Positions 1 through 64,000 of a stretch of DNA of 64,000 nt are shown one piece after another. The notes under the pieces are model-generated. The model was not told where the DNA came from. It was given only the letters and a program-made list of their open reading frames with translations, and ran no database searches. Source of the stretch: a bacterium. GTDB lineage: Bacteria > Patescibacteriota > Minisyncoccia > UBA6257 > 02-FULL-45-10c. How positions within the stretch are numbered: the first letter of the stretch is position 1; each line of letters starts with the position of its first letter. The stretch is taken from assembly GCA_030700025.1 (NCBI GenBank), contig JAUYKI010000015.1:28623-92622 (forward strand), given 5' to 3'. A program made the position numbers and the translations under genes.

Positions 1-7
1 GCCCGTA

Positions 8-275
8 GGGCCTGTCATAAAATTACTGGTTTAATTTGGAGGCCGAGATTTGAGCCAGATGCGAGGCACGACGACGAAATTGTAGCCATAGCTACGTTGA
101 GGAGGAGTAACAAAGTAGCTGGCCAAATATCGGCCTCCCCGAAGGGCCATAGTATTTTATGGGCTACGACTGCGTCACTCGTCGTCAATGTAACTCAAGT
201 TACAATCTCCTCCTCGTTTCTGGTCTCGCTCCAAAAATGCTGTGGCAAATAAGCCATTAATTTTATGACAGGCCC
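8..275. repeat. Palindromic (foldback) intergenic element bounded by an 18-bp perfect terminal inverted repeat. The arms are gggcctgtcataaaatta at 8–25 and taattttatgacaggccc at 258–275.
   Basis: The terminal inverted repeat and internal inverted repeats (gaggaggag/ctcctcctc, cgacgacg/cgtcgtc) were read directly. The element is GC-richer than its surroundings. It shares internal motifs with the element at 45814–46082 (gtagcCATAgctac, cgacga..gaaattg, gaggagg, cccgaaggg). Confidence 0.5.
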
Positions 276-339
276 TTAACTATAAAAGAGTTTATCATAA
301 ACACGTTATCTGTTAAAGTACAAAGAAGGTTTTTATCTT

Positions 340-1641
340 ATGTTTTCCAATAACAAACCAAAAGTGGCTATCATCGGCGCGGGAATGTCCGGCCTCGGCG
401 CGGCCATAAAGCTTTTAGAAAGCGGCTATTCCTGCGTTATTTTAGAATCCCAAGCCGAAGCCGGAGGGTTAGCCGGAAGTTTTTCCATTGATAAAAAATA
501 CTTTCCGTTTGGTTATCATCATATTCTTTGCCAAGATAAACCGCTTTTAAAAACCCTTAAAAAGCTGGGACTTTATCCGCAAGTAGCCTGGAAAAAAGGC
601 AAAGTGCTTTTCGCGGTAGACAATCAAATTTATAATCTGGAAAATCCCTGGGAATTTATTAAGTTTCCAATGTCCTGGAAGGCTAAAATTAAATTTGCCA
701 AATTAATGGCTTATTGTTTTTTAAAAAAGGATTGGGAAAAATCTCTTGGCAATGCCCAGAATTGGCTGGATAAAATCGCCGGCGAAGAGGTGCGGAAAAC
801 TATTTTTGATCCTTTAATGGATATCAAATACGGATTGCCTTCCGAAAATCTAAGCGCCAACTGGCTGGGAAGCCGGCTGCATTATCAGGAATTTTCTAAA
901 CCATTGGGATATCTGCCCAATCAAGATTGGACCAAAGTTTTAACTGACAAAATGGCGGAGAAAGTAAAAGAGCTCGGCGGAGAAATTATTACCAATGCTC
1001 CGGTTACAAAAATTCGCTTTAATCAAAATAAAGTAACCGGGCTGACTTATGTCCGCCAAAATCAAAGTTACGATATAAATACGGAGATTGTCATTAATAC
1101 CGCCCCGCCGCATATTTTTCTATCTTTGTGCGACTATCAGGACACCAAATTACAGAAAGTGGAGTATTTGGATGCCCTGTCTTTAATTCTGGAAACTGAG
1201 CAAAAATTACCGCGGGAACTATACCTTTTAAGCTGCCTAAGGCCGCGGTATTCTTTCGGGGGAATATTCATGCTGTCCTCTTTAAATAGAACTATCGGGG
1301 TTAAAAACGGTACGATTGTTAACTTTTTTACTACCCTAAGCCCAAAATATGAATACCTCCGGAGCCAAAATAGCGAAGAACTGCTGGAAACCTACCAGCG
1401 AGATTTTGAAAAAATCTTCGGCTTCCGCTTAGAACCCATTTGGCATCATTTAACATTAATTAAAAACTATTCTCCTAAGTTTTTAAATGATTACAAAAAT
1501 CCGGAAACTCGGGGAAATATTCCGGGGCTTTATTTTGCCGGAAATTATTTAACTTATCCGATTATTACTTCTACCGGAAGCGCGATCGCCTCGGGTGAAA
1601 AGGCCGCTGATTATATTATCCAAGACCACGATGGACATTAA
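340..1641 (+). CDS. FAD/NAD(P)-binding oxidoreductase (amine oxidase / phytoene desaturase-like family)
   Basis: N-terminal dinucleotide-binding motif VAIIGAGMSGLGAA followed by ESQAEAGG (the GxGxxG...E..GG pattern). The ORF is intact at 433 aa. Confidence 0.65.
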   Translation: MFSNNKPKVAIIGAGMSGLGAAIKLLESGYSCVILESQAEAGGLAGSFSIDKKYFPFGYHHILCQDKPLLKTLKKLGLYPQVAWKKGKVLFAVDNQIYNLENPWEFIKFPMSWKAKIKFAKLMAYCFLKKDWEKSLGNAQNWLDKIAGEEVRKTIFDPLMDIKYGLPSENLSANWLGSRLHYQEFSKPLGYLPNQDWTKVLTDKMAEKVKELGGEIITNAPVTKIRFNQNKVTGLTYVRQNQSYDINTEIVINTAPPHIFLSLCDYQDTKLQKVEYLDALSLILETEQKLPRELYLLSCLRPRYSFGGIFMLSSLNRTIGVKNGTIVNFFTTLSPKYEYLRSQNSEELLETYQRDFEKIFGFRLEPIWHHLTLIKNYSPKFLNDYKNPETRGNIPGLYFAGNYLTYPIITSTGSAIASGEKAADYIIQDHDGH

Positions 1642-2344
1642 ATTATCAATAATAATTCCCACTTATAACGAAGAGGGAAATATCGGGCGGTTGCTGACGC
1701 TAACCCATGAAATATTGCAATCGGAATCCATTTCGCACGAGCTGATTGTCGTGGATGACGGAAGTAAGGACAAAACCAGAGAAATAATCCGAACTCTGCA
1801 AAAAACTATTTCGGAAATTATACTGATTGAACGGGACAATGAACGGGGGTTAGCCACCGCTTTAATACGCGGTTATAACCAGGCCCGCGGGCTTTATTTA
1901 GGTTCCATGGACGCGGATTTTGCCCACGACCCCAAGTATATTCCAGCAATGATCCGCATTCTTGATAATGAGAAAGTGGATTTTATCATTGGCTCCCGCT
2001 ATGTCCAGGGCGCGCGCTTTGAGGGAAAGCCCCTTCTCAATAAATTAGCCAGCTTAACCGGGCAATGGCTCATTAAGATACTTTTGGGGCTAAAAATAAA
2101 AGACACGAGCAATAATTATCGGGTCTTTAGAAAAGAGCTTTGGGCGAAAATTAAAGATAAGCTGCATCCCGATGGAAACATTATGATTACCGAAATTGCT
2201 TATTTAGCAGAAAAAAATAATTTCAAATTTAAAGAAATACCAATTCTCTATATTGAAAGGCGCTTGGGCAAAAGCAAATTAAGCGTTTTTAAAGAGACGG
2301 TAAAATTTTTTAAGAATATCCGGAGAATAAAAAATAGCCGTTAA
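1631..2344 (+). CDS. GT2 family glycosyltransferase (polyprenol-phosphate sugar transferase, Dpm1-like)
   Basis: SIIIPTYNEEGNI...VVDDGSKD...DADFAHDP...IGSRY motifs of GT-A / Dpm1-like enzymes. The start was moved to the internal ATG at 1631, giving an 11-nt overlap with the upstream gene. Confidence 0.75.
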   Translation: MDIKLSIIIPTYNEEGNIGRLLTLTHEILQSESISHELIVVDDGSKDKTREIIRTLQKTISEIILIERDNERGLATALIRGYNQARGLYLGSMDADFAHDPKYIPAMIRILDNEKVDFIIGSRYVQGARFEGKPLLNKLASLTGQWLIKILLGLKIKDTSNNYRVFRKELWAKIKDKLHPDGNIMITEIAYLAEKNNFKFKEIPILYIERRLGKSKLSVFKETVKFFKNIRRIKNSR

Positions 2345-2356
2345 CGGCTATTTTTT
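2328..2356. terminator. Bidirectional hairpin terminator (perfect palindrome aaaaaatagccgTTAAcggctatttttt) between convergent genes
   Basis: Palindrome flanked by A/T runs on both sides. It covers the stop codons of both convergent genes. Confidence 0.5.
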
Positions 2357-3339
2357 AAATCAAGTTTTATTTTAGCCAGCACTTTCACGAATCCTTCTTT
2401 AATGGAATATTTCGGTTTCCAGCCCAAACTCTTAATTAATGCGGGGTCGGCTAAAACAGTAAACGAACCCTCAACTTTCTCTGCCAGGGGCTGAATTTTG
2501 GGGCTATAACCCTCTATTTCGGCCATCAACCGCGCCACCTCCTTAAAAGAAGTCGCCTGCCCCAGCCCGATATTCACGCCGCGGCCATCGCTGATATTTC
2601 TAATTGCCAAGCAAAGCGCGTCAACAAAATCATCAATATAAACAAAATCCCGAGTTTGATTTCCCGACCCCCAAACTACCAAGGGGTCCTCTCTTTTAAC
2701 CGCCCGCAAAGCAATGGAAGGAATTGGGTAAGATAAATCCTGATCCTCCCCATAACCGGAAAAAGGCCGGACGCAAACGACCGGCAGGCCGTATTTTTTC
2801 GCGGTCACGCCAGCCAAATATTCTCCATTCACCTTAATCCAGCCATAAATTGATTCCGGTATTCCCACTTCTCCTAAATTATTTCTAAGATCCAGAAATT
2901 CCTCCTTCATGGCAATTTGGCCTCCGGCCTCGCGGCTTTGCAGTTTATTCGGATAAGCCACGGAACTGCTGACATACAAAATCCGGCCAATCTTTTCTTT
3001 ATTTTTTACCGCCCAGCTAAAAAAAGTAGAATCAATAACCTGGTCATAAGCTACAAACATTGGATTCTGCTCTATCAGAACCGCCCGGCCGCCCACCACC
3101 GCCGCCAAATGATATACTTCGTCAAAATACGGCCAATCGGAATTATTATTTAAAAATTCCACTAAATTTTCTTGGACAAAATGAACTTTTGGCTTGTACG
3201 ATTCCGAAAGCCACGCATCCGGATGCTTTCCGCTAAAAAGATTATCAATAATCCAGACATCGCTGCCCTCGCTCAACAATTTATTAACTAAATGCCGGCC
3301 GACAAACCCGCAGCCGCCGGTAATTAAAATTCTTTTCAT
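2341..3339 (-). CDS. NAD-dependent epimerase/dehydratase family protein (nucleotide-sugar epimerase/reductase)
   Basis: N-terminal ILITGGCGFVGRHL Rossmann motif, with typical SDR-extended family length and organisation. Confidence 0.8.
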   Translation of the reverse strand: MKRILITGGCGFVGRHLVNKLLSEGSDVWIIDNLFSGKHPDAWLSESYKPKVHFVQENLVEFLNNNSDWPYFDEVYHLAAVVGGRAVLIEQNPMFVAYDQVIDSTFFSWAVKNKEKIGRILYVSSSVAYPNKLQSREAGGQIAMKEEFLDLRNNLGEVGIPESIYGWIKVNGEYLAGVTAKKYGLPVVCVRPFSGYGEDQDLSYPIPSIALRAVKREDPLVVWGSGNQTRDFVYIDDFVDALCLAIRNISDGRGVNIGLGQATSFKEVARLMAEIEGYSPKIQPLAEKVEGSFTVLADPALIKSLGWKPKYSIKEGFVKVLAKIKLDLKNSR

Positions 3340-3428
3340 ATCGTTATTATATTCTCTTACAATTCATTCAACAATCCTAATAATCCCGAAAGTAAACTTT
3401 TCTAATTGTAAAAAGGCCGTAATATGAC

Positions 3429-4317
3429 CTATAAAATTTCTTCTATTATATTTCTCCCCTTCCAACATAATAAGTTAGTTGCGGCATCTGGGTCGTTTGA
3501 GGGAAAAATTTTATAAAATTCGCGCTCCGTCATGCGCGTTACTTGCTTCTTCTCTTCATCGATTACGACCCACGAAAAATTCTCTTTAGTAAGAATATCA
3601 AAAAATTCCTCAATAGACGTACCGGCGCGCTCCATTTTCCGTGGCCAAACTTCACTAATCAATGTCAGATTGGGATTTTCTCCAAGTACCCGGCGCATAC
3701 CTCGCAAAGCTAATACTTCAGCTCCTTGAATATCCATCTTAATAAAACTTATCGGGGTAGGTGGTTTGATAACTTCGTCCAAAGTAGTAAGTCGTATGCC
3801 CACCCCCTTGGCGCCAAAAGATTCATAAATTCGATTATCGCCTTTATTGTAATCATTTATAAATATTTGGCCGCCGCCCGATTTGTCCGATAAACCCATC
3901 TCGTAAAGATTAACCCGATCTACAAAATGATTTTCTTGTACATTTTGCTTTAGTAACCGAAAAGTCTGTGGCGCCGGTTCAAACGCCCACACCTTACTCT
4001 CTCTCTCTCTCTCTCGTGCCTATCAACTCTGACAGAAGAACGGTGTAGTATCCGACATTCGCTCCAATATCTACCGCGTTGTCCCCTCGGGAGACTAGTT
4101 TACTTATCAAAAAAGTTTCATAGGGTTCATAAGAATTACTAAGCAGCTCTCGACTTATTGTCTCGTCAGTTGGATCAAGATTAAACACAAATCCACGCAC
4201 ATATGCCTTACGGGGCTTTATTGCGCTCAAAATTGAGCGCGCAATAGGTACCTTACGAAGACCAAGGCCTCTAAATGGTGCCAGAAAAAAAAGAATTAAT
4301 TTATATAACTTATTCAT
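3429..4317 (-). pseudogene. FkbM-family SAM-dependent methyltransferase, split into two ORFs (3994..4317 and 3429..3992) by a frameshift inside an (AG)9 tract
   Basis: The upstream ORF carries the SAM-binding motif VDIGANVGYYT and ends ...GTRERERE*, translated from the AG repeat. The downstream ORF carries the FkbM C-terminal motif FIKMDIQGAEVLAL. Adding one AG unit gives an in-frame fusion ...RERERESKVWAFEP of about 295 aa. Confidence 0.6.
3997..4014. repeat. Dinucleotide simple sequence repeat (CT)9 on the plus strand, (AG)9 on the coding strand
   Basis: Counted directly in the sequence; it sits exactly at the junction of the two methyltransferase fragments. Confidence 0.9.
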
Positions 4318-4347
4318 AGTATGGCTCGTAGGGATAAATTTTATCCT

Positions 4348-5961
4348 TTATAACTTATAAACATTTACAAAAGTGCCGCCATAAGCGCGGGCCCCGATTA
4401 ATTCGGGCGTGTCTATTTTAGTAACCCTGGAAATAGGATCGTCAATTCCAAAAAAAGATTTATAGCGATAAGTTAAAACTACCTCATAATCCACCAGATA
4501 ATCAATTCGGTTGTCTTGGAATAATTGCCAAATTTTATTTTCCTTCATTGCCTTATAAGCGCTGTTGTTGATTAATCCGTCGGAATTCATAACAAACCGA
4601 TCGGAAAAATAACCCATAATACCGCTGTTGAAAGCGGCAACCCTGGCATCCGCGGGAAGATTGTTCTTAGTCCAAATTGCGACTTGATACATTCCTAATT
4701 GATTAATATTTTCGGATAAAATCTTATTAAAATGCCCCAAATAAGAAACGCTTAGCAAAACCGCCAAAACCACCAGTGCTTTTCGGCGGTAGGAATATAA
4801 AGTGGCCCGACTTAAAACCAAAGCAATAAAAATCGTGGCGAAAATCGGGAACGTGGCAAAATACCACGACCGGCCAGACCAGCGGATTGCTCCGTGCCCC
4901 GCCACCAGCAAAAAATATCCGGCAAAAAATACCAATAAGGCCAGCCACTCCTTGGAAGAAAAAAGTTCTTTTAAAAAACTCCCCAATTCCATTTTTTTCT
5001 TTTTATAAAAATAAAAAATAATTGCCGAGGGAATGAGCGCGGTCCCCGCCATCCAAAAAAATGACTTAAGCATATCTCGGGTTGAATAATATATCGGCCA
5101 GCCCAAAGTACTAATATTGGAAGCCACGGTGCCAAAAAAATTATGCAGAGACCAAAGTCCGATATAAGTTAAACTCCGCTCTTTATAAAACCAAAGCCGG
5201 TGATTAATTAGGGTGTAAGCCAAACCGCTTGCCGGAACAAAAGAACCGAAATAAAAATAATTATATAAGAACCAGGGGGCAGCTAATAAAAACGCCGGCA
5301 ATCCAAAAAAAAGAAGTTGTTTCCACCGCAATTTCCCAAATCGAAAACCCAAGAAAATAAAAACTGCCGCCAAAAAAACACCGTAATCCAAACGAGAAAG
5401 GACTAGCAATCCTCCGATTATTCCCAAAAGAATGAGGTTCTTTGGCGAGTCCCCGCCTTTAAGGATTTTTAAAAAAATCCTGAAGAATACCGTAAACAGA
5501 AAAAGCGCCAAAGGAGTTTCCAGCCCGCTCAAATAAAAAGACAGGTTCCAGGGATTAATGGCATAAGTTAAAACCAAAAGAGACGGGGCAAGCTTATCAT
5601 TGGTAAAAGTTGAAATAATTTTCCAAATTAATACACTGGTCAGAAAAAAAAGAATGGCGGATAAGGTTAATATAATATGAAGCGGAAGAATTTTATCTCC
5701 GGGGAAAAAATAAAAAACCGCCGCGCTAATGCCCATCCATAAAGGATGGTATCCGTTCGTCGCGTGCTCTCCGTCAAAAGTAGGCCCCAATCCGCTGGTT
5801 AAATTAATCGCGGTTTTAAAATAATAAAAAGCGTCATCTACCAGAAATCTGGCGAGCAGGCTTTCAATCGGCTGCCAAGCCAGCCAAAGATAGGCAAAAA
5901 AAATCAACATCAAGAGTCCTAAAAAAACTTTATTTTCTTTTAAGGAAGTTATTAGATTCAT
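4348..5961 (-). CDS. Polytopic membrane protein with an extracytoplasmic C-terminal domain; putative GT-C-type glycosyltransferase
   Basis: About 12 hydrophobic segments followed by a soluble C-terminus of about 130 aa. It lies in a glycosyltransferase cluster. No specific motif was recognised. Confidence 0.4.
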   Translation of the reverse strand: MNLITSLKENKVFLGLLMLIFFAYLWLAWQPIESLLARFLVDDAFYYFKTAINLTSGLGPTFDGEHATNGYHPLWMGISAAVFYFFPGDKILPLHIILTLSAILFFLTSVLIWKIISTFTNDKLAPSLLVLTYAINPWNLSFYLSGLETPLALFLFTVFFRIFLKILKGGDSPKNLILLGIIGGLLVLSRLDYGVFLAAVFIFLGFRFGKLRWKQLLFFGLPAFLLAAPWFLYNYFYFGSFVPASGLAYTLINHRLWFYKERSLTYIGLWSLHNFFGTVASNISTLGWPIYYSTRDMLKSFFWMAGTALIPSAIIFYFYKKKKMELGSFLKELFSSKEWLALLVFFAGYFLLVAGHGAIRWSGRSWYFATFPIFATIFIALVLSRATLYSYRRKALVVLAVLLSVSYLGHFNKILSENINQLGMYQVAIWTKNNLPADARVAAFNSGIMGYFSDRFVMNSDGLINNSAYKAMKENKIWQLFQDNRIDYLVDYEVVLTYRYKSFFGIDDPISRVTKIDTPELIGARAYGGTFVNVYKL

Positions 5962-7160
5962 TTGTTCAGACTCTTAGATTTAATGTCTTTCATTTTATTC
6001 AGCCATCGCTCAATTTGTTTTTCGTGATTCATTTCGTCTTCGCCCAATCGCTTATAGCAATTACGGGACAGTTCCGCGCGCAAATTAGCATCGTTTCCCA
6101 GTTGTTCTATTTTTTTAGCCAAATCATCCGTATCTTCGTCTTTAAAATAAAGCGCGCTTTTCCGCGCCACCCACTCTAAACCGCCTCCGCCTGGCAAAAT
6201 AGCCGGCAAACCAAAAGCCATGGCATAAGACAGGGAAATAGAGGTATTGTCCGTCCTCCAATGGGCCTGCACAAAGATATCTACTTCCTTGTGCATTTCG
6301 AGCAACCTTTCTCGGGTAACCCAACCGGTCAATTTCATATAAGGATCAAGTTTGAAATCGCTAATCATCCGCCTAATCGCCCCCGCCTCCGGGCCCGTTC
6401 CGCCCAAAATCAAGCGGAAATTATCTTTATTCTTTAATTTAGAAAAAGCCGTTAATAATAAATCAAATCCTTTTCCGGGCGCCATCCGGCTGGAATAAAA
6501 AAGCGCAACCGGGCCGGATTTTTTATTGCGCTTTAAATAATCATCGGGCGAAATATGATTCTCCCTGAAAATTTTCGGGTAATCAATCGGGTCTCCCATA
6601 ATTTGCGCCTGCGGATCTTTTCTCATTCCAAAATCTTCATAAGCCGATCGCAAAACCGGATTGGTATAAAAAATAATATCCATATGGCTCGCGATCGGCA
6701 TTAAAAAATATTTTTCAATCCATCGGCGTAATTTCTTTTTTAGCTGAACCGGGAAAGAATCTTTGGGCGCGCGGAATAAACTGGAAATATTTTCCGGCCA
6801 GCTGGAAAGCTCCCGGTTAAAAAAAGCGGATACGGGAATGCGGCCGCCTAGGAATCGGTATAGTCCGGCGCCATAAAGAAAATTGTGGCCGTCCACGTGG
6901 AAAAAATCGGCTTGGTCAGAATACTTTTTTAAAATTTTAAAGATTCCCTTCTGAATGCCGAATAGTCCCCGCGATGTTATATTTTCTTCAATTAATTTAT
7001 ACGGCAGTGGGTTAGGAATATCGTTCGCATAAGAAAATGCCGTAACGGCCGTTACCTCATTTCCCAGCTTTATCAAGGTCCTAATCATTAAGTCAAACTC
7101 TTCTATGGACCCGCCCGCGGTCCGGAAATTTAATTTGGATGTAATAAAGAAAATTTTCAT
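5958..7160 (-). CDS. GT4-like (GT-B fold) glycosyltransferase
   Basis: Two-Rossmann-domain architecture with a C-terminal ...GLP...GGG... E-x7-E-like region. It overlaps the downstream gene by 4 nt (operon). Confidence 0.6.
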   Translation of the reverse strand: MKIFFITSKLNFRTAGGSIEEFDLMIRTLIKLGNEVTAVTAFSYANDIPNPLPYKLIEENITSRGLFGIQKGIFKILKKYSDQADFFHVDGHNFLYGAGLYRFLGGRIPVSAFFNRELSSWPENISSLFRAPKDSFPVQLKKKLRRWIEKYFLMPIASHMDIIFYTNPVLRSAYEDFGMRKDPQAQIMGDPIDYPKIFRENHISPDDYLKRNKKSGPVALFYSSRMAPGKGFDLLLTAFSKLKNKDNFRLILGGTGPEAGAIRRMISDFKLDPYMKLTGWVTRERLLEMHKEVDIFVQAHWRTDNTSISLSYAMAFGLPAILPGGGGLEWVARKSALYFKDEDTDDLAKKIEQLGNDANLRAELSRNCYKRLGEDEMNHEKQIERWLNKMKDIKSKSLNK

Positions 7161-7222
7161 TTATTATGATAATATAATTAGCAATATAACTCTGATCCAA
7201 GATTATAAGTTATAATACGATA

Positions 7223-8470
7223 ATGAATACTAAAACCGATATTGGCTATATCAGCGGCTGCCAAGTCTGCCGGTCGCCTAAATTAACCACTGTTCTCCGT
7301 TACGGCAACCAGCCTATTGTTCAGGCTTATCTTACCAAAAAACAACTTAACCAGCCAGAAACCACCTTTCCCCTTAACTTAGTTTATTGCCAAGCTTGCG
7401 GATTATTACAGCTAGATTATATCGTAGATCCCCAAATTGTTTTTCCTAAAAATTATCCTTACCGCACCGGCTTAACCAACATGCTAATCCGCAATTTCCG
7501 CGCGCTCGCTGACAAAGTCACGCCAGAATATAATTTAAAGCTAAAAGATTTAGTAATCGATATCGGCTCCAATGACGGCAGTCTATTGAAAGGATTTAAA
7601 GAAAAAGGGTTGCGCGTCTTGGGAGTAGAACCTACCGACGCGGCCAAAGACGCCAATAAAAATGGCATACCGACTATTCAGGAATTTTTTGACAAAAACA
7701 TTGCTAAAAAAATAATTAACAAACACGGCCGGGCAAAATTAATTACCGCGACCAATGTTTTCGCTCACATCAATAACGCCTCGGATCTGGCCAAAAATAT
7801 TTATTCTTTATTGGATAAAAACGGCGTATTTATTTCTGAATCGCAATACTTCTTGGATACCTTTGAAAAGACAGAGCTGGACTGCGTTTACCATGAGCAC
7901 ATCCGATTCTATACCCTCAAACCATTAATAAAACTGCTTTCCAATGCCGGGTTTACGATAGTGGATGCCGAAAGAATTTCTGCCGCCGGCGGATCCATTC
8001 GAGTTTTTGCGATGAAAGGAAAGCGTCCGCAAGCCAAAAGAGTAAAAGATTTAGTCCGAAAAGAGGAAAAAGCCGGGCTTTATAATATTAAAAAGTTAAA
8101 AACTTTCTCGGAAAAAGCTATTCAGGCGAAGCGGGAATTAATTTCTCTAGTGTCAGAATGCGCCCAAAAAGGCACCGTTGTCGGGCTGGGCTCTCCGGCC
8201 AGAGCCAATACCCTGCTAGGATTTACGCATATTGATAAAGATTTAATAGCTTATCTCGGCGAAAAATCCGGATCTCCAAAAATCGGCCTGCTAACTCCCG
8301 GAACTCACATTCCGGTAGTAGATGAAAAAAAGATATTTCAAGAACAGCCCGAGTATGTTTTAGTTCTTTCCTGGCATATCGGCGAAGAATTAGTTAAGAA
8401 AATAAAACAGCTTGGCTACAAGGGAAAATTCATTCTTCCTCTTCCTAAACCAAGAATCATATCCAATTAA
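7223..8470 (+). CDS. SAM-dependent C-methyltransferase (TylCIII/NovU-like NDP-hexose methyltransferase family) with an N-terminal Cys4 zinc ribbon
   Basis: CQVC...CQAC zinc-ribbon pairs, the DIGSNDGSLL SAM motif, and a C-terminal domain typical of C-methyltransferases. Confidence 0.6.
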   Translation: MNTKTDIGYISGCQVCRSPKLTTVLRYGNQPIVQAYLTKKQLNQPETTFPLNLVYCQACGLLQLDYIVDPQIVFPKNYPYRTGLTNMLIRNFRALADKVTPEYNLKLKDLVIDIGSNDGSLLKGFKEKGLRVLGVEPTDAAKDANKNGIPTIQEFFDKNIAKKIINKHGRAKLITATNVFAHINNASDLAKNIYSLLDKNGVFISESQYFLDTFEKTELDCVYHEHIRFYTLKPLIKLLSNAGFTIVDAERISAAGGSIRVFAMKGKRPQAKRVKDLVRKEEKAGLYNIKKLKTFSEKAIQAKRELISLVSECAQKGTVVGLGSPARANTLLGFTHIDKDLIAYLGEKSGSPKIGLLTPGTHIPVVDEKKIFQEQPEYVLVLSWHIGEELVKKIKQLGYKGKFILPLPKPRIISN

Positions 8471-8471
8471 A

Positions 8472-9530
8472 ATGATAAGGATTGGAATTATCGGAACCGG
8501 TTTCGGCGCCAAGGTGCATATACCGGGATTTCAAAAAATTAAAGGGGTAAAAATTACCGGGATTGCCGGATCTAATCCGGCTAAAACTGCCCAAACCGCC
8601 AAAGAGAGTAATATTCCCCTGGTTTTTGATACTTGGCAAAAGCTAATTGCCTCGCCGGAAATTGATGCCGTAAGTATTACTACGCCTCCGCATCTCCATT
8701 TTAAAATCGCGGCGGCGGCTTTCCGAAATAAAAAACACGTCCTATGCGAAAAACCGCTCGCTATGAACGCGCAAGAAGCCCAGCGCATAACCAAAATAGC
8801 AAAAAAGAGCGGCTTAATTCATATGGTGAACTTTGAATTTAAAAATATCCCCAATTGGTTGCTAATGAAAGATTTGCTTCAAAAAAATCGCCTGGGAAAA
8901 TTGCGCCACATTAGCGTTAATTGGATTACCGGCGGGCGGGCAAACCCCAAACTTCCCTTTATCTGGCAAAATGACGCTAAATACGGCGGGGGGACTCTCT
9001 TTGCCTTCGGCTCGCATATAGTTGACTACATTGAATGGTTTTTTGGCCCCATTGAGAAAGTTTTTGGAAAATTAAGCATCATTAAAAAAATAGCGGGTGG
9101 CAAAAAACCAACCGCGGAAGATACTTGTGATGTTTTAATGGAATTAAAGATTGGGGTTTTGTTAAATTTAACTACCTCTAATGTTTTGCCTAACGGTTGC
9201 GGGCATAGAATAGAAATTTATGGAGAAAAAGGATCGCTAAAACTGCAAAATAGCAACTTAAAAGATGCTGTGTATGGATTTGAATTAGAAGAATGGCTGA
9301 CTAAAAATAAAATGAGAAAGAAATTATCTTTGCCGGCCGGATATCCTAAATTTAAAGAAAAATATTCCGACGGGAGATTAGAAGCCTTCCTAAAAATCGC
9401 TGAACGCTTTATTAAAGCCATAAAAACTAACCGCCAAACTTCTTCGTCTTTCCAAGACGGACTAAGAGCCCAACTAGTCATGGAAGCCATCCAAAAATCC
9501 CATAAGCTCCAAAAATGGATTTCTATTTAA
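8472..9530 (+). CDS. Gfo/Idh/MocA family NAD(P)-dependent oxidoreductase
   Basis: MIRIGIIGTGFGAKVHIPGF N-terminus and EKPLA motif. The start was moved to the internal ATG at 8472. Confidence 0.75.
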   Translation: MIRIGIIGTGFGAKVHIPGFQKIKGVKITGIAGSNPAKTAQTAKESNIPLVFDTWQKLIASPEIDAVSITTPPHLHFKIAAAAFRNKKHVLCEKPLAMNAQEAQRITKIAKKSGLIHMVNFEFKNIPNWLLMKDLLQKNRLGKLRHISVNWITGGRANPKLPFIWQNDAKYGGGTLFAFGSHIVDYIEWFFGPIEKVFGKLSIIKKIAGGKKPTAEDTCDVLMELKIGVLLNLTTSNVLPNGCGHRIEIYGEKGSLKLQNSNLKDAVYGFELEEWLTKNKMRKKLSLPAGYPKFKEKYSDGRLEAFLKIAERFIKAIKTNRQTSSSFQDGLRAQLVMEAIQKSHKLQKWISI

Positions 9531-9565
9531 AAAATCGGCCGCGGATAAATTCGACTGTCCTTTTT

Positions 9566-9598
9566 ATTGACTAAAAAAGTATTTCTGGTATCCTATAA
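9566..9598 (+). promoter_or_regulatory. Candidate sigma-70-type promoter (TTGACT ... TATCCT/TATAAT) upstream of 9630..10181
   Basis: Hexamers read in the sequence. The spacing is ambiguous: 16 nt to TATCCT and 21 nt to TATAAT. Confidence 0.3.
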
Positions 9599-9629
9599 TC
9601 AGTTCGCAAAAATAATGAGGTAACTGCCA

Positions 9630-10181
9630 ATGCAATACAGGGCCTATGCCGAAAACAAGCGCGTAATGGCCCCCAAGCGGCTTACCGATAAAGAATATGC
9701 TGCTGCCATAGCGCGATTCCCGCGAGTTTGCGCCGATATAATTCCGATTAATCGGCGCAACAGAACCATTTATCTTGCCAAACGAAAATTAGGCCATCCT
9801 AACGGTTGGTGGTGGATTGGCGGCGCTTTAAGTGCCGGCGAAAAACCAGAAAGAGCGGCGCAACGAAATTTAAAACGGGAAACTTCTTTAAAGCTCCCCG
9901 TAAAAAGATTTGATAGTTTGCCGAAACTGAATTTCTATATTTGGAATCTGGGAAATCATTCCTCTAAAAATCTGAGCTGTAATGACATCGTTTTTTGTTA
10001 TCTAATTGAACCTTCGGAAAAAGAAATAGCGCGGATGTCCCGGAATCTGGACCAAGCCGAATATGAACAGTCAGCGGCGCTTATAGAATTTTCTAGGGCT
10101 GCCATAAAAAATCAAGCGGGATTTAACGAGCTTGCCCGAAAAATCATTTTAGATATTTATGACGAAGTTTTTCCAAAATAA
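9630..10181 (+). CDS. Nudix-like hydrolase with a degenerate Nudix box (possible nucleotide-sugar hydrolase)
   Basis: GGALSAGEKPERAAQRNLKRETSL approximates Gx5Ex7REUxEExGU, but with RN in place of RE. Degenerate boxes occur in GDP-mannose mannosyl hydrolases; that link is inference. Confidence 0.4.
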   Translation: MQYRAYAENKRVMAPKRLTDKEYAAAIARFPRVCADIIPINRRNRTIYLAKRKLGHPNGWWWIGGALSAGEKPERAAQRNLKRETSLKLPVKRFDSLPKLNFYIWNLGNHSSKNLSCNDIVFCYLIEPSEKEIARMSRNLDQAEYEQSAALIEFSRAAIKNQAGFNELARKIILDIYDEVFPK

Positions 10182-10185
10182 AGGC

Positions 10186-10212
10186 AAAAACGAGCTATAA
10201 GCTCGTTTTTTT
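10186..10212. terminator. Rho-independent terminator hairpin (aaaaacgagcTATAAgctcgttttt) between convergent genes
   Basis: GC stem flanked by A5 and T7 runs. Confidence 0.6.
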
Positions 10213-11218
10213 ATTTCTTGGGATGAGCTCTGTACCATTCAAACGCTCTTTTTAGCCCCTCTTGCAAAGAAACTTGCGGCTGCCAGCCAGTTAACGACTG
10301 TAGCTTAGAAACGTCCGCTAGACGCCTTTTTACGCTTCCCGGGGGCGATTGTTTGATATCCAGCTTCTCCGGATGCCAGCCAGCTATCGCAAATAGTTTT
10401 TCGGCTAATTTCTTCATAGTAATCTCTTCAAAATCGCCGATGTGCACGGTTTCAATCGGCTGGCTATCAGTTTTTACAGAATCCATCAGCATCTGCATTG
10501 CCCGGACCGCGTCTTCTATAAAACAGAAAGTCCGGGTATCGTCGGCGCCGAAAATCGGAAAAGGATCAACCCGCTTAGTAATTCTCTCAACGAATTCCGG
10601 AATCACGTGGTCATAGCCGGCCCTTGGCCCATAAAAATTATGGGGCCGGACAATTAGAGCCCGCAAATTATATTTAGCGGCATAATTAATTACAAAAAGT
10701 TCGCCGACTAATTTAGTGGCCGCGTAAGACCAGCGCGGATTATAAGTGTCTTCAATGACCAAAGGAACTTTCTCCGGCGTCGGAATTGGCAATTGGCCGA
10801 AAGCATTCAAAGCGCCGGCATAAGCTTCATTGGATGATGTAAAGCAAAATTTTCCCTTCGGGCTTTCTTTGCGGAACCATTCCAGCATATAGATCAACGA
10901 TAGCGTATTAATGCGGAGAGTTTCTTGCGGCATTTCATAAAACCACTTGGTGCCATTAACCGCGGCAAGATGATAAACGTGGTCATAATCGCTTCCCAAT
11001 TCTTTATAAGATGCCGGATCGGTTAAATCTAAAGTTAAAAACTTCACCCGCCTATCTTCCAATATTTTTTTAAAATCCGTGTCCATTTTTCCCCGCTGGA
11101 GATTATCAACCAAAACTAGTTCAACATCTTTTTCTGTATCCAAAATATGCTTGGATAAAAAGTATCCAATAAATCCCGCGCCGCCGGTAATAAGAATTTT
11201 CTTTATTTTTCCAGCCAT
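10211..11218 (-). CDS. NAD-dependent epimerase/dehydratase family protein
   Basis: KILITGGAGFIGYFL Rossmann motif; SDR-extended family. Confidence 0.8.
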   Translation of the reverse strand: MAGKIKKILITGGAGFIGYFLSKHILDTEKDVELVLVDNLQRGKMDTDFKKILEDRRVKFLTLDLTDPASYKELGSDYDHVYHLAAVNGTKWFYEMPQETLRINTLSLIYMLEWFRKESPKGKFCFTSSNEAYAGALNAFGQLPIPTPEKVPLVIEDTYNPRWSYAATKLVGELFVINYAAKYNLRALIVRPHNFYGPRAGYDHVIPEFVERITKRVDPFPIFGADDTRTFCFIEDAVRAMQMLMDSVKTDSQPIETVHIGDFEEITMKKLAEKLFAIAGWHPEKLDIKQSPPGSVKRRLADVSKLQSLTGWQPQVSLQEGLKRAFEWYRAHPKK

Positions 11219-12840
11219 ACCCAAAAACTTTTAGAGTCTTCCGCCTGGTGATTTAAAAACTTAAAACCGATTTTTTCTGACAGCGCTTTTGCTTCTGCTG
11301 GAGTTGTTGAAATTCCATACGCCCAATGCCATTTATATAAACCTCGGCCAGCGCGCAAATGAAGCTTAGCAATTCCGCCCGGCTTTAAAGTGCGATAAAT
11401 TTCTTGTAGCTTATCCGCCAAAATTTCCTTAGTCGGCAAATGCTGGAGGGTTTGATAAGAAAACGCGAGATCAAAGGAATTCGGCACCGCTTCAATCGTT
11501 TTTCCGTCAGTTAATCTAAATTCTACTTTTAGGGAGTCAATTAAACGTTTTTTAGCGCTATTCAACATTTCCGCGGAGATATCCGTCGCCACTACCTGAT
11601 TAAAGTGCCGCGGGAAAAATTCCGTCATCCGGCCAATGCCACAACCGATTTCCAGGGCTTGGGATTTATCGGCGCCCTCAACAATGTGCGCGATCAGCGA
11701 ATCTCCGGCAATATATTTTTCATAATCCGACTGGCCGGATTCCCGAATATCAAATTCATTAACATCCGTTCCTTTCGGGTGCTTGGTATTTACAAAATAG
11801 CGGGCATTTTTCTTGGCCTTGCTGTCCCAAATTGCCCCGACTTGCTCCAGGGACCGATCCGGAATTAGCCTGGCCATAACAGCGGTAACAAACCTTAATT
11901 GGCGCCTGGATGCCCTAATCCAGCGCCACGAATTAATTTTTTGCCACACAAAAGACGCGAAACCCAGATTCATAATCATTTTCCGGTCGTCGTCCCAGCT
12001 GGAAAACCATTCCGGCAAATGGCTGTAATTCCGCTCTTTTTTCTTGTGCAATTCGTTGCTTCGAAATGCCGCTTTCAGCAAATGAATATCTTTATTTTCC
12101 GCGTGAGCGGTATAAAAAGCCAAAAGATCTTTCGGCAAACAATGTCCGCCAAAAGATTTTCCATAACGGAGATAGTTCTTTTTTTCGAAAACAAAATCAA
12201 TTACCTGTTCAATTTCCAGCATAGATCGCCGATCGGTCGGTTCCTGGATCAGATTTCCAAATTCATTGATAAAGGCAATCCGCACCGCGTTCCAAATATT
12301 GGATAAGTATTTTATATGCGACGCCTGTTCTGGCGTTCCCCTGAAAACTTTCTTAGCGCGCAATTGCCAAGCCGAAAGAAAGCTCGGCTCCTTTCTGCCG
12401 GCATTGCGGCGCCCCACGACAAAATAATGAGGATCTAAGCATTCTTCCACGGCATGTTTTTCGTGTAAAAATTCCGGAACGTAGAAATGAAAATCCAAAC
12501 TGCCCAAATGCTTCGGTAAAACGGTGGATCGCAATATCACTCCTCCCTGGGCCGATTTTAAGCCAGCCATAGCTTTTTTAATCAAAGACAAATCTTGAGT
12601 CCCGTCCGGCTGAACCCGGTCGCCCACGCAGATAACATACCAAGTATTGGCGCTATCTTCGGCCAATAATTCTTTCAGCGGCAGAATTTTTTTATATAAA
12701 TCTTCGTGGCTATCCGCATAGCGAAAAACTGGCGGCGCAATGTCGTAGTAAAAAACCGGGTATCCCATTTGAGCCAGCGATAAACCGTTGGCCTGTCCTA
12801 CCCAGCCATATCCTAAAATAACCACCTTTTCTTTATTCAT
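11203..12840 (-). CDS. Fusion protein: UDP-glucose/GDP-mannose dehydrogenase-like N-terminal and central domains (catalytic GGHCLPKD) fused to a C-terminal class I SAM-dependent methyltransferase domain
   Basis: VVILGYGWVGQANG NAD-binding motif; IAFINEFGNL...FGGHCLPKD dehydrogenase catalytic region; then LEIGCGIGRMT...LKPGGI methyltransferase motifs. The C-terminal UDP-binding domain of canonical UDP-glucose dehydrogenase is absent. Confidence 0.6.
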   Translation of the reverse strand: MNKEKVVILGYGWVGQANGLSLAQMGYPVFYYDIAPPVFRYADSHEDLYKKILPLKELLAEDSANTWYVICVGDRVQPDGTQDLSLIKKAMAGLKSAQGGVILRSTVLPKHLGSLDFHFYVPEFLHEKHAVEECLDPHYFVVGRRNAGRKEPSFLSAWQLRAKKVFRGTPEQASHIKYLSNIWNAVRIAFINEFGNLIQEPTDRRSMLEIEQVIDFVFEKKNYLRYGKSFGGHCLPKDLLAFYTAHAENKDIHLLKAAFRSNELHKKKERNYSHLPEWFSSWDDDRKMIMNLGFASFVWQKINSWRWIRASRRQLRFVTAVMARLIPDRSLEQVGAIWDSKAKKNARYFVNTKHPKGTDVNEFDIRESGQSDYEKYIAGDSLIAHIVEGADKSQALEIGCGIGRMTEFFPRHFNQVVATDISAEMLNSAKKRLIDSLKVEFRLTDGKTIEAVPNSFDLAFSYQTLQHLPTKEILADKLQEIYRTLKPGGIAKLHLRAGRGLYKWHWAYGISTTPAEAKALSEKIGFKFLNHQAEDSKSFWVWLEK

Positions 12841-12905
12841 AGATTTGGAACCTATCAAGTATAAAACCCGTGATTAAAAATTAAAGTTTCTTTAAAAAAA
12901 GCGGG

Positions 12906-14627
12906 TTAGAAAGCGGAGTAAATAACTAGATTGTCTTGGTCATAAATTTTCTTGGAAAAAAATCGGTCCATATTCCAAGAAGGATCCTGGACTCTGTTCC
13001 AAATAACGTAATCAAGGCGGTATTTTTTCAATTCGCTCGCAAAATCTTTCTTAAGAAAATCTTGATATTCCAAAATCAACCCGTCCAAAAGAGAATCGGG
13101 AAAGCATCCGTAACAACCCCCGGTTTTCCGGTAATAATGCCCGAAGAAATGATTGCCGATATCGCCCCGGTGGCTGTAAAAATATTCTCGGGCATTGTTT
13201 TGATTAGCGCCGTCTAAAAAGAAATAGATAAAGTAAGAATCTTTGAGCCGGCGGGGGTCGGCCAAATAATTGGTTATCTTATTAGTAAAATAAACATTAT
13301 GGCTGGTATAAACTGACAATAGGTCCGCAAGGTCTTCGTTGGCAAAAACCACGCTCTCGGCCGGCGCGTTCTTTTGAAACCAGGAGAGCGCCGGGCGATA
13401 GCGCTGCAGGCCTGCCCAATAATCCCTTCCGACCGAATAAGAATCCTTTTGAAACAAAAAACCGGAATAAATAAAAATTAACAAAATTATTACCGCGGTT
13501 ATTTTAGAAATGATCGCGGCTCCCAGCCTCTCTAAGTTTAATAAAAATAAATAAATAAGAAGCGCCCCGCCAAGTGGAGCCACAAAATACCAATGATAAT
13601 GCGAAGGCACGGGGGCAGTCCTGCCGGTAATTAACTGCTGATTGGTAACGAAAAATCCGGCGATCCATAGGGGCAATACGAAAGCCCGAAAATTATCAGG
13701 CAAACGGCGATAAAACACCAATAAAAGCAAAAAAACGCCCCACCAAACCCGGCTAAAAATAAATTGGCGATTATATAAAACTCCCTGAATAGAAGCGAGA
13801 TTTTCATATAACGGGGATTGCAAGAATTCTGCCAAGCTCAAAAAATACGGAATTCCAATTATAACCGCTAGGCCGACAACGATTAAAATTTTCTTAATTT
13901 GTTTTCGGTCTTTTTTATATAAAAACCATAAAAATAAGATTCCGGTAAAAGCCAGCAAAAATGAATAACTAAAGAAATAAGTATAAAATGACAGTCCCAA
14001 AATTAATCCGGAGCCAATCCCTAAAAAGATTTTCTTTTTACTGGAAAATTCTTCAAATAAAAACTTCCAGAGGCAGAGCAAATATCCGAAAAAGAAAAAG
14101 GAGCTGACTTGCGGATTAATCGGCCGGGCATAATTCAGAAAACCGGGATCCGTACCCGGAAATTCTCCACGCAACAGAATAGATGCCCAGGAGCCGGGAT
14201 TTAAAAACGCCCAGGTGGCTTGCGTCAGCATAATAAAAACCGCCATTACCAGCGCCCAATCTTTTCTCTTGGTGATAGCTTCAAAAAATAAATAGATAAC
14301 AATAGTTAAGAAAAATGGCAGGACAAATTTTGTCAGTAAATTAACGCCGATTGCAGAAATTCCCAAAATTTTTCCGAACATCCCAACCAAAAACGGAGAT
14401 AAAAACTGCAAAGGGTACGGGGCGCCTTTTTGATCCGCCCAATACAGATTTCCGGAAAACCAATGCCCGTCATACACTTCTTGAATTTGAGCTAAATAAT
14501 CATCTTCGGCGTCCGAGCCAAAAAATTCTATTCCCTGATAAGCCGGGTCAAAATAATGGAAATAAAGCGCCGGACCGGCTATCAAAGCGCCTATTATAAA
14601 AGCAATTATAATAATCCAATATTTCAT
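12906..14627 (-). CDS. Polytopic membrane protein with a large C-terminal soluble domain (putative glycan-processing or GT-C-like enzyme)
   Basis: Multiple hydrophobic helices. The start was moved to MKYWIII (ATG at 14627). Confidence 0.4.
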   Translation of the reverse strand: MKYWIIIIAFIIGALIAGPALYFHYFDPAYQGIEFFGSDAEDDYLAQIQEVYDGHWFSGNLYWADQKGAPYPLQFLSPFLVGMFGKILGISAIGVNLLTKFVLPFFLTIVIYLFFEAITKRKDWALVMAVFIMLTQATWAFLNPGSWASILLRGEFPGTDPGFLNYARPINPQVSSFFFFGYLLCLWKFLFEEFSSKKKIFLGIGSGLILGLSFYTYFFSYSFLLAFTGILFLWFLYKKDRKQIKKILIVVGLAVIIGIPYFLSLAEFLQSPLYENLASIQGVLYNRQFIFSRVWWGVFLLLLVFYRRLPDNFRAFVLPLWIAGFFVTNQQLITGRTAPVPSHYHWYFVAPLGGALLIYLFLLNLERLGAAIISKITAVIILLIFIYSGFLFQKDSYSVGRDYWAGLQRYRPALSWFQKNAPAESVVFANEDLADLLSVYTSHNVYFTNKITNYLADPRRLKDSYFIYFFLDGANQNNAREYFYSHRGDIGNHFFGHYYRKTGGCYGCFPDSLLDGLILEYQDFLKKDFASELKKYRLDYVIWNRVQDPSWNMDRFFSKKIYDQDNLVIYSAF

Positions 14628-14628
14628 A

Positions 14629-15264
14629 TTATTTTGATGTTCGTTTCTCGCAAACATAAGTCACGTGGGAAAAAGGAGTGCCCTGATGAGATTTTTGATA
14701 CTGAATATTGAATTGGAGGGTCTTTAAAAAACTCAAAAGTTCCGCGGGAAAGCGATAATAAATTCGGTCGCCCGGATACAAAAGATGATCTGCCATCTGA
14801 GTCAAAATAAATTTCCACCAAGGATACCGGTCAATTTCGCAAATAATTAACTTCCCGCCCTCCTTTAATTTATCATAACAGGCGCGGATCAAAACCTCCT
14901 GCTCGGAATAAGAATTTAAATGATGCAAAACATGAATTAACAAAATACAATCGGCACTTGGTATTTGGGCCCTTGTGATATCAGCGGCCTGAAAATGAAC
15001 GTTGCCCAATCCCCGATCGGCATATTTTATCTTGGACATATCCAGTTCAAGCCCCAAAATCTCCCGCTGAGAAGATAATAACGCCAAAAGATTGGAAAAA
15101 ATTCCATAACCGCAGCCTAAATCAATAATAAATCCGTCCCGCGGCACATCCGCCTCCAGCTTCCGGTAAGGAGCGGTAAAAAACCGAATTTTAATAAAAA
15201 GGCTGGGCCATCCTAATCCTTTATATTTTTTTTTGATTTCCCGTACCGCTGAAGAATAATCCAT
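14629..15264 (-). CDS. Class I SAM-dependent methyltransferase
   Basis: IIDLGCGYGIFS motif I and LKEGGKLII motif. Confidence 0.7.
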   Translation of the reverse strand: MDYSSAVREIKKKYKGLGWPSLFIKIRFFTAPYRKLEADVPRDGFIIDLGCGYGIFSNLLALLSSQREILGLELDMSKIKYADRGLGNVHFQAADITRAQIPSADCILLIHVLHHLNSYSEQEVLIRACYDKLKEGGKLIICEIDRYPWWKFILTQMADHLLYPGDRIYYRFPAELLSFLKTLQFNIQYQKSHQGTPFSHVTYVCEKRTSK

Positions 15265-15995
15265 TATTTTTTACGATATTTGCCCCTTAAGTTCCTAACG
15301 GTAAGATTCCACATTCCCAAAAGAGTCCGGAAAGAATCCTTCAAAATAAAAACTTTAGACCGGCGATCATCCTCCCAGGAAATGGGGGCTTCTTTAATCT
15401 TATATCCAAATTTATGGGCTACATAAATTACTTCTCCCGCGGCAAGATATTTATCGTCATAGACATAATGAAAAATGTCCTTGGCTACTTTTTGCCGGAA
15501 CATTTTAAAACCGCACATAACATCCTTAAACTTCACTCCGAATAAAAATCCGAAAATAATATGAAAAACTTTCCCGGCAAAAACTCTAAGGGGCGGCTGG
15601 CCCAAAACGAAAATCGAACCCGGGAGTTCCCGCGAGCCCATGATTAAACCGACGTCCGGATTGGCAGCTAAAAAATCGATGAATTTATCAATATATTCCG
15701 GGCTAACCGGCAAATCAGCGTCAGTCTCTAAAACATATTCGCCCGAAGCCGCCAAAACGCCGGCGCGCATCCCAAAACCCCGTCCCCGATTTACTGTATT
15801 ATGGATAATTTTAACTCTGGAATTAACAGTGGCTAAAGAATCTAAAAATTTCAAAGTGCCATCCGTGCTTCCGTCATCCACAAAAATTAATTCATAATCC
15901 GGCAAATGTTTTTCCAGATATTCCAAATAGGGCGCCAATTTAACCGGCAAACGCCCCTCTTCGTTGTAAACCGGAATGGCAATCGAAAGTTTCAT
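15264..15995 (-). CDS. GT2 family glycosyltransferase (Dpm1-like)
   Basis: SIAIPVYNEE...[10 protein letters not shown]...DADL motifs. The stop/start overlaps the downstream methyltransferase. Confidence 0.75.
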   Translation of the reverse strand: MKLSIAIPVYNEEGRLPVKLAPYLEYLEKHLPDYELIFVDDGSTDGTLKFLDSLATVNSRVKIIHNTVNRGRGFGMRAGVLAASGEYVLETDADLPVSPEYIDKFIDFLAANPDVGLIMGSRELPGSIFVLGQPPLRVFAGKVFHIIFGFLFGVKFKDVMCGFKMFRQKVAKDIFHYVYDDKYLAAGEVIYVAHKFGYKIKEAPISWEDDRRSKVFILKDSFRTLLGMWNLTVRNLRGKYRKK

Positions 15996-16016
15996 AACTT
16001 AAAAAGTGGTTTAAAA

Positions 16017-17726
16017 TTAACGCTGACGCTTTTTAACAATGTAAGAATCGTCTTCAAAAACTATTTCACCGGGCACTTGTTTATAAATAAGATCTTTATC
16101 TTTCTGGTAATACACCAGGTAATCCACATGGTATTTCTCCAAATAATGATTAAATTCAACCGGGTCCGGATTAAGCCGTTTGGCGCGAATCGGCCCGAAA
16201 TCATATGGGGTATATTCCAGCAGGGTAGCGGGCGTAAAATCCCGGCCTAAAATCTTGGCTTTAATTTTATTTATAACATTATCTTTTTGCAATGCGGAAT
16301 TAAAAGCTTGGCCGAAAACCCGCGTCTGCTGTTGCTCAAGATTATCAGTAATATATTGATAAGTAACGTCCCAATAAATATAGCGGTCTAGCAATTCTTC
16401 CGTCGGCATCAGTTGCAATTCTTGGCTCGGATGAAAATATAAATAATTATTCGTTAATAAATTAATGTCGTTTCCCAGATCCTTCGGGGCATACACCACT
16501 TTATCGCGAATTTGATTCGCCAAAAACCAGTCCACGACCGCATCCGCCCGGCCGCCGACATAAGTTTCTGCGGTGGCCGGATTGTTTATTTGCGGATCGC
16601 TGATAATTAAATAAGCCTTATTAGCTGCCATCCCAACCGCTACTAAAATAAAAATGGCGGTGGCGATTTTTTTATAGGAGCCGAAATAATTGCTTACGAT
16701 AAAAACTATACCGCCCCAAAAAGCAACAAAAAAGAACAAAAGGGTGGGCAAATAATGCGAATTAAATTCTAGCTGCATTCCGGTAATTATCTGCTGATTA
16801 AGAACCATTAGTCCGGCAACCAGCCCCATGGCAATCTTATCTAAAGTCCCTTCGGTAACTGCCTTCATATCTAGTTTCGGAAAAATATATTTTCGTAATA
16901 CAAAAAAGGCTATTAATGAAGCAATTAAAAAGGCCTGAGTATATAAACCGGCCGGCCAACGGCTATATAAAGCGCCGATCCGAACCATGCTTTCTTTGTA
17001 ATAAGCTAACTGGCTGATCTGCAACAGGTGGATAACATACCAGGAAGCCACGCCGGCAATAATTAAATATTTATACAAGTATTTCCAAATAATTTTTCTT
17101 GCCTGCCAAAACATCCAGCAATCGCTGGCCGCTAAAAGCGCCAAGGCGAAAGTCCAATAATATGGATAAACATAAAATAGCGATCCGGCCAAAACAGCCA
17201 ATCCGATTTCTCGTTTCCAAAATTTTAAATTCGAAAAATAAAAAATAAAAAATAATGCTAATGGAATAAAGTTTATCTCGGGGCTCAAGGTTCGGCCCCA
17301 ATCCAGCCGAGGAATAAAAATATAGGCGGCAGCGGCTAAATAACCGAAATAATGAAAATTAAAAATTACCAAAAACGCGTTTATTAAAAGCGCCATAATT
17401 ACAAAGACCGCCAAATAGCCGGTGATTAAGGCGTAAAATTTTACATCCAGTCCCAATGCGCTTTTAAATAGCCCGGCGGCATGAATGTTTAAAGCCGGAT
17501 ACAAATACGGCTGATAACGCCACTCGGAAAGATACGGGCTGCCCAATTGCCAATTGCCCTTAGAGCTCTCATTAATCAATGATAGATAATAATTAAATCC
17601 GCTGACCTGCTTGGTATTCAAATAATTATCAAAAACAATAGCCTGGGTAAGGTCAAGCTGAATTATGACCGTAAACAAAAGGCTTAAAATCAATATAGTA
17701 TAAATGGATTTTGTTGGGGGGGGCAT
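16017..17726 (-). CDS. Polytopic membrane protein with a C-terminal extracytoplasmic domain (putative GT-C-like glycosyltransferase)
   Basis: About 12 hydrophobic helices plus a C-terminal domain of about 170 aa. A C8 tract lies at codons 2–4 (MPPPT). Confidence 0.45.
   Translation of the reverse strand: MPPPTKSIYTILILSLLFTVIIQLDLTQAIVFDNYLNTKQVSGFNYYLSLINESSKGNWQLGSPYLSEWRYQPYLYPALNIHAAGLFKSALGLDVKFYALITGYLAVFVIMALLINAFLVIFNFHYFGYLAAAAYIFIPRLDWGRTLSPEINFIPLALFFIFYFSNLKFWKREIGLAVLAGSLFYVYPYYWTFALALLAASDCWMFWQARKIIWKYLYKYLIIAGVASWYVIHLLQISQLAYYKESMVRIGALYSRWPAGLYTQAFLIASLIAFFVLRKYIFPKLDMKAVTEGTLDKIAMGLVAGLMVLNQQIITGMQLEFNSHYLPTLLFFFVAFWGGIVFIVSNYFGSYKKIATAIFILVAVGMAANKAYLIISDPQINNPATAETYVGGRADAVVDWFLANQIRDKVVYAPKDLGNDINLLTNNYLYFHPSQELQLMPTEELLDRYIYWDVTYQYITDNLEQQQTRVFGQAFNSALQKDNVINKIKAKILGRDFTPATLLEYTPYDFGPIRAKRLNPDPVEFNHYLEKYHVDYLVYYQKDKDLIYKQVPGEIVFEDDSYIVKKRQR
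17716..17723. repeat. Homopolymeric G8 (C8 on the coding strand) tract at codons 2–4 of the membrane protein gene
   Basis: Counted directly: gttGGGGGGGGcat. Confidence 0.9.
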
Positions 17727-17849
17727 AATTTTAATTAACCTAATTACTCTAATTAACCTAATGAATGTCTAATTTCTAATGACTAAAATTTAGGCATTGG
17801 TCATTGGGATTTGATTAAAATAATTAGAAATTAGGTTAATTAGAATAAT
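17727..17849. promoter_or_regulatory. AT-rich intergenic region with three copies of a 13-mer (TAATTAACCTAAT twice direct at 17732 and 17750, once inverted at 17830) and many CTAAT repeats
   Basis: Read directly. The region lies upstream of the 16017..17726 gene start. It resembles regulator binding sites but no specific site is recognised. Confidence 0.3.
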
Positions 17850-18719
17850 TTAATTTGCTTGTTTTCTAGCTAATATTAGCATATTATCCCCCAAATAAAG
17901 CTTCAGAGCAAAGGTGCCCAGCGCGGGAAATCGTTCTAAAAATAACGTAATCCACCGCCAAATAAAAATTCGTTGATACCGATAAAGAAAATTGAATATA
18001 TACTGCAAAGAAAAGGTCTTATGAATAGTCCGTATTTCTAAAATATCAAATTTATTATTCTCTAAAAATAATTTAATATTGCGATTATTAAAATAACTGA
18101 TATGTTCCGGCGGCAGCCAGGTATGCCACTTTGTTCCGAAAATCCTTGCCCACCAGCTAGCGGTATTAACCGTAATAATCGCCAAAGTGCCGTTAGCCGC
18201 CAGAAGCTTACGGATCGCTCCGGCATTATCAGCCAACTTATCTTGGGGAAGGTGTTCAAAAAAATCAAAGGCGGTAATAACGTCAAAAGACTCCGGCGAA
18301 AAACTGGCGCTTAGCAAATCACCCTGGGTTATTTTTCTCCCGCGAAAGCGCCCCTCTTCTACTGAAGAAGCGTTTAAATCTATTCCTTCAGCTAAATAAC
18401 CGCTCCGGGCAGCAACGTCTAAAAAATAACCGTTGGCAGTGCCAAGATCCAGCAATCGCCGGCCCAAATTATGCGATTGAATTTTTTTTAATAAATTTGT
18501 ATATACCGAAAACATCGGGGCCTTGTCGGCTTCATAATCCACATATCCCCGCCCCTCATTATCGTGAAGGTAAATCGGATTATTATAATAATCCGCTAAA
18601 TTAATATGGGCGGTGTCCACAAAAATAAACCCGCAATTCGGACATTTAAAAAATAAAAAAATCTCTTTACTGAACGAGGCAGGGCAATTTTGGTTTCCGC
18701 AAATGGAACAGGTTTTCAT
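17850..18719 (-). CDS. Class I SAM-dependent methyltransferase with an N-terminal Cys4 zinc ribbon
   Basis: CSICGNQNC...CPNCG, then LLDLGTANGYF and a DV.T motif. Confidence 0.65.
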   Translation of the reverse strand: MKTCSICGNQNCPASFSKEIFLFFKCPNCGFIFVDTAHINLADYYNNPIYLHDNEGRGYVDYEADKAPMFSVYTNLLKKIQSHNLGRRLLDLGTANGYFLDVAARSGYLAEGIDLNASSVEEGRFRGRKITQGDLLSASFSPESFDVITAFDFFEHLPQDKLADNAGAIRKLLAANGTLAIITVNTASWWARIFGTKWHTWLPPEHISYFNNRNIKLFLENNKFDILEIRTIHKTFSLQYIFNFLYRYQRIFIWRWITLFLERFPALGTFALKLYLGDNMLILARKQAN

Positions 18720-18727
18720 ATGAAGCC

Positions 18728-19852
18728 TTAGTCAGCGGTCTGAATAATTTTTATAAATGCCGCGGCAGAATTCCGAATATCATACCGCTTCACCCAATCC
18801 AATAATAAAATTTTCATTAATGCCAGATCGGATGGTTTTTTATATAATAATGCTTTAACTTTATCAGCAAATTGCCCCGTATCGCCAACTCGCGCCAAAT
18901 AACTATGCATTGGCTCCGGCGTTATCTCCCGAACCCCGCCGATATCGCTCGCCACAAATGGAACTGCGGCCGCCATAGATTCCAATAGAACATGCGGAAA
19001 GCCCTCTTCATCAGACGGCATTATAAACAAATCGGCAGCCGCATAATAATAAGGCAGCTGATTATTCGGCACCCAGCCTAAAAATCGAACTTTATCCAAC
19101 AGTTTGTAATTTGTGATTTGTGATTTAATGCTTTCTCGTTCTGGGCCATCGCCAATTACCACCAATACCGCATTTTCGTCTTGAAGGGCCTTTAATATTT
19201 CAGGCAAATAATGCGCTCCTTTACGTTGGGATAAACGATGAACAAAAAGCAAAACTTTGGCGTCTTCCGGAATTTTTAATTCTTGTTTTATTTCTCCAAT
19301 TTTGATTTTTGATTTTTGATTTTTGATTTTTTCTATATCTACCCAGTTAGGCATGACTTTAATTTTATTCTCGCGAATAGCATAATGCGCGGCATACTCT
19401 TTTTTTAAGCTTTCCGTTCCGGTAACTAGAAAATCGATAAATCGATACGCCAATCTCTCTAATTGATTTCTTAAAAAATTCTTCCGGTAAAGCCACGGCA
19501 AGCCGCAATTCCAATAAAAAACTTTTCCTCCCAAAATCCCGCTGATTAACGACGCGTTAAAAGCGGCGACGAAAGAATAGTGGATATAAAAATTTTGGCA
19601 GCCGGACATCCGCGCCTTCGCCAAAAGAATAAGATTTTCCAGCCAGCGTAACGGGAGAAAATGGAATTTTTGAATAAACTTTTTAAACCCCGCCGAGTCC
19701 CCCTTCCCCCTTTCCGCAATCAAAAAAATATCGGCGCTTTGAGCTAGCAAATCCAACATCTTATATATTGAATAAAAGTGAGTTGCCGTTTCCAGGTTAT
19801 ATTCCGGCACAACAAAGCAAATTTTCAGTTTTTCCATATGGCTAGCGGGCAT
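18728..19852 (-). CDS. GT4 family (GT-B) glycosyltransferase
   Basis: The C-terminal domain has the ...FIMPS.EEGFP...ESMA... (E-x7-E) region. The gene contains two heptanucleotide arrays. Confidence 0.75.
   Translation of the reverse strand: MPASHMEKLKICFVVPEYNLETATHFYSIYKMLDLLAQSADIFLIAERGKGDSAGFKKFIQKFHFLPLRWLENLILLAKARMSGCQNFYIHYSFVAAFNASLISGILGGKVFYWNCGLPWLYRKNFLRNQLERLAYRFIDFLVTGTESLKKEYAAHYAIRENKIKVMPNWVDIEKIKNQKSKIKIGEIKQELKIPEDAKVLLFVHRLSQRKGAHYLPEILKALQDENAVLVVIGDGPERESIKSQITNYKLLDKVRFLGWVPNNQLPYYYAAADLFIMPSDEEGFPHVLLESMAAAVPFVASDIGGVREITPEPMHSYLARVGDTGQFADKVKALLYKKPSDLALMKILLLDWVKRYDIRNSAAAFIKIIQTAD
19103..19126. repeat. Heptanucleotide tandem array (TTTGTRA)x3 inside the GT4 coding sequence, encoding KSQITNYKL
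   Basis: Read directly; translation confirmed in frame. Confidence 0.85.
19301..19328. repeat. Heptanucleotide tandem array (TTTGATT)x4 inside the GT4 coding sequence, encoding KIKNQKSKIKI
   Basis: Read directly; translation confirmed in frame. Confidence 0.9.
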
Positions 19853-19927
19853 TATATATAAAACTCATAAATTGAATCAACGGTTTTTTAAAAAAATAAG
19901 GGCGCGTTTGCGTCCCTTAAAAATATC

Positions 19928-20896
19928 TTATTTAGACAGTGCCTTCAAGTCTGAATTAACCATCATTTCCACCAATTCAGTAAAGCCGACTCTCGGCTTC
20001 CAATCTAATTCCTTCCTAGCCAAGGAAGAATCGCCCCTTAACAGATTAACCTCAGCTGGCCTGATAAATTTAGGGTCAGTCCGGACATAGTTTTCCCAAT
20101 TTAAATCAACGCATTTAAAAGCCGCGACTAAAAATTCTCTAATGGAGTGGCTTTCGCCGGTAGCAATAACATAATCTCGAGCCTCTTTCTGCTGAAGCAT
20201 CAACCACATCGCTTCCACGTAATCGCCGGCAAATCCCCAGTCCCGCTCCGCGTCTAAGTTTCCCAAAACTAATTCCTTCGCCGTTCCCAGTTTAATCCGA
20301 GCTATCGCATTGGTAATTTTCCGAGTTACAAATTCCAAACCGCGCCGAGGAGATTCATGATTGAATAAAATCCCGGAAGCAGCAAACATTCCATAAGATT
20401 CCCGATAATTCACCGTAATCCAATGGGCGTAAAGTTTAGCTACCCCATAAGGACTGCGGGGATAAAACGGGGTCTTTTCGGTCTGCGGAGTTTCATGAAC
20501 CTTCCCGAACATTTCCGACGAAGAAGCTTGATAAAACTTGATGCTAGGATTTACCTGACGAATCGCTTCCAAAACCCGCACCGCGCCCAAACCCGTCACC
20601 TCTCCGGTAAAAACCGGCTGTTTCCAGGACTCATGGACAAATGACTGCGCCGCCAGATTATAAACTTCATCCGGCTTAACTTCCTTTAGCGCGTGGACTA
20701 CGGACGCTTCGTCCAAAAGATCTCCGGAAACCAGCTCAATACGATCCAAAATATGATCAATATTCATCCGATTTTTTTGGCTGCTCCGCCGTTCCAATCC
20801 AAATACTTGATATCCTTTCGCCAAAAGAAACTCCGCCAGATAAGAACCATCTTGCCCGGTAATTCCGGTGATTAGGGCTACTCTGACCATTGCCAT
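19928..20896 (-). CDS. gmd: GDP-mannose 4,6-dehydratase
   Basis: [24 protein letters not shown]-terminus, with Gmd-like conservation throughout the 322 aa. Confidence 0.9.
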
Positions 20897-20952
20897 CCTC
20901 CTATTCCAATTTAAAAGTAACTGTAATAGCGTAGCACCTTAAAAAACACGCG

Positions 20953-22398
20953 TCAATTTAATACAAAAATTGAGTAACTCCCCAAATTTGAATAAGGCGA
21001 ATAATGTTTATCTAAAATAAGTTGCTCCGGGCTGGATAATCCCTCACTAGCCGAAAAAACAATGACTTCCGGCAAAGAATCGGCCAATAACGGGCTGGTT
21101 CCCATAGTCGGAATGCCGGCCATATCTACAATTTGAAACCGCTGGTCGGTTTTCAGCAATACCGAAAGCGCCAGGGAATTGATAGTGCCAATACTCTGAT
21201 TTAGAAATTCCTCATTTAAAAAACGGCTGGCTTTAATTTCGGAATCGGAATAAAAAATTTGAGCGCCGGTAAAAAGATGGGTTAGTTGAATTACAATCAA
21301 AGCTAGCGCCAAGCCAACCGGCAATCGTCGCGGATTTAACTTTAACTTAGCAATAAACAACTTAACGCGAATTAACAGCGATGATAAAACTGCCGGCAAA
21401 ACAAAAAGAATTAAAAGTTCGGCGATTAAAATATAGCGCAGCCAGCCCGGACTCCGAAGATAATAAATAAAAGCGAAAATGCCGTAAATAATTATAAAGC
21501 TATAAAGCGATTTTAATTTAATATTTTCTTCCTTAGTTCTAACCCGCCAAAGCAAAATAAACAAAATTCCGAAATAAATCAGAGTGGTGGAAAGGGGCGC
21601 GTTTAATAGATTTTGCGCAACATTTTCCATTAAAGAACCGGCGGAGTAAGGATTTTGATAAAAATTTAATATTCCTACCCAAGCCGATTTTGAAAACGGC
21701 TGTTCTAATACCAGCAACACCCAGCCAGCCGCGGCCGGCAACGCGCCCAACCCTACCAACATTAGTTTTTTAAAAAAGCCTGATTTTTCTAATAAGAAAA
21801 TAACCAGCATTACTGGCAAAATCCAGGTAAACACCGACGGCTTAGTAACTATCGCGAGGCCCCACAAAACTCCGCTCCAAAAATAAGAATTTTTATTAAG
21901 CCATAAATAAAAGCCGATAAGTAGAAAAATGAATCCCGGTATCTCGCCCACCACGGTCCGGCCGCTGTCGTGAAAAGAGGCAAAAGTAACAATTAATCCG
22001 ACTGATAACAAACTCAATTTTTCTCCGAATAAACTGCGACCCACCACAAAAATTGCCATTAGGGCAATTGCCATCCAAATCAGCATATAAATCCGCGCCT
22101 GAACCAACCCATAACCGAATATCTTAAAAAAGATGGCCAGGGGAACGGTTACCGGGTAGCCGGTAGACTGCAACAACTCTGGAAAGTCAGTGAATTCTCC
22201 GGGGGCAATCTGGACATTAAGCTTACCGAAGCCCAAAAAGCTTCTGGCCAGCTCAATACTCTTAGCCTCATCTATCCAAAGCCGTGGTTTAGTAGTCAGG
22301 GTCGCCCAAGAGCCGGTTAAAAATATAAGAAGAATCGCGCCCAGAACAACGCGAGGCCAATGTTCTTTAATAAAATTTTGATAAATCGAATTGTTCAT
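20953..22398 (-). CDS. Polytopic membrane protein (putative GT-C-like glycosyltransferase)
   Basis: About 12–13 hydrophobic helices. The start is uncertain (the ORF extends to 22443). Confidence 0.4.
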   Translation of the reverse strand: MNNSIYQNFIKEHWPRVVLGAILLIFLTGSWATLTTKPRLWIDEAKSIELARSFLGFGKLNVQIAPGEFTDFPELLQSTGYPVTVPLAIFFKIFGYGLVQARIYMLIWMAIALMAIFVVGRSLFGEKLSLLSVGLIVTFASFHDSGRTVVGEIPGFIFLLIGFYLWLNKNSYFWSGVLWGLAIVTKPSVFTWILPVMLVIFLLEKSGFFKKLMLVGLGALPAAAGWVLLVLEQPFSKSAWVGILNFYQNPYSAGSLMENVAQNLLNAPLSTTLIYFGILFILLWRVRTKEENIKLKSLYSFIIIYGIFAFIYYLRSPGWLRYILIAELLILFVLPAVLSSLLIRVKLFIAKLKLNPRRLPVGLALALIVIQLTHLFTGAQIFYSDSEIKASRFLNEEFLNQSIGTINSLALSVLLKTDQRFQIVDMAGIPTMGTSPLLADSLPEVIVFSASEGLSSPEQLILDKHYSPYSNLGSYSIFVLN

Positions 22399-23128
22399 AG
22401 TTTTTAATTCCCGATCGATGTAAAATATAGCGCGCCAAAACATTAAGAATACCCAAGCCGTATTTCAAGCTACGTCCGAATCCAATCATGGAAGCTTCCG
22501 CGAAGTATCGGGTGGTAATCGGAATTTCTTTTATTTTCATATTCGCCACCTTCATTTGGGCAATAATTTCGGTATCAAAAACAAAGTCGTTTGAATTAAG
22601 CCCCAGCGGAAGCTCTAAAACTTTCCGGCTATAAGCGCGGAATCCCGAATGATATTCAGTTAAATTCATTTTTAAAACCAAATTCTCCAGCCGAGTTAAG
22701 AAAATATTAGCTATAAACTTCCAATAAGGCATGCCGCCTAATAGCGCGTTGCGCCGAACATACATTCTTGATCCAAAAACCGCGTCGCATTCACCGCGGA
22801 CAATCGGCTGAATCATTTCGGGAATAAATGAGGGATCGTATTGAAAATCAGGGTGAACCATGACGGCAATATCCGCCCCCAGCCTCAAAGCCTCCCGATA
22901 GCAGGTCTTTTGATTGCCCCCATAACCAAGATTTTTATCATGAACAATGGTCTTTATCCCTAAATTTTTAGAAGCCTCCGCTGTATTATCCCGGCTGGCG
23001 TCGTCCACTAAAATAATCTCGTCCACCCAATCTTTCGGAATGGCAAAAAGAGTCTTTTCTAAAGTTTTAGCGGCATTATAAGCCGGCAAAACTACAATTA
23101 TTTTTTTATCGGATATTTTAACGCTCAT
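22367..23128 (-). CDS. GT2 family glycosyltransferase
   Basis: VVLPAYNAAKT...VDDASRDNT...HPDFQYD motifs. Confidence 0.75.
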   Translation of the reverse strand: MSVKISDKKIIVVLPAYNAAKTLEKTLFAIPKDWVDEIILVDDASRDNTAEASKNLGIKTIVHDKNLGYGGNQKTCYREALRLGADIAVMVHPDFQYDPSFIPEMIQPIVRGECDAVFGSRMYVRRNALLGGMPYWKFIANIFLTRLENLVLKMNLTEYHSGFRAYSRKVLELPLGLNSNDFVFDTEIIAQMKVANMKIKEIPITTRYFAEASMIGFGRSLKYGLGILNVLARYILHRSGIKNYEQFDLSKFY

Positions 23129-23830
23129 TTAATCTATAAACCGATATTTTATAATGGTCCATAAAATCAAAAATCCGTGCTTCCAATTAATTTTTTTTCC
23201 TTCTTCATAATTGCGGGGGTGGTACTTAATTGGGGCGGTAATAATTTTCTTTCCGCGCTTTAAAATTTTACAAACCAATTCATTATCAAAATCAAAATTA
23301 TTAGTTTTAACATTAATAGAATCTATCAGTTTTTTAGTAAACGCCTTATAACACCCCTCATATTCTTCGATGTTTGCCCTATAAAGCGCGTTGGTAAGCC
23401 AGGTAATAACTTCGTTGCCGAACCAGCTAAACCAATACAAAGATTTATGCCGCCGAGCATCATGCTCGGGCTGAACCCGGACGCCCAATACCGCCTCGGC
23501 CCGGCCATCTAAAATCGGCTGAATCATTGCCGTGTAATCATTGGGATCATACTCTAAATCCGCATCCTGAATAATAACCATATCACCGGTAGCGTTTTTA
23601 AATCCGGTTTTAACGGCGCCGCCTTTGCCAAGATTTTTTTCATGAAAAATATAAATAATTCCCGGGGTCTTTTTTAAAATCTCTCTGGTGCCATCCGTAG
23701 AGCCGTCATCTACTACAATAATCTCTTTTTCTATCTGGCCCAGCGAAACTGCCTTTACCGCCCCCAATAGCTTTTCTATGGTGTTTTTCTCGTTAAAAGC
23801 GGGTATAATAATGGAAAGTTTAGACATCAA
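23129..23830 (-). CDS. GT2 family glycosyltransferase
   Basis: SIIIPAFNE...[10 protein letters not shown]...QDADLEYDP motifs. Confidence 0.75.
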
Positions 23831-23841
23831 TACAATATAAC

Positions 23842-24564
23842 ATGGCTAAAAATATTATTGTCATACCGACCTATAATGAAAAAGCTAATATTTCCTTGCT
23901 TTTAGAAAAAATTTGGGGCCTGCTTCCCGATACCTACGCCATGGTGGTAGACGATAATTCCCCCGACGGCACCGCTGAAGTGGTAGAAAAATTAAAAATC
24001 CGGTATCCAAACCTTCTATTATTGAAACGCCCGGGCAAAGACGGGCTCGGCAAAGCTTATATTGCCGCTTTCCGGAATATTTTTGCCAATTATAATTTTA
24101 CTACCATTACCATGATGGACGCGGATTTATCACACGACGTAAAATATTTACCGGAAATGCTAAGATTATCGGAAAATTTTGGCCTGGTGATTGGCTCGCG
24201 GTATATTCTCGGGGGCGGAGTCACTCAAAAATGGGGCGCTGGGCGACGGCTTCTTAGCGCGGCCGGAAATTTATATCTAAAAATAATTTTTCATCGCTAT
24301 CCGATTCAGGACTGGACTACCGGTTACAATGTAATCAGGGTGAATGTTCTTAAAAAAGTAAATTTTGATGAATTAAATCCGCGGGGCTACGCCTTCATCT
24401 CCAGCCTGAAATACCGGCTGGCCAAAGCCGGAGCCGCTATAAAAGAATCCCCGATATTTTTTGAAGAACGAAATGGCGGAGAGTCCAAGATGTCCCTTTT
24501 TATTATTCTAGAGGGATTAATTTTGCCCTGGAAAATTATTTTCCAAAAGCTATTCCGTCGTTAA
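23842..24564 (+). CDS. GT2 family glycosyltransferase (polyprenol-phosphate mannose synthase / Dpm1-like)
   Basis: [12 protein letters not shown]...[10 protein letters not shown]...MDADLSHD...IGSRY motifs. Confidence 0.75.
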
Positions 24565-24581
24565 GGGAGTGTTCTTAAATT

Positions 24582-25913
24582 TTAAAGATTGCTGATTCGT
24601 TCTAAAACTCTTTCAAGATTTCTCCAGGCATCAAAAATAGTATTCAAAATTAAAAACAAGCTTACATAAAGGGCGGATTTCCAAGCAAGGCGGCCGCTTA
24701 ATAATTCCCGCAAGCCATAACCGGCAAACACCGCAAAAAATGGGTAAACCAGCATCCGATATCGCGTCTCTACGATAATGCCCACCACCGCCAATGGCAT
24801 CATGATTAATAAGGCGGTTAAAAATTGGGCTCGGGTTTTATCGGCGCCCGCCAAATTCTTAATTTTAAGGATTCCCCAAAATCCTAAAATAAATAAAATT
24901 GCGGAATATATCGCGGAAAGCGCTAGCGTCAATCCCCTGCTTAAACCGTGCAAATGAAACCAAAAACCGGTCGGCCGGGCGAAACTAAAATAAATGGAGA
25001 TTCTGTAAAAAGTTATTTTTAAAAATTCCAAAGGGTGGAATGCCATAAATTTTAAAGTTTCCTTGGTTAATTGCCGGCTGCCGGCCACCAAGCCATATTG
25101 TTCCAGGTATTGATCGGCCAGCGGATAAGGCTCTAATTCGCCGGTGGCGCCCAAGTGGTTGCCGGCCAGCAAATCCACGCCATAGGCTAAATTAGTGGGA
25201 ACAAACGCGTTAAAAACAATATAATTCCGAATAATCCAGGGCGTAAAAATAATGGCTGCTCCGCAAAGAACTAATAATCCGTGATTCCATTGTTTGGCGC
25301 GAAAACAGTAAAATAAAATCGGCAGAAAAAGAAATAGCGCGGGAGTCCGGACGCTTCCCGCCGCCCCCATCGCTAAACCCAATAATAAAATTATCGGCCA
25401 AGAGCGCCGCTGGCTATTAAAATAACGGAAAAATAAATAAGCGCTGAGGGTAATCAAAAAAACTCCCAGCGTTTCCGTCATCAGCATTCCCTGCATAGTA
25501 ATCAAATCCGGAGAAAAACCGATTAAAACAGCGGCAACAATTCCCGCGGAAAAACTCCAATTATCTTTAAAAACCTGCCTGCTAACTCCAAAAACTAGCA
25601 GGGCCGAAAGGGCCAAAAGAAAAGCCTGGATAACCCAAATTACTTCATAGCTATAGCCAATAATAAAATAAATTGCCGCCAGAAAGAATTCGTATCCCGG
25701 ACCCACCCGCATAATAGAGTTATCCTGATCCAGCGGGCCCTCTAAAGACCCCCGATAACCGTTACCGGCGACAATATTCCGGGCAATGCTATCATAAGCG
25801 CGGGCATCTACCGCCGGCGGAATTCTGAAATAAAATGAATAGGCCAAACCGCAGATAAATACCCCCAACAACACTGCCGCCAAAATTAATTTTTGATTTT
25901 TGCTTAATTCCAT
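24582..25913 (-). CDS. GT-C fold membrane glycosyltransferase (ArnT/PMT-like, GT39/GT83-type)
   Basis: An Asp-rich motif in the first loop (VDARAYDSIARNIVAGNGY) and a polytopic topology. Confidence 0.5.
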   Translation of the reverse strand: MELSKNQKLILAAVLLGVFICGLAYSFYFRIPPAVDARAYDSIARNIVAGNGYRGSLEGPLDQDNSIMRVGPGYEFFLAAIYFIIGYSYEVIWVIQAFLLALSALLVFGVSRQVFKDNWSFSAGIVAAVLIGFSPDLITMQGMLMTETLGVFLITLSAYLFFRYFNSQRRSWPIILLLGLAMGAAGSVRTPALFLFLPILFYCFRAKQWNHGLLVLCGAAIIFTPWIIRNYIVFNAFVPTNLAYGVDLLAGNHLGATGELEPYPLADQYLEQYGLVAGSRQLTKETLKFMAFHPLEFLKITFYRISIYFSFARPTGFWFHLHGLSRGLTLALSAIYSAILFILGFWGILKIKNLAGADKTRAQFLTALLIMMPLAVVGIIVETRYRMLVYPFFAVFAGYGLRELLSGRLAWKSALYVSLFLILNTIFDAWRNLERVLERISNL

Positions 25914-27010
25914 CTTTTTATTATCTTAACAACTCTTTTCTCCCAAGTATAATTCTGAACCTTGGCGTAGGCATTCGCGGATAATGATTCTGCCAATGAC
26001 TGATTGCCGGCCACGGCTTCAATGGCTTTAGTTAAATTGGCCGAATCGCCTGCTTGAAAAAAGAAGGCTTCTTTTTCGCCGATCATTTCCCGCAACGAAG
26101 GAAGATCGGACGCGACAATCGGCCTTTGGCAGGCCATATACTCAAAAAGCTTTAAAGGAGAAGTGTATTTTTCAGAAATCGGATCTCCGGCCTTATTGGG
26201 AATAACTAAAACATCAGCCGCTTTTAAATAAAACGGGATATTTTCCCTTTTTAAAAAAGGCAGTATCCTAGCCTTAGTTTTAGGATATCGTTCTTGGATT
26301 TTTGCCAATTCATGGGGATGAGCTCCAATTAAAATTACCAAATAATCCTCCCCAAGTTTATCGGCGGCTTCAATTAAAGAATCGGCCCCTTTCCAGTCAT
26401 AAAAAAGGAAACTGCCGGTATATAGAATAATTTTTTTATTCATGGGCAAGCCCAGCTTTTGCCGCGCTTCTTTTTTAGAAATATTAATGGCAAATTCGTT
26501 CAGGTCCACGCTGTCGGGCAAAACCAAAATCTTCTCCGGAGCTATTCCCAGGCGCAGAATCTCTTTTTCTAAGGAATGCGTAATGACAACAATTAACCCG
26601 GCGCGCCGCAACATACGCAAAAACCATTGCCCGGCCCGATGAGGCATGGCATGAACCTCTAAAATAAAATTGTGGAATAAAATTCCCGTTAATGATTCTC
26701 GGGTATAAATAATATCGTATTTTTTAAACAGCAAATAGATTCTAGTAAAAATCAAAAAGCTGGCGGTGGATATAAAAAACCCGATTTTATGAATATCCAC
26801 CCAATCCGGGCCGGGTATCCAAATGATTTTAAAATTTTTCCTAACCTTATAAAACTCAAATGGATCAGTCTGCAAATTATTAAAACGGCGCGGTACCAAC
26901 AGATCCACGGCAACCCCCTGCTCGGCAAAGGCTTCGCACATTTTCATAATCTGGATGCCGTGAGCCTTCTCGGTAGGCATACGGATATTGGCGATATAAA
27001 TTAACTTCAT
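25904..27010 (-). CDS. GT4 family glycosyltransferase
   Basis: GT-B architecture with a ...VLVIPNKAGDPISEKYTSPLKLFEYMA... region. The start was moved to MKLIY. Confidence 0.7.
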   Translation of the reverse strand: MKLIYIANIRMPTEKAHGIQIMKMCEAFAEQGVAVDLLVPRRFNNLQTDPFEFYKVRKNFKIIWIPGPDWVDIHKIGFFISTASFLIFTRIYLLFKKYDIIYTRESLTGILFHNFILEVHAMPHRAGQWFLRMLRRAGLIVVITHSLEKEILRLGIAPEKILVLPDSVDLNEFAINISKKEARQKLGLPMNKKIILYTGSFLFYDWKGADSLIEAADKLGEDYLVILIGAHPHELAKIQERYPKTKARILPFLKRENIPFYLKAADVLVIPNKAGDPISEKYTSPLKLFEYMACQRPIVASDLPSLREMIGEKEAFFFQAGDSANLTKAIEAVAGNQSLAESLSANAYAKVQNYTWEKRVVKIIKRWN

Positions 27011-27134
27011 CCCACACATAACAAAGACTGCGAAGCTTTTCGCAAATCCTTGCCTTTTAATTTAATGCGGCATTTTGATTTTACCATCATAGTTATTAGC
27101 TTAGATATCCTATGGTCTTTGTTATGTGTGGGAT

Positions 27135-28280
27135 TCATATTTTTAAAATTTGCAAAAACTTATTAGCGGCGTCTTGCCAGGAAAAAATTTTAGACCGCTC
27201 TAATCCCTTAATAATTAAATCTCCGCGCAGGCTATTATTGCTTAAAACTTCAAAAATTTTGTCCGCCCATTGCTGGGGATCTTTCGGGTCCGCCAACACC
27301 GCGGCGCCGCCCGCCACCTCTGCCAATACCGGAATATCTGAAACAATTACCGGCGTCCCACAGCTCATGGCCTCTACTATCGGCAAACCAAAACCTTCCA
27401 ATAAAGAAGGAAATGCTAAAACATCGGCCAAATTATAAATAGCGGGCATATCTTCGTCTTCAATATAAGGCGCAATTATTACGTCCTGATTCAAATTTCT
27501 GCTTTTAATTTGAGCCTCGATCATAGAGGTATATTTTGGCAAATGCCTGCCTCCCGCAATAACCAGTTTATGCGGAATAGGGTGGGCGCTCTTTAATAAT
27601 GAAAAGGCTTCAATGAGAGTGTGAATATTTTTATGGGGCTCAATTCTGGAAACATCTAAAATAAAAGGTTTTGCGATGCCGTATTTATCCTCCAAAAGTT
27701 TTCGGGATTTTTCTTTAGCGTCCTCCGAATATTTTTTGAAGTTTTCTCCGGCAGCGGGATAAATTATAGAAACCCTATCGGGATTCAAATGATGATATTC
27801 AATAACTGCTTGCCGCGCGTCTTTAGAAACCGCGATGACTGAATCCAAAAAATATTTGCCGGCTATTCCCAAGAACCCATAAAATAACTTTGTGCCCAAG
27901 TCTAATTTTTCTTTATAAATAAGGTTCGCCGGGGCATCATAGGCCAATAATACAAATTTCTTAGAATTTAAAAACCAAAATCCCGGATAAACAAATTTAT
28001 TAAAAATAACAGCGTCAAAGCTTTCTTTATTAGAAATAAAAAAAATCAGATAAGATATTAAGGTGGAAAAAATCGGACTAGGATAAACTTTTATCTCAAT
28101 ATTTCTGATTTTTTCAGCCAGCGGGTGGCTGCATGGCCCCGCCTTTCTAATCAGCACGACCTCTGCTTGATCGGAAAAATTAGCCAAAAGCTGTTCAGTT
28201 AATTTTTGAACTACCAATGCGGTTCCCTTGGCTTTTCTGGAAAAATCTTCGCCGAAAAAAGCAACTTTAATTTTTTTCAT
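27135..28280 (-). CDS. GT4 family glycosyltransferase
   Basis: ...VLAFPSLLEGFGLPIVEAMSCG... E-x7-E region. The start was moved to MKKIKVAFFG to avoid a 40-nt overlap. Confidence 0.7.
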   Translation of the reverse strand: MKKIKVAFFGEDFSRKAKGTALVVQKLTEQLLANFSDQAEVVLIRKAGPCSHPLAEKIRNIEIKVYPSPIFSTLISYLIFFISNKESFDAVIFNKFVYPGFWFLNSKKFVLLAYDAPANLIYKEKLDLGTKLFYGFLGIAGKYFLDSVIAVSKDARQAVIEYHHLNPDRVSIIYPAAGENFKKYSEDAKEKSRKLLEDKYGIAKPFILDVSRIEPHKNIHTLIEAFSLLKSAHPIPHKLVIAGGRHLPKYTSMIEAQIKSRNLNQDVIIAPYIEDEDMPAIYNLADVLAFPSLLEGFGLPIVEAMSCGTPVIVSDIPVLAEVAGGAAVLADPKDPQQWADKIFEVLSNNSLRGDLIIKGLERSKIFSWQDAANKFLQILKI

Positions 28281-28312
28281 CTTCTTATGCTTATGTAACT
28301 TTTTTCGCCGCC

Positions 28313-29059
28313 TTATCGTTTCGGAATATTTTTCTTCCAGCGCAAACTCCAAACTACCCCTAAAGACTCCTGAATATCCTCCCAGGAGCTTTTAGACGCC
28401 CCGCCGGTCCGTTCTAAAAACTTAATGGGGATTTCCTTAACTCTGGCGCCTAATCGGATCATTTCATATAAAAGATGGATTTTATAAGCGTGGCGCCTGG
28501 ATAAAATTTTATCCTCCGATAAAGGCAATTTATCAAAAAACCCGCTAACCCGCGTTAACTTAAATCCGGAAGTATTATCATTAGTGGGCAATTTCAGCAT
28601 GAATTTTATGAACCACCCGCCGAACCAGCTTAACAATTTGCGGTACCAAGCCCATTTTTGAGGAATAGCTCCGCCTGGAACGTATCGGGAACCAATTACA
28701 TAATCATAGCCATTATCTAATTCCGCGATTAAGCGCTTAATATCTTTGGGGTCATGCTGAAAATCCCCGTCAAATTCTATAAAAGCGCCGGCGTCCATTT
28801 TTTCTACCGCGTATTTCATGCCGGCAATATAAGCCATGCCCAACCCGCGCTTTTCTTTTTCTATCAATAATTCGATGTTGTTATACATCGGCATTTTAGC
28901 GCGAACCGCTACCGCTGTTCCGTCCGGCGAATTGCCGTCTACGACTAAAATACTTAACTCGTGATTGGCAATATTTAAAAACTCCGCCTCTACCGCATCA
29001 ATTACCCGGGTGATGGTTTTTTGCTCGTTATAGGTGGGTATAATAACAACTATTTTCAT
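28313..29059 (-). CDS. GT2 family glycosyltransferase (Dpm1-like)
   Basis: VVIIPTYNEQ...VVDGNSPDGT...EFDGDFQHDP...IGSRY motifs. Confidence 0.75.
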   Translation of the reverse strand: MKIVVIIPTYNEQKTITRVIDAVEAEFLNIANHELSILVVDGNSPDGTAVAVRAKMPMYNNIELLIEKEKRGLGMAYIAGMKYAVEKMDAGAFIEFDGDFQHDPKDIKRLIAELDNGYDYVIGSRYVPGGAIPQKWAWYRKLLSWFGGWFIKFMLKLPTNDNTSGFKLTRVSGFFDKLPLSEDKILSRRHAYKIHLLYEMIRLGARVKEIPIKFLERTGGASKSSWEDIQESLGVVWSLRWKKNIPKR

Positions 29060-29064
29060 AAAGA

Positions 29065-30723
29065 TTACTTAATTTTGTAAACGCTTACGGCCGGGCCCAA
29101 TTCTCTTAATCGGAATAAACCGCCGGGAGCGCCTTTCAGCTGGCCGATAGACAAAGAATAGGTCTCTTGCGAATCGCCAAAAGACTTCAATAATATACCC
29201 CCTTTGGCCAAAGATTGAAAATGCCGAAAATACTCCGGACGCTGAGCAAAGTCTGTCTCGCTTATCACTAAATATTGATATTGATTTTTCTTAGCGTATT
29301 CTTCCACGGAGTCAAAAAAGTCGTCGTTAGCAACCGAATAAAGATTCAAGGCGTGGAAATACTTATCCTTTCGAATTATTAGGTTTTCTTCAGCAACATC
29401 CGTCTTTCTCAAAGAGCCGGGGTCAATCAATCGCTGTTCGGCAATCGCCTCTACGCTAGACGGCAAACGTGTTAATCGCGCATATACCAAGATTTTAGCG
29501 CTCTGGGGAATATTCTCCTTAACCCAATTCCGCAAATGAATCCGGGAATCATTACGATAGGCCAAATATCCCAGCCGTCCGGCGGCCGCCAGGGGCAATA
29601 ACAACATCAGCAAGAAAACGGCCATAATCAAACGGCGGTTGAAAATCTTTTTTATTTCTCCGAAAGCAAAACCGGCCGTAATAACCCAAAATGGCAATAA
29701 CGGCAAAATAAAGCGATGCTCATAGCGGAAAAGCCAGTAAAAAACTCCCGAGTAGCCGTAAATAAAAATTAAAAGCGTAAAAAACAAAGGTTTTTGGCGC
29801 ATTAACATCAAGCCAAGCCCAATGGCCGCGAATAATGCCAAAATTGGTTCGGATAAAATAATCGGTTTTAAAAATTGAACTGGGCTTGCTAATAAACCGC
29901 TTAAAGTTTTAACTTCATTCAAGGTTACATCATTCTTAAATCCAAAGCTAGCCGGATAAAGAATTGATGGCAAAAATGCTAAAACAATAAAAATAATTCC
30001 GCCTAAATAAAAATGCTTATTTTTAATTAAGTCTCCAAAATTCCTTTTTTCATATATAAAATACCATCCCGCCATCAAAATCAGAAAAAGCGCCGTAATC
30101 GGACTAACGCCCATTCCCAGGCCGGTAACCAATAAAGCGCTGAAATATCTCTTTTCCCAGGCCCATTTCTCATTAACTAATAACCAAAATCCTAAAAGAT
30201 AAAAAATGGACACCGGCAACCAATGCCGTCCCGCTAATGAAAACATGACGTGCGTAAGGCTGGTCGCCAGAAAAAAAGCCGCCGCCAATCCGGCGATTTT
30301 ATCTTTAAAAAGATTTTTAGCCGCGTCATAAGCCAGCCACACCGAAATAACTCCCAATAAAACATTCAAAAATCGGGCAGTTAAAAAGAAGGCGGACAAA
30401 TCGCTGGTTAAATAATAAATAAATTGTCCGGCTGGTCCCGAAAATAATAAGAATTTTGCTCCCAATAAAGCTAAAAAGGGCAAAATATAAACATAGGCAA
30501 GATACGGCGGGTAATATAGTACCGATTTAAAGTCTTCCAAATTAAAGGCCGGGATCGGATTTTTCAGCTGAATCATCTTCAGAGCCGCCAGGGCAAATGG
30601 AGGCTCGTCATCTATCAGCCACAACGGCAACCCATAGCCAATGCCAATTAATCTCACTACAAACGCAAATGCCAATATATAAATTAGAATCTGCCTTGAA
30701 CTGAATATGCCAGACATACCCAT
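29065..30723 (-). CDS. GT-C fold membrane glycosyltransferase (ArnT/PMT-like)
   Basis: First-loop LIDDEPPFALAALKM motif (DE motif) and about 12 transmembrane segments. Confidence 0.55.
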   Translation of the reverse strand: MGMSGIFSSRQILIYILAFAFVVRLIGIGYGLPLWLIDDEPPFALAALKMIQLKNPIPAFNLEDFKSVLYYPPYLAYVYILPFLALLGAKFLLFSGPAGQFIYYLTSDLSAFFLTARFLNVLLGVISVWLAYDAAKNLFKDKIAGLAAAFFLATSLTHVMFSLAGRHWLPVSIFYLLGFWLLVNEKWAWEKRYFSALLVTGLGMGVSPITALFLILMAGWYFIYEKRNFGDLIKNKHFYLGGIIFIVLAFLPSILYPASFGFKNDVTLNEVKTLSGLLASPVQFLKPIILSEPILALFAAIGLGLMLMRQKPLFFTLLIFIYGYSGVFYWLFRYEHRFILPLLPFWVITAGFAFGEIKKIFNRRLIMAVFLLMLLLPLAAAGRLGYLAYRNDSRIHLRNWVKENIPQSAKILVYARLTRLPSSVEAIAEQRLIDPGSLRKTDVAEENLIIRKDKYFHALNLYSVANDDFFDSVEEYAKKNQYQYLVISETDFAQRPEYFRHFQSLAKGGILLKSFGDSQETYSLSIGQLKGAPGGLFRLRELGPAVSVYKIK

Positions 30724-31929
30724 TTATTTTACCATCTTTACGGCACCAGCCGATTCTAGGCAATCCCTGTATTGTTTCCAATATTCTTCCTGCTTAGGCC
30801 AATTTTGCAATAACCTTAAAGCATTCTGTTTAAATTCCTCTCTTTTAAAAGAGTTTTCTTTCGATTCTAAAATCGCCTTGGCGAGCGCCCGCTCATCGCC
30901 CACCGGAACCACCCAGCCATCCAAATCATCAATCAATAATTCTCCCGCCAAACCAACGTCCGTCATAACTACGGGCAAGCCCGCCGCCATCGCCTCCACA
31001 ATCGTCCGTCCGTAACCTTCATAATTAGAAGTCAGTAAAAAAATATCAGCTGTTTTATAATAAGAAGCCAGATCATCAGTCCAGGGCTCAAGAATAATAT
31101 TATTTTGTAATTTGTAATTTGTAATTTGTAATTTAAGCGCTTCGTGTTTTGGTCCATTGCCCACTATTACCAATAGTGATTTAGGGTATTTCTCCGCCAC
31201 CTCCCGCATGGCCTCAATTCCCAAGCCAATATTTTTTTCTTGAGTCAGCCGGGAAGCCATCAAAATAATAAAATCGCGATCGGAATATTTTTGGCGCAAA
31301 TCTATTTTTATTTTAGCTGTTTGAATTTTTTTAACATCAACTAAAATCGGCAATACCGATATGGGGCGTAAGGTATGGGGTTTAGGATATAGGGCTAATA
31401 ATGATTGCTTGATTCGCTCACTAACAACCCGGATGCCGTCCGCGCGGGGAAGTAAAAATTTAGCCAGCCAAACCCGCAGTTTATTTTTGAAAGATTCACT
31501 ATAAAAATAAGGGCTGAAAATATCGGCGTGTATTTGCAGCTGCAAAGACAAATTGAATTTCTTTTTCAAACACCAGCCGACTAATCCCGTTTCAAAAGGA
31601 TCCTGCGCGCTTATAGCGCAATTTCTAATTTCTAATTCCCAATTTCTAATGATATTTTTCCCGATTTTATACGCGTCCCAAAAATACAATATCCGGAAGC
31701 GCGTATTGGTGGGATAAGTAAAAACATTCTCGCTAATTTGTAATTTAAAATTTATTTGTGATTTGTCCTGCCTGCCGATAAGCATGGGATTTGTGATTTG
31801 TGATTTTCGTGTTGCAAACACGATTATGTGCAGTTCTTCAAAAAGCGGGCCGTAATTGCCAATCCTTTTCCTGGCTTCAGACTTTTCATCCAATATTTGT
31901 TTATCGGTAGAGAACATTAAAACTTTCAT
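30724..31929 (-). CDS. GT4 family glycosyltransferase
   Basis: ...IFLLTSNYEGYGRTIVEAMAAGLPVV... region. Contains three heptanucleotide arrays. The start was moved to MKVLMF (ATGA overlap with the upstream gene). Confidence 0.75.
   Translation of the reverse strand: MKVLMFSTDKQILDEKSEARKRIGNYGPLFEELHIIVFATRKSQITNPMLIGRQDKSQINFKLQISENVFTYPTNTRFRILYFWDAYKIGKNIIRNWELEIRNCAISAQDPFETGLVGWCLKKKFNLSLQLQIHADIFSPYFYSESFKNKLRVWLAKFLLPRADGIRVVSERIKQSLLALYPKPHTLRPISVLPILVDVKKIQTAKIKIDLRQKYSDRDFIILMASRLTQEKNIGLGIEAMREVAEKYPKSLLVIVGNGPKHEALKLQITNYKLQNNIILEPWTDDLASYYKTADIFLLTSNYEGYGRTIVEAMAAGLPVVMTDVGLAGELLIDDLDGWVVPVGDERALAKAILESKENSFKREEFKQNALRLLQNWPKQEEYWKQYRDCLESAGAVKMVK
31104..31134. repeat. Heptanucleotide tandem array (TTTGTAA)x4 within the coding sequence, encoding KLQITNYKLQ
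   Basis: Read directly; translation confirmed. Confidence 0.9.
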
Positions 31930-33080
31930 AGATTTTTCCATATCTCTATATATCCATTAATCATCATATTGTGGGTATAAGCCATTTCTTTTTTTCGCGC
32001 TAATTCTCCCAAACGCTGGCGCAACGATTCATCAGAAATAATATCAATAAGCGTCCGCCTTAACGCGTTATAGTCATTATACGGAACCAAAAGTCCGGTT
32101 TGACCGTGAATTACAATTTCAGGATTACCGCCAACGTCCGTAGTAACTACCGGCAATCCTAAGGCCTGAGCTTCCCGTATCTGATGCGAAAGTCCTTCGT
32201 AGCCGGTATTAAGAACAAATACATCGGACGCTTTCAAATATTTTATCAATTCATTTTTAGGCAACGAACCCATTAATACCGCATTCTTTTCAATTCTGAG
32301 CTTATTAATTAAACTCTCTAAATTTGCCCGTTCCGGCCCATCGCCGATAATAAACAAATGTAAATCGGAAAATTTATTCTTTAAATCAGCCACAATTTTT
32401 ATTAACATATCAAAACCCTTCCATGGCACCAAGCGGCCGACCGAAACCAAAATAGTTCCTTGTAATCCTAAAATTCCCCTTTCCAAATCTTTGCCGCTGG
32501 TGGAAATCATCGGGGAAACCGCATTTAAGATAACGTTTATCTTTTCTGGCGCCACTCCCCAACGAACCACTATTTTTTTTAAATATTCGCTGGGAACAAT
32601 TACCAAATCCGAACCATCGGCTACCCAGCTCCGAATCCACTTCAATCCCTCCACCACCCAATGATATTTTTTCTTGGTATCCTGAAAGTCATCAATAGAA
32701 TCCTGAACTCTAAACCGCTGCGCTCCCTGTTCCCAGGCGTAATCACCGACTGCTTTTAAGATAAACTTCCGATGCAAGAATTTATTCGCTAAAAATGCTG
32801 GCAAGCCCGCGCTAACCGGATCTTGGGCAAAAATAATATCCGCTTTCCGCCCCAGCTGCCACACTTTTAAAAAATAAATAAAGTGTCGTAATCCCTTGGG
32901 AATGTGGCGGGAAACCCTGCGAATATTAGACGGGTCGCCTTTTTGAGATTCTCCATAAGAAAGCGCGATTACTTTAAAACCCCGCTTCGGCAATTCTTCC
33001 AAAAGCAATTTAGTAAAAGTTGCCGGCCCTCCGATATCCGGCGGAAAAATTCCTGTAGCGATTAAAATTGTTCTGGCCAT
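31926..33080 (-). CDS. GT4 family glycosyltransferase
   Basis: ...VFVLNTGYEGLSHQIREAQALGLPVV... region. Confidence 0.75.
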   Translation of the reverse strand: MARTILIATGIFPPDIGGPATFTKLLLEELPKRGFKVIALSYGESQKGDPSNIRRVSRHIPKGLRHFIYFLKVWQLGRKADIIFAQDPVSAGLPAFLANKFLHRKFILKAVGDYAWEQGAQRFRVQDSIDDFQDTKKKYHWVVEGLKWIRSWVADGSDLVIVPSEYLKKIVVRWGVAPEKINVILNAVSPMISTSGKDLERGILGLQGTILVSVGRLVPWKGFDMLIKIVADLKNKFSDLHLFIIGDGPERANLESLINKLRIEKNAVLMGSLPKNELIKYLKASDVFVLNTGYEGLSHQIREAQALGLPVVTTDVGGNPEIVIHGQTGLLVPYNDYNALRRTLIDIISDESLRQRLGELARKKEMAYTHNMMINGYIEIWKNL

Positions 33081-33081
33081 T

Positions 33082-34266
33082 TTAGAGATTAATCAGCCGA
33101 TTAAAAATATTTCTGAATAATTTCACTATTATCTCCCAGGAATAATTTTGCTTCACCATCAAGCGGGCATTATTAATTACCGGCTTAATACGGCTTGGAT
33201 TATCCAAAACGTATTTTATTTTTTCCGCTAATGCCTCCGAGTCTCCAACGGGCACAAAAAAACCGGTTTGTCCGTCTTTTAAGAAATCGATTATTCCTCC
33301 AACCGGCGTGCCAATTACCGGCAAACCGGCCGCCATGGCTTCCAAAAAAGAATTACCAAGCCCCTCTGAACGCGATGCTCGGACAAAAATATCCGCAATT
33401 TTAAAATAAATCGGCAAATCGCGCTGAGGCATTTGCCCTAAAAAAATAATCTGATGGCCGATCTTTAATTTTTCACTTTGCCATTTTAATTTTGGGTGAT
33501 CCGGTCCGCCGCCAATAATCAAACATTTTACAACCAGTCTTTTCTCTTTTAACTTCGCAATGGCGTCTATCAGAATATCAATGCCGTTCTTGTAAACCAG
33601 CCGGGAAGTCGTGATAACAATATATTCATCTTTAATGCCTAAATTTTCCCGAATAGATTTTATTTCTGAATCTTTATAGGCGGAATTGAATAATTCCCAA
33701 TCCACTCCATTAGGCACTACCTCAATGGGACAGACGGCTCCTTTTTTATTGGCAATGTCTTTAAGGTAATTACTGATAACTTGAATAAAATCCGCCTTCC
33801 AAATAATTTGCTTCCCAAAGAGTCCCACCAATCCTAATTTTCCTAAAGATAAATATTTTTCTGAATCTCCTTCTTGAATAGTTAACAGCAAAGGAACGCG
33901 CGGATGGCGCATCTTAAAGAATAATGCCGCGACGCCCCCATAAGAAGCCATAATCGCCCAGATAACTTCAAACCGTTTCTGCCGGTGCAATTCTTCCGCC
34001 TTTTGCCAGGAAGAAAAAATATAAATAATTTTATCCCAAATACGGCCATAATATTTCCCGCCGCTTCGGCCCCGTCCCAGCCGGACAATATCGGCGTTTT
34101 CCGCCGCTTCCCGCGAAAGCCATCGGCTATCAAATTTGAAGGTAAAAATCGTAAAATTCAGCCCCTTTAAGCGCTTTATAACCTCCCGGGCAGCTATTTC
34201 CGCACCCCCCTCAAAAGGGGTGTAAGCAAGCGAAAAAACTGCTATATTTGGCTCTTTAGGAAACAT
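33082..34266 (-). CDS. GT4 family glycosyltransferase
   Basis: ...IFVRASRSEGLGNSFLEAMAAGLPVI... region. Confidence 0.75.
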   Translation of the reverse strand: MFPKEPNIAVFSLAYTPFEGGAEIAAREVIKRLKGLNFTIFTFKFDSRWLSREAAENADIVRLGRGRSGGKYYGRIWDKIIYIFSSWQKAEELHRQKRFEVIWAIMASYGGVAALFFKMRHPRVPLLLTIQEGDSEKYLSLGKLGLVGLFGKQIIWKADFIQVISNYLKDIANKKGAVCPIEVVPNGVDWELFNSAYKDSEIKSIRENLGIKDEYIVITTSRLVYKNGIDILIDAIAKLKEKRLVVKCLIIGGGPDHPKLKWQSEKLKIGHQIIFLGQMPQRDLPIYFKIADIFVRASRSEGLGNSFLEAMAAGLPVIGTPVGGIIDFLKDGQTGFFVPVGDSEALAEKIKYVLDNPSRIKPVINNARLMVKQNYSWEIIVKLFRNIFNRLINL

Positions 34267-34300
34267 ATAGAGATAATAATGATGTTATCTTAATATAACC

Positions 34301-35428
34301 ATGAATACCAAGATAAAAGTTCTCTACGCCATAACCAAAACCGACCTGGGCGGCGCCCAGAAGTACGTTTCCGATTTAGCGGCTAATTTAGACCGCCAAC
34401 GGTTTGAGGCTAAAATAATATATGGCGGCCAAGACTTAAGATGGCTTTCCAACCGAGTCTGGCCATGGGCTTTATTTCTAAATGATTGGCTGGCGATTTT
34501 AGAATTGCGAAAATTCTACAAAAAAGAACAGCCCCAAATTGTCCACCTTAATAGTTCTAAGGCGGGAATTATCGGTTCCTTAGCGGCTATTTTAATTTCG
34601 CCGCGCCCCAAAATTATTTTTACCGCCCATGGATGGGTATTTAATCCTACCAACGCCCTGTCATTGGCCGTTCGCTGGTTTTATATCTTATTGCATAAAA
34701 TTGCGGCATTCTTCCAAGATCATATTATCTGCGTTTCAGAATACGATCATCAATTAGCGCTGCGCTATCATATCGCGCCTCCAAAAAAAATTACCACTAT
34801 TCACAATGGCATTGATTCCGGATTAAAGTTTTTGGATAAAGAAAGCGCCAAACGGGACATTATTAAAATAATTCCAAATTCTAAATTCCAGATTCTAGAT
34901 TCTAAATTGCCCTGGATTGGCTCCATCGGCCGGTTAGTCAAAGAAAAAAATTATGAAACCCTGATTGAAGCCGCCGCGATAATACCCAATGCTTGCTTTT
35001 TTATTATCGGGAGCGGATCAGAACAACGTAATTTAGAATCCCGAATTAAAAATTTAAAACTAGAAAAGCGGTTTTTCTTGCTTAACCCATCGGGCAATGA
35101 TGCCCAATATTTAAAAGCTTTCGATATTTTTGCCATGTCCTCCATCAAAGAGGGGTTGCCCTATATCCTCATGGAAGCGATGCTGGCAGAACGCCCCATA
35201 ATTATTACGGAGGCGGGCGGCATGCCGGAGATGATCAAAAACCACGAAAATGGATTAATGGTGGCCCAAAAAAATCCTAAAATGCTCGCTCAAGCAATAA
35301 GCGGATTATTAGAAAATCCGGCCATCGCCCAATCTTTAAGCCAAACGGGCAAAAAAGTGGTTCGGGATAAATTTAGTTTGCAAAAAATGATTTTCGAAAC
35401 AAAACAGGTATATCAAAACCTGCTATAA
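34301..35428 (+). CDS. GT4 family glycosyltransferase
   Basis: ...IFAMSSIKEGLPYILMEAMLAERPII... region. Contains a heptanucleotide array. Confidence 0.75.
   Translation: MNTKIKVLYAITKTDLGGAQKYVSDLAANLDRQRFEAKIIYGGQDLRWLSNRVWPWALFLNDWLAILELRKFYKKEQPQIVHLNSSKAGIIGSLAAILISPRPKIIFTAHGWVFNPTNALSLAVRWFYILLHKIAAFFQDHIICVSEYDHQLALRYHIAPPKKITTIHNGIDSGLKFLDKESAKRDIIKIIPNSKFQILDSKLPWIGSIGRLVKEKNYETLIEAAAIIPNACFFIIGSGSEQRNLESRIKNLKLEKRFFLLNPSGNDAQYLKAFDIFAMSSIKEGLPYILMEAMLAERPIIITEAGGMPEMIKNHENGLMVAQKNPKMLAQAISGLLENPAIAQSLSQTGKKVVRDKFSLQKMIFETKQVYQNLL
34873..34907. repeat. Degenerate heptanucleotide tandem array (CYARATT)x5 within the coding sequence, encoding PNSKFQILDSKL
   Basis: Read directly; translation confirmed. 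Confidence 0.85.
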
Positions 35429-35441
35429 AGTCGGGGCCTGG

Positions 35442-36221
35442 TTATGACTTAAGTGCCGCCAGCTCCTCTCGCAATTCCTGGTTGTCGGGAGTTAATGCTA
35501 GCGCTTCGTCAAAATATTTAATAGCGTCTGCCTTCCGCCCAAGCCGGATATAATACTTACCCAACTCGATTTTCAATACCGCTACTTCGGAATTTTCCCG
35601 GATTCCCTCAAGAAGAATGTTCTCTGTCCGAACTATATCCTTTAATGAAAATTCATATAAAATCGCTAATTGTTGATAGGCCGAAACATTTTGCGGATTT
35701 TTTTGGATAGACTGCAAAAAACTCCGTTCCCCCTTGGCATAATCTTTTAAATAAAATGCGTATAAGTCGCCCAAGTTTTGATCAAAAATATAATCTTTGG
35801 GCCTTAAAATACTGCCAAAAGTCCAAGCCTCAATCGCGCCGTCATAATCGCCGATTAATCGGCGGTAAGCGCCCAAGTCATACCATTGATATACCTCGTC
35901 ATAATAATTTTTAATGGATTCATTTAACTCTTGAATTTTAGCCACGGCTTGCTGCCGGGAACTTTCCGGCAAAGACGCCGTCACTACTATCGGCCTGGCA
36001 ATGATTTTTAATACCCAGCCTTGAATGTCCTCAAGAATATCCGCCTTGGCAGGTTCGGTAACGCCGGTCGTCTGGTTGCCGCCCACCGCAAGGGATTTAT
36101 CTAAAGATTGCGGATTCTCTAAGTTGAGGTCAGCCGCGATATCCTTTCGTCCCGATTGGACATACCACCAAAAGATTCCCGCCAAAACTGCCGCCAAAAA
36201 TAAAATTAAAATTCTTTTCAT
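35442..36221 (-). CDS. Signal-anchored TPR-repeat protein
   Basis: N-terminal hydrophobic segment, then repeated TPR-like helices (A..Y..LG..Y, LGKYYIRLGRKADAIKYFDEALALTPDN). Confidence 0.55.
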   Translation of the reverse strand: MKRILILFLAAVLAGIFWWYVQSGRKDIAADLNLENPQSLDKSLAVGGNQTTGVTEPAKADILEDIQGWVLKIIARPIVVTASLPESSRQQAVAKIQELNESIKNYYDEVYQWYDLGAYRRLIGDYDGAIEAWTFGSILRPKDYIFDQNLGDLYAFYLKDYAKGERSFLQSIQKNPQNVSAYQQLAILYEFSLKDIVRTENILLEGIRENSEVAVLKIELGKYYIRLGRKADAIKYFDEALALTPDNQELREELAALKS

Positions 36222-36240
36222 GATATATAAAATATACGCT

Positions 36241-37935
36241 CTATATTATATCCGAGATAAGAAATTTGTAAACTCGGAACATGGTCCGGCTATCGCTTCC
36301 CTCAATAATCTTCGCGGGCTGAAGGCCCCGGCTCTGTAAATAACGTTCAAATTCTTCCCCTGCCTTTTTATCCGCCTTAAACGAATTCAACAGCGTTTGA
36401 TCCGTGCTCTGGACAAAATAAATCCGAAAACCGTCGAAATATTCCAAACCGCGCTCATTAACTACCTTAGTAAAATTCTCCACAAATAACGCCGGCATAT
36501 TGTGGTAAAAAAACCGCCGATAAAAAACCCATTCCAGCGTAGGCAGGGCCACATTGTCGTTATAAACAATCAGCCAAAATTGCCGGTCGCTAATTTTAGA
36601 TTTCCTGGAAGCAAATTCGTGAATAACTTTATTTAAATGCGAGTTGTCGGATTCCGGAATAACCGCCGATCTTTTGCCCGCAAATTCTTCCTCAAAATAA
36701 TGGTCTAATTTGGCCATGCCGTAATCCGGCATGGAAATAAAATTAACATTAACGGCGTGAATCATTTCCCAGATAAAAAATACGGCGATGGCTATTTTAA
36801 AAATCGGAAGCCCCGCGCCATCCTTTCGCCATTCCCATAAATGAGCCGCCCAAAAACCCACTAGAATCGCGAAAGCAGGGCCGTAAAGGGCCAAGAAACG
36901 ATGAGCGGAGCCGATCTTAACTAGAAGCAAGGTGAGAAAAATAAGATATAACCAGAAAAATAATATGCCTGGCAGACGTTTTTGCTTAAAAACGAAAATG
37001 GACCGGATTAATCCCCCCAGCGCGACAATTACCGCCAAAATTCCATAATAGCCCACCGGCCACGCCAAACCAGTCCCCCTGTCTAATTGTTGAAAGGTCA
37101 AGTTCCTCCACAAGTCTGAAAATGGCGACTGAACTTTACCCGCTAACCCGGTCCATTCCGGCGTTTCCTGGCCAAAAAGATAAGCCAATTGCAAATCGAA
37201 ATGGCCTACCGCTTGATAAAGATAAAAATTATAAACTATGACCGGAGAGAAAAGCAGTAAGGCGAATCCTAAAGCGGCATAAAGGCGCCAATTCCTAAAT
37301 AACAATCGGGCAGGCGGATTTAAAATTAAATAAAAGAAATAAACCGGCAACAGAAAAATTCCTGTGTATTTAGTAAGAGCCACCAACCCCAAAGTTAATC
37401 CGAAAAGCCACCACCGGCGCCGATTCTCCACAAATTGAAAAAAACAATAAATATTTAAAATGATAAAGAACAGCAGAAGCGGCTCCAGCATGCTGGTTCG
37501 GAAAACCCAGACCAAGGCTCCGTTAACCGCAAAAAATAAAGCCGAGAATAACGCCGCCGTTTCGTTGGCAAATAACTTTTTAACCAGCAAATAAACTAAA
37601 TAAACCGAAATTACGCCCAAAACGATGGCTGGCAAGCGGGCAATCCAAATAGAATCGCCAAAAAGCCGGAAAAAGAAATTCATAATCAAAATTCCTAATG
37701 GCGGCAAATCGTGAAAGGAAAGACCGCCCCACCACGGCAGGGCTTGATTCTTATACCAGTCAACCAGCTGAGTTTGGAAACTGGTTCCCAAAAAATCCAA
37801 ATAGCCGATGGCTCGGAAAGCGTCCGGCGCTTCATCCCCAAATAAATCTTGATTGCCCGCGCCCCAAATGCGCAGTGCCAAAGCTAAGATTAATATCCCC
37901 CAAAGCAGGTTTTGATAAGTTAAATATTTTTTCAT
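36241..37935 (-). CDS. GT-C fold membrane glycosyltransferase (ArnT/PMT-like); paralogue of 40297..41997
   Basis: DEAPDAFRAIGY first-loop motif. Long blocks align with 40297..41997 (for example FSPVIVYNFYLYQAVGHFDLQLAYLFGQETPEW against FSPVLIYNFYLLANLGHFDLQFSYLFQQETPEW). Confidence 0.6.
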   Translation of the reverse strand: MKKYLTYQNLLWGILILALALRIWGAGNQDLFGDEAPDAFRAIGYLDFLGTSFQTQLVDWYKNQALPWWGGLSFHDLPPLGILIMNFFFRLFGDSIWIARLPAIVLGVISVYLVYLLVKKLFANETAALFSALFFAVNGALVWVFRTSMLEPLLLFFIILNIYCFFQFVENRRRWWLFGLTLGLVALTKYTGIFLLPVYFFYLILNPPARLLFRNWRLYAALGFALLLFSPVIVYNFYLYQAVGHFDLQLAYLFGQETPEWTGLAGKVQSPFSDLWRNLTFQQLDRGTGLAWPVGYYGILAVIVALGGLIRSIFVFKQKRLPGILFFWLYLIFLTLLLVKIGSAHRFLALYGPAFAILVGFWAAHLWEWRKDGAGLPIFKIAIAVFFIWEMIHAVNVNFISMPDYGMAKLDHYFEEEFAGKRSAVIPESDNSHLNKVIHEFASRKSKISDRQFWLIVYNDNVALPTLEWVFYRRFFYHNMPALFVENFTKVVNERGLEYFDGFRIYFVQSTDQTLLNSFKADKKAGEEFERYLQSRGLQPAKIIEGSDSRTMFRVYKFLISDII

Positions 37936-37942
37936 ACAAACC

Positions 37943-39355
37943 CTAACGCGCTTCAAACATAGTTAGTATTTCTCCAGTATATACTATCCGGGATTTTTCT
38001 TGAATCTTAGAGTCCAGATCATATACTCGAAGAATGCTATTAGGAATTATTAAAAAGAATGGCGCCTCATTCAAGTCCCCCCGGAAAGGGGTTAAATTAA
38101 AATTCTTTTTTCGGCCGTAATAATATATAGTTTCGTAGTTATAAAAATTAGAACTGTAGACTTTTTCGGAAAAATTCTGGGCAGCAAGATATTGCCCGAT
38201 GTCTTTTTCTTCCTTCGCTAGAGCATATTCACTGCCCTGTCCGCCGCCAATTTCCCAAATCTGCCAATTAACGCTAACGAAACCAATTATTAATAACGCG
38301 CAAACGCCTGCCAATAAGCGTTTTTGAGAAGCGCGTTCAGCCGTTTCAAAAAAATTTACTAGCGCACAACTGACAAAAATGGCCAAAAAGGGATAAATTG
38401 GCTCCAAATAATAAAATAGCTTAAAGCTAGCCGCTTCAAAAAATACAAAAATAAATAAAACGCTTCCCAGCGAAGCGATGGCTAACGGATCTTTTTTGCG
38501 CCAAAAATTAAATTTCCCGATTATTCCCAATAAAATCAGCGCGAAAACAGTAATCCATGGCTGGGCGAGCTGAAAAAGAAATTTGGGATAATACAACCAA
38601 GACACCGGATCCTTTGTAAAACGGCTAGTAATACTGTGAGTAAAAAATTTCTGTAAGAAACCAGTGCCAAACTGCGCAGTCTCATACCAAAACCAGGGGG
38701 CAATCAAAAGAAGAGCCAAAACCTCTCCGACCCAAAAATAACCGCTTTTTAACCAGTCCCATCGAAAATAAACCGCGCTAAATATTAAAATAACCGGAAA
38801 AATCAGCAATCCGATCACGCTTTTAAAAAGCGCCCCGGCCGCCAAACAAATTCCAAAACCCAAATACCATTTCTGCTTATCCCACCCCCTAATAAAAAAA
38901 TACAGGGCGAAAATAATCGCCGCAGCCACCGGAACATCCATGCGCACCTGCCGGGCGGCAAAAATAAAGTCACCAATAGTAAGAAGAATGGCGCTGGCCA
39001 ATAAGGCCTTCCATTTATTTTTAGTTAATTGCCACGCCACTAGTCCGGCTCCCCAAACTGCCGCTAACCCCAGCAATGCCGCCGGCAATCGCATAGCAAA
39101 TTCATTTTCTCCAAAAATCCACACGCTTCCCGCCATCAGCCAATAGAGAAGAGGCGGTTTATCTATTTCTAGCTGGCCGTGCCGCGTAAAAGATAAAAAA
39201 TCCCCCGACTGAAAACTTTCAGAAAATACCAACGCGTAAGTCGCCTCATCATAATCTAGAAACGGAAAAGCGCCCAACCGAAATAAAAATAAAAAAAGCG
39301 CCGAGCAAAATAAAGCGCCAAATAACCAATTTTTAGAAACGCTCATAAGCGCCAA
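37943..39355 (-). CDS. GT-C fold membrane glycosyltransferase, ArnT/PMT family (GT83/GT39-like)
   Basis: YDEATYALVFSE...KPPLLYWLMAGSVWIFGENEFAMRLPAALLG matches the ArnT/PMT N-terminal signature closely. Confidence 0.7.
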   Translation of the reverse strand: MALMSVSKNWLFGALFCSALFLFLFRLGAFPFLDYDEATYALVFSESFQSGDFLSFTRHGQLEIDKPPLLYWLMAGSVWIFGENEFAMRLPAALLGLAAVWGAGLVAWQLTKNKWKALLASAILLTIGDFIFAARQVRMDVPVAAAIIFALYFFIRGWDKQKWYLGFGICLAAGALFKSVIGLLIFPVILIFSAVYFRWDWLKSGYFWVGEVLALLLIAPWFWYETAQFGTGFLQKFFTHSITSRFTKDPVSWLYYPKFLFQLAQPWITVFALILLGIIGKFNFWRKKDPLAIASLGSVLFIFVFFEAASFKLFYYLEPIYPFLAIFVSCALVNFFETAERASQKRLLAGVCALLIIGFVSVNWQIWEIGGGQGSEYALAKEEKDIGQYLAAQNFSEKVYSSNFYNYETIYYYGRKKNFNLTPFRGDLNEAPFFLIIPNSILRVYDLDSKIQEKSRIVYTGEILTMFEAR

Positions 39356-39362
39356 TAATCAA

Positions 39363-40289
39363 TTAAAAGGCGGAGATCTTAGGCCCCTGAATCGGAAAAA
39401 CATTGGTTGCGGAAATATCCGCCACCCTGTTCAAATCGTTAAAATCAAAAGCGGAAATATCGGAAGCTAATTCAAGTTCTAAACGAATATACGGTTTTTC
39501 CGCCCCATAGCTTGGGGTAAGAAGAATCGCCGAAATATAGTAAGTATTTCCGGAAACCGCTAATCCCTTGTCTGTTTTGGCAGAATCTTCAGTCATTTTG
39601 AATTCAATATATTTATCAACCGGAGACTCAACCGTAGCCAAAACTTCGCTGGTCGCTGAATTAATCAGCTTAAAACCAACTGTGTAATTATCGGTAAAGG
39701 TGCCCGAATTTTTGAAACGCATTTTAGTAATGCCGATTTTTTCGTCCGCAATAAGCCGGAATTCCGCCAAGGTCTTTAGGCCATAACTGCTTAAAGTGGA
39801 CGGGGAAAGCGTGGGCTCAATTTTCAAAGTACTAACAAAAGGACTCGGCAACGAAGGAGCGGGCGCAACCACGGGCAAGGGCGCCGGCGCGGCTTCCTGT
39901 TCCGCTGCTTGTAATTGGGCCAGCTGATCCTGTAATTCTTTTACGGTTTGAAGTAAAACGGCTATTTGTTGTTCTAGCGTTAACGCCGGCGCTGCCCCAA
40001 TTTGATTCGCCACCGCTCTGGTTTTTGGGCCAAAATAACCGAGGGCGGGAGCAATGTTATTCTTTTCCTGAAATTGTTTAACTGCCCCCTGCGTTAAAGA
40101 GAAAAAGTTTCCCGTAACCGGACCGGAATAAATTTTCTGATCGGTTAAAAACTGCTGGAGCAACGTAACACCCGGATCATTTTGCAGGCCATAATATAAA
40201 TCGCGGTCAAATTGAGCCGCCCGGGAAAGCGCCGGAAACCCGCCAAGAAAAATTAAGCCCGCGACTAAAACAATAAAGAATTTATTCAT
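39363..40289 (-). CDS. Secreted protein with a peptidoglycan-binding-like domain, a coiled coil, a Pro/Ala-rich linker and a C-terminal beta domain
   Basis: Signal peptide; LQQFL..IYSGPVTGNF...AVKQFQ (PG_binding_1-like); QLAQLQAAEQEAAPAPLPVVAPAPS linker. Confidence 0.5.
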   Translation of the reverse strand: MNKFFIVLVAGLIFLGGFPALSRAAQFDRDLYYGLQNDPGVTLLQQFLTDQKIYSGPVTGNFFSLTQGAVKQFQEKNNIAPALGYFGPKTRAVANQIGAAPALTLEQQIAVLLQTVKELQDQLAQLQAAEQEAAPAPLPVVAPAPSLPSPFVSTLKIEPTLSPSTLSSYGLKTLAEFRLIADEKIGITKMRFKNSGTFTDNYTVGFKLINSATSEVLATVESPVDKYIEFKMTEDSAKTDKGLAVSGNTYYISAILLTPSYGAEKPYIRLELELASDISAFDFNDLNRVADISATNVFPIQGPKISAF

Positions 40290-40296
40290 ATGTTTA

Positions 40297-41997
40297 TTAT
40301 AGCTTAAATTTATAAACTTTGAACATTAAGAGATTATTATGGCCATAAATAACGTGGGCGGGGCTCAAATTAAGCTCTTGAGTTAGATAAACTTCTAATT
40401 CTTGCGCTGAAGTATTTTGAAAAAGGGGATTTAAAATAGTATCTGGTTCCGCCTTAACAAAATAAATTTCATAACCGCTGAAGGCGTTCGGGCCTTCTTT
40501 TTGCAAGAAGTTTCTGAATTGATCCACGTTAAAATTAGGAACTCCCTGGTAATAATTGCGCCGGGTAAAAAGCCACAGCCTAGGCGAAAGTCCGATGTTG
40601 CTGTCATAGGCCACCAGCATGGATTTATCCGCCGGCGGAATTTTTATCGCCCAAGATTTAATAATCTTATTAAGATGGGGGTTCGGGGAAGCGGGTATGG
40701 ACAAAGACCGCTTATTGCCCAGTTGGGCGCTTAAATAATTATCCAGCTTAACGATGCCGAAGTCCGGAAAATTATAAAAAAGATCTGAGGCAAAAAATAA
40801 TTCATAGGCGGCAAAAATAGCAATCAAAATAAGCAATAAACTTTTTTTATTGAACCGCGAAAGCAAATAATCAATTGCTAAAACTATCAGCATTACCGCC
40901 GGCGCCGAATACAAAACAATAAAGCGAAAACCCGACCCGGCTGCTACCAGCATTAAAGTTATAAAAATGATATTCAGCCACCAGAATAAATAAAGCTGGC
41001 TTTTGCCCCGGCCTTCTTCGGAACCTTCTGATTTTTTAATCCCAAAAACCTTATAAAAACCATAGGCGATTCCCGCCAGTGAAAATAAGATAAATGGAAT
41101 AGAAAAAACTAATTTTAAATTAGTTAAAATTTCGGAAAACGGGTCCTGAATTTTACCCAGGGATACCCGCCACTCCGGAGTCTCTTGTTGAAACAAATAA
41201 GAAAATTGCAGGTCAAAGTGGCCTAAATTAGCTAAAAGATAAAAATTATAAATTAAAACCGGGCTAAATAAGACAGCTGCCAATCCCAACGCGCAATAAA
41301 ATGACTTCCACTTAAAAACTTCTCTGCGAAAAATTAAAAGATAAATTGCGTAAACTGGCAGCAAAAAAGCGCTGGTGTATTTAGTTAAAAAGCTAAGCCC
41401 CAAAGTGAGCCCGAATAATTTCCATTTTTGCCGATTTTCCAAAAACCGGAAAAACGCGTAAATGTTCCAAAGGATGAAAAATATCTGAACTGATTCCATC
41501 AAGCTGGCGCGGGAAATCCAAAGATGAAGCAGGTTCACGGCTAAAAGCAATGGCGGCAAAAAAACCAGCCAGGTATTTTTTTCCTGCCTGCCGACAGGTA
41601 TGGCGCCCTTGGTAAAAAAAGTTTTCTTGGAAATTAAATAGAGCAGATAAACCGAAAGCGTGCCGGCAATAGCCGAAGGCAAGCGGGCGGCAAACAGCGA
41701 AATTCCGAAAATTTTAAAAAATGCGTTTTGAATTAAAAAGAAGAGTGGCGGGTGGTCGTGAAAAGAAAGCGATGTCCACCAGGGTAAAGATGGGGCGTCT
41801 TTGAACCACTGAACCGGTGTAGTCTGGTCGTCGTTCTGAATATAATCCAAATAATCAATGGAGCGAAAGGCTTTGAATCCTTCATCGTGAAAAAACTCCG
41901 CGCTTCCGAGTCCCCACAAGCGCAAAACCGCGGCCAATATCACAATAGCCGCTAAAATCTGCTTTTCCGTTATTTTATGAGAAAAAACTGTAAGCAT
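40297..41997 (-). CDS. GT-C fold membrane glycosyltransferase (ArnT/PMT-like); paralogue of 36241..37935
   Basis: DEGFKAFRSIDY motif and long colinear similarity to 36241..37935. Confidence 0.6.
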   Translation of the reverse strand: MLTVFSHKITEKQILAAIVILAAVLRLWGLGSAEFFHDEGFKAFRSIDYLDYIQNDDQTTPVQWFKDAPSLPWWTSLSFHDHPPLFFLIQNAFFKIFGISLFAARLPSAIAGTLSVYLLYLISKKTFFTKGAIPVGRQEKNTWLVFLPPLLLAVNLLHLWISRASLMESVQIFFILWNIYAFFRFLENRQKWKLFGLTLGLSFLTKYTSAFLLPVYAIYLLIFRREVFKWKSFYCALGLAAVLFSPVLIYNFYLLANLGHFDLQFSYLFQQETPEWRVSLGKIQDPFSEILTNLKLVFSIPFILFSLAGIAYGFYKVFGIKKSEGSEEGRGKSQLYLFWWLNIIFITLMLVAAGSGFRFIVLYSAPAVMLIVLAIDYLLSRFNKKSLLLILIAIFAAYELFFASDLFYNFPDFGIVKLDNYLSAQLGNKRSLSIPASPNPHLNKIIKSWAIKIPPADKSMLVAYDSNIGLSPRLWLFTRRNYYQGVPNFNVDQFRNFLQKEGPNAFSGYEIYFVKAEPDTILNPLFQNTSAQELEVYLTQELNLSPAHVIYGHNNLLMFKVYKFKL

Positions 41998-42165
41998 AAT
42001 TTATATTTTATCACAGATTTTCGTATATTCGTAATTTTTTCGTATTTCGTAGCTATTTAAATATTCGAATGGGCGCATTTGTAACGCGCTTTCGCATGCA
42101 ACCAAAAGCCCCGCAAAGCGGGGCTTATTGGCCTCATCCCTAAATTATCTCAAGTAATTTAGAAA

Positions 42166-45100
42166 CTATTTGGTGAGAGTTTCAGAGGTCATGTTGGTAG
42201 ATGGCAAGCCCATCACGCCATAACCGTTAGTCCAGTCAAGGTTATTCAAGTACGCGGAATCGGATTCATTAGTGGAAGTAGAACGCGGTGACCACAAGAA
42301 ATCATTGTGGGTCGCATCGTTCACGCCAATTTCACCCAAGTGTCCAAAAGTACCCATATCACCGCTGACTGCGGAACCTCCTTGAATGTTAGTTGGGAAA
42401 GCGGCATCGCCTTCTAACTGAACAGACATGGATTCAGCTGTTCCGGATGGAGCAAGCGTAGCAACTGAAGCTTCTAACCGGAACCATCGGCTTTCGCCAG
42501 ACGGAATCTTGATAGTAGTAGTTGCTAAGTTGCAGCCGGTAACGTCCGGATAAATCTCAACTATAGATTGTAATCCTCCAGAAATGAAAGCTCCGGCAGT
42601 GTTTAACGCGCCGCCGCTATAGCAATTTCCGGCATTCACTAATCCACCAGGATTGTTAGCGCCGCTGAAATTACCGTCGGCAGAACTAAAGCCGGCATCA
42701 GTAAACACAAAGAGTGAGTACCGAGAAGTAGTAGCAGAAACCGTCGAAGAAGAGAAGCTGAAGGTCAACTTCGCGAGCGAAATGTCGCCGCTGTTGGCCG
42801 TCACTTTAAACTTGTAGAACGGTACCGATACTCCAGTAGTAAAGGCTCTCTCGGAAGAAGTTAAGTCAATCTTACTGAAAGAAGGATATCCTTTCGCGAT
42901 TCTTACGCCAGTAGAATCAGTAGACGCGCTAGTCGGACTTACAGTCTGACCAGACGAAACGCCTGTTCCATAGGTCGCAGTCAAGCCACCACCGCCATCG
43001 TAGTTAAGTTTCGGGAAATCACCGGATCGGGTCATAGGACCGGAAGCGGAAATTCCTGAGATTACTCCTTTAACAGTCAAAACTTTTGAACCGTCTTTAG
43101 GAACTACGAAGTTAGTGATGTTGGTTGAAGTAGCGCGGTTAGTTACACCGGCAGCTTCAGAGCCTGGGAAAGTGGCTGCGCCAACTTGAGTCGCTCCATC
43201 CCACAAAGTAACCTGTTGTCCAACTAAGTTAATAGGGGTGTTAGAAGCGGCGCCCGACATCATTAACGAAACTTGTTTCAATGAAACATCTTCGTTAGTA
43301 GCCGAGAATTTCAATTTGGCTAATTCCACAGTTTGTCCAGGAGCCACAATCATATAAGGAGCGGCAGAGTCTAACGACACGCTCATAGAACCAACAGTCG
43401 CGGCAGTCATTAACTGACCGATGTTATCGTTTTCAGTTAAAGTCGCAGTTTGGCCAGAGACCAAACCAGTTGGCGATGGAGCGGCGGTAGAATCATAACC
43501 CCAAGAATACGAACCAGTCGCGGCTGATTTAAGATCGCATTTCAATGATAACTGCTTGGAAGTGCCTTTGGTCAAAGTCAGGCCAGTGCCGTCAAAAGTG
43601 AAAGCAGTGGTAGAGCTTCGAGCCGAAGGACTTACAGCGTTGCTACCGCTGTTAAGAATGGTAACGCCATCATAAAGTTTGCAATTAGTTAAGTCAGTCG
43701 CATTGCCGGTAGTTGGGTTATATTCCAAAGGCAATGAGGTTAATCTCAAGTCTTCACCGGAAGCCGAGGTGTCTAAAATGTACCGGGCAAATTCGAACTG
43801 GTTAACACCCGCGATAACTGTCTGCGCGATTGGCACAGCAGAAACGCTAATTGTTAAGGCCGGTCCTTTTGCGGTCATTTGTTGGCCAGCAACAGCTGAG
43901 GTTGGGCTTGGAGTAATCGCATTTCCAGTAGATTGGCCAGTCGTGGTCCAAGTACTTGGCGTAGAAGAAGCCTGAAGAGTGTCGTTATTTTCAAACGCCG
44001 CTGTTCCGGCTGCTAATTTACCAACTAATTTAAAGTTGGTTACGCCAATTGGGAAGGTGATGGTATCGGTAAAGGTTAAGGATGGGCCAGTCAGAGTAGT
44101 TCCGCTAGCATCCAACGGTCCAGCCAATACTTTTCCGGATTCATCTACGATTTTAACATTGTCCAAATCATTCATACCAAGGCCAGTGGTTCCACCGGCG
44201 TCTTCAGTAAGAAGTAATTGGAACTTCATGTTGCTAACCGAGATGGCTTCACCCTTAACTTCAACAGACCAACCACCTAATGGCTGATCGGCCAAGTTAA
44301 CGGCGATGTTCTGAGCCGCCACGGTATTCCAGGAGCTGACGCTCATGGTTCCGGTGCTGATCGTAACTTGAGCAGCATCATACCATGGGTCTTCAACGTT
44401 GCTGAAAGCCGCAGTGTCATCAGTCGGATCAGTAGCGCCAGTTTGCGGAGGAACAATTCCATAGCCATAGGTTTCGCCTACGACGAAGAGATCAGTTCTT
44501 TTCGCAAGATCAAAGTCTACAGTCCGGGAAGAACCGCTAACAACATCTCCCTTAACAACGATTTCTTTGTTGAAACCCTTGTCCATTAAGATGCCGCTGC
44601 CAGGAAAGACGGTTGAATAATATTTGCCGTCAGAGCTGACCACGGTGTCATAGGAAACGCCGTCCACGATAGTCTTCACATTTTCCAAGTCTGCTTTACC
44701 AGCAGAACCAGTCTGATTCCATCGGATAGATTTAACATAAATCTTTTCCGCGGAGCCAGCAGTTACTTTTACAGACGAAAAGACATAGCCCGTAGTGCCG
44801 ATTTCTTTTGTCTGGCTAGAACCTGGATCCAATGGGCCACGAGCCATAGTAACGCTACCAATTGTTAAGGTTTCGTTAATAGTGTGGGTCGTGCCAACCA
44901 ATGGGGTGCCAAAGACGCTAGCAGAAGTATTTACCGCTGTAACGCGTAAGGCCAAAGTCTGACCGCCATAAGAACCACCGACTGCAGCGCGGTTAGCAGC
45001 TACAACGACGGATACGGTTTGGCCAGCCTTTACTACAAATGTTTCGCCAACATTTGCTTTGTGTTCAGAGTTCAAGGTCTTTTTAATACCAAGCTGATTG

Positions 45101-45801
45101 CCCACGGAGTCTAACAAGAGAACGCCATCTAATGCGGCGTCCGCAGCAAGACCAATTCTTTCCACGGTCAAAGAGTTAACAGTTACATCGCCATCGGCAG
45201 ATGCAGTTAACAAAACTTTAGTGAAAGGAATTCGTGCGGCATCACCAGGAGCCAAGCTGGAAACTGGCTGATCGGAAGCTAAGCTTACGGTCAAACCGGA
45301 ACCGGCTGGGACTGGAGCTGGGGTGGTAGTGCCAGGAACAGTAACAACACCGCCAGCCATTGAATTATATTTGGCCTGCGAAAGCGGACCAAAATAACCA
45401 ACTGCTGGAACAACGCCGTTAGCGGCCTGCCACTTTGCAACCGCTGCTCTGGTTAAAGAACCAAAGTAGGTAGATTCATTGCCAACCGAACCAGCGCCGC
45501 TTGCCGCAACCGCGTGTCCAGCAGCGTTCAAGTATTTCTGTAAGCAACGGACATCTTCACCCGTGAAGCCCACTGTGAGGGAGCGAGTCCATGAGCAAGC
45601 GCCTGCTACTACAGTACTTGGAGTTCCGGACAACTGCGCTTGCAAAGCAGTAATCTGCGTAAGCAAGGCGTTGATTTGAGCTTGCAATTCTTCTACGGTT
45701 GCACCATAAGCGACTGGCAACAAAGCGCCAGCGCCAGAAAGTGAAACGACTGTAGCAACAGATACTACAGTTGTAGAAATTTTTGTAAGTAATTTACTCA
45801 T
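42166..45801 (-). CDS. Giant (about 1211 aa) secreted Ser/Thr/Gly/Ala-rich surface protein. It has a signal peptide, a coiled coil, a peptidoglycan-binding-like domain and a long beta-rich region. It is a probable glycosylation substrate.
   Basis: MSKLLTKISTTVVSVATVVSLSGAGA signal; EELQAQINALLTQITALQAQL coiled coil; CLQKYLNAAG...AVAKWQ PG-binding-like domain; then more than 1000 aa at high S/T/G/A/V content. The ORF as listed starts at a TTG inside the inverted repeat; the true start is taken as ATG at 45801, with GAGAGGA upstream. Confidence 0.7.
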   Translation of the reverse strand: MSKLLTKISTTVVSVATVVSLSGAGALLPVAYGATVEELQAQINALLTQITALQAQLSGTPSTVVAGACSWTRSLTVGFTGEDVRCLQKYLNAAGHAVAASGAGSVGNESTYFGSLTRAAVAKWQAANGVVPAVGYFGPLSQAKYNSMAGGVVTVPGTTTPAPVPAGSGLTVSLASDQPVSSLAPGDAARIPFTKVLLTASADGDVTVNSLTVERIGLAADAALDGVLLLDSVGNQLGIKKTLNSEHKANVGETFVVKAGQTVSVVVAANRAAVGGSYGGQTLALRVTAVNTSASVFGTPLVGTTHTINETLTIGSVTMARGPLDPGSSQTKEIGTTGYVFSSVKVTAGSAEKIYVKSIRWNQTGSAGKADLENVKTIVDGVSYDTVVSSDGKYYSTVFPGSGILMDKGFNKEIVVKGDVVSGSSRTVDFDLAKRTDLFVVGETYGYGIVPPQTGATDPTDDTAAFSNVEDPWYDAAQVTISTGTMSVSSWNTVAAQNIAVNLADQPLGGWSVEVKGEAISVSNMKFQLLLTEDAGGTTGLGMNDLDNVKIVDESGKVLAGPLDASGTTLTGPSLTFTDTITFPIGVTNFKLVGKLAAGTAAFENNDTLQASSTPSTWTTTGQSTGNAITPSPTSAVAGQQMTAKGPALTISVSAVPIAQTVIAGVNQFEFARYILDTSASGEDLRLTSLPLEYNPTTGNATDLTNCKLYDGVTILNSGSNAVSPSARSSTTAFTFDGTGLTLTKGTSKQLSLKCDLKSAATGSYSWGYDSTAAPSPTGLVSGQTATLTENDNIGQLMTAATVGSMSVSLDSAAPYMIVAPGQTVELAKLKFSATNEDVSLKQVSLMMSGAASNTPINLVGQQVTLWDGATQVGAATFPGSEAAGVTNRATSTNITNFVVPKDGSKVLTVKGVISGISASGPMTRSGDFPKLNYDGGGGLTATYGTGVSSGQTVSPTSASTDSTGVRIAKGYPSFSKIDLTSSERAFTTGVSVPFYKFKVTANSGDISLAKLTFSFSSSTVSATTSRYSLFVFTDAGFSSADGNFSGANNPGGLVNAGNCYSGGALNTAGAFISGGLQSIVEIYPDVTGCNLATTTIKIPSGESRWFRLEASVATLAPSGTAESMSVQLEGDAAFPTNIQGGSAVSGDMGTFGHLGEIGVNDATHNDFLWSPRSTSTNESDSAYLNNLDWTNGYGVMGLPSTNMTSETLTK

Positions 45802-45813
45802 AATTTTATTATT

Positions 45814-46082
45814 GTCCTCTCTGTACAAATGTTTCCACTAAATTGAAATCTTTGGTTTTATATTAAGTTCAAGGCGCGAGGAGGAAATCGTAGCTATGCT
45901 ACCTTTCCGACGAGCAACGATGAAATTGATGTAAAATCAAGATTCCCGAAGGGTAAGGAAATTTTCTGAAATTCCTTCGTTATTTCTCCTCAACGTGGCG
46001 TACGCCACAGCTTCGTCGAAACGCCTTGGAATTTCAGAAAATTTCTCTTATCAATTTGTGAAAATATTTGTACAGAGAGGAC
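45814..46082. repeat. Large nested palindromic element. From outside in: outer 17-bp inverted repeat (gtcctctctgtacaaat); inner 18-bp inverted repeat (gaaattttctgaaattcc); central perfect 14-bp palindrome (gtggcgtacgccac). The left arm carries an insert of about 105 bp.
   Basis: Arms compared directly. The outer left arm overlaps the SD and 5' UTR of the giant surface-protein gene. Confidence 0.6.
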
Positions 46083-46544
46083 TTGTCCTTTCTCCTTCTT
46101 AAACAACTTTATCGACTTAGCGGCCTAAGAAGAAGCTTATTATTATTTATTAATTATTTTTTAATTTCAAAAATTATTTCTCCCGCTGTTCCCCTTGTCG
46201 ACCATCGACTTTTAACTTTCGATAATCGACTTAGAGGACCGACCTCAACAAAAGAATAATTTCCCAATATCAATGTTAAATTTTTTGTTAATGCTTCGTG
46301 AGGGAAACTATCAACAAAAAATCTCGCTTGGAGCGAGACTAAATAAACCCTTAATAAACCTTTGCCAGTCAGCAAAATCGCTGACTGATAAAAACTTATA
46401 ACGGATTCAGCCTCACTCTGAATCTCTGTGACATCAAATGATGTCACTTATTATTATATCAAATATTCAATTCTGATAAGCCTTTTTCTGTGCATAACTG
46501 GGTTTAGGCTTACGTAGAAATATAACGAATCTGCCCTATTCCTG

Positions 46545-47297
46545 TTACGACTTCAGCTGATAATACGTAGCTGGCCCGCCATTGCCAATTCTCTCCACCA
46601 CCCCCTGCTCGGCCAACCGCTGTAAGTCGTATCGCAGGGTTCTTTCGCTAACGTGTGGAAATTCAGTTATTAAATCCTTCAATCGGCAGCCGATTCCGTT
46701 GCCAGATTTGATCCTATCCATAATTGCCGATTGCCGAATTGCCATATTAACGCCGTTGCCGTTGCCGTTGCCGTTTCCATTTACACTGAGCGTAGTCGAA
46801 GCGTTGCCGTTTTCATGATAGCCATTACTACCCTCTTTAATTTCAAAGGTTTCATCCGGCAATGCCATTGGTAAACTAGATACGCCGTTCCATGATTCAG
46901 ATTTCATTAAGCTGGCAACCGGCAACGGCTGTTGCGAAGGCATTGCCGTAAACAAAGATTCTAATTTCGGCAGTTCCTGATCTACATTGCCGAATTGCCG
47001 GATTGCCGAATGGAAAGTATTTAACTCTTTAATTAAGATCGTCGCGTTAACTGGCTCAACTTCATAAAGCGAATGGCCAACCCGAACCAGGGAGTCTAAT
47101 GCCGCAATGTTCTTAAACACCGCCTGAACCATGCCCTTGTCGGTAATATCAATGCTGGCGCAAGCCATATTTTCTAAAAGCTCAAAAGCCGAGCGCTCCA
47201 GGCGATGCTTCAATTCCGGGCGCTTAACATAAAAAGACACCTTGACTAAGGCGTAGCAAATTTCCCGCGCTTTCTGCTTAAGAGACTCCGAAGACAT
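46545..47297 (-). CDS. Putative DNA-binding regulator with a C-terminal winged helix-turn-helix (DeoR/HTH_11-like) and an internal (NG)5 linker
   Basis: C-terminal LKDLITEFPHVSERTLRYDLQRLAEQGVVERI; central NGNGNGNGNG encoded by (GCCGTT)4. The N-domain is unassigned. Confidence 0.45.
   Translation of the reverse strand: MSSESLKQKAREICYALVKVSFYVKRPELKHRLERSAFELLENMACASIDITDKGMVQAVFKNIAALDSLVRVGHSLYEVEPVNATILIKELNTFHSAIRQFGNVDQELPKLESLFTAMPSQQPLPVASLMKSESWNGVSSLPMALPDETFEIKEGSNGYHENGNASTTLSVNGNGNGNGNGVNMAIRQSAIMDRIKSGNGIGCRLKDLITEFPHVSERTLRYDLQRLAEQGVVERIGNGGPATYYQLKS
46741..46766. repeat. Hexanucleotide tandem repeat (GCCGTT)4, in-frame, encoding (NG)n
   Basis: Read directly. Confidence 0.8.
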
Positions 47298-47408
47298 TAG
47301 TAACTAGTCTAAATCAAAAATTAAGCCGGTGTCAATCCCTCGTGTAACTTTACTTAAATAAATATTTATTTTACAATAACTACGCTCATTAACAATTGGG
47401 GATAAAAA

Positions 47409-48284
47409 ATGCTCAATCCTCCGGTAACCCGCGAACGGTTTATGGAAATCTTGCCTTATATTTGCGATGAAGAAACCAGCTCTGATCCGGCCGGCTGGAG
47501 AAAAGAAAATCCTCTTTGGGGGCAATGCGCGGTCGTTTCCTTGCTGGCCCAAAATATTTTTGGCGGCGAACTGTTGCGCGCCTCGTTAAGCGGAACTCCC
47601 TTCGCCGAAATGCGTTCGCATTATTGGAACGTTTTTTCCGACAAAACTATGGAAGATTTTACCGCCGGCCAATTTAAGGAAAGTTATCCGATAACCGGCG
47701 ATATGGTAATTGAAACCCGATCCCGTCAATCTGTTCTGTTTCATCCGATAACCGGCCAACCTCAAGAAATAATGAAAAGATATAAACGGCTGGCTTGGAA
47801 ATTTGCCCGAGATATTTATCCCAATAACGCCTTGCTGGAAAATCGGACTTACGAGGAATGCTTTAACGAGGCGCTGGAATCTACCTGCCAAAAAATGTGG
47901 TTTGGCTGCGTTGTCCGCCACCGCGGCGGAATAATCGCCCAAACCCACAATCAAGCGGTTCCGGAATTGCAATGCCTCTGCGAACCAACTTGTACTGAAC
48001 CTATACTGGGCGCCTGCGGCCACGCCGAAGAATTCGCCATCTGGGAAGCCGTACAGAAAAAGATTCCCCTGTCAGAATGCGATTTGTTCATTGCCGGATT
48101 TTTTACCAATGGCTTGCCTTGGCTGAAAACCCAGGCCGAATATACCTGCCTCCGCTGCGCAGTTCAAATGAAGATGGCCGGAGTAGAATCCATCTGGGTG
48201 CCGGTCCAAAATCACTGGGAAATGATCTCCCCCGCTGAAGCTCTAAAAGGAGCCATAACCAAACAAAAGGAGGCAGGGTCATGA
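47409..48284 (+). CDS. Cytidine/deoxycytidylate-deaminase-fold zinc protein (HAE ... CxxC) with an uncharacterised N-terminal domain of about 160 aa
   Basis: GACGHAEEFAIWEAV and TCLRCAVQMKMAGVESIWV (TadA/CDA-like HAE and CxxC zinc ligands). Confidence 0.5.
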   Translation: MLNPPVTRERFMEILPYICDEETSSDPAGWRKENPLWGQCAVVSLLAQNIFGGELLRASLSGTPFAEMRSHYWNVFSDKTMEDFTAGQFKESYPITGDMVIETRSRQSVLFHPITGQPQEIMKRYKRLAWKFARDIYPNNALLENRTYEECFNEALESTCQKMWFGCVVRHRGGIIAQTHNQAVPELQCLCEPTCTEPILGACGHAEEFAIWEAVQKKIPLSECDLFIAGFFTNGLPWLKTQAEYTCLRCAVQMKMAGVESIWVPVQNHWEMISPAEALKGAITKQKEAGS

Positions 48285-48781
48285 AGCGCGTAATTCTGGA
48301 AAGTCCGTTTGCCGGAGAAGTTGAAAGAAATATCCAATATGCCCGGCTTTGCCTGCGGGATTGCCTAAAAAGAGGCGAGGCTCCGATTGCCAGCCATCTA
48401 TTATATACGCAACCCGGCGTGCTCGATGACGACCAGCCAGAAGAACGGCGATTAGGAATAGAAGCGGGGTTAGTCTGGGGATCGTTGGCTGAAATGACCG
48501 TAGTCTACGCGGACTTTGGAATCTCTAAAGGAATGCAATATGGCATTGACCACGCTAAACAAGAAGCCCGGCCAGTAGAAATCCGCTATCTGTCCATAGA
48601 TGTTGTGATGAACCTCGCTAAGAGGTTTGCCATGACTATTTGCGACGGCTGTAATGTAAATGCGCCATTTGAACACCGCTGTCACGGAGATAGAGCATTT
48701 ATTAACGGAGAAAGAAAGCCATTTAAGTCCTGCGAATGCCCGATTTGCCGAGAGCAAGAACGAATCATTAACCAAAAATAA
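48281..48781 (+). CDS. Nucleoside 2-deoxyribosyltransferase-like (DUF1937/DUF4406-like) protein with a C-terminal Cys-rich zinc ribbon; translationally coupled to the deaminase gene
   Basis: VILESPFAGEVERNIQYARLCLRDCLKRGEAPIASHLLY resembles the N-terminal motif of the DUF1937/DUF4406 fold. CDGC...C..CPIC cluster. ATGA start/stop overlap at 48281. Confidence 0.35.
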   Translation: MKRVILESPFAGEVERNIQYARLCLRDCLKRGEAPIASHLLYTQPGVLDDDQPEERRLGIEAGLVWGSLAEMTVVYADFGISKGMQYGIDHAKQEARPVEIRYLSIDVVMNLAKRFAMTICDGCNVNAPFEHRCHGDRAFINGERKPFKSCECPICREQERIINQK

Positions 48782-48811
48782 AACCCTGACTTTTAAATCG
48801 AGGCTTGTCCC

Positions 48812-48840
48812 CTACATAATTTATGTGGGGGATTTTTAAT
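48812..48840. terminator. Hairpin terminator (cccctacataatttatgtggggg + T-run) between convergent genes
   Basis: 10-bp GC-rich stem with one G·U pair, followed by ATTTTT. Confidence 0.5.
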
Positions 48841-48864
48841 TTAAAACAAATTTTCGCGTTAATC

Positions 48865-49596
48865 CTATCTAATCCCCCACTGGGTAGTCGCGAAAATCAA
48901 AATTAACAGCAATATAAATATAGTAAAGTGCCGCAAAACCAGCTGGCGGTTAATCTTTCCCTGGAAATGATGCCGGGCGAAATCAAACAGAATATAAGCG
49001 ATTAGTGTCATCAAGCTGGCGGAATTAACCGGCCCCAAAGGCAACAACGCCACCGCCCACAAAAACTGTAAAACTATAAAAGCCAGCGCCAGCGCCATCA
49101 AGGCCGGCCGTTTGATGAATTTCACCAAAGAGTCCTCCGGCGGCAAAAACCATTCCCGCAGAATCAGCCAAGCTGCCAAAAATACCGCCAAATACTTAAA
49201 AAGAAACCAGGAAGACTTATCTGCCAGAAAAAACAGCAAAAACATTATATAAAATAAAAAAGTGTTCCGGACCAACAGCCATTCCGGACGCCGGATAATA
49301 ATCAGCTCCTGAATACCGACGGTTAAATAAAATAAGCCCGCGGAACCGATAAGGGCCAGAACTAAAAATAACGGGCGGTCCAGAATATTCACCAGCGCGG
49401 CCGAAACGAACAAAAAAACCAAAAAAGAGGCCTGAGCGCCGCGCGCCATCATAAAAACCGCCCAAAGAAAAAATAAAATCGGAAGAATCCCGAAATCTCC
49501 CAATTTTAACAAAAACAAAAAGCCCGCGAAAATCGCGCTCTTAAGAACTAATAGTGACTGCGGCTTCCGTAAAATTAACTTTAATTTTGCCTCCAT
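48865..49596 (-). CDS. Integral membrane protein of unknown function
   Basis: 6–7 hydrophobic helices. The 5' end overlaps the clpB 3' end; the start is uncertain. Confidence 0.4.
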   Translation of the reverse strand: MEAKLKLILRKPQSLLVLKSAIFAGFLFLLKLGDFGILPILFFLWAVFMMARGAQASFLVFLFVSAALVNILDRPLFLVLALIGSAGLFYLTVGIQELIIIRRPEWLLVRNTFLFYIMFLLFFLADKSSWFLFKYLAVFLAAWLILREWFLPPEDSLVKFIKRPALMALALAFIVLQFLWAVALLPLGPVNSASLMTLIAYILFDFARHHFQGKINRQLVLRHFTIFILLLILIFATTQWGIR

Positions 49597-52180
49597 GTTT
49601 TAACTGGCCTCTTATAATCTTATCAGCCATTTTATCTAAAATCATCTTTTGGATTAAACGCCGGATCGGCCGAGCTCCGTATTCGGGGCTAAATCCGTTT
49701 TCTACCAAATAATCTTTTAAGGATTGGGTGAATTCTACCTTAAATCCTTTACCGGAAAACTTCGCCATGGCTTGTTCCAGCTGGAGAGTAACAATCTTTT
49801 CAATATTCTTTTTGGTTAAAGGATTGAAAACAATGACATCGTCTATTCGGTTCAAAAATTCCGGCTTAAACTGCTCGCGCAAAGCATCCTGGACTTTATT
49901 TTTAAATTCCCCTTCTTGATGGACTAATTCAGTATCGCTAGCCGCTGAAAATCCTAAATTAGACATTTGCCGGATAAAATGGCCGCCGACATTGGACGTC
50001 ATAATGATAATGGAGTTTTGAAAATTAACTACCCGCCCCTTGCTGTCGGTTAAACGGCCGTTATCCAAAACCTGCAATAAAATATTGAAGACATCCGAAT
50101 GAGCTTTTTCAATTTCGTCAAAAAGAATCACGCTATAAGGCCGATGCCGGAGGATTTCCGTCAGCTGTCCGCCTTCTTCAAACCCAACATAGCCCGGCGG
50201 CGAACCGATCATTTTGGAAACCGCGTGCTTTTCCATATATTCCGACATATCCAAGCGCACCAAGGCCTTTTCATCGTTAAACATAAATTCCGCCAACGCC
50301 CGCGCCAATTCAGTCTTGCCAACGCCGGTCGGCCCTAAAAACATAAATGATCCTGAAGGCTTATTTTCATCGGAAAGTCCGGCTCTGGCCCGTCGCAAAG
50401 CATTCGCCACCGCGCTAATCGCTTCTTCCTGGCCGATTACTCTTTTCCCCAGAACTTCCTCGATCCTGGTTAATTTATCGGCTTCCGTTTCCAGCATCCG
50501 GGTCACCGGAATGCCGGTCCAGCGAGAAACCACCGAAGCAATATCTTCTTCGTCTACTTTCTCCTTCAAAAATTTGCTTTCCGAAGAAGCTGATTTTTCC
50601 GCTCGCCCAAAATGCTTTTTTTCAAAAACTTTGTATTCCTTTTCCGCCACCGGCAATTCGCCGTAAAGTATCCGGGCAACTTTTTCTAAATCGCCTTCCC
50701 GCTCCGCCACTTCCGCTTGCCGCCGCAAATCATCAATCTTCTTCCGAAAATTATGCAAATTCTCAAAAGTAATTTTTTCTCCGTGCCAGCGTGCCGAAAC
50801 ATCATCATTATTTTCTTTTAACTTAACCAGTTCTTGGTTGATTTCTTTCAGGCGTTTTTTGCCGGCCGTACTTTGTTCTTTAGCTAAAGCGGATTTTTCT
50901 ATTTCCAGCTTGGTTATTTCCCTACGCAACCGGTCAATTTCCCTCGGCAGGCTTTCGCTTTCCAATCGCCGGGCCGCCGCCGCTTCATCAATCAAATCAA
51001 CGGCCTTATCCGGCAAAAAACGGTCCGAAATATAACGAGCCGATAAATTGACAGCGGCAATCAACGCTTCGTCGCTGATCCGCAAGCCATGATGGATTTC
51101 ATATTTTTCTTTCAAGCCCCGCAAAATCGTAACACTGTCTTCAATCGTCGGCTCTTCCACGTGAATCGGCTGAAAGCGCCGCTCCAAAGCCGGGTCTTTT
51201 TCAAAATGCTTCTGATATTCTTTTAAAGTAGTCGCGCCAACGGCATGCAATTCTCCGCGCGCTAAAGCCGGTTTTAACAAATTAGAAGCGTCCACCGCTC
51301 CTTCGGCCGCACCGGCGCCGACAATCATATGAATTTCGTCTATGAATAAAATTAACCGGCCGGCGGAATTCTGGATTTCTTTTATAAATGCTTTTAAACG
51401 GTCTTCAAATTCGCCGCGGAATTTCGTGCCGGCAATTAAAGAACCGATATCCAGCATAATAATTTCTTTGTCTTTTAACGGCTCCGGAACATCGCCAGAC
51501 ACAATTCTCTGCGCCAGGCCTTCCACAATCGCGGTCTTGCCAACGCCCGGCTCGCCGATTAAAACTGGATTATTTTTGGTCCGGCGGGACAAAACCTGGA
51601 TCACTCTCCGCAATTCTTCCTCCCGGCCGATTACCGGATCTAATTTTCCTTCTTTCGCCCGATCCGTAAGATTAATGGCGTATTTATCCAATACCTGGAA
51701 TTTGCTTTCCGGGGTTTCATCCGTTACCCGCGTAGATCCGCGCAATTGCGCTAAAATCCGCAAAGCCATATCTTTTTTCAAACCAAGCCGTTCCAATAAA
51801 ATCTGCGCCGCGGAAGCGGTTTCTAAAATTCCCAAAAGCAAATGCTCACAGGAAATAAACTCGTCATGCTGAGCCTGGGCGATTTTTGCCGCCTTATCCA
51901 GCACGTGCATTAATTCCTGCGATAAATAAAGCTGTCCGACATTGCCGGAAGAAAATATTTTTGGCAATTTCTTCAGCTCTTCCTCAATTTGCTGGTCCAA
52001 AACAGAAATATTAATTCCGGCCTTGCCCAATAGCGGCTGAACTAAAGACTGTCCGTCGGACAAGAGCGCCGATAAAAGATGCAGCGCCTTAAACTCTCCG
52101 TGATTGCGCTGTCCGGCTAAATCCTGGGCGTTTTGCAGGGCCTCCTGCGCTTTGATTGTAAATCTATTGAAATTCTTCAT
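49541..52180 (-). CDS. clpB: ATP-dependent chaperone ClpB (AAA+ disaggregase)
   Basis: Clp N-domain repeats, two AAA+ modules (GEPGVGKT..., [12 protein letters not shown]), a middle coiled-coil domain, and full length of 879 aa. Confidence 0.95.
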
Positions 52181-52293
52181 ACGCTTACGCTAATGAAATG
52201 CTAATATACTAATTCATACTAATAATACTAATTAAATTGGTATAATTCGCATGTATTAGTATATTGGTATTACACTATTAGATTAGCAAAAAA

Positions 52294-52320
52294 TTAGCAC
52301 TCTGTCAATGAGAGTGCTAA
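52294..52320. promoter_or_regulatory. CIRCE operator (HrcA binding site): TTAGCACTC-N9-GAGTGCTAA, with a TTGACA -35 hexamer inside the spacer on the clpB strand
   Basis: Perfect match to the CIRCE consensus read directly. A TTGACA-17-TAATCT promoter on the minus strand overlaps it. Confidence 0.75.
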
Positions 52321-52441
52321 TTCTTAGTAAGGGTTCAGGTGTGGGAAATAATCTCAGGCTTGTAATCGGCTGTTCCCGCCCCGTCACTAAAAGAGCATTT
52401 TTATTTCTCGCAGGCGGAAGCCGTAGCGAGCAATGCTCTTT

Positions 52442-52468
52442 TTAGTGCGGGGTCAATGAGAGTGCTAA
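52442..52468. promoter_or_regulatory. Second, degenerate CIRCE-like element (TTAGTGCGG-N9-GAGTGCTAA)
   Basis: The right arm and spacer are identical to the first copy; the left arm is diverged. Confidence 0.4.
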
Positions 52469-52494
52469 TTCTTTGGTATTCAGGGAATTTTATC

Positions 52495-52710
52495 TTACAA
52501 GCTATCTATATCCGCCTCCAAGCCCTGGAGTTCGGCATCCACATCGCCCAAATCAACGGCGTTCAAATCCTGGTCAATCGCCACAGTCGTGTCTTCTTCG
52601 GAAACAGTTTCCGGAGCAATGGCCGGCTGTTGGTTCCACCACCACAAAGCCACGGCCAATAAAACAACTACGACTACCCAAATCCAAGTTTTAGATTTTT
52701 GTGATTCCAT
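52495..52710 (-). CDS. Small protein of 71 aa with one transmembrane helix and an acidic C-terminal tail
   Basis: WIWVVVVVLLAVALWWW hydrophobic segment. No similarity recognised; it may be real or spurious. Confidence 0.3.
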   Translation of the reverse strand: MESQKSKTWIWVVVVVLLAVALWWWNQQPAIAPETVSEEDTTVAIDQDLNAVDLGDVDAELQGLEADIDSL

Positions 52711-52830
52711 CCCTCACCCTTGAAAGGCCTAACGCGTTTCCGCGTTTTTGTTTCAAGGTTAATTTAAATTTATAATTTTATCGACATTTTTAAATATAAT
52801 ACATCAATTCTAATCCCAGCCTTTCAAAGG
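52711..52830. repeat. Intergenic element bounded by an 18-bp inverted repeat (tccctcacccttgaaagg / cctttcaaaggtgaggga, one mismatch) around about 80 bp of AT-rich DNA
   Basis: Read directly. Confidence 0.4.
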
Positions 52831-52848
52831 TGAGGGATTTTATCGCGA

Positions 52849-53595
52849 CTATTGCGTTACTGTGGCATCATCGTCGTCCACTTTCGGAACTCCTTTCAAT
52901 AACCGGTTAGCCTCTACCACTGCCTTGTGAGCAGTTTGAACCAATTCCTTCACGGCCTTTAAATCTTTATTTAAAGTATTCCGTACTTCGCTTACTACGG
53001 ACCGCAATTGGTCCTCGGTCGTCACATTAATCGGATAAGTCTTGGCGAGCTGGGCCTGTAAAGCAACGCGCGCCGCGGCAATCGCGGTTTTCGCTTTTTC
53101 TACGGTCGTCCTAACCACCGTAACATCCGCACCGCGGGTAGCGGCCTTATCCGCCCGCGCGCTGACTTTAGTTAAAGCATTTTCAATGCGAGTTACCATA
53201 GCCAGCCAGTGATTGGTCAACTTCTGATTAAGTTCGGTAAAGCGATTATCTAGCCGTTCTACGACTTCTTTTTTCTTGACATCTTTAATTTTCTCTAACC
53301 GGACTTTTAATTCGGCTTGTTCAGCTTTGCGCCGGGTTTCAAATTGATCCTTCGCCGACTCCAGCCGGACTTTAAAATCTTCCCGTAATTTTTCTACTTG
53401 CGCCTTCCGGTCCGCTTCCAACGTCCGCAAGGATTCCTTAAAGTCAGTCACTGCGGCTTTCCGTTCAGTTTGGAAAGTTTCCTGCGCTTCTCGAATCTTC
53501 GTTGGCACGGCTGTTTCCGCGCCGGTCTGCGCGAATGCCGCTGACCCGCTGGCGACTAGAAAAGCTACCATACTATTAATAATAATTTTATTCAT
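52849..53595 (-). CDS. Secreted alpha-helical / coiled-coil K/E-rich protein
   Basis: Signal peptide MVAFLVASGSAAFA, then repetitive K/E/R-rich helical sequence. Confidence 0.45.
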   Translation of the reverse strand: MNKIIINSMVAFLVASGSAAFAQTGAETAVPTKIREAQETFQTERKAAVTDFKESLRTLEADRKAQVEKLREDFKVRLESAKDQFETRRKAEQAELKVRLEKIKDVKKKEVVERLDNRFTELNQKLTNHWLAMVTRIENALTKVSARADKAATRGADVTVVRTTVEKAKTAIAAARVALQAQLAKTYPINVTTEDQLRSVVSEVRNTLNKDLKAVKELVQTAHKAVVEANRLLKGVPKVDDDDATVTQ

Positions 53596-53609
53596 ACTAA
53601 TTTTAGTTC

Positions 53610-54863
53610 TTAATTAGACGACTTTAATATAAAGTATAACACATCCGATAATTTTTCAGTATCTTTTTTACTCGTTCCCCGGCCGAAAGTAATCCGCAAT
53701 CCGGCGCTGGCCCGCTGGTCCGAATAGCCCAAAGCTTTTAAAACATGCGATGGCTTGCAAATCCGGGCGGCGCAAGCCGCGCCCGGGGAAACCGCGAATC
53801 CTGCCAAATCCAGCTTGATAATTAAATCCTGGGCCGTTTCTTGGCCGGGAAAATATAAATTAACATTATTCGGCAAACGCCTTTCTAAATCCCCGTTTAA
53901 TTCTGCTTTGGGCAAAATAGTTTTAATCCGGTTCAAAAAATATTTTTGTAAATCCCTTAATCGCTTGGCTTCTTTGGCCCGATCCCTATCGGCAATTTCC
54001 ATAGCCTTGGCAAAGCCAATAATGCCGGGAACATTCTCTGTTCCTCCGCGCAATCCCGATTCCTGTCCGCCGCCGGTAATCAGCGGTTGTACCGCTGAAA
54101 AATCCGAAATTCGAATATCGAAATTCGAAATGTTTTGAGTTTTAGATTTTGAATTTTGAATTTGTTTGTGATTTGTGATTTGGAATTTGGAATTTTTCCT
54201 GACATAGAGAAGCCCAACTCCTTTGGGCCCGTAAATTTTTTGAGAAGATAAAGTCATTAAATCTACTCCCAGCCGCTGAACATTGCAATCTAAATAATTA
54301 AATGCCTGGGCCGCGTCAGTATGAAAAAGCGGATATCCGCCGTTAGCCGCCTTGTTTTTCTTGAATTCCGAAATTATTTTGCTGATTTCCAGAATCGGCT
54401 GGATTGTTCCGACTTCATTATTGGCATACATTATGGAAACTAAAATAGTCCGGTCGTCCAAAGCAATTCGGAATTTTTTTAAATCCACAATTCCCTTTTT
54501 ATCTACCGGCAAATAAACCACTTCCACGCCATCCCTCTCCAGCTCTAAACAAGTTTCTAAAATTGATTCGTGTTCCACCGCGGAGATAATAATTTTCGGA
54601 CGGCTGATATTTTTAACCGCGCCCCGCAACGCCAAATTATTCGCCTCGGTCGCTCCGGAAGTAAAAACTATTTCTTTATAATGGCATCCTAAAATCTCCG
54701 CGGCCTTCTGGCGGGCATTAAATACCGCCGCCGACGCTTCCTGGCCAAACCAATGCAAAGCCCCGGGATTGCCGTAGATTTTTCTAAAATACGGCCGCAT
54801 GGCTTTCTCCGCCCGCGGATCCACGGGTGTCGCCGCCGCGTAATCAAAGTAATGTCTGCGCAT
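53610..54863 (-). CDS. Cysteine desulfurase (IscS/NifS family, class V aminotransferase) carrying an inserted low-complexity loop of about 33 aa
   Basis: SSQKIYGPKGVGLLYVRK (PLP-lysine region) and AVSPGAACAARICKPSHVLKALG (catalytic Cys loop). The insert between YVRK and GGGQE is encoded entirely by a heptamer array. Confidence 0.8.
   Translation of the reverse strand: MRRHYFDYAAATPVDPRAEKAMRPYFRKIYGNPGALHWFGQEASAAVFNARQKAAEILGCHYKEIVFTSGATEANNLALRGAVKNISRPKIIISAVEHESILETCLELERDGVEVVYLPVDKKGIVDLKKFRIALDDRTILVSIMYANNEVGTIQPILEISKIISEFKKNKAANGGYPLFHTDAAQAFNYLDCNVQRLGVDLMTLSSQKIYGPKGVGLLYVRKNSKFQITNHKQIQNSKSKTQNISNFDIRISDFSAVQPLITGGGQESGLRGGTENVPGIIGFAKAMEIADRDRAKEAKRLRDLQKYFLNRIKTILPKAELNGDLERRLPNNVNLYFPGQETAQDLIIKLDLAGFAVSPGAACAARICKPSHVLKALGYSDQRASAGLRITFGRGTSKKDTEKLSDVLYFILKSSN
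54097..54201. repeat. Array of about 15 phased heptanucleotide units (sub-families TCGAAAT, RTTTTGA, TGTGATT, TGGAATT), 105 nt in total, encoding a 35-aa insertion in the cysteine desulfurase
   Basis: Units parsed directly. The 7-nt phase is kept across all sub-families. The translation is KNSKFQITNHKQIQNSKSKTQNISNFDIRISDFS. Confidence 0.85.
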
Positions 54864-54867
54864 AATT

Positions 54868-55929
54868 TTATTGTAACTCATTCAATTGTTTTTGGATTTT
54901 ATATCCTTGGCAATGTTTTAACAAGCCCAAATAAGATTGTAAATTTTTGCCATTAATTTTTCTCAATAACCTTCTTTTTGTCTTAGTTCTTAAAATTCTA
55001 TAGTGGGGTCTTGCGATATATCCTAAAAAATCAATTCCTTGGGAAAATTTCCGAATAATTATCTTATTCGGATGTAGGGTTAAATTTAAATTATCCGCTA
55101 AAAACTTGCTTACTTTATCTGTAATTCCTATAAAATTCTCTTTTGTATCGCTTAAAACAACAAAGTCGTCGCAATAACGGAGATAATGTTTAATTTTTAA
55201 TTTATGCTTAATAAATTGGTCCAATTCATTTAAATAGATGTTGGCAAAAAGCTGGCTGGTTACGTTGCCAAGTGGCAATCCTTTGTCCGGATTTTTTTCA
55301 AAACTTTTTATAACTTTTTCAATAAGCCAAATGTCTTTTGGGTCAAAAATTTTCTTTTTGATTAAATTCAATAAAATTTGCTGGTCAATAGAATCAAAAA
55401 ACTTACTGATATCGCACTTTAAAACAAAAACCGGCTTGCAGTAATTCTTGCTCAATTTCCGAAGAAAAATTCCTAACCGTTCTACCGCGATATGCGTCCC
55501 CTTGCCCAGCCGCGATGAATCAGAATCGTAAATAAAACCCTTATCAAAAATCACGTATAAAATCCGAAAAATTGCTTGGTGCAAGACCCGGTCTCGGACG
55601 CTGGCTTTATGAATATGCCGCAATTTCGGGTCTTGAACATAAAAAGCTGTGTATAAATCAGGTTTGTAAATTTTATCCTTTAATTCCTGATGAAGTTGAA
55701 ATAAATTGTCTTCCAGATTAAACTCAAATTGCTGAACGTCCGATTTTTTCCTTTTTCCGCGCCGGAATTCTTTCCACGCTAAAAATAAATTTTCCAGCGA
55801 AATTATCCGTTCAAAAATATTATGACTTTTAATACCCCCCCCCCTCCAAATTTGCCTCTGATTCATAAGCTTGATGAATTCTATCGCAATATCTATCTGC
55901 TCGGCAAGCAAATTCCGAAACGGGATCAT
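54868..55929 (-). CDS. Diversity-generating retroelement (DGR) reverse transcriptase
   Basis: RT motifs 1–7 are present. These include DISKFFDSID and the DGR-type motif 4 GLPLGNVTSQLFANIYL (I/LGxxxSQ where other RTs have QGxxxSP). Also present are YLRYCDDFVV (YxDD) and LHPNKIIIRKFSQGIDFLGY. Similarity is closest to Bordetella phage bRT as recalled from memory. The true start is probably internal (about 55866) or near the G10 tract. Confidence 0.9.
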   Translation of the reverse strand: MIPFRNLLAEQIDIAIEFIKLMNQRQIWRGGGIKSHNIFERIISLENLFLAWKEFRRGKRKKSDVQQFEFNLEDNLFQLHQELKDKIYKPDLYTAFYVQDPKLRHIHKASVRDRVLHQAIFRILYVIFDKGFIYDSDSSRLGKGTHIAVERLGIFLRKLSKNYCKPVFVLKCDISKFFDSIDQQILLNLIKKKIFDPKDIWLIEKVIKSFEKNPDKGLPLGNVTSQLFANIYLNELDQFIKHKLKIKHYLRYCDDFVVLSDTKENFIGITDKVSKFLADNLNLTLHPNKIIIRKFSQGIDFLGYIARPHYRILRTKTKRRLLRKINGKNLQSYLGLLKHCQGYKIQKQLNELQ

Positions 55930-56181
55930 TTTGGAATTTTTTTGAAAATTGAAAATGTTTTACTAGATGTTCTCGAATTGATTATTACTGCTTCCCTAGA
56001 AACTAAAATTAATAAAATTTCGCCGTTGAATTCTGCTCGGATTAAAATAGAAATCCTAAAACGGCTGATTAGATTGATACAGGAATTTAAAATCATTGAA
56101 GCGAATAAATATCTTACGTTAGAAAAAGACCTTCAAGAAATTTCCAAAATGATCAACGGCTGGATTAAATACTTAAAATAA
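55822..56181 (+). CDS. DGR accessory variability determinant (Avd-like four-helix-bundle protein)
   Basis: 119 aa. LIHKLDEFYRNIYLLGKQIPKRDHFGIFLKIENVLLDVLELIITA aligns with Bordetella bAvd LIVERYERVISYLYPIAQSIPRKHGVAREMFLKCLLGQVELFIVA. The C-terminal EISKMINGWIKYLK aligns with EVGRILGSWIARV. The bAvd sequence is recalled from memory. The ORF is on the opposite strand to the RT and target. Confidence 0.65.
   Translation: MTFNTPPPPNLPLIHKLDEFYRNIYLLGKQIPKRDHFGIFLKIENVLLDVLELIITASLETKINKISPLNSARIKIEILKRLIRLIQEFKIIEANKYLTLEKDLQEISKMINGWIKYLK
55836..55845. repeat. Homopolymeric C10 (G10 on the RT strand) tract in the region shared by the 5' ends of the RT and Avd ORFs
   Basis: Counted directly. 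It encodes PPPP in Avd and RGGG in the RT ORF. Confidence 0.9.
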
Positions 56182-56204
56182 ATAACTCCGATTAAGGAGT
56201 TATT
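56181..56204. other. 9-bp stem hairpin (aataactcc-GATTAA-ggagttatt) between the Avd stop and the TR
   Basis: Read directly. Confidence 0.4.
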
Positions 56205-56208
56205 TATA

Positions 56209-56336
56209 GAAACTTCTGCGCGAGTCCGCAAATTACCATTGGCGTTGTCCGGATTGTACCAGTTGACCTTGAGCTTGCGATTGATCGGATTCCAATTCAC
56301 GTTCGGCACGTTGCCATTAGGATTGCGCGAACCAGC
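56209..56336 (-). other. DGR template repeat (TR), 128 nt, coding-sense on the minus strand
   Basis: Co-oriented near-identical copy of the VR. All 24 TR/VR differences sit at TR adenines. In the target frame it encodes AGSRNPNGNVPNVNWNPINRKLKVNWYNPDNANGNLRTRAEVS, with 13 AAY codons. Confidence 0.85.
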
Positions 56337-56553
56337 TTTTGCTTGTCTCCTGCTATATCACCGATAATCTTATAACAAAATTATCTGAGTTTTCCGGACA
56401 CACCGGATTTATTTTTGTAGCATTCACCAACGGCGAAACCTACACCAAAAACAAGCAAGCAGTTTCTGTTATTTGTGGTAAATCACTATCCGCCGTAGGC
56501 GGACTGATTATATTAACCGTAATTAGAATAAATCAATTTTGACCAAAAGAAAA

Positions 56554-56580
56554 TCCCCAGTCGCCTTTGGCGACTGGGGA
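56554..56580 (-). terminator. 12-bp GC-rich hairpin (tccccagtcgcc-TTT-ggcgactgggga) followed by a T-run on the minus strand, about 30 nt after the target stop
   Basis: Read directly. It could be the target-gene terminator, the DGR structure downstream of the VR, or both. Confidence 0.6.
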
Positions 56581-56609
56581 TTAAGGGTTCAAGTCAAAAG
56601 ATTCAAGGG

Positions 56610-57347
56610 TTAAACAGAAACTACTGCGCGAGCCCGCAAATCACCACTGGCGCTGCCCGGACCGTACCAGCCGACCCCGAGCCAGCGACCGATCGGACCC
56701 CAATCCACGCACGGCACGCTGCCATCAGGATAGCGCGAACCAGCGCAAAGTGTCCAATTCTTTTCATCCAGGTGTTTATTAGTTTCCAGGAAATACTTGA
56801 GTTCCAGGAGCAGACGCTCTTCCAGGGCGATGCCATTGATTTGCTCTTTGGCCAAGTCATTGGCTGACTTGTTCTTGAGCTCTTCGTCGGCTTCCTGGCG
56901 GTCTCTGACCCAGATGGCGTAGGTTTCGCCGGTGTTTCGGACCGAAGTGATGGAATTGAGATTGTTCGTGCAGGTCCAAACGCTCATGTGTTTCCTTAGG
57001 ACTTGGACAATCTGATTGAGGGTCAATCCCTTGGCAACGACAATCAACCAATCAATGCCCGGAACACGCTTTGGGGGCTGGATTTTTGAGATATCCAGCT
57101 CAATGCCAAATTCCTGGCGGTAGAGGGTTTGCCAGGCGCGAAGCATTGCTCGCACACTCTGGCCGGGTCGGGTCTGCTTTTCTTTGATGACAGAAGCTGT
57201 TGCTTCCGCGAAATTCGGATTCTCCTTAATTCGCTGAAGCGCCCCGGACACCTGATCCGGATCGCGCTTGCCATCCCGCACCAGCTCCAGCACCGTAGTC
57301 ACCAAATCCAGCAGCCGCGCTTTCTTTCGTTCGGTTCTTGCGAACAT
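56610..57347 (-). CDS. DGR target (variable) protein. The N-terminal region is uncharacterised. The C-terminal region ends in the VR and may be C-type-lectin/FGE-like.
   Basis: The C-terminus is ...NWTLCAGSRYPDGSVPCVDWGPIGRWLGVGWYGPGSASGDLRARAVVSV. The start was set at ATG 57347 (MFARTERKK), preceded by AAGGAG. The gene is markedly GC-richer than the neighbouring RT and Avd. Confidence 0.8.
   Translation of the reverse strand: MFARTERKKARLLDLVTTVLELVRDGKRDPDQVSGALQRIKENPNFAEATASVIKEKQTRPGQSVRAMLRAWQTLYRQEFGIELDISKIQPPKRVPGIDWLIVVAKGLTLNQIVQVLRKHMSVWTCTNNLNSITSVRNTGETYAIWVRDRQEADEELKNKSANDLAKEQINGIALEERLLLELKYFLETNKHLDEKNWTLCAGSRYPDGSVPCVDWGPIGRWLGVGWYGPGSASGDLRARAVVSV
56617..56744 (-). other. 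DGR variable repeat (VR) forming the last 43 codons of the target gene
   Basis: 104 of 128 positions are identical to the TR. All 24 mismatches are at TR adenines (A to G/T/C in the coding sense). It ends 5 nt before the stop. Confidence 0.85.
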
Positions 57348-57426
57348 TTTTGTTCTCCTTAGTTCTTTCACATCTGTCCAAATCCGGTTATCGCGGATTG
57401 GTATCTGATTTTGAAAGAACGTTCCT

Positions 57427-57455
57427 ATTATAATTCAATTTTTTATTCTTGTCAA
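57427..57455 (-). promoter_or_regulatory. Consensus sigma-70 promoter (TTGACA-17-TATAAT) on the minus strand, driving the DGR target gene
   Basis: The plus strand reads attata at 57427–57432 and tgtcaa at 57450–57455, with a 17-nt spacer. Confidence 0.55.
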
Positions 57456-57474
57456 GCAATAAATTGGGGGCTTT

Positions 57475-57628
57475 AAAACACAAAATCCTCTTGTTTCTGA
57501 TACCCGCGCAGCCGCTTTGCCCTGGTCCAATCGTTATGGGCGGAGCCACGATTGGCAAAGCGAGCGAGCACAAGAGAGTCCGCGGTGGCGGACGAACGGG
57601 TTGAGGGAATAAGAGGATTTTGTGTTTT
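57475..57628. repeat. GC-rich element of about 118 bp bounded by a perfect 18-bp inverted repeat (aaaacacaaaatcctctt / aagaggattttgtgtttt), lying between two divergent promoters
   Basis: Read directly. The interior has further stem-forming segments (gctttgcc/ggcaaagc, ccaatcg/cgattgg). Confidence 0.5.
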
Positions 57629-57649
57629 TTAAATTATTAAAAACTTTCT

Positions 57650-57678
57650 TTGACAAAAGTTAATTAAAAGCGTAAATT
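57650..57678 (+). promoter_or_regulatory. Consensus-like sigma-70 promoter (TTGACA-17-TAAATT) upstream of 57689..58186
   Basis: Read directly. The -10 hexamer ends 10 nt before the ATG. Confidence 0.5.
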
Positions 57679-57688
57679 ATAAGACATT

Positions 57689-58186
57689 ATGACCGAGCCA
57701 ATGCTTTTTAACAGCTCCTTCGGCCTGAAGCTGGATCCTTTTCAAATCGTTAAGGCGATTTCTGATTTTATCAACTCCGACCCTAAGCGGGAATATAAAA
57801 TTACCGTGGGCACCGATTCCCAAAAACGGCAGGACAACAAAGCGGATTTCGTTACCGCCATTGTCGTCCATCGGGTTGGCTATGGCGGACGCTATTTCTG
57901 GCGGCACATGGAAATCGCCAAATCTTACACGCTAAGGGACAGAATGTGGCAAGAAGTGCTTACTTCTTTGGACATCAGCAAAGAATTAGTGGTGCTTTTA
58001 AAAAATGCCGGACTGGAAAAATATAATTTTGAAATTCATGTGGATATCGGCGAAAAAGGCGAAACTAAATCTATGATTCAAGAACTGACCGGCATGATCC
58101 GCGCGCACAACTTTGAAGCCCGGACCAAGCCGGACAGCTATGCCGCCTCCAAAGTCGCCGACCGGCATGTTCATATTTATGACTAA
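57689..58186 (+). CDS. YkuK-like (DUF458) RNase-H-fold protein
   Basis: ITVGTDSQ...ADFVTAIVVHRVGYGGRYFW...EIHVDIGEKGETKSMIQELTGMI...AASKVADRH is colinear with Bacillus YkuK as recalled from memory. Confidence 0.6.
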   Translation: MTEPMLFNSSFGLKLDPFQIVKAISDFINSDPKREYKITVGTDSQKRQDNKADFVTAIVVHRVGYGGRYFWRHMEIAKSYTLRDRMWQEVLTSLDISKELVVLLKNAGLEKYNFEIHVDIGEKGETKSMIQELTGMIRAHNFEARTKPDSYAASKVADRHVHIYD

Positions 58187-58211
58187 TCGCTAACCACTAA
58201 TTACTAAATCA

Positions 58212-58778
58212 ATGGATAAATTAGTCTTAGACATAGAAACTAAAAATACTTTTGCCGAAGTCGGCGGGCAAGAAAACATCCACAAATTGGAGGTATCTTT
58301 TGTCGGCGTTTATTCTTACAACCAAAACCAATATTTTTCTTTTTTTGAAAATGAATTGGATAAGCTGGGCCCAATGCTCCAAAGCGCCGGCTTAATAATC
58401 GGATTCTGTTCTAACCGCTTTGACCTGCCGGTTTTAAAAAAACATTACAAATTTAATATCATGTCTCTGGAAAGCCTGGATATTTTGGAAGAAATTGAGG
58501 AAAGGCTCGGCCACCGGATCAGCCTAAACGAATTGGCCTACGCCAATTTGAGAACCCAAAAAACCGCCCACGGATTGGAAGCGATTAAATTTTATAAAGA
58601 AGGCCGGCTGGAAGAATTAAAAAAATATTGCCTGAACGACGTAAAAATCACCAAAGACCTTTATGACCTGGGAATGTCCCAGGGTCACTTAGTCGTTCCC
58701 CAAAGAACTACCGGCGAAATGCAAAAAGTGGAATTTGACTGGCATACCCGATTGCCTTCGGCGTCTACCCTATTTTAA
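58212..58778 (+). CDS. Predicted 3'-5' exonuclease (RNase-H-like / DEDD-type, YprB/PolB-exo-like)
   Basis: N-terminal LVLDIETKNTF (Exo I-like DxE), with later acidic motifs. Confidence 0.4.
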   Translation: MDKLVLDIETKNTFAEVGGQENIHKLEVSFVGVYSYNQNQYFSFFENELDKLGPMLQSAGLIIGFCSNRFDLPVLKKHYKFNIMSLESLDILEEIEERLGHRISLNELAYANLRTQKTAHGLEAIKFYKEGRLEELKKYCLNDVKITKDLYDLGMSQGHLVVPQRTTGEMQKVEFDWHTRLPSASTLF

Positions 58779-59796
58779 AACGCTTTATCCGTTTTAGCTC
58801 CTGATTCAGGAGTTTTTTATTTTTCGCTTCTATATTGATTCTTAAAAGCGGTTCGGTATTGGAAGCTCTAATATTAAACCAGTGGTCCGGAAACTCTGCC
58901 GTTAAGCCATCTAACTTAGAAATTTTCGCTTTTTGTTTTTTATAATATTGTTCTACTCTTTCCAAACTTTTAACTTTTAACTTTTCGCTTTTAACTTTAA
59001 GGTTGATTTCCCCGCTCCGGTAATACTTCGGCGATTTGTCCAGATATTCAGAAACTGGAATGTTTAATTTAGAAACAAAATTTATAATATGAATTGCCGC
59101 TAAAATACCCGAGTCCCAGACCGTGTCTGGTCCGCCTCTGGCGGAAAAATCTGGAAATCCAAAATAATAATGGCCGGAATGTTCCAGGCCCAGCGGAATC
59201 TTTTTCTCCCGCATCAGCTTTTTGAAAAAATAATGGCCGACGCGTGAAACGCTAACTTTTGACTTATAACCATTAACTATTAACTTTCTAATAAGTTGAC
59301 CGGAGATAACGCTGACGATATAAGATTTTGGCTTTAGCTCTTGCAGTAATAAATAACCGGTTTCGTCCGGACTGATTACTCTGCCCAAATTGTCTACCAA
59401 AAACATTCTGTCGCCGTCGGCGTCAAAAATCACGCCCAAGTCCGCGTGGTGTTTTAATACGGCTTTTTGTAGTTGGCTAATCGCTCCCGGCGCCAGCGGA
59501 TTCGGCCCATGCCCGGGAAAATGACCGTCGGGTTTATCGTTGATAAAAACAATTGACAATTGACAATTAACAATTAACTTCCGGAAAAGTTCTTTTAGAA
59601 CTTTTCCGGTTGTGCCGTTGGAACAATCAAAAACTATTTTTAACGGCTTGCCCTGAGCCTGCTTGCCCCGCTGTGGCGGTGGTCGAAGGAGTCTTAAAAA
59701 TCGTTTTAAATACTTAACGTATAAACCCGCGTAATCCATATGATTATTATACAGAAAATAAAAAACTCCGCGCATTACGGAGTTAGGCATAGCCAC
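58765..59796 (-). CDS. Phosphohexomutase (phosphomannomutase/phosphoglucomutase) C-terminal fragment, domains II–IV
   Basis: FDCSNGTTG, FDADGDR (Mg2+ loop), GLEHSGHYYF (sugar-binding loop) and RASNTEP (phosphate-binding loop). Its likely independent start is MDYAGLYVKYLK at about 59738, preceded by TATAAT. Contains three heptamer arrays. Confidence 0.7.
   Translation of the reverse strand: MAMPNSVMRGVFYFLYNNHMDYAGLYVKYLKRFLRLLRPPPQRGKQAQGKPLKIVFDCSNGTTGKVLKELFRKLIVNCQLSIVFINDKPDGHFPGHGPNPLAPGAISQLQKAVLKHHADLGVIFDADGDRMFLVDNLGRVISPDETGYLLLQELKPKSYIVSVISGQLIRKLIVNGYKSKVSVSRVGHYFFKKLMREKKIPLGLEHSGHYYFGFPDFSARGGPDTVWDSGILAAIHIINFVSKLNIPVSEYLDKSPKYYRSGEINLKVKSEKLKVKSLERVEQYYKKQKAKISKLDGLTAEFPDHWFNIRASNTEPLLRINIEAKNKKLLNQELKRIKRFKIG
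58965..58999. repeat. Heptanucleotide tandem array (AACTTTT)x3 plus 2 degenerate units in the phosphohexomutase coding sequence, encoding KVKSEKLKVKS
   Basis: Read directly; translation confirmed. Confidence 0.85.
59551..59578. repeat. Heptanucleotide tandem array (AATTGAC)x2(AATTAAC)x2 in the phosphohexomutase coding sequence, encoding VNCQLSIVF
   Basis: Read directly; translation confirmed. A further phased stretch lies at 59251–59292. Confidence 0.85.
59761..59784 (-). terminator. Hairpin (aactccg-TAATGCG-cggagtt) plus T-run on the minus strand, directly after the small ORF stop
   Basis: 7-bp stem followed by TTTTTTATTTT on the minus strand. Confidence 0.5.
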
Positions 59797-60019
59797 CGGC
59801 TTCTTCTTGCTGGATAGCGCTTAACACTTCTTCTAATTTCCCTTCCCGGATATGGTCAATCGGACGCTGATTGCCGATAAAAGCGTTGTGGCCGTGAAGC
59901 CAATTCAACGCGGTTTCCGGATTATACATATTTAAAAGCCGTTGGAAAATACTCAAAATTCGCAAAGACCTTAAAATCTCTTCTTCCGAGTCCCAGCTTA
60001 AAACTATCTTTTCTCCCAT
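59783..60019 (-). CDS. Small ORF of 78 aa resembling the C-terminal toxin-binding domain of DUF2384 (Xre/MbcA/ParS-type) antitoxins. It is inserted between the two phosphohexomutase fragments.
   Basis: YNPETALNWLHGHNAFIGNQRPIDHIREGKLEEVLSAIQQEEAGGYA fits the DUF2384 pattern A..WL...N.AL.G..PIDLL....G...V...L..IE.G.YA. It has its own GAGGGAGG RBS and a terminator hairpin. Confidence 0.5.
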   Translation of the reverse strand: MGEKIVLSWDSEEEILRSLRILSIFQRLLNMYNPETALNWLHGHNAFIGNQRPIDHIREGKLEEVLSAIQQEEAGGYA

Positions 60020-60089
60020 CTCTGCCTCCCTCGGGCGTCCCGCTTGGCGGGATTAGCTCTACAACTTTCAAGAACAAAATTATTTTAAA

Positions 60090-60476
60090 CTATTTTTTAA
60101 ATAAAAGCAAAATTTCCTTCCCACTAATCGGTTTGGCGTTTTTCCCAACCACCTTCAGCCCGTTAAAATTTTTCGGATTATGGGAAGCCGTAACCATAAT
60201 CCCTCCGCTCGCCTTCAGCTTATTCACCAAAAAATAAAACATGGGGGTTGTTGTCATTCTAACGTTCTTAAGAACGTTAGAATGTTGCAAGCCCTTTAAA
60301 ACCGCCTTATAAAGCGCCGGCGAACTCAAACGCGCGTCATGGGCAACAACTATCCTCTTTCCTAAAAGCTTAGGTAACTTTATCGCTATCGCGGAAACCA
60401 CCCTTTCATTTATCTCTCTCGGGTATTGCCCCCTGATATCATAGGCTTTAAAAATTTTCTCATTCATTACTTCCAT
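60090..60476 (-). CDS. Phosphohexomutase N-terminal fragment (domain I with the active-site serine loop)
   Basis: IFKAYDIRG..., GIMVTASHNP (TASHNP phosphoserine motif). It ends at a TAG about 70 nt upstream of the small ORF. Confidence 0.7.
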   Translation of the reverse strand: MEVMNEKIFKAYDIRGQYPREINERVVSAIAIKLPKLLGKRIVVAHDARLSSPALYKAVLKGLQHSNVLKNVRMTTTPMFYFLVNKLKASGGIMVTASHNPKNFNGLKVVGKNAKPISGKEILLLFKK

Positions 60477-60508
60477 TATATAATAGATATATCAAGAAAA
60501 GGTATTTC

Positions 60509-62668
60509 ATGGCCAAATTAATCAAAAAAATTAAAACTAAAACCGGGCTGGGAGAAAAGCTCCGCCGCCTGCGTTCCCAAATCCATCCGGAAACCGAACA
60601 AAGCGTTCTGGGAATTATTTTTATCGGCGTGGCAACAATTTTAATTCTGGCGAATTTCCATAAAGCCGGGCCGGCCGGAGAATTAACCTACAAAATCCTG
60701 TCCCAGCTTTTCGGACTGGGCTATTACCTCTTCCCAACCATCTTCTTAGTGATGGCGGGAACATTCTTGTCCGGCCAGGAAAAAAAGGAGCGCGCCATGA
60801 CAGTTACTTTTCTAAGCGCGGTTTTCTTTGTGGCGGCCGGACTGGGACTGATTGATATTATTTTCCCGGACAAAGGCGGAATGGTGGGGCGCTGGATCGG
60901 CACTCTGGAAATTCCGTTCGGCTATACCGCCGCTATTATTGTGGATGCCACAATTCTTTTGGCGGCCCTAATTCTGACTGCCAATGTTCCGCTGAAAATC
61001 CGGCGCTTGCTGAAAGAAGAAAAGAAGCCGGAAGCGCCGCTGGTGGTTAAAAATGCCGACAGCTTTACCGCGCCTGCCGCCGCTTCAAAAGCTGAAGAAT
61101 CAAAACAAGTTCCGGAAAAAGAAACAAATGCTGCTCCGACGCTCGCTGAAAGCGAGGCCGGAGGCCCGAATACCGCGTATGTCGGGCAAAATCCAAAGGC
61201 CTTTTTCGTACCGAGAAAAAAAGCTTCCGGCGCTTTGCCGATAAGCAAAAATTATACGCCTCCGCCAACCTCTTTACTGAAGTCCAGCATTGAAAAGCCG
61301 ACTTCGGGCGACTTGCGCGCCAACGCCAATATTATAAAAAGGACTTTGGAAAGTTTCGGCATTCCGGTAGAAATGGGCGAAATAACCATCGGCCCGAAAG
61401 TTACCCGCTATACTTTGAAGCCGGCGGAGGGAATTAAATTGACGCGCATTATTGCTTTAAACCAGGATTTATCTTTGGCGCTGGCCGCCCATCCCATCCG
61501 CATTGAAGCGCCGATTCCCGGAAAATCTTTAGTGGGAATTGAAGTGCCGAACAAATCCGCGGCCATTGTCCGCTTAGGCAGTTTGATGGCCTTTCCGGAA
61601 TTTACCGGTTCCGGTCCGCTGGGATTTATTTTAGGGCGCGATGTCAGCGGCGATCCGATTATCGCGGACATTGAGAAAATGCCGCATCTTTTAATCGCCG
61701 GTTCCACCGGCAGCGGAAAATCAGTCGCCATCCATTCTTTAATTATTTCTTTGCTGTATAAAAATTCTCCGGAAACTCTGCGGATGATTTTAATTGATCC
61801 AAAACGGGTAGAGCTGACAATTTATAATGATATTCCCCACTTGATTGCGCCGGTAATTACCGAGGGCAAAAAAGCTTTGGGAGTTTTCCGCTGGGCAATT
61901 GAAGAAATGGAAAAACGCTATGAAAAACTGCAGGGCGCCGGCGCCCGCGACATCCGCAGTTACAATAAAACCAATCCGAAAGATACCCTGCCTTACTTAG
62001 TGATTGTCGTGGATGAATTAGCCGACTTGATGGCGGCTTACGGCCGGGACATTGAAAGCTCCATCGTCCGCCTGGCGCAAATGGCCCGCGCCACCGGCAT
62101 TCACTTGGTGCTCTCCACCCAACGGCCATCCGTGGAAGTCATTACCGGCCTGATTAAAGCCAACATCACCGCCAGAATGGCGCTTCAAGTGGCAAGCCAG
62201 GTTGATTCCCGCACCATTTTAGACATGGCCGGAGCGGAAAAACTTTTAGGCGGAGGCGATATGCTTTTTACTTCATCGGATCTTTCCAAACCAAAACGCA
62301 TTCAGGGGGCTTATATCAGCGAAGAAGAAATGCACGCCGTGGCTGATTTTATCCGCGATCACAATCCCTCACTCTTGGAAGACCAAGAGCCAACGGCTCT
62401 TGAGAAATCTTTAAATCAGTCTTCCAAAAGTGAGGGATTAGATTTTGATAATTACGCCCAGGTCGATGACGACGAACTTTATGACGAAGCCGTGCAAATA
62501 GTCCGGGAGGCGCAAAAAGCTTCGGCTTCTTTATTGCAAAGGCGTCTGGCTGTCGGCTACGCGCGAGCCGCCCGCCTGCTGGATATAATGGAGGAGCGCG
62601 GAGTAGTCGGCCCGGGCGACGGCGCCAAGCCCCGGGAAGTTTATTTGGACCGCGGCGAACAAAATTAA
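60509..62668 (+). CDS. ftsK: DNA translocase FtsK
   Basis: N-terminal transmembrane helices and a linker, then the motor domain (GSTGSGKS Walker A, VVDELADLM Walker B). A C-terminal gamma (winged-helix) domain with LYDEAVQIVREAQKASASLLQRRLAVGYARAARLLDIMEERGVVGP. Confidence 0.9.
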   Translation: MAKLIKKIKTKTGLGEKLRRLRSQIHPETEQSVLGIIFIGVATILILANFHKAGPAGELTYKILSQLFGLGYYLFPTIFLVMAGTFLSGQEKKERAMTVTFLSAVFFVAAGLGLIDIIFPDKGGMVGRWIGTLEIPFGYTAAIIVDATILLAALILTANVPLKIRRLLKEEKKPEAPLVVKNADSFTAPAAASKAEESKQVPEKETNAAPTLAESEAGGPNTAYVGQNPKAFFVPRKKASGALPISKNYTPPPTSLLKSSIEKPTSGDLRANANIIKRTLESFGIPVEMGEITIGPKVTRYTLKPAEGIKLTRIIALNQDLSLALAAHPIRIEAPIPGKSLVGIEVPNKSAAIVRLGSLMAFPEFTGSGPLGFILGRDVSGDPIIADIEKMPHLLIAGSTGSGKSVAIHSLIISLLYKNSPETLRMILIDPKRVELTIYNDIPHLIAPVITEGKKALGVFRWAIEEMEKRYEKLQGAGARDIRSYNKTNPKDTLPYLVIVVDELADLMAAYGRDIESSIVRLAQMARATGIHLVLSTQRPSVEVITGLIKANITARMALQVASQVDSRTILDMAGAEKLLGGGDMLFTSSDLSKPKRIQGAYISEEEMHAVADFIRDHNPSLLEDQEPTALEKSLNQSSKSEGLDFDNYAQVDDDELYDEAVQIVREAQKASASLLQRRLAVGYARAARLLDIMEERGVVGPGDGAKPREVYLDRGEQN

Positions 62669-62671
62669 AAA

Positions 62672-62692
62672 CCGTCCCAGGGACGGTTTTTT
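62672..62692. terminator. Bidirectional hairpin terminator (accgtccc-AGG-gacggt + T-run)
   Basis: Read directly between convergent genes. Confidence 0.5.
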
Positions 62693-62701
62693 ACTTTTCA
62701 A

Positions 62702-63253
62702 TTAGTGCAGGCCGGTACCGCCTCTTACTTTAGCGCCGCCAGTTTCACAATAATCTTCAATAATAACGCAGGAGCTGTCAAAATCATCCAGATTTACTTC
62801 CGAACCGTATTGCTTAACTAATTTATTCAAAATATCTTTCGTCACCGCTCTTCCGTCGGCCAAAAGCCGGTCCAACACCTCAATTCGGCACAGCATTTCA
62901 TTCTTGTATCCGCTAAAATCCGGGTTGTCCAGGCGGTGGCGGTACTCCTCACGCTTGCGCGTTAATCTCTGTTTCCGCTCTTCGTCTTTGGGCAAAACAA
63001 TGACTGCCGGCCGAACGGAAAAGCCGTACTGCTTTTTTTCTTCCGGCGTTAACTGCCGGGTGGTGTGCTTCGGAAACCGGACGTACATAAATCCCATGCC
63101 CGATGACCAATTGCCAACCCAGTTTTCCCCATCCTCGCCAAATACCAAACACAAATCCGGATCCTTCCGGCTGATATCACCCATCTTATGCATCGCCCTG
63201 GTAGCCATCATGTTACGTTTCGATATGTGGCGGAAGTCCTCTAGTTCGGGCAT
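62702..63253 (-). CDS. Hypothetical protein
   Basis: Intact ORF. The start was set at MPELEDF, with GGAG 6 nt upstream. No recognisable domain. Confidence 0.35.
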   Translation of the reverse strand: MPELEDFRHISKRNMMATRAMHKMGDISRKDPDLCLVFGEDGENWVGNWSSGMGFMYVRFPKHTTRQLTPEEKKQYGFSVRPAVIVLPKDEERKQRLTRKREEYRHRLDNPDFSGYKNEMLCRIEVLDRLLADGRAVTKDILNKLVKQYGSEVNLDDFDSSCVIIEDYCETGGAKVRGGTGLH

Positions 63254-63378
63254 TGTGGCTCCTTTTTCAAAGAATCTCGCGTTTTTCCAACGCGCTAATA
63301 ATTTAAACCAATAAATGAAATATGTCAATCCATTGATTGTTGAAGTAAAATTTATTATCCTTAATTCATTATTCTCGT

Positions 63379-64000
63379 ATGGAACCGCAAAAAGATTTTA
63401 AAACTTTAATCAACGAAGCGCTGGAGTTAAAAAATATAACTTGGACGCGGCTTTCCCAATTAACCGGCATTCCCGACCGCTACCTTACGGCGTTTCAAAA
63501 TTTAAATATCGGGCAATTGCCGGCCGCTCCCTATGTCCGCGGTTATCTGCAAAAAATCGCCCTGGTTCTGCATTTGAACGCCGAAGAGCTTTGGCAGCTC
63601 TACAAAAAAGAATTAACTCCAAAAACTTCCGGCGCTTTGGATAAATTGCCAGCTAACCGATTCGCTATCCAATCTCTAAATAAAAATATAGTAATTGTAG
63701 CGGTAATAATTGTATTGGGCTTGCTGTATATTCTGATCAACGCGAATAATATCTTCGGCGCCCCAGTATTGAAAATAATTTCTCCGGAAGCTTCCATTAT
63801 CTCCGTCACCGAACCAATAGTTAATTTAACCGGAAAATTCAATATCAAAGATAAATTAACTATTAACGGTGAAGAAACTCTGGGTAATGAAGGTGGCGAG
63901 TTTCAGGCGGATTTCCCCTTACAGCCCGGCTTAAATACGATAGAATTTAAAGTAAAGCGATTTTTAGGAAAAGAAACAGTAGTTCTACGGCAAGTATTAT
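63379..64000 (+). CDS. RodZ-like protein (N-terminal Xre-type HTH, a transmembrane helix, a C-terminal domain); 3'-partial at the window edge
   Basis: LTWTRLSQLTGIPDRYLTAFQN...PYVRGYLQKIA (RodZ HTH signature), then the hydrophobic IVIVAVIIVLGLLYIL. No stop occurs before the window end. Confidence 0.5.
   Translation, partial: MEPQKDFKTLINEALELKNITWTRLSQLTGIPDRYLTAFQNLNIGQLPAAPYVRGYLQKIALVLHLNAEELWQLYKKELTPKTSGALDKLPANRFAIQSLNKNIVIVAVIIVLGLLYILINANNIFGAPVLKIISPEASIISVTEPIVNLTGKFNIKDKLTINGEETLGNEGGEFQADFPLQPGLNTIEFKVKRFLGKETVVLRQVL

What the first reader, a model, noticed from the sequence alone, without database searches (positions are those of the whole stretch)
31104..31808. Three heptamer arrays in one GT4 gene; the QITNYKL peptide is shared with a paralogue through the same repeat family
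Gene 30724..31929 contains three arrays:
- (TTTGTAA)x4 at 31104–31134, giving KLQITNYKLQ;
- (ATTTCTA)-type x4 at 31621–31648, giving IIRNWELEIRN;
- (GATTTGT) and (TAATTTR) runs at 31734–31808, giving KSQITN and DKSQINFKLQIS.

KSQITN and QITNYKL also occur in the GT4 gene 18728..19852, encoded there by the related TTTGTRA array. The match suggests either paralogous inheritance of a repeat-encoded inter-domain linker or independent seeding by the same slippage-prone heptamer.
Basis: seen in the sequence. Interest (0 to 1): 0.6.

Follow-up and report, generated by a model that had tools for sequence, protein, structure and literature searches.

The report
Translated 7-base repeats in glycosyltransferase genes
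Short tandem repeats of seven bases sit in frame inside a particular cluster of sugar-transferase (GT4) genes of ultra-small Patescibacteria; they stay at the same spots of the protein across many species and gene copies while the repeated seven-base word itself changes, which is unusual for repeats whose unit length is not a multiple of three.

Summary
The gene (minus strand, 30724..31941) also carries a fourth, decayed array. The window has 14 period-7 arrays against 0.6 expected.

The two GT4 genes are distant paralogues: 28-31% amino-acid identity and 44% nucleotide identity, against 85% inside the array. QITNYKL lies at the homologous helix after the GxGP loop, not in an inter-domain linker.

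In 84 related Parcubacteria-type loci (1.25 Mb), period-7 arrays are common and almost confined to three tandem GT4 families. GT4 genes hold 214 arrays in 360 kb; codon-shuffled copies give about 2; all other genes hold 20 in 903 kb. The arrays occupy five fixed helix-end/loop sites. The QITNYKL site carries one in 41/88 orthologues and 40/191 paralogues. Units differ between lineages while segment length stays constant.

I found no frameshifted alleles (0/288) and no length polymorphism among strains, so phase variation is not supported.

Best reading: inherited, translated heptanucleotide microsatellites. Copying between neighbouring units keeps them repeat-like, and selection on frame, stop codons and Leu/Tyr anchors constrains them. 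This is a new variant of a known kind. Why only these GT4 families carry them is unexplained.

The parts
30724..31941 (-). GT4 (GT-B fold) glycosyltransferase gene carrying the arrays. The likely start is ATG at 31929.
   Evidence: ORF. Pfam Glycos_transf_1 at 3.7e-39. E308-x7-E316 is invariant in the orthologue alignment. AF2 model has pLDDT 84. Closest solved relative is BshA, 5d00.
31104..31134 (-). Site E array. Coding strand (TTACAAA) x4.4, perfect, encodes KLQITNYKLQ. It forms helix 266-275 plus the loop before strand 282-285.
   Evidence: The same site carries an array in 41/88 orthologues and 40/191 paralogues.
31363..31395 (-). Site C array, decayed. It encodes LYPKPHTLRP at the end of helix 175-184 plus loop 185-193.
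   Evidence: Sequence. Orthologues carry CCTAWAC arrays (LYPKPYTLNP) here, in 20/84.
31620..31650 (-). Site B array. Coding strand ATTAGAA-type x4.4, encodes IIRNWELEIRN. The one deviating unit (TGG) sits exactly where a perfect repeat would give an in-frame TAG.
   Evidence: and direct reading. Orthologues have IGNWKLEIGN, IHNSKFQIHN, IRNLKLEIRN and IENCKLKIEN at the same site.
31734..31754 (-). Site A array, distal half (AAATTAC/AAATTTT-type). It encodes NFKLQI in a low-confidence loop 42-66 that leads into strand 67-70.
31784..31809 (-). Site A array, proximal half (AAATCAC x2.7, perfect over 31788-31806). It encodes RKSQITNP.
   Evidence: Orthologues read KSQITNHKSQ and KSQIPNPKSQIN.
18728..19852 (-). 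Paralogous GT4 gene that shares KSQITNYKL.
19101..19127 (-). Site E array of the paralogue (AAATCAC AAATCAC AAATTAC), encodes KSQITNYK.
19297..19334 (-). Second array of the paralogue (AATCAAA x4.6, perfect), encodes EKIKNQKSKIKI.
   Evidence: It falls in the paralogue hot spot at HMM positions 10-32.
34870..34908 (+). Array (AATTCTA/AATTCCA x5.6) in a third GT4 gene, 34301..35428. It encodes IPNSKFQILDSK.
54100..54196 (-). Compound heptamer arrays (including AAATCAC, AAATTCC, AAATTCA). They form a 31-residue insertion in the cysteine desulfurase gene 53610..54881.
   Evidence: The insertion is absent from 7 homologues.
58963..59579 (-). Three arrays in the phosphomannomutase/phosphoglucomutase ORF 58765..59796, at 58963-58992, 59267-59287 and 59547-59579.

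Best explanation
These are translated heptanucleotide microsatellites. Each is a short tandem array (3-5 units, about 21-40 nt) of a 7-nt word, lying in frame inside a specific set of tandemly clustered GT4 glycosyltransferase genes of Parcubacteria-type Patescibacteria.

Seven is not a multiple of three, so each array is read in all three phases and gives a peptide with a 7-residue period. The arrays sit at a few fixed places in the GT-B fold: the C-terminal part of a surface helix plus the loop into the next beta-strand.

They are inherited at these positions in orthologues and in three paralogous families. I infer that they are kept repeat-like by copying between neighbouring units (slipped-strand or template-switch misalignment). 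Purifying selection holds the reading frame, the segment length, the absence of stop codons and a few anchor residues (Leu at i and i+7, Tyr).

On this reading, QITNYKL is shared by the two window genes because both carry an array at the same helix, where the allowed units are few ([T/C]TAC core) and codon usage is A-rich. It is not shared because the genes are close copies.

The arrays do not behave as on/off phase-variation switches on any timescale visible in the data.

Shown: existence, excess, period specificity, restriction to GT4 clades, positional conservation, unit turnover, length constancy, stop avoidance and the spread of variants to neighbouring units.

Inferred: the homogenising mechanism, the ancestry of the arrays, and their lack of a function of their own.
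For: **Excess and period specificity.**
- The window has 14 arrays against 0.6 expected.
- The 84 loci have 153 period-7 arrays against 1 in shuffles; periods 4-6 and 8-12 give 0-10 each.
- GT4 genes have 214 period-7 arrays against about 2 after codon shuffling, and 2-13 for other periods.

**Restriction.**
- Density is 5.9 arrays per 10 kb in GT4 genes against 0.22 in other genes.
- In 44 array-rich loci, 92/127 genes of three GT4 groups carry arrays, against 3/23 GT4 genes of other groups.

**Fixed sites.** Arrays cluster at five sites. Site E carries one in 41/88 orthologues and 40/191 paralogues. Mean lag-7 match there is 0.45 against about 0.27 for other lags, and control segments show none.

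**Structure.** All five sites are helix ends or alpha-to-beta loops.

**Unit turnover at constant length.** Nineteen near-perfect orthologous arrays are in register with different units. The site E segment is 23 residues in 73/82 orthologues, with or without an array.

**Translation constraint.**
- Sense-strand units contain a stop triplet in 41% of cases, against 76% on the antisense strand.
- Deviations from the unit are 38.5% per base at would-be stop codons against 8.3% elsewhere.

**Local copying.** When two units deviate at the same position they carry the same base in 21/32 cases (p=2e-4). They are adjacent in 14/21 cases against 8.1 expected (p=0.009). Identity decays with distance: 0.855, 0.80, 0.75 and 0.61 at lags 7, 14, 21 and 28.

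**Not a switch.** There are 0/288 short or split GT4 ORFs, and all 13 non-ORF arrays are intergenic. No length variation occurs at arrays in 8 clusters of proteins at 90% identity or more, with up to 15 sequences each.

**Background.** Heptanucleotide units are the commonest class of long SSR in bacteria. A 7-nt polymerase contact has been proposed as the cause (Mrazek 2007, as summarised in PMC4679880 and PMC4692102).
Against: - Inheritance across paralogues that are only about 28-30% identical requires the arrays to have been kept homogeneous for a very long time. No mechanism that homogenises without changing length has been demonstrated here.
- The stop-avoidance statistic is partly forced, because the arrays were required to lie in open frames.
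- The comparison of near-perfect arrays is circular as a test of concerted evolution.
- Arrays also occur in non-GT4 genes of this genome (cysteine desulfurase, PGM) and of a few other low-GC contigs. So new arrays can arise outside GT4.
- The loci were chosen around one array-bearing gene. Excluding that orthologue group still leaves 40/191 paralogues with a site E array, but whole genomes were not sampled.
- No read-level data were available, so low-frequency length variants cannot be excluded.
Confidence: 0.55

Rival explanations
1. Recurrent independent origin. A genome-wide bias towards 7-nt slippage creates arrays anywhere, and they survive only at structurally permissive spots. On this view the shared sites and the shared QITNYKL are convergence, not inheritance.
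For: - Arrays in the cysteine desulfurase (a 31-aa insertion absent from homologues) and in PGM look young and lineage-specific.
- Some other low-GC contigs have arrays in non-GT4 genes.
- The site constrains the unit to a small vocabulary: 13% of unrelated pairs agree to within 1 mismatch.
- Arrays at sites A, B and D add length, as local expansions would.
- Heptanucleotide excess is general in bacteria.
Against: - In the same genomes, non-GT4 genes sit only modestly above chance level: 20 arrays in 903 kb against 4-5 in shuffles, and 7 of the 20 come from this window.
- GT4 genes of other groups rarely carry arrays: 3/23 against 92/127. The same fold in the same mutational environment is therefore not enough.
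- Particular paralogue families keep the same unit across many genomes, for example KLKVKSEKLKV.
Confidence: 0.2
2. Contingency loci. The non-triplet arrays switch the GT4 genes off and on by gaining or losing one unit, varying the surface glycan. The model is the heptanucleotide repeat of Neisseria pglE.
For: - The unit length is not a multiple of 3.
- The arrays are concentrated in glycan-synthesis glycosyltransferase genes, which is the classic distribution of contingency loci.
- Perfect tracts exist.
- pglE provides the precedent (PMC7157529).
Against: - 0 of 288 GT4 ORFs are truncated or split, and no array lies at a frame junction.
- There is no length polymorphism at arrays among up to 15 sequences per 90% cluster in 8 clusters.
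- The site E segment has the same length in 73/82 species.
- Tracts are short (3-5 units) and often interrupted. There are several per gene, and half of them would give a stop if perfect.
Confidence: 0.1
3. Exchange cassettes. Arrays at homologous sites of tandem GT4 paralogues act as microhomology for gene conversion or recombination between paralogues. This would spread arrays and allow segment shuffling.
For: - The 18728-type and 30724-type genes have near-identical site E arrays within the window, within L006 (25/27 nt, including the same stop-avoiding TAT) and within L041. The unit differs between these genomes.
- Units are more alike within a genome than between genomes: 20% against 9.6% agree to within 1 mismatch, permutation p<0.0005.
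- The array-bearing groups are neighbouring genes.
Against: - The paired test over six genomes is not significant (p=0.07). Cross-genome pairs can be as similar as same-genome pairs.
- Most same-locus paralogue pairs have different units.
- Flanks beyond the array drop to 44% identity.
- No chimeric genes were detected.
Confidence: 0.1

Closest known systems
Long simple sequence repeats with heptanucleotide units in prokaryotes (Mrazek, Guo & Shah 2007, as summarised in PMC4679880 and PMC4692102), including cyanobacterial STRR heptamers and Xanthomonas/Nostoc GGGNATC repeats
   Same: Tandem 7-nt units. Period 7 is specifically over-represented relative to neighbouring periods. Slippage is the presumed source.
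   Different: - Those repeats are mainly intergenic and under-represented in coding regions. Here about 95% lie in ORFs and are translated.
- Those families use one or a few units genome-wide. Here there are 79 units.
- Here the arrays are confined to particular GT4 gene families and to fixed positions in the protein.
Phase-variable heptanucleotide repeat in the Neisseria pilin-glycosylation glycosyltransferase gene pglE (PMC7157529)
   Same: A 7-nt tandem repeat inside the coding region of a glycosyltransferase involved in surface glycans.
   Different: pglE switches on and off through copy-number change that is visible between isolates. Here no copy-number variation and no OFF alleles were found. 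Tracts are only 3-5 units, there are several per gene, and length is conserved between species.
TAACTGA direct repeats of marine Beggiatoaceae, Cyanobacteria and Bacteroidetes (PMC4679880)
   Same: Short runs (2-6 copies) of a heptamer scattered over many loci in particular lineages.
   Different: That is one specific heptamer, mostly just upstream of start codons, proposed to act in translational regulation. Here there are many units, inside genes.
Protein-level heptad repeats encoded by 21-nt units, e.g. the C-terminal DDLRVNY repeats of Helicobacter pylori fucosyltransferases (from my own knowledge, not checked here)
   Same: A 7-residue-periodic peptide in a glycosyltransferase.
   Different: There the DNA unit is 21 nt and the copy number varies. 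Here the DNA unit is 7 nt read in three phases, and the copy number is fixed.

Membership tests
GT4 / GT-B glycosyltransferase (host gene) | Glycos_transf_1 domain above the curated cut-off | tested here: met
   PF00534 at 134 bits against a cut-off of 26.4.
GT4 / GT-B glycosyltransferase (host gene) | E-x7-E motif and two Rossmann-like domains | tested here: met
   E308 and E316 are invariant in 23 sequences. The AF2 model shows two beta/alpha domains. The closest solved relatives are BshA, PimA and TarM.
Heptanucleotide long SSR / STRR-type repeat | Tandem head-to-tail 7-nt units in excess over chance and over other periods | tested here: met
Heptanucleotide long SSR / STRR-type repeat | Predominantly intergenic location | tested here: not met
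   154/160 arrays (13/14 threshold) and 236/249 (12/14 threshold) lie inside long ORFs.
Heptanucleotide long SSR / STRR-type repeat | One or a few unit sequences reused genome-wide | tested here: not met
   There are 79 canonical units among 154 coding arrays. Similarity within a genome is only modestly raised, 20% against 9.6%.
Phase-variable contingency locus | SSR with a non-triplet unit inside a coding region or promoter | tested here: met
Phase-variable contingency locus | Copy-number polymorphism between closely related strains | tested here: not met
   No length difference at any array in 8 clusters of proteins at 90% identity or more, 2-15 full-length sequences each. Reads were not available.
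Phase-variable contingency locus | OFF (frameshifted) alleles present among sequenced genomes | tested here: not met
   0/288 GT4 ORFs are shorter than 300 aa away from contig ends. All 108 array-bearing GT4 ORFs are full length apart from two cut by contig ends. The arrays outside ORFs are intergenic.
Phase-variable contingency locus | Measured high slippage rate | not testable with these tools
   Needs read-level population data or a reporter assay.
Diversity-generating retroelement target (considered because an RT lies in the window) | Template/variable repeat pair with adenine-specific differences covering the region | tested here: not met
   The window's TR/VR pair is at 56208-56336 and 56616-56744 and targets ORF 56610..57371, not the GT4 genes.

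The most novel reading that the evidence does not exclude
The arrays may be the product, or the substrate, of a process directed at this GT4 gene cluster. Such a process would overwrite helix-end/loop segments with 7-nt repeats without changing their length. Candidates are templated short-patch conversion between neighbouring units and between tandem paralogues, or very slow contingency switching. Either would give these episymbiotic bacteria a built-in way to vary or reshuffle their surface-glycan enzymes. Their confinement to three GT4 clades, while other GT4 and non-GT4 genes of the same genomes are spared, would then reflect targeting or selection rather than ancestry alone.
Probability: 0.15. 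Interest if true: 0.85.

Novelty: new variant of a known kind. Interest (0 to 1): 0.6.

Why it matters
Microsatellites whose unit is not a multiple of three are normally purged from coding DNA, or kept only as on/off switches. Here they persist in frame, at fixed structural positions, across dozens of species and three paralogous enzyme families. Their sequence turns over in concert while their length stays fixed.

If this holds, it has three uses:
- It is a natural system for studying homogenisation of tandem repeats under a reading-frame constraint.
- It marks the helix-end/loop positions of the GT-B fold that tolerate almost arbitrary 7-residue-periodic sequence.
- It warns that peptides such as QITNYKL, KSQITNHKSQ or KLKVKSEKLKV in Patescibacteria proteins are DNA-repeat products, not conserved motifs or evidence of close homology.

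The unexplained restriction to one GT4 cluster is directly testable on complete genomes.

Tried and rejected
1. **Frameshift junctions.** For every array outside a long ORF I tested whether removing or adding units restores a long frame. The apparent positives were arrays lying just upstream of the next gene, so all 13 are intergenic.
2. **Truncated GT4 genes.** None found.
3. **Strain-level length polymorphism in 90% protein clusters.** None found. The short cluster members are contig-end fragments, except one odd fragment, P0124.
4. **Within-genome co-homogenisation of the two paralogue types.** Suggestive in 3 of 6 genomes, but permutation p=0.07.
5. **In-frame 21-nt slippage as the main homogeniser.** Identity decays 7>14>21>28, so this is not supported. 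An ABBA pattern in 4-unit arrays remains unexplained.
6. **Link to the nearby reverse transcriptase.** It belongs to a separate DGR.
7. **Rfam on the window.** No hit.
8. **Literature.** No paper was found linking heptanucleotide repeats with Patescibacteria/CPR.
9. **Metagenome loci centred on the cysteine desulfurase as a control without GT4.** Most are not close relatives (47% identity or less) and only 2 GT4 genes were present. This gives a background rate only: 17 arrays in 786 kb, concentrated in four low-GC contigs.
10. **Chance or assembly artefact.** Rejected. The arrays are shorter than a read, they recur in independent assemblies, and shuffles give about 1% of the observed number.
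Full report
**1. The observation**

The minus-strand ORF 30724..31941 (405 aa) is a GT4 glycosyltransferase. The orthologue alignment favours the ATG at 31929 as the start. Pfam Glycos_transf_1 scores 3.7e-39, E308-x7-E316 is invariant, and BshA is the closest solved relative.

- TTTGTAA x4.4, perfect, at 31104-31134 (KLQITNYKLQ)
- AATTTCT x4.4 at 31620-31650 (IIRNWELEIRN)
- a run at 31734-31754 (NFKLQI)
- GATTTGT x2.7, perfect, at 31788-31806 (KSQITN)

A further, decayed array encodes LYPKPHTLRP at about 31363-31395. Orthologues carry a clear CCTAWAC array there.

The paralogue 18728..19852 encodes IKSQITNYKLL from AAATCAC-AAATCAC-AAATTAC.

The window holds 14 period-7 arrays against 0.6 expected from Markov shuffles. 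Other periods give essentially none.

**2. The two genes**

The two genes are distant paralogues. BLASTP gives 31% identity over 229 residues. In a codon alignment the nine array codons are 23/27 nt identical, while the rest is 44% identical at the nucleotide level and 28% at the amino-acid level.

The segment is not an inter-domain linker. In the AlphaFold model (pLDDT 84) it is helix 266-275 plus loop 276-281 of the C-terminal Rossmann-like domain, immediately after the GxGP loop. It aligns column for column in the two proteins.

**3. Relatives**

The exact protein is known from one MAG contig of 94 kb labelled only 'bacterium'. Its homologues at 50-65% identity come from Harrison-, Moran-, Azam-, Taga-, Portnoy- and Paceibacteria-type Patescibacteria.

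I fetched 84 loci (1.25 Mb) around orthologues. Gene order is conserved: several GT4 genes in a row followed by a PMT_2 gene.

Across these loci, period-7 arrays number 153 against 1 in shuffled sequence. Periods 4-6 and 8-12 give 0-10 each. Of 160 arrays, 154 lie in long ORFs. There are 79 different canonical units. On the coding strand the units are A-rich and G-poor.

**4. Confinement to GT4 genes**

The arrays are almost confined to GT4 genes, and within GT4 to particular clades.

| Gene set | Size | Period-7 arrays | Density per 10 kb | Genes with an array | Codon-shuffled copies |
|---|---|---|---|---|---|
| GT4 genes | 360 kb | 214 | 5.9 | 108/288 | about 2 |
| All other genes | 903 kb | 20 | 0.22 | 17/858 | 4-5 |

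- Seven of the 20 arrays in other genes come from this window.
- In non-GT4 genes, periods 6 and 9 are more frequent than period 7, as expected for coding DNA.
- Two of the 17 'other' genes proved to be GT4-like as well.
- Single-linkage clustering gives three large GT4 groups, which are the neighbouring genes of the conserved cluster. All three carry arrays.
- In 44 array-rich loci, 92/127 genes of these groups carry arrays, against 3/23 GT4 genes of other groups.
- Twenty-eight of the 84 loci, holding 96 GT4 genes, have no array at all. The trait is therefore also lineage-specific.

**5. Fixed positions**

In the alignment of 84 orthologues, arrays fall at five sites (query numbering):

| Site | Query residues | Orthologues with an array | Position in the model |
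|---|---|---|---|
| A | 44-70 | 14/82 | loop 42-66 |
| B | 97-108 | 18/46 | end of helix 83-99 plus loop |
| C | 181-194 | 20/84 | end of helix 175-184 plus loop |
| D | 249-255 | 6/84 | end of helix 238-251 plus loop |
| E | 267-281 | 39/82 | helix 266-275 plus loop |

- On an HMM of the C-terminal domain, site E carries an array in 41/88 orthologues and 40/191 paralogues.
- Mean lag-7 identity at site E is 0.45, against 0.25-0.33 for other lags. Thirty per cent of genes exceed 0.6 at lag 7, against 0.4% at lag 6 or 9. Three control segments show nothing.
- All five sites are the C-terminal part of a helix plus the loop into the next strand. From general knowledge of Rossmann-type folds, this is the edge of the sheet away from the substrate-binding loops. 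I did not measure this on the model.

**6. Units change, length does not**

At site E the orthologues show TTACAAA, GCTTCAA, AAAAGTT, TTACTAA, CTACTCA, AATCTCA, GTTACAA, TACTCGC and others. These are often perfect over four units and in the same register.

The segment between anchors is 23 residues in 73 of 82 orthologues, whether or not an array is present. Arrays at sites A, B and D tend to add residues instead.

Some units are clade-specific: TACTCGC occurs in four Azambacteria-type loci. One paralogue family keeps KLKVKSEKLKV in at least six genomes.

Many units share a [T/C]TAC core, which encodes the Leu and Tyr that array-free orthologues also prefer at these positions. The allowed vocabulary is therefore small. 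Arrays of unrelated genomes agree to within 1 mismatch, in register, in 13% of pairs.

**7. Signs of translation constraint and of local copying**

- Units contain a stop triplet in some phase in 41% of cases on the sense strand, against 76% on the antisense strand.
- In 94 of 236 arrays a perfect repeat of the consensus unit would give an in-frame stop.
- Deviations from the unit run at 38.5% per base inside those codons, against 8.3% elsewhere. This is partly forced by requiring open frames.
- The query's own IRNWELEIRN array is an example. TGG replaces the TAG that a perfect ATTAGAA repeat would give. Orthologues avoid the equivalent stop with TTG or TGT.
- In arrays of 5 or more units, two units that deviate at the same position carry the same base in 21/32 cases (p=2e-4). 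They are neighbours in 14/21 cases against 8.1 expected (p=0.009).
- Identity falls with distance, 0.855, 0.80, 0.75 and 0.61 at lags 7, 14, 21 and 28. This is what copying between adjacent units predicts.

**8. Not a visible switch**

No GT4 ORF is truncated or split (0/288). All 108 array-bearing ones are full length, except two cut by contig ends. The 13 arrays outside ORFs are intergenic, several of them just upstream of a gene.

In eight clusters of proteins at 90% identity or more (2-15 full-length sequences from different samples), no array differs in length. The few length differences are at the termini.

**9. Explanation**

I conclude that these are inherited, translated heptanucleotide microsatellites. 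Copying between neighbouring units by misalignment keeps them repeat-like. Selection on frame, length, stops and anchor residues constrains them.

The mechanism of homogenisation without net length change is inferred, not shown. Candidates are transient misalignment with realignment, or paired gain and loss.

The shared QITNYKL follows from both genes having an array at site E under the same constraints and the same A-rich codon usage.

Three rivals remain:
- Recurrent independent origin at permissive sites. The young arrays in the cysteine desulfurase and in PGM support it. The clade restriction argues against it.
- Contingency switching. The GT distribution and the pglE precedent (PMC7157529) support it. 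The absence of any variation argues against it.
- Exchange between tandem paralogues. It is suggestive in the window, L006 and L041, but p=0.07.

**10. Known context and novelty**

An excess of heptanucleotide SSRs in bacteria, and the idea of a 7-nt polymerase contact, are published. Those repeats are described as mainly intergenic (PMC4679880, PMC4692102).

I found no report of heptanucleotide repeats in Patescibacteria.

The in-frame, position-conserved, length-invariant, GT4-clade-restricted form seen here is a new variant of a known kind. Its restriction to three GT4 families is unexplained.

Noticed in passing
window 54868-57371 (minus strand): A complete diversity-generating retroelement:
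- reverse transcriptase 54868..55929 (NCBIfam places it only as group-II-like, below cut-off);
- template repeat at about 56208-56336;
- variable repeat at about 56616-56744, at the 3' end of ORF 56610..57371 (253 aa, no Pfam hit).

All of the roughly 26 differences in the 129-nt repeat fall at adenines of the template copy.
   Followed up: yes
window 58765-60476 (minus strand): The phosphomannomutase/phosphoglucomutase gene is split. Domain I is a separate ORF (60090..60476) that ends in a stop. A spacer of about 300 nt follows, containing a 78-aa ORF (59783..60019) with a weak Xre/MbcA/ParS antitoxin C-terminal domain hit. Domains II-IV then follow (58765..59796). No Rfam intron was found.
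   Followed up: partly
window 54100-54196 in gene 53610..54881: The NifS/IscS-type cysteine desulfurase carries a 31-residue insertion (SKFQITNHKQIQNSKSKTQNISNFDIRISDF) built wholly from heptamer arrays. It lies in a hairpin loop after the PLP-lysine region and is absent from 7 homologues. Here an array has expanded in a housekeeping gene.
   Followed up: yes
L006 10473.. and L008 10542.. (plus strand): In two genomes the 30724-type and 18728-type GT4 genes are fused into one ORF, of 779 and 748 aa. In L006 both halves carry nearly the same site E array (RIKNYEL, 25/27 nt), including the same stop-avoiding TAT.
   Followed up: partly
L014 8874-8907; L051 152-173 and 1328-1352; L069 9478-9505; L037 585-607: A minority of arrays are intergenic. 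They lie within a few tens of bases upstream of the next gene of the GT4 cluster, in possible promoter or 5'-UTR positions.
   Followed up: no
4-unit arrays across all loci: Where a unit position is split 2:2 among four units, the pattern ABBA dominates (20, against 3 ABAB and 3 AABB). Units 21 nt apart, which share a codon phase, therefore stay alike. The cause was not established; it could be phase-specific selection or in-frame events.
   Followed up: partly
protein P0124 (member of the P0016 cluster): This 190-aa fragment from a short-read contig follows the reference to residue 172, which is inside the site C array. It then continues as an out-of-frame reading of DNA just upstream of site E. 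This is either a deletion of about 250 nt or a misassembly.
   Followed up: no

Follow-up and report, generated by a model that had tools for sequence, protein, structure and literature searches.

The window, the whole stretch of 64,000 nucleotides that was analyzed, carries on its minus strand a surface-protein gene with its ATG at 45801, and the end of a 269-bp palindromic element, E1, is positioned 12 nt upstream of this start codon (Table 1). The minus strand of E1 is the sense strand of the surface-protein gene and also the orientation of the family model described below, and an HTH_DeoR-like gene (46545..47297) is found 463 bp from the element. The original prediction, a nested palindrome at the SD and 5' UTR of the surface-protein gene with a wHTH regulator about 450 bp away, is borne out on both points. 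E1 is bounded by an outer inverted repeat of 28 nt (45814-45841 and 46055-46082; 89% complementary, the first 17 nt perfect) that flanks a 213-bp segment, and it contains a perfect inner inverted repeat of 18 nt (45958-45975 and 46028-46045). The terminal 17-mer occurs twice in the 64 kb, at the two ends of E1, where 0.05 occurrences are expected, and two were reached in 0 of 100 shuffles. The outer repeat includes the presumed SD, as had been claimed: GAGAGGAC at 45814-45821 forms its final 8 nt, 12 nt from the ATG at 45801, and the purine tract that had been read as the SD is the terminus of the 3' arm (...ACAGAGAGGAC).

Two short ORFs described earlier are also present, namely a mirror 'MYRED' ORF of 63 codons with a TTG start (46068..46259) and a 12-codon ORF (MLPFRRATMKLM) within an AGGAGG-N11-ATG arrangement at 45879-45934. 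The repeat itself generates both ORFs and their motifs as by-products. The second ORF is the apical module M2 read on the plus strand, its ATG is found in one of four members (alignment checked by eye), and no conserved ORF was observed in the family alignment. No Rfam family matched E1 or the repeat at the gathering threshold, E-value mode returned only chance matches of miRNA-type hairpins, and a tRNA/tmRNA search found none.

Table 1 Features of the E1 locus and the second copy of the repeat in the window.
Feature	Position	Strand	Basis and remarks
Intact gene for a 1211-aa peptidoglycan-binding (PG_binding_1) surface protein	42166..45801	-	Pfam; conserved across Parcubacteria
Hybrid promoter-like site	45808..45837	-	-35-like TGGAAA at 45832-45837 in the E1 arm; -10-like AATAAT at 45808-45813 outside E1
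E1, complete 269-bp family copy	45814..46082	-	Inverted repeats; nhmmer family profile E 4.9e-53; missing from orthologous leaders
Outer stem 3' arm (terminal inverted repeat), terminus ...ACAGAGAGGAC	45814..45846	-	Inverted repeat and fold
Hairpin H3 (the 'extra 105-bp segment' of the left arm in the original prediction)	45847..45944	-	Fold; compensatory changes in helices 8-10
Apical module M2, CTCGTCG-GAAAG-GTAGC-ATA-GCTAC-GATT-TCCTCCTCG	45877..45914	-	Fold and alignment
Central mini-hairpin CCC-UUCG-GGG, exact center of E1	45945..45953	-	Sequence and fold
Hairpin H1	45954..46050	-	Fold; the perfect 18-bp inner repeat forms its lower stem
Apical module M1, CGACGAA-GC-T-GTGGC-GTAC-GCCAC-GTT-GAGGAG	45986..46018	-	Pattern matches; conservation
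Outer stem 5' arm (terminal inverted repeat), GTCCTCTCTGTACAAAT...	46051..46082	-	Fold: 31 bp with 45814-45846
GGACAA, native leader end (aaaGGACAA) directly upstream of the insertion	46083..46088	-	Leader alignment
Conserved leader 5' stem-loop (CTTCTTCTTAGG...TTTAAGAAGGAG)	46092..46135	-	Fold; alignment with L001 and L002, which are without E1
Promoter-like TTGAAA-17-AATAAT, upstream of the leader stem-loop	46142..46170	-	Consensus match only
E2, second copy, 270 bp	7..276	+	nhmmer E 4e-9; an amine-oxidase-family gene (340..1641) follows 63 nt downstream

Folding of the leader, which had been suggested as a check, showed that both strands of E1 fold far better as single strands than their shuffles, with -124.9 kcal/mol (z = -10.2) for the gene-sense strand and -120.2 kcal/mol (z = -11.3) for the other. 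The predicted shape is a Y composed of the outer stem, the two long hairpins H1 and H3 and the central mini-hairpin. M1 is predicted to be a small hairpin atop a helix in which C-G pairs alternate with positions able to form tandem G.A/A.G pairs. When the leader is folded in full, the E1 stem is predicted to be flanked by the unpaired native AAAGGACAA on one side and the unpaired AUG region on the other. By-eye comparison of M1 with a hammerhead was negative (wrong motif order, and a G at the would-be cleavage site), as was comparison with a k-turn (a bulge of 1 nt, not 3). M1 and M2 were likewise judged by eye not to share conserved long-range Watson-Crick pairing, because the motif order differs between members, being crossed in E1 and E2 and nested in another family locus (L005).

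Two relatives provide orthologous leaders for comparison. Their surface proteins are 71% (L001) and 67% (L002, Harrisonbacteria) identical to that of the window, and both share with it the gene order ClpB, hypothetical, HTH, surface protein, PMT. The intergenic region spans ~380-400 bp in these relatives versus 744 bp in the window, and E1 is absent from both leaders. Once 269-271 bp are deleted, the window leader is collinear with those of the relatives (aaaggacaa..taataaaattATG vs aaaggtcaaaaaaatagattATG), as displayed in a three-way alignment of the leaders made with E1 removed. The sequence comparison thus shows E1 to be an insertion into the surface-protein 5' leader, 12-14 nt upstream of the ATG, that splits an otherwise conserved leader. 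The hexamer GGACAA at the native leader end is found again at 45812-45817, where the last 4 nt of E1 are followed by 2 nt of flank; this pair could represent a target duplication or microhomology, but four of the six nucleotides belong to the terminal inverted repeat (TIR). A second filled and empty pair is found in the rpsS-rplV spacer, which measures 9 nt when empty (L018, rpsS-TAA-AATTTATAT-ATG-rplV) and is filled by a family copy in a Harrisonbacteria relative (L009, TAA-AAAAA-[271 bp]-CATAT-ATG).

E1 is one of two copies in the window. E2 matches E1 in architecture but differs in its stem sequences (its H1 stem is unrelated, with pairing kept). With an identity of only ~49-63%, the two copies give no hint of recent activity in the source genome. 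Further members were found by scanning metagenomes with a degenerate, relaxed module pattern (GASGARNNTGTRRCNNNNGYYACNTTGASGAS), which identified 12 loci, and the profile search confirmed each of them (E 1e-12 to 1e-37); two of these (L006 and L007) contain two copies each. Full copies measure 267-276 bp, or 291-292 bp where an extra hairpin is present, and are observed in both orientations beside rplV, recO and cydA and genes for a HAD hydrolase, an M23 peptidase and an amine oxidase. Relative to the gene downstream, E1 and E2 share one orientation, a regularity that L009, L011 and L007 break. A start codon lies 2-12 nt away in 4 of the 12 full copies. The family ends are related (AGAACCYAT, AGGACCTAT, GTCCTCTSTG), and an RGG is positioned 4-6 nt from the terminus in most members. 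Variants include a 164-bp element with the same ends and another core (L005, 3942-4105) and a copy in L007 that lacks H3; in L015 the assembly breaks within a copy. The window and L009 are Harrisonbacteria-like, and the CydA encoded beside the L011 copy is 84% identical to CydA of Elusimicrobia MAGs, and from sequence the family appears to be present in two phyla, CPR and Elusimicrobia.

Other collections yielded no members. BLAST of phage and plasmid collections gave no match to the repeat. In viral contigs the module pattern had 0 matches, while the TIR pattern had 10 and the M1 pattern 2, for which the profile recovered only fragments of 27-38 nt (E 0.012 or weaker) and no true members. The E1 terminal-repeat pattern had 0 matches in metagenome_contigs. 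In genome_contigs (185,579 species) both the E1 end sequence and a stricter module pattern had 0 matches, and the family may therefore be rare there. Our literature search turned up no description of small mobile repeats from CPR bacteria. E1 belongs to a hitherto undescribed palindrome family of hairpin-forming repeats at gene boundaries of CPR and Elusimicrobia bacteria.

The fold is maintained across the family by compensatory change while the sequence drifts to ~50% identity. Compensatory changes were observed at 64 of 85 pairs, including 18 of 23 in helix 1 (the outer stem) and 18 of 20 in helix 3 (the H1 lower stem), and are also present in helices 8-10 (H3); the CCC...GGG stem of helix 7 is found in all members. 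Paired cells amount to 90.0%, compared with 35.7-42.1% when partners are shifted, and the observed values were reached in 0 of 500 shuffles. Identity is lowest in the termini and stems (48-50%) and highest in the internal modules (64-76%). M1 is the best-conserved segment, with a mean identity of 76%; at its pairs 67-103 and 70-100, ten members have C-G and one has G-C. M2 of E1 is 93% identical to that of L009. A UNCG tetraloop (UUCG or UCCG) is positioned at the center of the model-sense strand in 5 of 11 aligned full-length copies; in E2 the UUCG lies on the other strand. Wobbles (51 G.T vs 30 A.C) and the similar fold energies of the two strands exhibit no strand bias. Such compensatory evolution could reflect selection for a function of each copy instead of selfish spread, or it could arise from hairpin-templated repair of quasi-palindromes.

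Taken together, it is probable that the palindrome is one copy of a dispersed, non-autonomous and non-coding family of ~270-bp repeats of the MITE/REPIN/ERIC-like type that was inserted into the surface-protein 5' leader. E1 is small (269 bp, under the usual ~500 bp) and non-coding, with its two by-product ORFs only. It carries TIRs, as do the other full-length members (20-32 nt), and the repeat is found at multiple unrelated loci (two window copies, 12 metagenome contigs) with empty orthologous sites in two comparisons. The MITE-like foldback insertion offered among the original readings is accordingly supported by E2, by the metagenome contigs and by the empty leaders of the two relatives.

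The family shares with classical IS-derived MITEs its small size, TIRs, lack of an ORF, several unrelated sites, empty orthologous sites and TIR-sharing size variants. It differs in that the termini are less conserved than the interior, that searches of the window and the fetched loci revealed no parent or autonomous IS with corresponding ends, and that there is no target-site duplication: no consistent direct repeat of fixed length flanks the 12 copies, and the L018/L009 comparison displays none.

REPINs, which measure roughly 70-110 bp, are shorter than the ~270-bp members of the present family. They consist of REP doublets that form hairpins and are mobilized by RAYT/Y1 transposases; the paper describing them makes no mention of target-site duplication and proposes intermediates with a complementary 5' tail (Bertels & Rainey 2011, PMC3116915). 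The present family resembles them in being non-coding and intergenic, to some extent in having two conserved inverted units, each with a small palindrome, within a larger hairpin, in the alternative 'clover' fold with one hairpin per unit, in its frequent compensatory changes and in the lack of a target-site duplication. One flank resembles the opposite terminus in ~7 of 12 copies, which recalls the proposed 5' tail; because only these copies obey it, we do not claim a rule by which the flank copies 4-6 nt of the opposite terminus. The conserved units of the present family, M1 and M2, are inverted modules with a 5-bp hairpin each, but they lie at the two internal hairpin tips of the 270-bp element and not at its ends, and a long, variable inverted repeat makes up the outer stem. 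The host bacteria belong to CPR and Elusimicrobia, copy number in the window is low (two), and the 64 kb revealed no RAYT gene.

Correia elements are 100-155 bp long, with a TA duplication and an IHF site. In Neisseria, the TIR hairpin of these elements (CREE/NEMIS) in mRNA is an RNase III substrate, and the ends can create promoters (PMC2649163; PMC10969869). Shared with the present family are the small palindromic form, the TIRs, the conserved core and insertion near gene starts (co-transcription being a Correia feature), and a promoter-creating end is predicted for E1, in whose arm a -35-like TGGAAA is spaced 18 nt from the -10-like AATAAT. The present family differs in having no sequence similarity to Correia elements, no duplication, a three-branched fold and hosts in different phyla.

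For ERIC elements, RNA-type secondary structure is reportedly kept by compensatory substitutions. The ERIC/IRU sequences of Enterobacteria (Hulton 1991; Wilson & Sharp 2006, cited in PMC10969869) lie in transcribed intergenic regions and have reported effects on mRNA stability; they are 127 bp long, form a single hairpin and are restricted to Gammaproteobacteria. Both families are imperfect palindromes found in either orientation and present or absent between related genomes; sequence similarity is lacking (Rfam and BLAST negative).

How the family moves can be proposed tentatively. Pfam scans of essentially all independent window ORFs of at least 120 aa, and of the fetched loci, found no transposase, RAYT or recombinase; Y1_Tnp had no match among the ORFs of the window, and the only polymerase-type match there was a DGR reverse transcriptase. 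The family would spread, or would once have spread, with the help of a factor provided in trans. Because there is no target duplication and the hairpins are conserved, REPIN-like movement by a single-strand or HUH-type route would fit better than classical DDE cut-and-paste. Copies may survive at gene boundaries through self-folding: the repeat folds back on itself, so that the flanking sequences would stay adjacent. The full proposal is a self-folding hairpin that moves as a single strand without target duplication via an HUH/RAYT-like or other factor, is exchanged between CPR and Elusimicrobia and is adapted to gene boundaries, its ends restoring ribosome-binding or promoter-like sequence, its fold rejoining the flanks and its G.A-zipper hairpins serving as recognition sites. 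As a whole we hold it with low confidence.

An alternative to a mobile repeat is a functional structured RNA or ssDNA module that the host keeps at gene boundaries, with mobility secondary or ancient. Such a module might regulate translation or the stability of the mRNA, or its tandem G.A helices might offer a platform for protein binding. Covarying stems with conserved apical modules follow the pattern of a functional RNA, the central UNCG in 5 of 11 aligned copies and the proximity of 4 of 12 copies to start codons point the same way, and E1 and E2 are old and diverged yet structurally intact. We nonetheless regard this explanation as unlikely, given the unrelated neighbor genes, both orientations, the lack of strand asymmetry in wobbles or fold energies, the empty orthologous sites and the TIR-sharing variants with different or deleted cores; templated repair can also preserve palindrome symmetry without selection.

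It is very unlikely that the palindrome evolved to serve the surface-protein gene as a leader riboregulator or thermometer, its long stem hiding the SD until a signal arrives, even though the GAGAGGA tract is placed within a 31-bp stem in the predicted fold and the leader has a z of about -10. The element is missing from orthologous leaders, lies beside unrelated genes and also antisense to them, and has no Rfam family, which does not fit a gene-specific cis-regulatory leader RNA. Moreover, an SD is missing from most window genes, the tract is as far from the ATG (14 nt) as the native AAAGGA that it duplicates, and a stem of ~ -105 kcal/mol is implausible as a reversible switch. Of the originally proposed hairpin that sequesters the SD, sequestration may persist as a consequence of insertion, but a purpose-built device does not fit a window in which most genes lack an SD. 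Occurrence of the element at many unrelated sites, which the original prediction itself had named as telling against a gene-specific element, is what was found.

Only a slight probability attaches to an invertible phase-variation segment or a cruciform operator bound by the neighboring wHTH protein. Inverted repeats do surround 213 bp directly upstream of a surface-protein gene, with the HTH gene nearby, but the Pfam scans of the window found no recombinase that would act on flanking repeats as in fimS-type or Bacteroides-type promoter switches, in agreement with the earlier view that an invertible switch is unsupported. The interior of E1 is also near-palindromic, so inversion would alter little, and family members separate housekeeping genes, rpsS and rplV for example. 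The operator tied to the wHTH gene lost its support because that gene is syntenic in relatives without the palindrome. There is a negligible probability that the palindrome is a chimeric inverted duplication produced by assembly or amplification: MDA chimeras can yield palindromes and one ENA contig breaks inside a copy, but the arms are imperfect and asymmetric, and independent datasets and hosts provide elements of the same architecture and length.

The effect of E1 on expression can only be inferred. Relatives retain the TTGAAA as well as a -10-like box located 6-7 nt ahead of the leader stem-loop. A transcript starting at this conserved upstream promoter would contain a branched hairpin of ~ -105 kcal/mol in which the GAGAGGA tract is paired, while the native AAAGGA and the AUG stay single-stranded at the hairpin base, so that translation could carry on across it; by analogy with Correia elements, the stem may be an RNase III substrate. 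Alternatively, the AATAAT box 6 nt before the ATG makes a leaderless start possible, with transcription beginning at the ATG and E1 bypassed. A -10-like hexamer at exactly 6 nt before the start is enriched in the window (6 of 52 genes), and with the same spacing here a transcription start downstream of E1 is a live possibility. The 17 nt preceding the ATG here would be unaltered by the insertion, and the RGG purine tract carried by the ends of the family would leave a ribosome-binding-like sequence beside the start codon.

The palindrome is no dedicated switch of the surface-protein gene and should not be annotated as an operator, phase-variation site or riboswitch. The best reading of the family is as a further example of small palindromic repeats of the MITE/REPIN type, unusual in occupying the tightest spacers of essential operons (rpsS-rplV), in spanning two phyla, in keeping its fold and in lacking a target duplication. 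A family covariance model would aid annotation and account for long 'intergenic' gaps and broken contigs in MAGs, and phylogenetic profiling with such a model could point to the mobilizing enzyme.

Repeat searches recovered the palindrome described in the original prediction (E1, upstream of the surface-protein gene) with both of its inverted repeats, an outer one of 28 nt (45814-45841 / 46055-46082; 89% complementary, the first 17 nt perfect) and an inner, perfect one of 18 nt (45958-45975 / 46028-46045). Its fold lies well beyond those of shuffled sequences on both the gene-sense strand (-124.9 kcal/mol, z = -10.2) and the opposite strand (-120.2 kcal/mol, z = -11.3), and its 17-nt end has no match in the 64-kb window beyond its own two, against 0.05 expected, two matches being reached in 0/100 shuffles. 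The terminus ...AGAGAGGAC is positioned 12 nt upstream of the surface-protein ATG; full-length homologues of the encoded protein number in the hundreds in Parcubacteria. Two small ORFs had also been pointed out, the 'MYRED' TTG ORF and a 12-codon ORF (AGGAGG-N11-ATG). Both are present, and we rejected them as genes: their sequences mirror conserved motifs of the repeat or arise as by-products of them, and the mini-ORF ATG sits in a hairpin loop and was found in one of four family members inspected by eye in the alignment. The surface gene is adjoined by some 40 kb (1-42000) composed almost entirely of GT1, GT2, GT4 and PMT_2 mannosyltransferase-like genes, sugar epimerases/dehydratases and methyltransferases, which may be a surface-glycosylation island.

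Comparison with two loci, those of the closest homologues that could be retrieved, L001 (71% identical) and L002 (67%; a Candidatus Harrisonbacteria MAG), indicates that E1 is an insertion into the surface-gene leader. The gene order in L002, which has full flanks, is ClpB, hypothetical, HTH_DeoR-like, surface protein and PMT glycosyltransferase; in L001, for which less upstream DNA was fetched, it is hypothetical gene, surface protein, GIY-YIG gene and PMT. The intergenic region upstream of the surface gene spans ~380-400 bp in these relatives vs 744 bp in the window. All three leaders are recognisably conserved, with common parts in the order hairpin GATTCAGAGTGAGGCTGAATC, terminator-like hairpin, TTGAAA box, and 5' stem-loop TTCTTCTTA...TAAGAAGA, followed by aaaGGTCaaaaaaa(t)agattATG; the window version of the leader end reads aaaGGACAA-[269 bp]-AATAATAAAATTATG. 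The leaders are collinear once 269 or 271 bp are taken out of the window leader; the alignment was made with the element removed, and MAFFT placed the gap wrongly when it was left in. A second clean filled-versus-empty pair is provided by the copy in contig L009 and its closest named relative, Candidatus Harrisonbacteria RIFCSPLOWO2_02_FULL_45_10 (L22 protein 77% identical), in which the empty site is rpsS-TAA-AATTTATAT-ATG-rplV, with a 9-nt spacer, and the filled site is TAA-AAAAA-[271 bp]-CATAT-ATG. The comparison with related genomes suggested in the original prediction thus yielded orthologous leaders without the element and, as described below, members at unrelated loci.

The far-upstream leader is itself conserved in the three genomes (window 46300-46470, minus; L001 930-1070; L002 2700-2840), with hairpin GATTCAGAGTGAGGCTGAATC at 46404-46424 and then the terminator-like hairpin and T-run at 46320-46340, and may represent an attenuator or a gene for a small RNA. 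The HTH_DeoR-like protein (46545..47297) has a GNGNGNGNG run encoded by GTTGCC/GCCGTT repeats (46731-46790, minus strand), a low-complexity linker whose length could vary. Dense nested palindromes and repeats lie at 52191-52481, just upstream of the ClpB start (52180), with arms of 43 nt (52191-52277) and of 23 nt (52281-52303 / 52459-52481).

A sensitive self-search of the window recovered a second copy, E2 (nhmmer E 4e-9). E1 and E2 have a common architecture of outer stem, long hairpin H1, 3-bp mini-hairpin at the exact centre and second long hairpin H3, and their stems are unrelated in sequence (H1 stem GAAATTTTCTGAAATTCC in E1 vs GGAGGCCGAGATTTG in E2). The conserved apical modules at the hairpin tips are M1, CGACGAA-NN-T-GTRRC-loop-GYYAC-GTT-GAGGAG, and M2, CTCGTCG-N5-GTARC-loop-GYTAC-N4-TCCTCCTCG. 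Exact E1-end scans of genome and metagenome contigs gave no match, nor did the strict M1 pattern among 185,579 species genomes; a relaxed pattern matched 12 JGI metagenome contigs, all confirmed by profile search (E 1e-12 to 1e-37), two of which hold two copies each. Full-length copies measure 267-276 bp, apart from two of 291-292 bp, whose extra length comes from the insertion of a perfect 22-nt hairpin into M1. This palindrome, CCTGCCTGCCGGCAGGCAGG(G), is identical in L010 and L013 and is an insertion within an insertion. The ends are related family-wide (AGAACCYAT..., AGGACCTAT..., GTCCTCTSTG..., AGGGCCTGTC...), including those of a size variant with a different core.

Positions of the family members, the surface-protein gene and the diversity-generating retroelement (DGR)
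Feature	Position	Strand	Description
Surface-protein gene	42166..45801	minus	PG_binding_1 (Pfam), 1211 aa
E1	45814-46082	minus	
E2	7-276		270 bp; 30-nt terminal inverted repeats; 63 nt upstream of amine-oxidase-family gene
L005 variant	3942-4105		164 bp; family ends, different single-hairpin core
L007 variant	2708-2884		copy without H3
L009 copy			between rpsS and rplV
L010 copy	127-418		overlaps stop codon of M23 peptidase gene; 22-nt palindrome in M1
L011 copy			between stop codon of HEAT-repeat gene and cydA
L012 copy			before recO, ATG 2 nt from element end
L013 copy	722-1012		before HAD hydrolase gene, ATG 2 nt from element end; 22-nt palindrome in M1
L015 copy	1-121		cut mid-element by assembly break; independent ENA assembly of the L011 cydA locus
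DGR reverse transcriptase	54868..55929	minus	
DGR bAvd accessory gene	55822..56181	plus	
DGR template repeat	56208-56336		
DGR variable repeat	56616-56744		in 3' end of target gene 56610..57371 (minus)

Other palindromes occur in the window. A second set (27009-27134, 52709-52838 and 62363-62439) has 20-nt arms with common ATCCCNCAC ends, and interiors that show no relation to the E1 family. The first two lie between genes, where they abut or overlap a start codon at one end and a stop codon at the other; the third falls within the FtsK ORF (60509..62668), in its 3' end. A 154-nt imperfect hairpin with 41-nt arms (57475-57628), in the spacer before an RNaseH-like gene (57689..58186), had no Rfam match even at relaxed threshold and resembles a small RNA or a further repeat.

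Eleven full copies were aligned (A1), and the consensus structure computed with RNAalifold contains 85 pairs, 64 of which show changes on both sides. Standard pairs fill 90.0% of cells, compared with 35.7-42.1% after displacing the partners by 1-3 columns, and none of 500 shuffles reached the observed value for any pairing measure. Mean pairwise identity is 76% in M1 and 64% in M2, and 48-50% in the stem and terminal segments. Wobbles number 51 G.T vs 30 A.C, nine of the G.T coming from one near-invariant column (9/11 copies), and fold energies are alike on both strands. There is no clear strand signal, and therefore pairing could be important in DNA, or in RNA from either strand. By our own reasoning, hairpin-templated repair of quasi-palindromes could also produce such 'compensatory' changes without selection. 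Within M1, the spacing of the two purine tracts gives a C-G pair at every third position, and the positions in between could pair as tandem G.A/A.G; at pairs 67-103 and 70-100, ten members have C-G and one (L014) has G-C. Since the matching M2 tract is their pyrimidine complement, each strand would have one putative 'G.A zipper'.

The neighbours of the copies are unrelated housekeeping genes, and the model-sense strand is co-directional with the surrounding genes in ~7 copies and antisense in 3 or 4 (L009, L011, L007 and perhaps L005), so the element is neither gene-specific nor orientation-specific. The CydA encoded beside the L011 copy is 84% identical to CydA of Elusimicrobia MAGs, and that copy is 71% identical to E2, which places the family in at least two phyla.

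For expression of the surface-protein gene we infer three possible situations. All three genomes carry a -10-like box (TAAAAT, AAAAAT, AATAAT) at 6-7 nt upstream of the 5' stem-loop, and a promoter at this position, if used, would place the whole element in the window mRNA. In the predicted leader fold the 5' stem-loop is present, the native AAAGGACAA is single-stranded, and an outer stem of 31 bp closes the element on itself, with the 24 nt that contain the AUG also single-stranded. The 17 nt before the ATG are unchanged because the last four bases of the element (GGAC) repeat native ones. Self-closing would bring the upstream native purine tract back beside the AUG, with the copy inside the element predicted to be sequestered. 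Phage T4 genes 38 and 25 provide a precedent for initiation with a hairpin in between. A second possibility, by analogy, is that RNase III would process the E1 stem; in transcripts of Correia elements, long perfect stems serve as RNase III substrates (PMC10969869; PMC2649163). Third, leaderless transcription may make the leader irrelevant. The window genes mostly lack an SD-like motif, and in 6 of 52 genes a -10-like hexamer (at least 5/6 matches, A2 and T6 present) precedes the start codon by exactly 6 nt, vs 0-3 genes at any other distance, a peak suggesting that leaderless transcripts are frequent in this CPR genome. These six include the surface-protein gene (AATAAT-aaaatt-ATG), which has a -35-like TGGAAA 18 nt upstream of AATAAT, inside the E1 arm; by eye, the relatives' leaders have no equally good -10 box at that position. 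Given the hexamer box and the SD-poor genes, a transcription start downstream of E1 is possible.

The element is a non-coding, multi-copy insertion with terminal inverted repeats, empty orthologous sites and end-sharing size variants, traits that place it among bacterial MITE-like palindromic repeats. The MITE-like foldback insertion put forward in the original prediction was therefore right, and its gene-specific regulatory options do not hold given the empty relatives and unrelated neighbours. In contrast to classical DDE-type MITEs, the copies lack a consistent target-site duplication, and two conserved internal hairpin units stand inverted within a larger hairpin that compensatory changes maintain; whereas the ends are best conserved in an ordinary MITE family, here the interior is. 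The closest described kind is the REPIN, a REP doublet that forms a hairpin or 'clover' fold in which compensatory changes are common (PMC3116915). Movement of REPINs is attributed to RAYT transposases acting by a proposed IS200-like single-strand mechanism. Filing the family as REPINs was rejected: it is ~3x larger, its conserved units are not terminal, and the RAYT search was confined to 64 kb. Across nearly all independent window ORFs of at least 120 aa, Pfam scans agree with the earlier observation that no recombinase is present and detected no transposase, returning sugar-modification, glycosyltransferase, ClpB, FtsK and similar genes and one reverse transcriptase. The latter belongs to a complete DGR at 54868-57371, with 24/24 template/variable repeat mismatches on template adenines.

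No Rfam model matches the family, it is absent from phage and plasmid collections, and the literature searched does not describe small mobile repeats in CPR bacteria; the family is a new one within a known kind of element. Its unusual traits make it worth a family-wide survey: a structure kept while sequence drifts, an interior better conserved than the ends, no target duplication, copies at exact gene boundaries, including within the S10 ribosomal-protein operon, and occurrence in both CPR bacteria and Elusimicrobia.

What the first reader, a model, noticed from the sequence alone, without database searches (positions are those of the whole stretch)
54097..54201. A 105-nt array of 15 phased heptamers encodes a 35-aa insertion in an IscS/NifS-type cysteine desulfurase
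In E. coli IscS, about 10 residues separate the ...GIGALYVRR block from GGGHERG (recalled from memory). Here 43 residues intervene (KNSKFQITNHKQIQNSKSKTQNISNFDIRISDFSAVQPLIT). The extra portion of about 33–35 aa is exactly the part encoded by 15 consecutive 7-nt units (TCGAAAT x4, RTTTTGA x4, TGTGATT x2, TGGAATT x2, and others). The phase is kept across sub-families.

Fifteen is a multiple of three, so the insertion is in frame. A housekeeping enzyme tolerating a repeat-generated surface loop argues that these arrays are an active expansion process and not ancient sequence.
Basis: partly seen in the sequence, partly recalled or inferred. Interest (0 to 1): 0.75.

Follow-up and report, generated by a model that had tools for sequence, protein, structure and literature searches.

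The report
Heptad hairpin repeat inserted in IscS
The 7-base-phased stretch inside this cysteine desulfurase gene is real, but it is an in-frame, partly decayed copy of a hairpin-type repeat found scattered through many uncultivated bacteria, apparently translated as a floppy loop of about 31 residues, much as palindromic elements sit inside Rickettsia genes.

Summary
Window 54097-54201 parses only at period 7, and it lies in an intact IscS/NifS-type gene at a spot where solved structures and the closest syntenic orthologue have nothing.

Two details need correcting. The net insert is 31 aa (93 nt), not 35 aa (105 nt). So the "15 x 7 is divisible by 3" argument is a coincidence.

The array is not a private slippage product:
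- Its 3' part, including an exact 26-mer, recurs in more than 120 metagenome contigs (GC 33-65%), one of them from a Desulfobacteraceae MAG. Most of these copies are intergenic.
- The full form is a ~130-nt A/C-rich then G/T-rich hairpin built from heptads (C-G/T-A-A plus 3 free bases).
- About 10 copies carry a PF05635 (23S-rRNA-IVS/Avd-like) gene between the arms.
- Parcubacterial IscS orthologues carry homologous inserts at the same loop, and at a second loop. These are patchy on the tree and 93-98% identical in nucleotides over 40 nt, while synonymous sites elsewhere in the gene are saturated.
- A UvrD gene carries the element in the same frame.

AlphaFold models the insert as disordered.

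Best reading: an RPE-like, IVS-like selfish repeat tolerated in a permissive loop, whose heptad units keep turning over.

The parts
53610..54881 (-). Host gene: type I (IscS/NifS-like) cysteine desulfurase, 423 aa, intact
   Evidence: ORF. Pfam PF00266, E = 9.5e-67. PDB IscS/NFS1 hits at E about 1e-90 to 1e-77. AF2 mean pLDDT 88.6. Foldseek TMt 0.89-0.96 to NFS1/IscS/NifS. K215, C370, H104, D189 and Q192 are invariant in 78 homologues.
54097..54198 (-). Element copy as delimited by its degraded terminal inverted repeat (GAAAAATCCGAAATTCGAA / TTGGAATTTGGAATTTTTC). It contains the heptad array.
   Evidence: Inverted repeat I2 is 19 nt and 84% complementary. Heptad parse. The nhmmer family profile hits 54101-54150, E = 3.4e-7.
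54093..54185 (-). Net extra coding length relative to the insert-less syntenic orthologue: residues F233-A263, 31 aa, 93 nt. Placement is ambiguous by a few codons.
   Evidence: MAFFT alignment with L083, L081 and L084. HMMER break 234|264 against 4eb5/4r5f. pLDDT below 50 for 235-259.
54105..54130 (-). Canonical 3'-arm module TTTCGAATTTCGATATTCGAATTTCG. This is the family signature. It also forms a small local hairpin (54103-54129).
   Evidence: Single match in the window with up to 3 mismatches allowed. Exact match in more than 120 metagenome contigs and in orthologues L081 and L084. Local hairpin.
54132..54166 (-). Central A-rich part (coding strand AAACAAATTCAAAATTCAAAATCTAAAACTCAAAAC), shared almost base for base with orthologue L081
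54167..54194 (-). 5' arm rewritten by local units (coding strand AATTCCA x2, AATCACA x2). It no longer pairs with the 3' arm.
   Evidence: The window copy has 0 long-range pairs and z = -1.6, whereas orthologous copies keep 24-31 pairs.

Best explanation
The array is an in-frame, partly decayed copy of a dispersed 'heptad hairpin' repeat family.

**The family (shown).**
- The full element is about 120-140 nt. An A/C-rich arm is made of 7-nt units (C-G/T-A-A plus 3 free bases, e.g. CGAAGCA, CGAAATC, CGAAACA, CAAATGA). It is followed by a mirror G/T-rich arm that ends in ...TTTCGAATTTCGATATTCGAATTTCG(G/A)ATTT.
- It behaves like a selfish, IVS-/MITE-like repeat. Most copies are intergenic. Some carry a PF05635 (S23p/Avd-like four-helix-bundle) gene between the arms. 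A minority sit inside genes.

**This copy (shown).**
- In this Parcubacteria-type genome a copy sits in the loop between the beta-strand ...GLLYVR and the PLITGGGQE motif of IscS.
- The reading frame is kept and there are no stop codons.

**Inferred.**
- The copy is translated as a low-complexity, disordered loop of about 31 aa that the enzyme tolerates.
- The 7-nt phase is inherited from the element's architecture.
- Individual units then expand, contract and homogenise by slippage or conversion. Selection passes only net lengths divisible by 3.
- The element is mobile.
- Nucleotide identity is kept by recent spread or by conversion from sister copies.
For: A profile built from 129 copies hits the window only at 54101-54150.
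2. **Heptad architecture.** In 41 full copies the invariant columns recur every 7 nt. All fold as long imperfect hairpins with 24-48 long-range pairs. Median z is -3.6, and 31 of 41 have z below -3.
3. **Same element at other sites.**
   - A second IscS loop in L081 and L207.
   - A UvrD helicase, in the same orientation and frame.
   - AMP-binding/NRPS, sigma-70-like and DUF2298 genes.
   - Intergenic copies in the same genomes. L207 has 4 copies in 7.4 kb.
4. **Patchy distribution at the IscS loop**. Of 121 homologues, 53 have no insert, 31 carry this family (17 distinct versions), 8 carry two other families, and 29 carry other inserts. The closest syntenic relative (76% identity by BLASTP; 82% over aligned columns) has none.
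5. **Nucleotide identity.** The last 40 nt of the insert are 37-39/40 identical between window, L081 and L084. In the rest of the gene, third codon positions at identical residues are only 43-51% identical.
6. **Cross-phylum presence.** Host loci span GC 0.33-0.65. Contig L138 is the Desulfobacteraceae MAG contig, with an S1 protein 100% identical.
7. **PF05635 gene between the arms** in about 10 loci and in orthologue genome L206. Three loci have the 26-mer as a perfect inverted repeat.
8. **Tolerated loop.** pLDDT is below 50 and there is no secondary structure for 235-259, inside a confident fold. Catalytic residues are invariant.
9. **Frame.** All six orthologous segments read as DNA are multiples of 3 and open.
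Against: - No transposase, target-site duplication or empty/filled pair from near-identical strains was found. Mobility is therefore inferred from distribution only.
- The arms show no copy-specific covariation. A copy's 5' half pairs as well with other copies' 3' halves as with its own: mean score 11.6 against 11.3, p = 0.17. RNAalifold finds only the small terminal hairpin, with no compensatory pair. The 'hairpin' may therefore be a by-product of mirrored heptads.
- The window holds only this one canonical copy. Its other heptamer arrays are not significantly similar to the family profile.
- The strong nucleotide conservation could instead reflect a function.
- The census was seeded with one exact 26-mer and is therefore biased.
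Confidence: 0.7

Rival explanations
1. De novo local expansion: replication slippage of 7-nt units created the array in place, with no outside source.
For: - Units of the same kind are adjacent, and the phase is unbroken.
- Lineage-specific homogenised units show that slippage or conversion does act on these arrays.
- Period-7 arrays are 10-20 times enriched in this lineage.
- Some arrays in the GT4 genes replace native sequence without changing its length.
Against: - The 3' 40 nt are nearly identical to orthologues and to more than 120 unrelated contigs, including a Desulfobacteraceae contig.
- The same composite order (CGAAGCA.. / CGAAAC / AAATTCAAAA / AAAC / GTTTCGAATTTCGATATTCG) recurs at other loci and in other genes. 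Independent slippage would not rebuild it.
Confidence: 0.07
2. Functional cis-element. The nucleotide sequence, especially the 3' module, is kept by selection because it acts in the DNA or the mRNA. Candidate roles are an RNase III or protein-binding site, a translational pause or regulatory hairpin, or an internal start signal. The peptide would be a by-product.
For: - Conservation is at the nucleotide level, beyond what the protein requires.
- In intergenic copies the T-rich arm ends 10-20 nt before a start codon in 32 of 120 cases. For 5-30 nt the figure is 42%, against 21% at random positions.
- Both intergenic copies in L207 end just before an ATG.
- Most orthologous in-gene copies keep 24-31 long-range pairs.
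Against: - The closest relative and 53 of 121 homologues do without the insert.
- The window copy has lost its arm pairing: z = -0.9 to -1.6 and 0 long-range pairs.
- There is no sigma-70-like site in the array.
- There is no covariation.
- There is no Rfam family.
Confidence: 0.15
3. Adaptive protein loop. The ~31-aa Lys/Asn/Gln/Ser-rich loop was recruited for a protein-level role, for example partner binding in a reduced Fe-S/thiolation network, and is conserved as a peptide.
For: - The peptide motif NSKHEARNxKQI...VSNFDIRISD recurs in the same frame at two IscS loops and in UvrD.
- The reading frame is always open.
Against: - The insert is predicted disordered.
- It is patchy on the tree, and other repeat families replace it at the same loop.
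- The peptide conservation follows from nucleotide identity that includes the third positions.
- The same 'peptide' is what spurious ORF calls over intergenic copies give. All 115 profile hits are 36-84-aa hypothetical proteins.
Confidence: 0.07
4. Assembly or binning artefact (a chimeric join through a repeat).
For: Repeats can mis-join metagenomic contigs.
Against: - The ORF is continuous and full length.
- The insert site is the same in independent assemblies from NCBI, JGI and ENA.
- Both flanks are collinear with the orthologues.
Confidence: 0.01

Closest known systems
Rickettsia palindromic elements (RPE)
   Same: Both are short dispersed palindromic repeats found in intergenic DNA and inserted in frame into unrelated housekeeping genes. 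Both add a peptide segment that is compatible with fold and function (PMC10969869, read). Here the host genes are IscS (two loops), UvrD and others.
   Different: - Different host phyla (Patescibacteria, Desulfobacterota) and no sequence relation was tested.
- This family has a strict 7-nt internal phasing.
- Intergenic copies carry about 1.5 stop codons per frame, so there is no built-in ORF.
- Some copies carry a PF05635 gene.
- Units turn over within copies.
23S rRNA intervening sequences (IVS) with an S23p ORF (Coxiella, Leptospira)
   Same: The architecture matches: complementary termini forming a stem, with an optional PF05635/S23p four-helix-bundle gene in the loop. IVS are regarded as selfish and horizontally acquired (PMC4990558). 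Here about 10 copies have exactly this layout.
   Different: - The copies seen here are between or inside protein-coding genes. One sits inside a group-I-intron-like insertion of 23S rRNA. None is in helix 25 or 45.
- RNase III excision cannot apply to an in-frame mRNA copy.
- Heptad phasing is not described for IVS. That statement rests on my own knowledge, not on a test.
MITEs / REP-type repeats
   Same: Small size, terminal inverted repeats, many copies, mostly intergenic, and occasional in-frame gene fusions.
   Different: No target-site duplication was found. No parent IS or transposase, and no RAYT, was seen in the loci. The only recurrent cargo is PF05635, which is not a known transposase.
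Simple-sequence contingency loci (hepta- or tetranucleotide repeats causing phase variation)
   Same: Tandem units whose length is not divisible by 3, lying inside genes. Unit number changes between lineages.
   Different: - The IscS array is imperfect, with at most 2 identical adjacent units.
- Lengths differ between orthologues by multiples of 3, so the frame is kept rather than switched.
- The perfect 4.4-4.6-copy arrays in the window's GT4 genes fit this class better.
Tandem repeats creating disordered regions in Borg elements (from memory, not checked here)
   Same: Nucleotide-level repeats inside ORFs that add intrinsically disordered segments.
   Different: As I recall, those repeats are perfect tandem repeats with unit lengths divisible by 3 in ORFs, and they are not dispersed hairpins.

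Membership tests
Type I cysteine desulfurase (IscS/NifS, Pfam Aminotran_5) | Whole-protein match to PF00266 above the curated cut-off | tested here: met
   226 bits against a cut-off of 21.5, covering 1-371 of 371 profile positions.
Type I cysteine desulfurase (IscS/NifS, Pfam Aminotran_5) | PLP-binding lysine and catalytic cysteine loop present | tested here: met
   K215 (SSQKIYGPKG) and C370 (SPGAACAA) are invariant in 78 aligned homologues, as are H104, D189 and Q192.
Type I cysteine desulfurase (IscS/NifS, Pfam Aminotran_5) | Fold superposes on solved IscS/NFS1/NifS structures | tested here: met
   Foldseek E about 1e-41, TMt 0.89-0.96, rmsd 1.5-2.2 A. The model has pLDDT 88.6.
RPE-like in-frame palindromic repeat | Member of a multi-copy dispersed repeat family | tested here: met
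   More than 120 contigs carry the exact 26-mer. L207 has four copies in 7.4 kb.
RPE-like in-frame palindromic repeat | Inserted in frame in several unrelated protein-coding genes | tested here: met
   IscS sites 2 and 3, UvrD, AMP-binding, sigma-70-like and DUF2298 genes.
RPE-like in-frame palindromic repeat | Palindromic (arms can pair) | tested here: inconclusive
   The family meets this: median z is -3.6. The window copy does not: 0 long-range pairs. Pairing is generic and not copy-specific.
RPE-like in-frame palindromic repeat | Insertion lies at the protein surface and spares function | tested here: inconclusive
   The insert is predicted disordered (pLDDT below 50) within a confident fold. 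Solvent exposure and enzyme activity were not measured.
RPE-like in-frame palindromic repeat | Sequence homology to one of the described RPE families | not tested
The host phyla differ, so I claim only 'works like', not membership.
23S rRNA IVS element | Located in helix 25 or 45 of 23S rRNA | tested here: not met
   The window copy is in a protein-coding gene. The PF05635-carrying copies lie between protein-coding genes. L169 is inside an intron-like insertion near LSU model position 2643.
23S rRNA IVS element | Complementary termini enclosing an optional S23p/PF05635 ORF | tested here: met
   About 10 loci. PF05635 E = 5e-11 to 3e-13. L117, L130 and L196 have the 26-mer as perfect inverted repeats.
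23S rRNA IVS element | Excised from the transcript by RNase III | not testable with these tools
MITE | Terminal inverted repeats and small size | tested here: met
MITE | Target-site duplication | tested here: inconclusive
   30 of 41 copies share no 4-mer or longer between their 10-nt flanks. Element ends are fuzzy.
MITE | Cognate autonomous element with a transposase | tested here: not met
   PF05635 was the only recurrent cargo found between or beside the arms. No systematic transposase scan of all loci was run.
Phase-variable simple-sequence repeat | Near-perfect tandem tract whose unit-number change shifts the frame | tested here: not met
   The tract is imperfect. Orthologous lengths differ by multiples of 3 and are all open.

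The most novel reading that the evidence does not exclude
The heptad hairpin together with its PF05635 (S23p/Avd-like) gene is a previously unrecognised kind of mobile element. The pentameric, nucleic-acid-binding four-helix-bundle protein would recognise the 7-nt-phased arms and promote copying. This might happen with a host or DGR-type reverse transcriptase, or by fold-back or template-switch synthesis that lays down units 7 nt at a time.

This would explain the cross-phylum identity, the mirrored arms that lack covariation, the classical rRNA IVS, and the in-frame copies in CPR housekeeping genes as outcomes of one system.
Probability: 0.12. Interest if true: 0.85.

Novelty: new variant of a known kind. 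Interest (0 to 1): 0.6.

Why it matters
- **Protein length in CPR genomes.** Part of the puzzling length variation and low-complexity 'insertions' in proteins of CPR/Patescibacteria comes from a definable repeat family and not from random drift. The same holds for a large class of 40-80-aa 'hypothetical proteins' in metagenome annotations, which are spurious calls over intergenic copies.
- **Parallel to Rickettsia.** It extends the Rickettsia RPE phenomenon, selfish DNA living inside essential genes, to another group of reduced-genome bacteria.
- **Link to IVS and PF05635.** It ties the phenomenon to the long-unexplained 23S rRNA IVS/S23p (PF05635) elements, whose mobility mechanism is unknown.
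- **Evidence of recent exchange.** The exact 26-nt identity between Parcubacteria and a Desulfobacteraceae contig points to recent exchange between very different bacteria sharing sediment and groundwater habitats.
- **Annotation.** A profile of this family could be used to mask such copies and to flag in-frame insertions.

Tried and rejected
- **Rfam.** No family matches the window or 20 element-bearing loci, even at E up to 1.
- **RNAalifold.** On a MAFFT alignment of 41 copies it finds only the small terminal hairpin, with no compensatory pairs.
- **Arm covariation.** A test for copy-specific covariation was negative: self 11.6 against cross 11.3. I therefore do not claim a selected RNA structure.
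- **Folding of the window copy.** Not significant, with z = -0.9 as RNA and -1.5 as DNA.
- **Family profile on the window's other arrays.** The other heptamer arrays are not significant hits. At E up to 50 there are 44 weak hits against 9-16 in shuffles. Their kinship to the family rests only on motif resemblance and on homologue P0393.
- **GTDB genome scan with the IscS protein.** I could not scan named genomes for the 26-mer.
- **Peptide-profile search.** It returned only short spurious ORFs and no long host proteins. A first attempt failed on the 40-aa minimum.
- **Cluster look-up of ten of those ORFs.** It gave no organism names.
- **Other collections.** No copies in IMG/VR, INPHARED phages or PLSDB plasmids. 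BLAST's low-complexity filter may hide some.
- **Target-site duplication.** No signal.
- **Promoter.** No sigma-70-like site in the array.
- **Literature.** No paper in the searched library contains the element's sequence strings. None describes a heptad-phased PF05635 element.
- **Exact-protein look-up of the window's IscS.** Not on record.
Full report
**1. What is at the coordinates**

Window 54097-54201 reads as 15 consecutive 7-mers on the + strand: GAAAAAT CCGAAAT TCGAATA TCGAAAT TCGAAAT GTTTTGA GTTTTAG ATTTTGA ATTTTGA ATTTGTT TGTGATT TGTGATT TGGAATT TGGAATT TTTCCTG.

- Self-match at lag 7 is 0.653, against 0.45 at lags 6 and 8.
- No lag between 4 and 15 reached more than 0.522 in 20,000 shuffles.
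- TRF reports period-7 arrays here.

The stretch lies in ORF 53610-54881 on the minus strand. The ORF encodes a 423-aa protein that matches Pfam Aminotran_5 end to end. It also matches solved IscS/NFS1/NifS structures at E = 1e-90 to 1e-77.

**2. The insert is real but smaller than stated**

- The HMMER alignment to A. fulgidus IscS breaks at query 234|264, which is chain 218|217. About 30 residues have no counterpart.
- The closest homologue found is P0001 on locus L083. It is 76% identical overall (82% over aligned columns) and syntenic: PGM, RNase H-like, IscS. At this spot it reads ...LLYISKKAKIAPIITGGGQE.
- Against L083 the window has 31 extra residues, F233-A263, or 93 nt.
- Ninety-three is not a multiple of 7. 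The two outer 'units' are weak. Orthologous inserts add 87 and 90 nt against L083. In all six orthologues read as DNA the variable segment is 111-123 nt, always divisible by 3. What keeps the frame is selection on net length.
- AlphaFold2, run with 78 homologues, gives a confident fold (mean pLDDT 88.6, pTM 0.88). Residues 235-259 are the exception, with pLDDT below 50 and no secondary structure.
- Foldseek superposes the model on NFS1, IscS and NifS with a target-normalised TM-score (TMt) of 0.89-0.96.
- The PLP lysine K215, the catalytic C370, and H104, D189 and Q192 are invariant among homologues.

The enzyme looks functional, and the insert looks like a disordered loop. That it lies on the surface is inferred, not measured.

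**3. The array is not private to this gene**

I compared the DNA of orthologues that carry a similar peptide at this loop: L081 (GCA_020724845.1, syntenic) and L084 (Hainich groundwater).

- They share the composite ...AAACAAATTCAAAATTCAAAATCT..CAAAAC(A/G)TTTCGAATTTCGATATTCGAATTTCG(G/A)ATTT with the window.
- Over the last 40 nt the three are 37-39/40 identical.
- In the rest of the gene, nucleotide identity is 60-65%. Third codon positions at identical amino acids are only 43-51% identical, which means saturated.

The exact 26-mer TTTCGAATTTCGATATTCGAATTTCG occurs once in the window. Some contigs have two copies.

**4. Anatomy of the family**

- The typical copy is 120-140 nt.
  - The A/C-rich arm reads AAATCCGAAGCACGAAATCCGAAATCCGAAACAAATTCAAATGACCAAAATTCAAAAC.
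  - A short variable centre follows.
  - The G/T-rich arm reads GTTTTGAATTTTGGTCATTTGAATTTG, followed by the 26-mer and then (G/A)ATTT.
- In an alignment of 41 full copies the invariant columns recur every 7 nt. They are C at positions 6, 13, 20 and 27, and AA at 8-9, 15-16, 22-23 and 29-30, with mirrored TT in the other arm. The unit is C-G/T-A-A plus three free bases.
- Every copy folds as a long imperfect hairpin with 24-48 long-range pairs. Median z against dinucleotide shuffles is -3.6, and 31 of 41 have z below -3. The structure is 4-bp CGAA:TTCG helices separated by 3x3 internal loops.
- The pairing is generic, however. A copy's 5' half pairs no better with its own 3' half than with those of other copies: 11.6 against 11.3, p = 0.17. 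RNAalifold finds no compensatory pair. I therefore describe mirrored heptad arms, and I do not claim a selected RNA structure.
- No Rfam family matches.

**5. Where copies sit**

- Of 120 non-redundant copies, 109 are not spanned by a long open frame.
- In 32 of them an ORF start lies 10-20 nt beyond the T-rich arm. For 5-30 nt the figure is 42%, against 21% at random positions.
- Eleven copies are inside long ORFs. Cases looked at:
  - A UvrD-type helicase (L105) with ...SRNSKHEIRNPKQIPITKIQNSKPVSNFDIRISNFP..., in the same orientation and frame as in IscS.
  - An AMP-binding/NRPS gene and a sigma-70-like gene, both in reverse orientation.
  - A DUF2298 membrane protein.
- Within IscS itself, L081 and L207 carry a second copy at another loop, after ...IRNFR. 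L081 carries a different heptad-phased palindrome (IMNKELRIKGEKRNSIIHDSKFII) at a third loop.
- L207 (Liptonbacteria-labelled) has four copies in 7.4 kb. Two are intergenic and end just before start codons, and two are inside IscS.
- Intergenic copies carry about 1.5 stop codons per frame, so the element has no built-in reading frame.

**6. A gene in the loop**

- In about 10 loci the two arms flank a ~120-aa gene (...GANYIEANEALSKKDF...ELMKIFSAIMRKSQ*). It matches Pfam PF05635, the 23S rRNA-intervening-sequence protein, at E = 5e-11 to 3e-13.
- In L117, L130 and L196 the 26-mer is present on both sides in inverted orientation.
- In L206, a genome whose IscS carries the insert, a PF05635 gene is likewise flanked by both arms.
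- This is the layout of the classical 23S rRNA IVS of Coxiella and Leptospira: a terminal stem with an S23p ORF in the loop, regarded as selfish and horizontally acquired (PMC4990558). Here, however, the copies lie between protein-coding genes.
- One copy (L169) lies within a LAGLIDADG intron-like insertion of a 23S rRNA gene.

**7. Who carries it**

- IscS homologues with this insert are labelled Wolfe-, Colwell- and Liptonbacteria.
- Host loci of the 26-mer span GC 0.33-0.65. The high-GC loci encode FadB-like, xanthine-dehydrogenase-like and other proteins untypical of CPR.
- Contig L138 (GC 0.60) carries a full copy. Its ribosomal protein S1 is 100% identical to that of an NCBI MAG named Desulfobacteraceae bacterium, on a contig of the same length.
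- A spurious ORF over another copy is labelled Kapabacteria.
- The family therefore crosses phyla with stretches of exact identity.
- No copies were found in IMG/VR, INPHARED or PLSDB.

**8. History at the IscS loop**

Among 121 homologues the segment between ...LY and P.ITGGGQ ranges from 8 to 43 residues:

| Insert class at the loop | Number of homologues |
|---|---|
| No insert | 53 |
| This family (17 distinct versions) | 31 |
| Two other families | 4 each |
| Other inserts | 29 |

- On a rough neighbour-joining tree the carriers are scattered. The window groups with an insert-less sequence and with a sequence carrying another family.
- The loop is therefore either a hot spot for repeated gain, or an old insert has been lost many times.
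- All six site-3 copies read as DNA have period 7, with lag-7 match 0.59-0.64. Each has its own homogenised 3'-arm unit:

| Locus | 3'-arm unit |
|---|---|
| window, L081, L084 | TTCGAAT / TTCGATA |
| L206 | TTCGGAT x4 |
| L207 | TTCAAAT x3 |
| L205 | TTGGGAT x4 |

- In the window the 5' arm has been rewritten to AATTCCA x2 and AATCACA x2 and no longer pairs. It has 0 long-range pairs, against 24-31 in the orthologous in-gene copies.

**9. Interpretation**

- **Best supported (about 0.7).** A selfish, RPE-like and IVS-like repeat was inserted or retained in a permissive loop of IscS and is translated as a disordered segment. Heptad units slip and homogenise under a divisible-by-3 filter.
- **Shown.** Family membership, the heptad architecture, multiple insertion sites and host genes, patchiness, nucleotide identity beyond coding constraint, the PF05635 association, and the intact enzyme.
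- **Inferred.** Mobility (no transposase, target duplication or strain-level empty/filled pair was seen), translation, and neutrality.
- **Rivals.**
  - A functional cis-element (0.15). It is supported by the nucleotide conservation and the start-codon proximity. It is weakened by dispensability and by the decayed pairing here.
  - An adaptive protein loop (0.07).
  - Pure local slippage (0.07).
  - An artefact (0.01).

**10. Comparison with the known**

- It works like the Rickettsia palindromic elements (in-frame selfish palindromes in housekeeping genes; PMC10969869).
- It is built like an rRNA IVS with its S23p gene.
- It fails the defining location of an IVS.
- It lacks the transposase and target duplication of a MITE.
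- No sequence comparison with RPEs was possible.
- I found no paper in the searched library that contains the element's sequence or describes a heptad-phased PF05635 element. That library is incomplete.
- I therefore rate it a new variant of a known kind.

**11. Caveats**

- The census was seeded with one exact 26-mer.
- The tree is a quick NJ tree.
- MAG labels depend on binning.
- Surface exposure and translation are predictions.
- Kinship of the window's other heptamer arrays to this family is suggestive only.

Noticed in passing
window 54868-57371: A complete diversity-generating retroelement lies next to IscS. It has an RT at 54868-55929(-), a bAvd-like gene at 55822-56181(+), a template repeat at 56208-56336 and a variable repeat at 56616-56744. 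The variable repeat is at the 3' end of target ORF 56610-57371(-). All 24 differences are template A changed to G or T in the variable repeat. The cassette is absent from the syntenic loci L081 and L083.
   Followed up: partly
window 19300-19331, 31104-31134, 34870-34908: Three GT4 glycosyltransferase genes contain perfect or near-perfect heptamer tracts: TTTTGAT x4.6 at 100%, TTTGTAA x4.4 at 100%, and AATTCTA x5.6 at 84%. A change of one unit would shift the frame. They are candidate phase-variable (contingency) loci for surface glycans.
   Followed up: no
window 30724-31941 (GT4 gene): Arrays at aa 45-53 and 63-70 bracket a 15-aa insert that is absent from more than 70% of 60 homologues. Homologue P0393 has ...TRKHEARNPKF... 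at the same place. The array at aa 269-281 (KLQITNYKLQNN) replaces a native helix without changing its length, and homologues read LKLQTTNYKLQ or LKLQVTNCKLQ.
   Followed up: partly
window 58765-59796 (PGM domains II-IV): Two of its three heptamer arrays coincide with 7-8-aa insertions relative to L083. The phosphoglucomutase is split into a domain-I gene and a domain II-IV gene in syntenic relatives L081 and L205. L083 also has a separate domain II-IV gene, whereas L207 has all four domains in one ORF. The window's own domain-I gene was not checked.
   Followed up: partly
window 17727-17850 and 42000-42070: Two intergenic stretches look like degenerate relatives of the hairpin family. One is a ~120-nt palindrome containing AATGACTAAAAT / ATTGGTCATTGGGATTTG. 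The other is a solo arm, GATTTTCGTATATTCGTAATTTTTTCGTATTTCG. Neither is significant by the nhmmer profile.
   Followed up: partly
L169 1-1939: A 23S rRNA gene is interrupted after ...CGCGAGCTGGGT (Rfam LSU model position 2643 of 2925) by an insertion of about 1.65 kb that encodes a LAGLIDADG-type protein. A full copy of the heptad hairpin sits inside that insertion at 1241-1381.
   Followed up: partly
L081 10280-10350; P0002, P0086, P0101 at the IscS loop: A second hairpin family is also phased at 7 nt: GAATTAA x2 ... ATTCATG ATTCAAA ATTCATA, giving the peptide IMNNELRI...IIHNS.F.IH. It occupies different IscS loops in different genomes. A third family (GLGFRVKGLENQ...NPSTLY) occupies the same loop in others.
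   Followed up: partly
P0121-P0235: 115 database 'hypothetical proteins' of 36-84 aa (e.g. MFLNSKHEARNSKQIQM...FVSDFDIRISDL) are translations of intergenic copies of this repeat. They are likely spurious gene calls in public annotations.
   Followed up: partly
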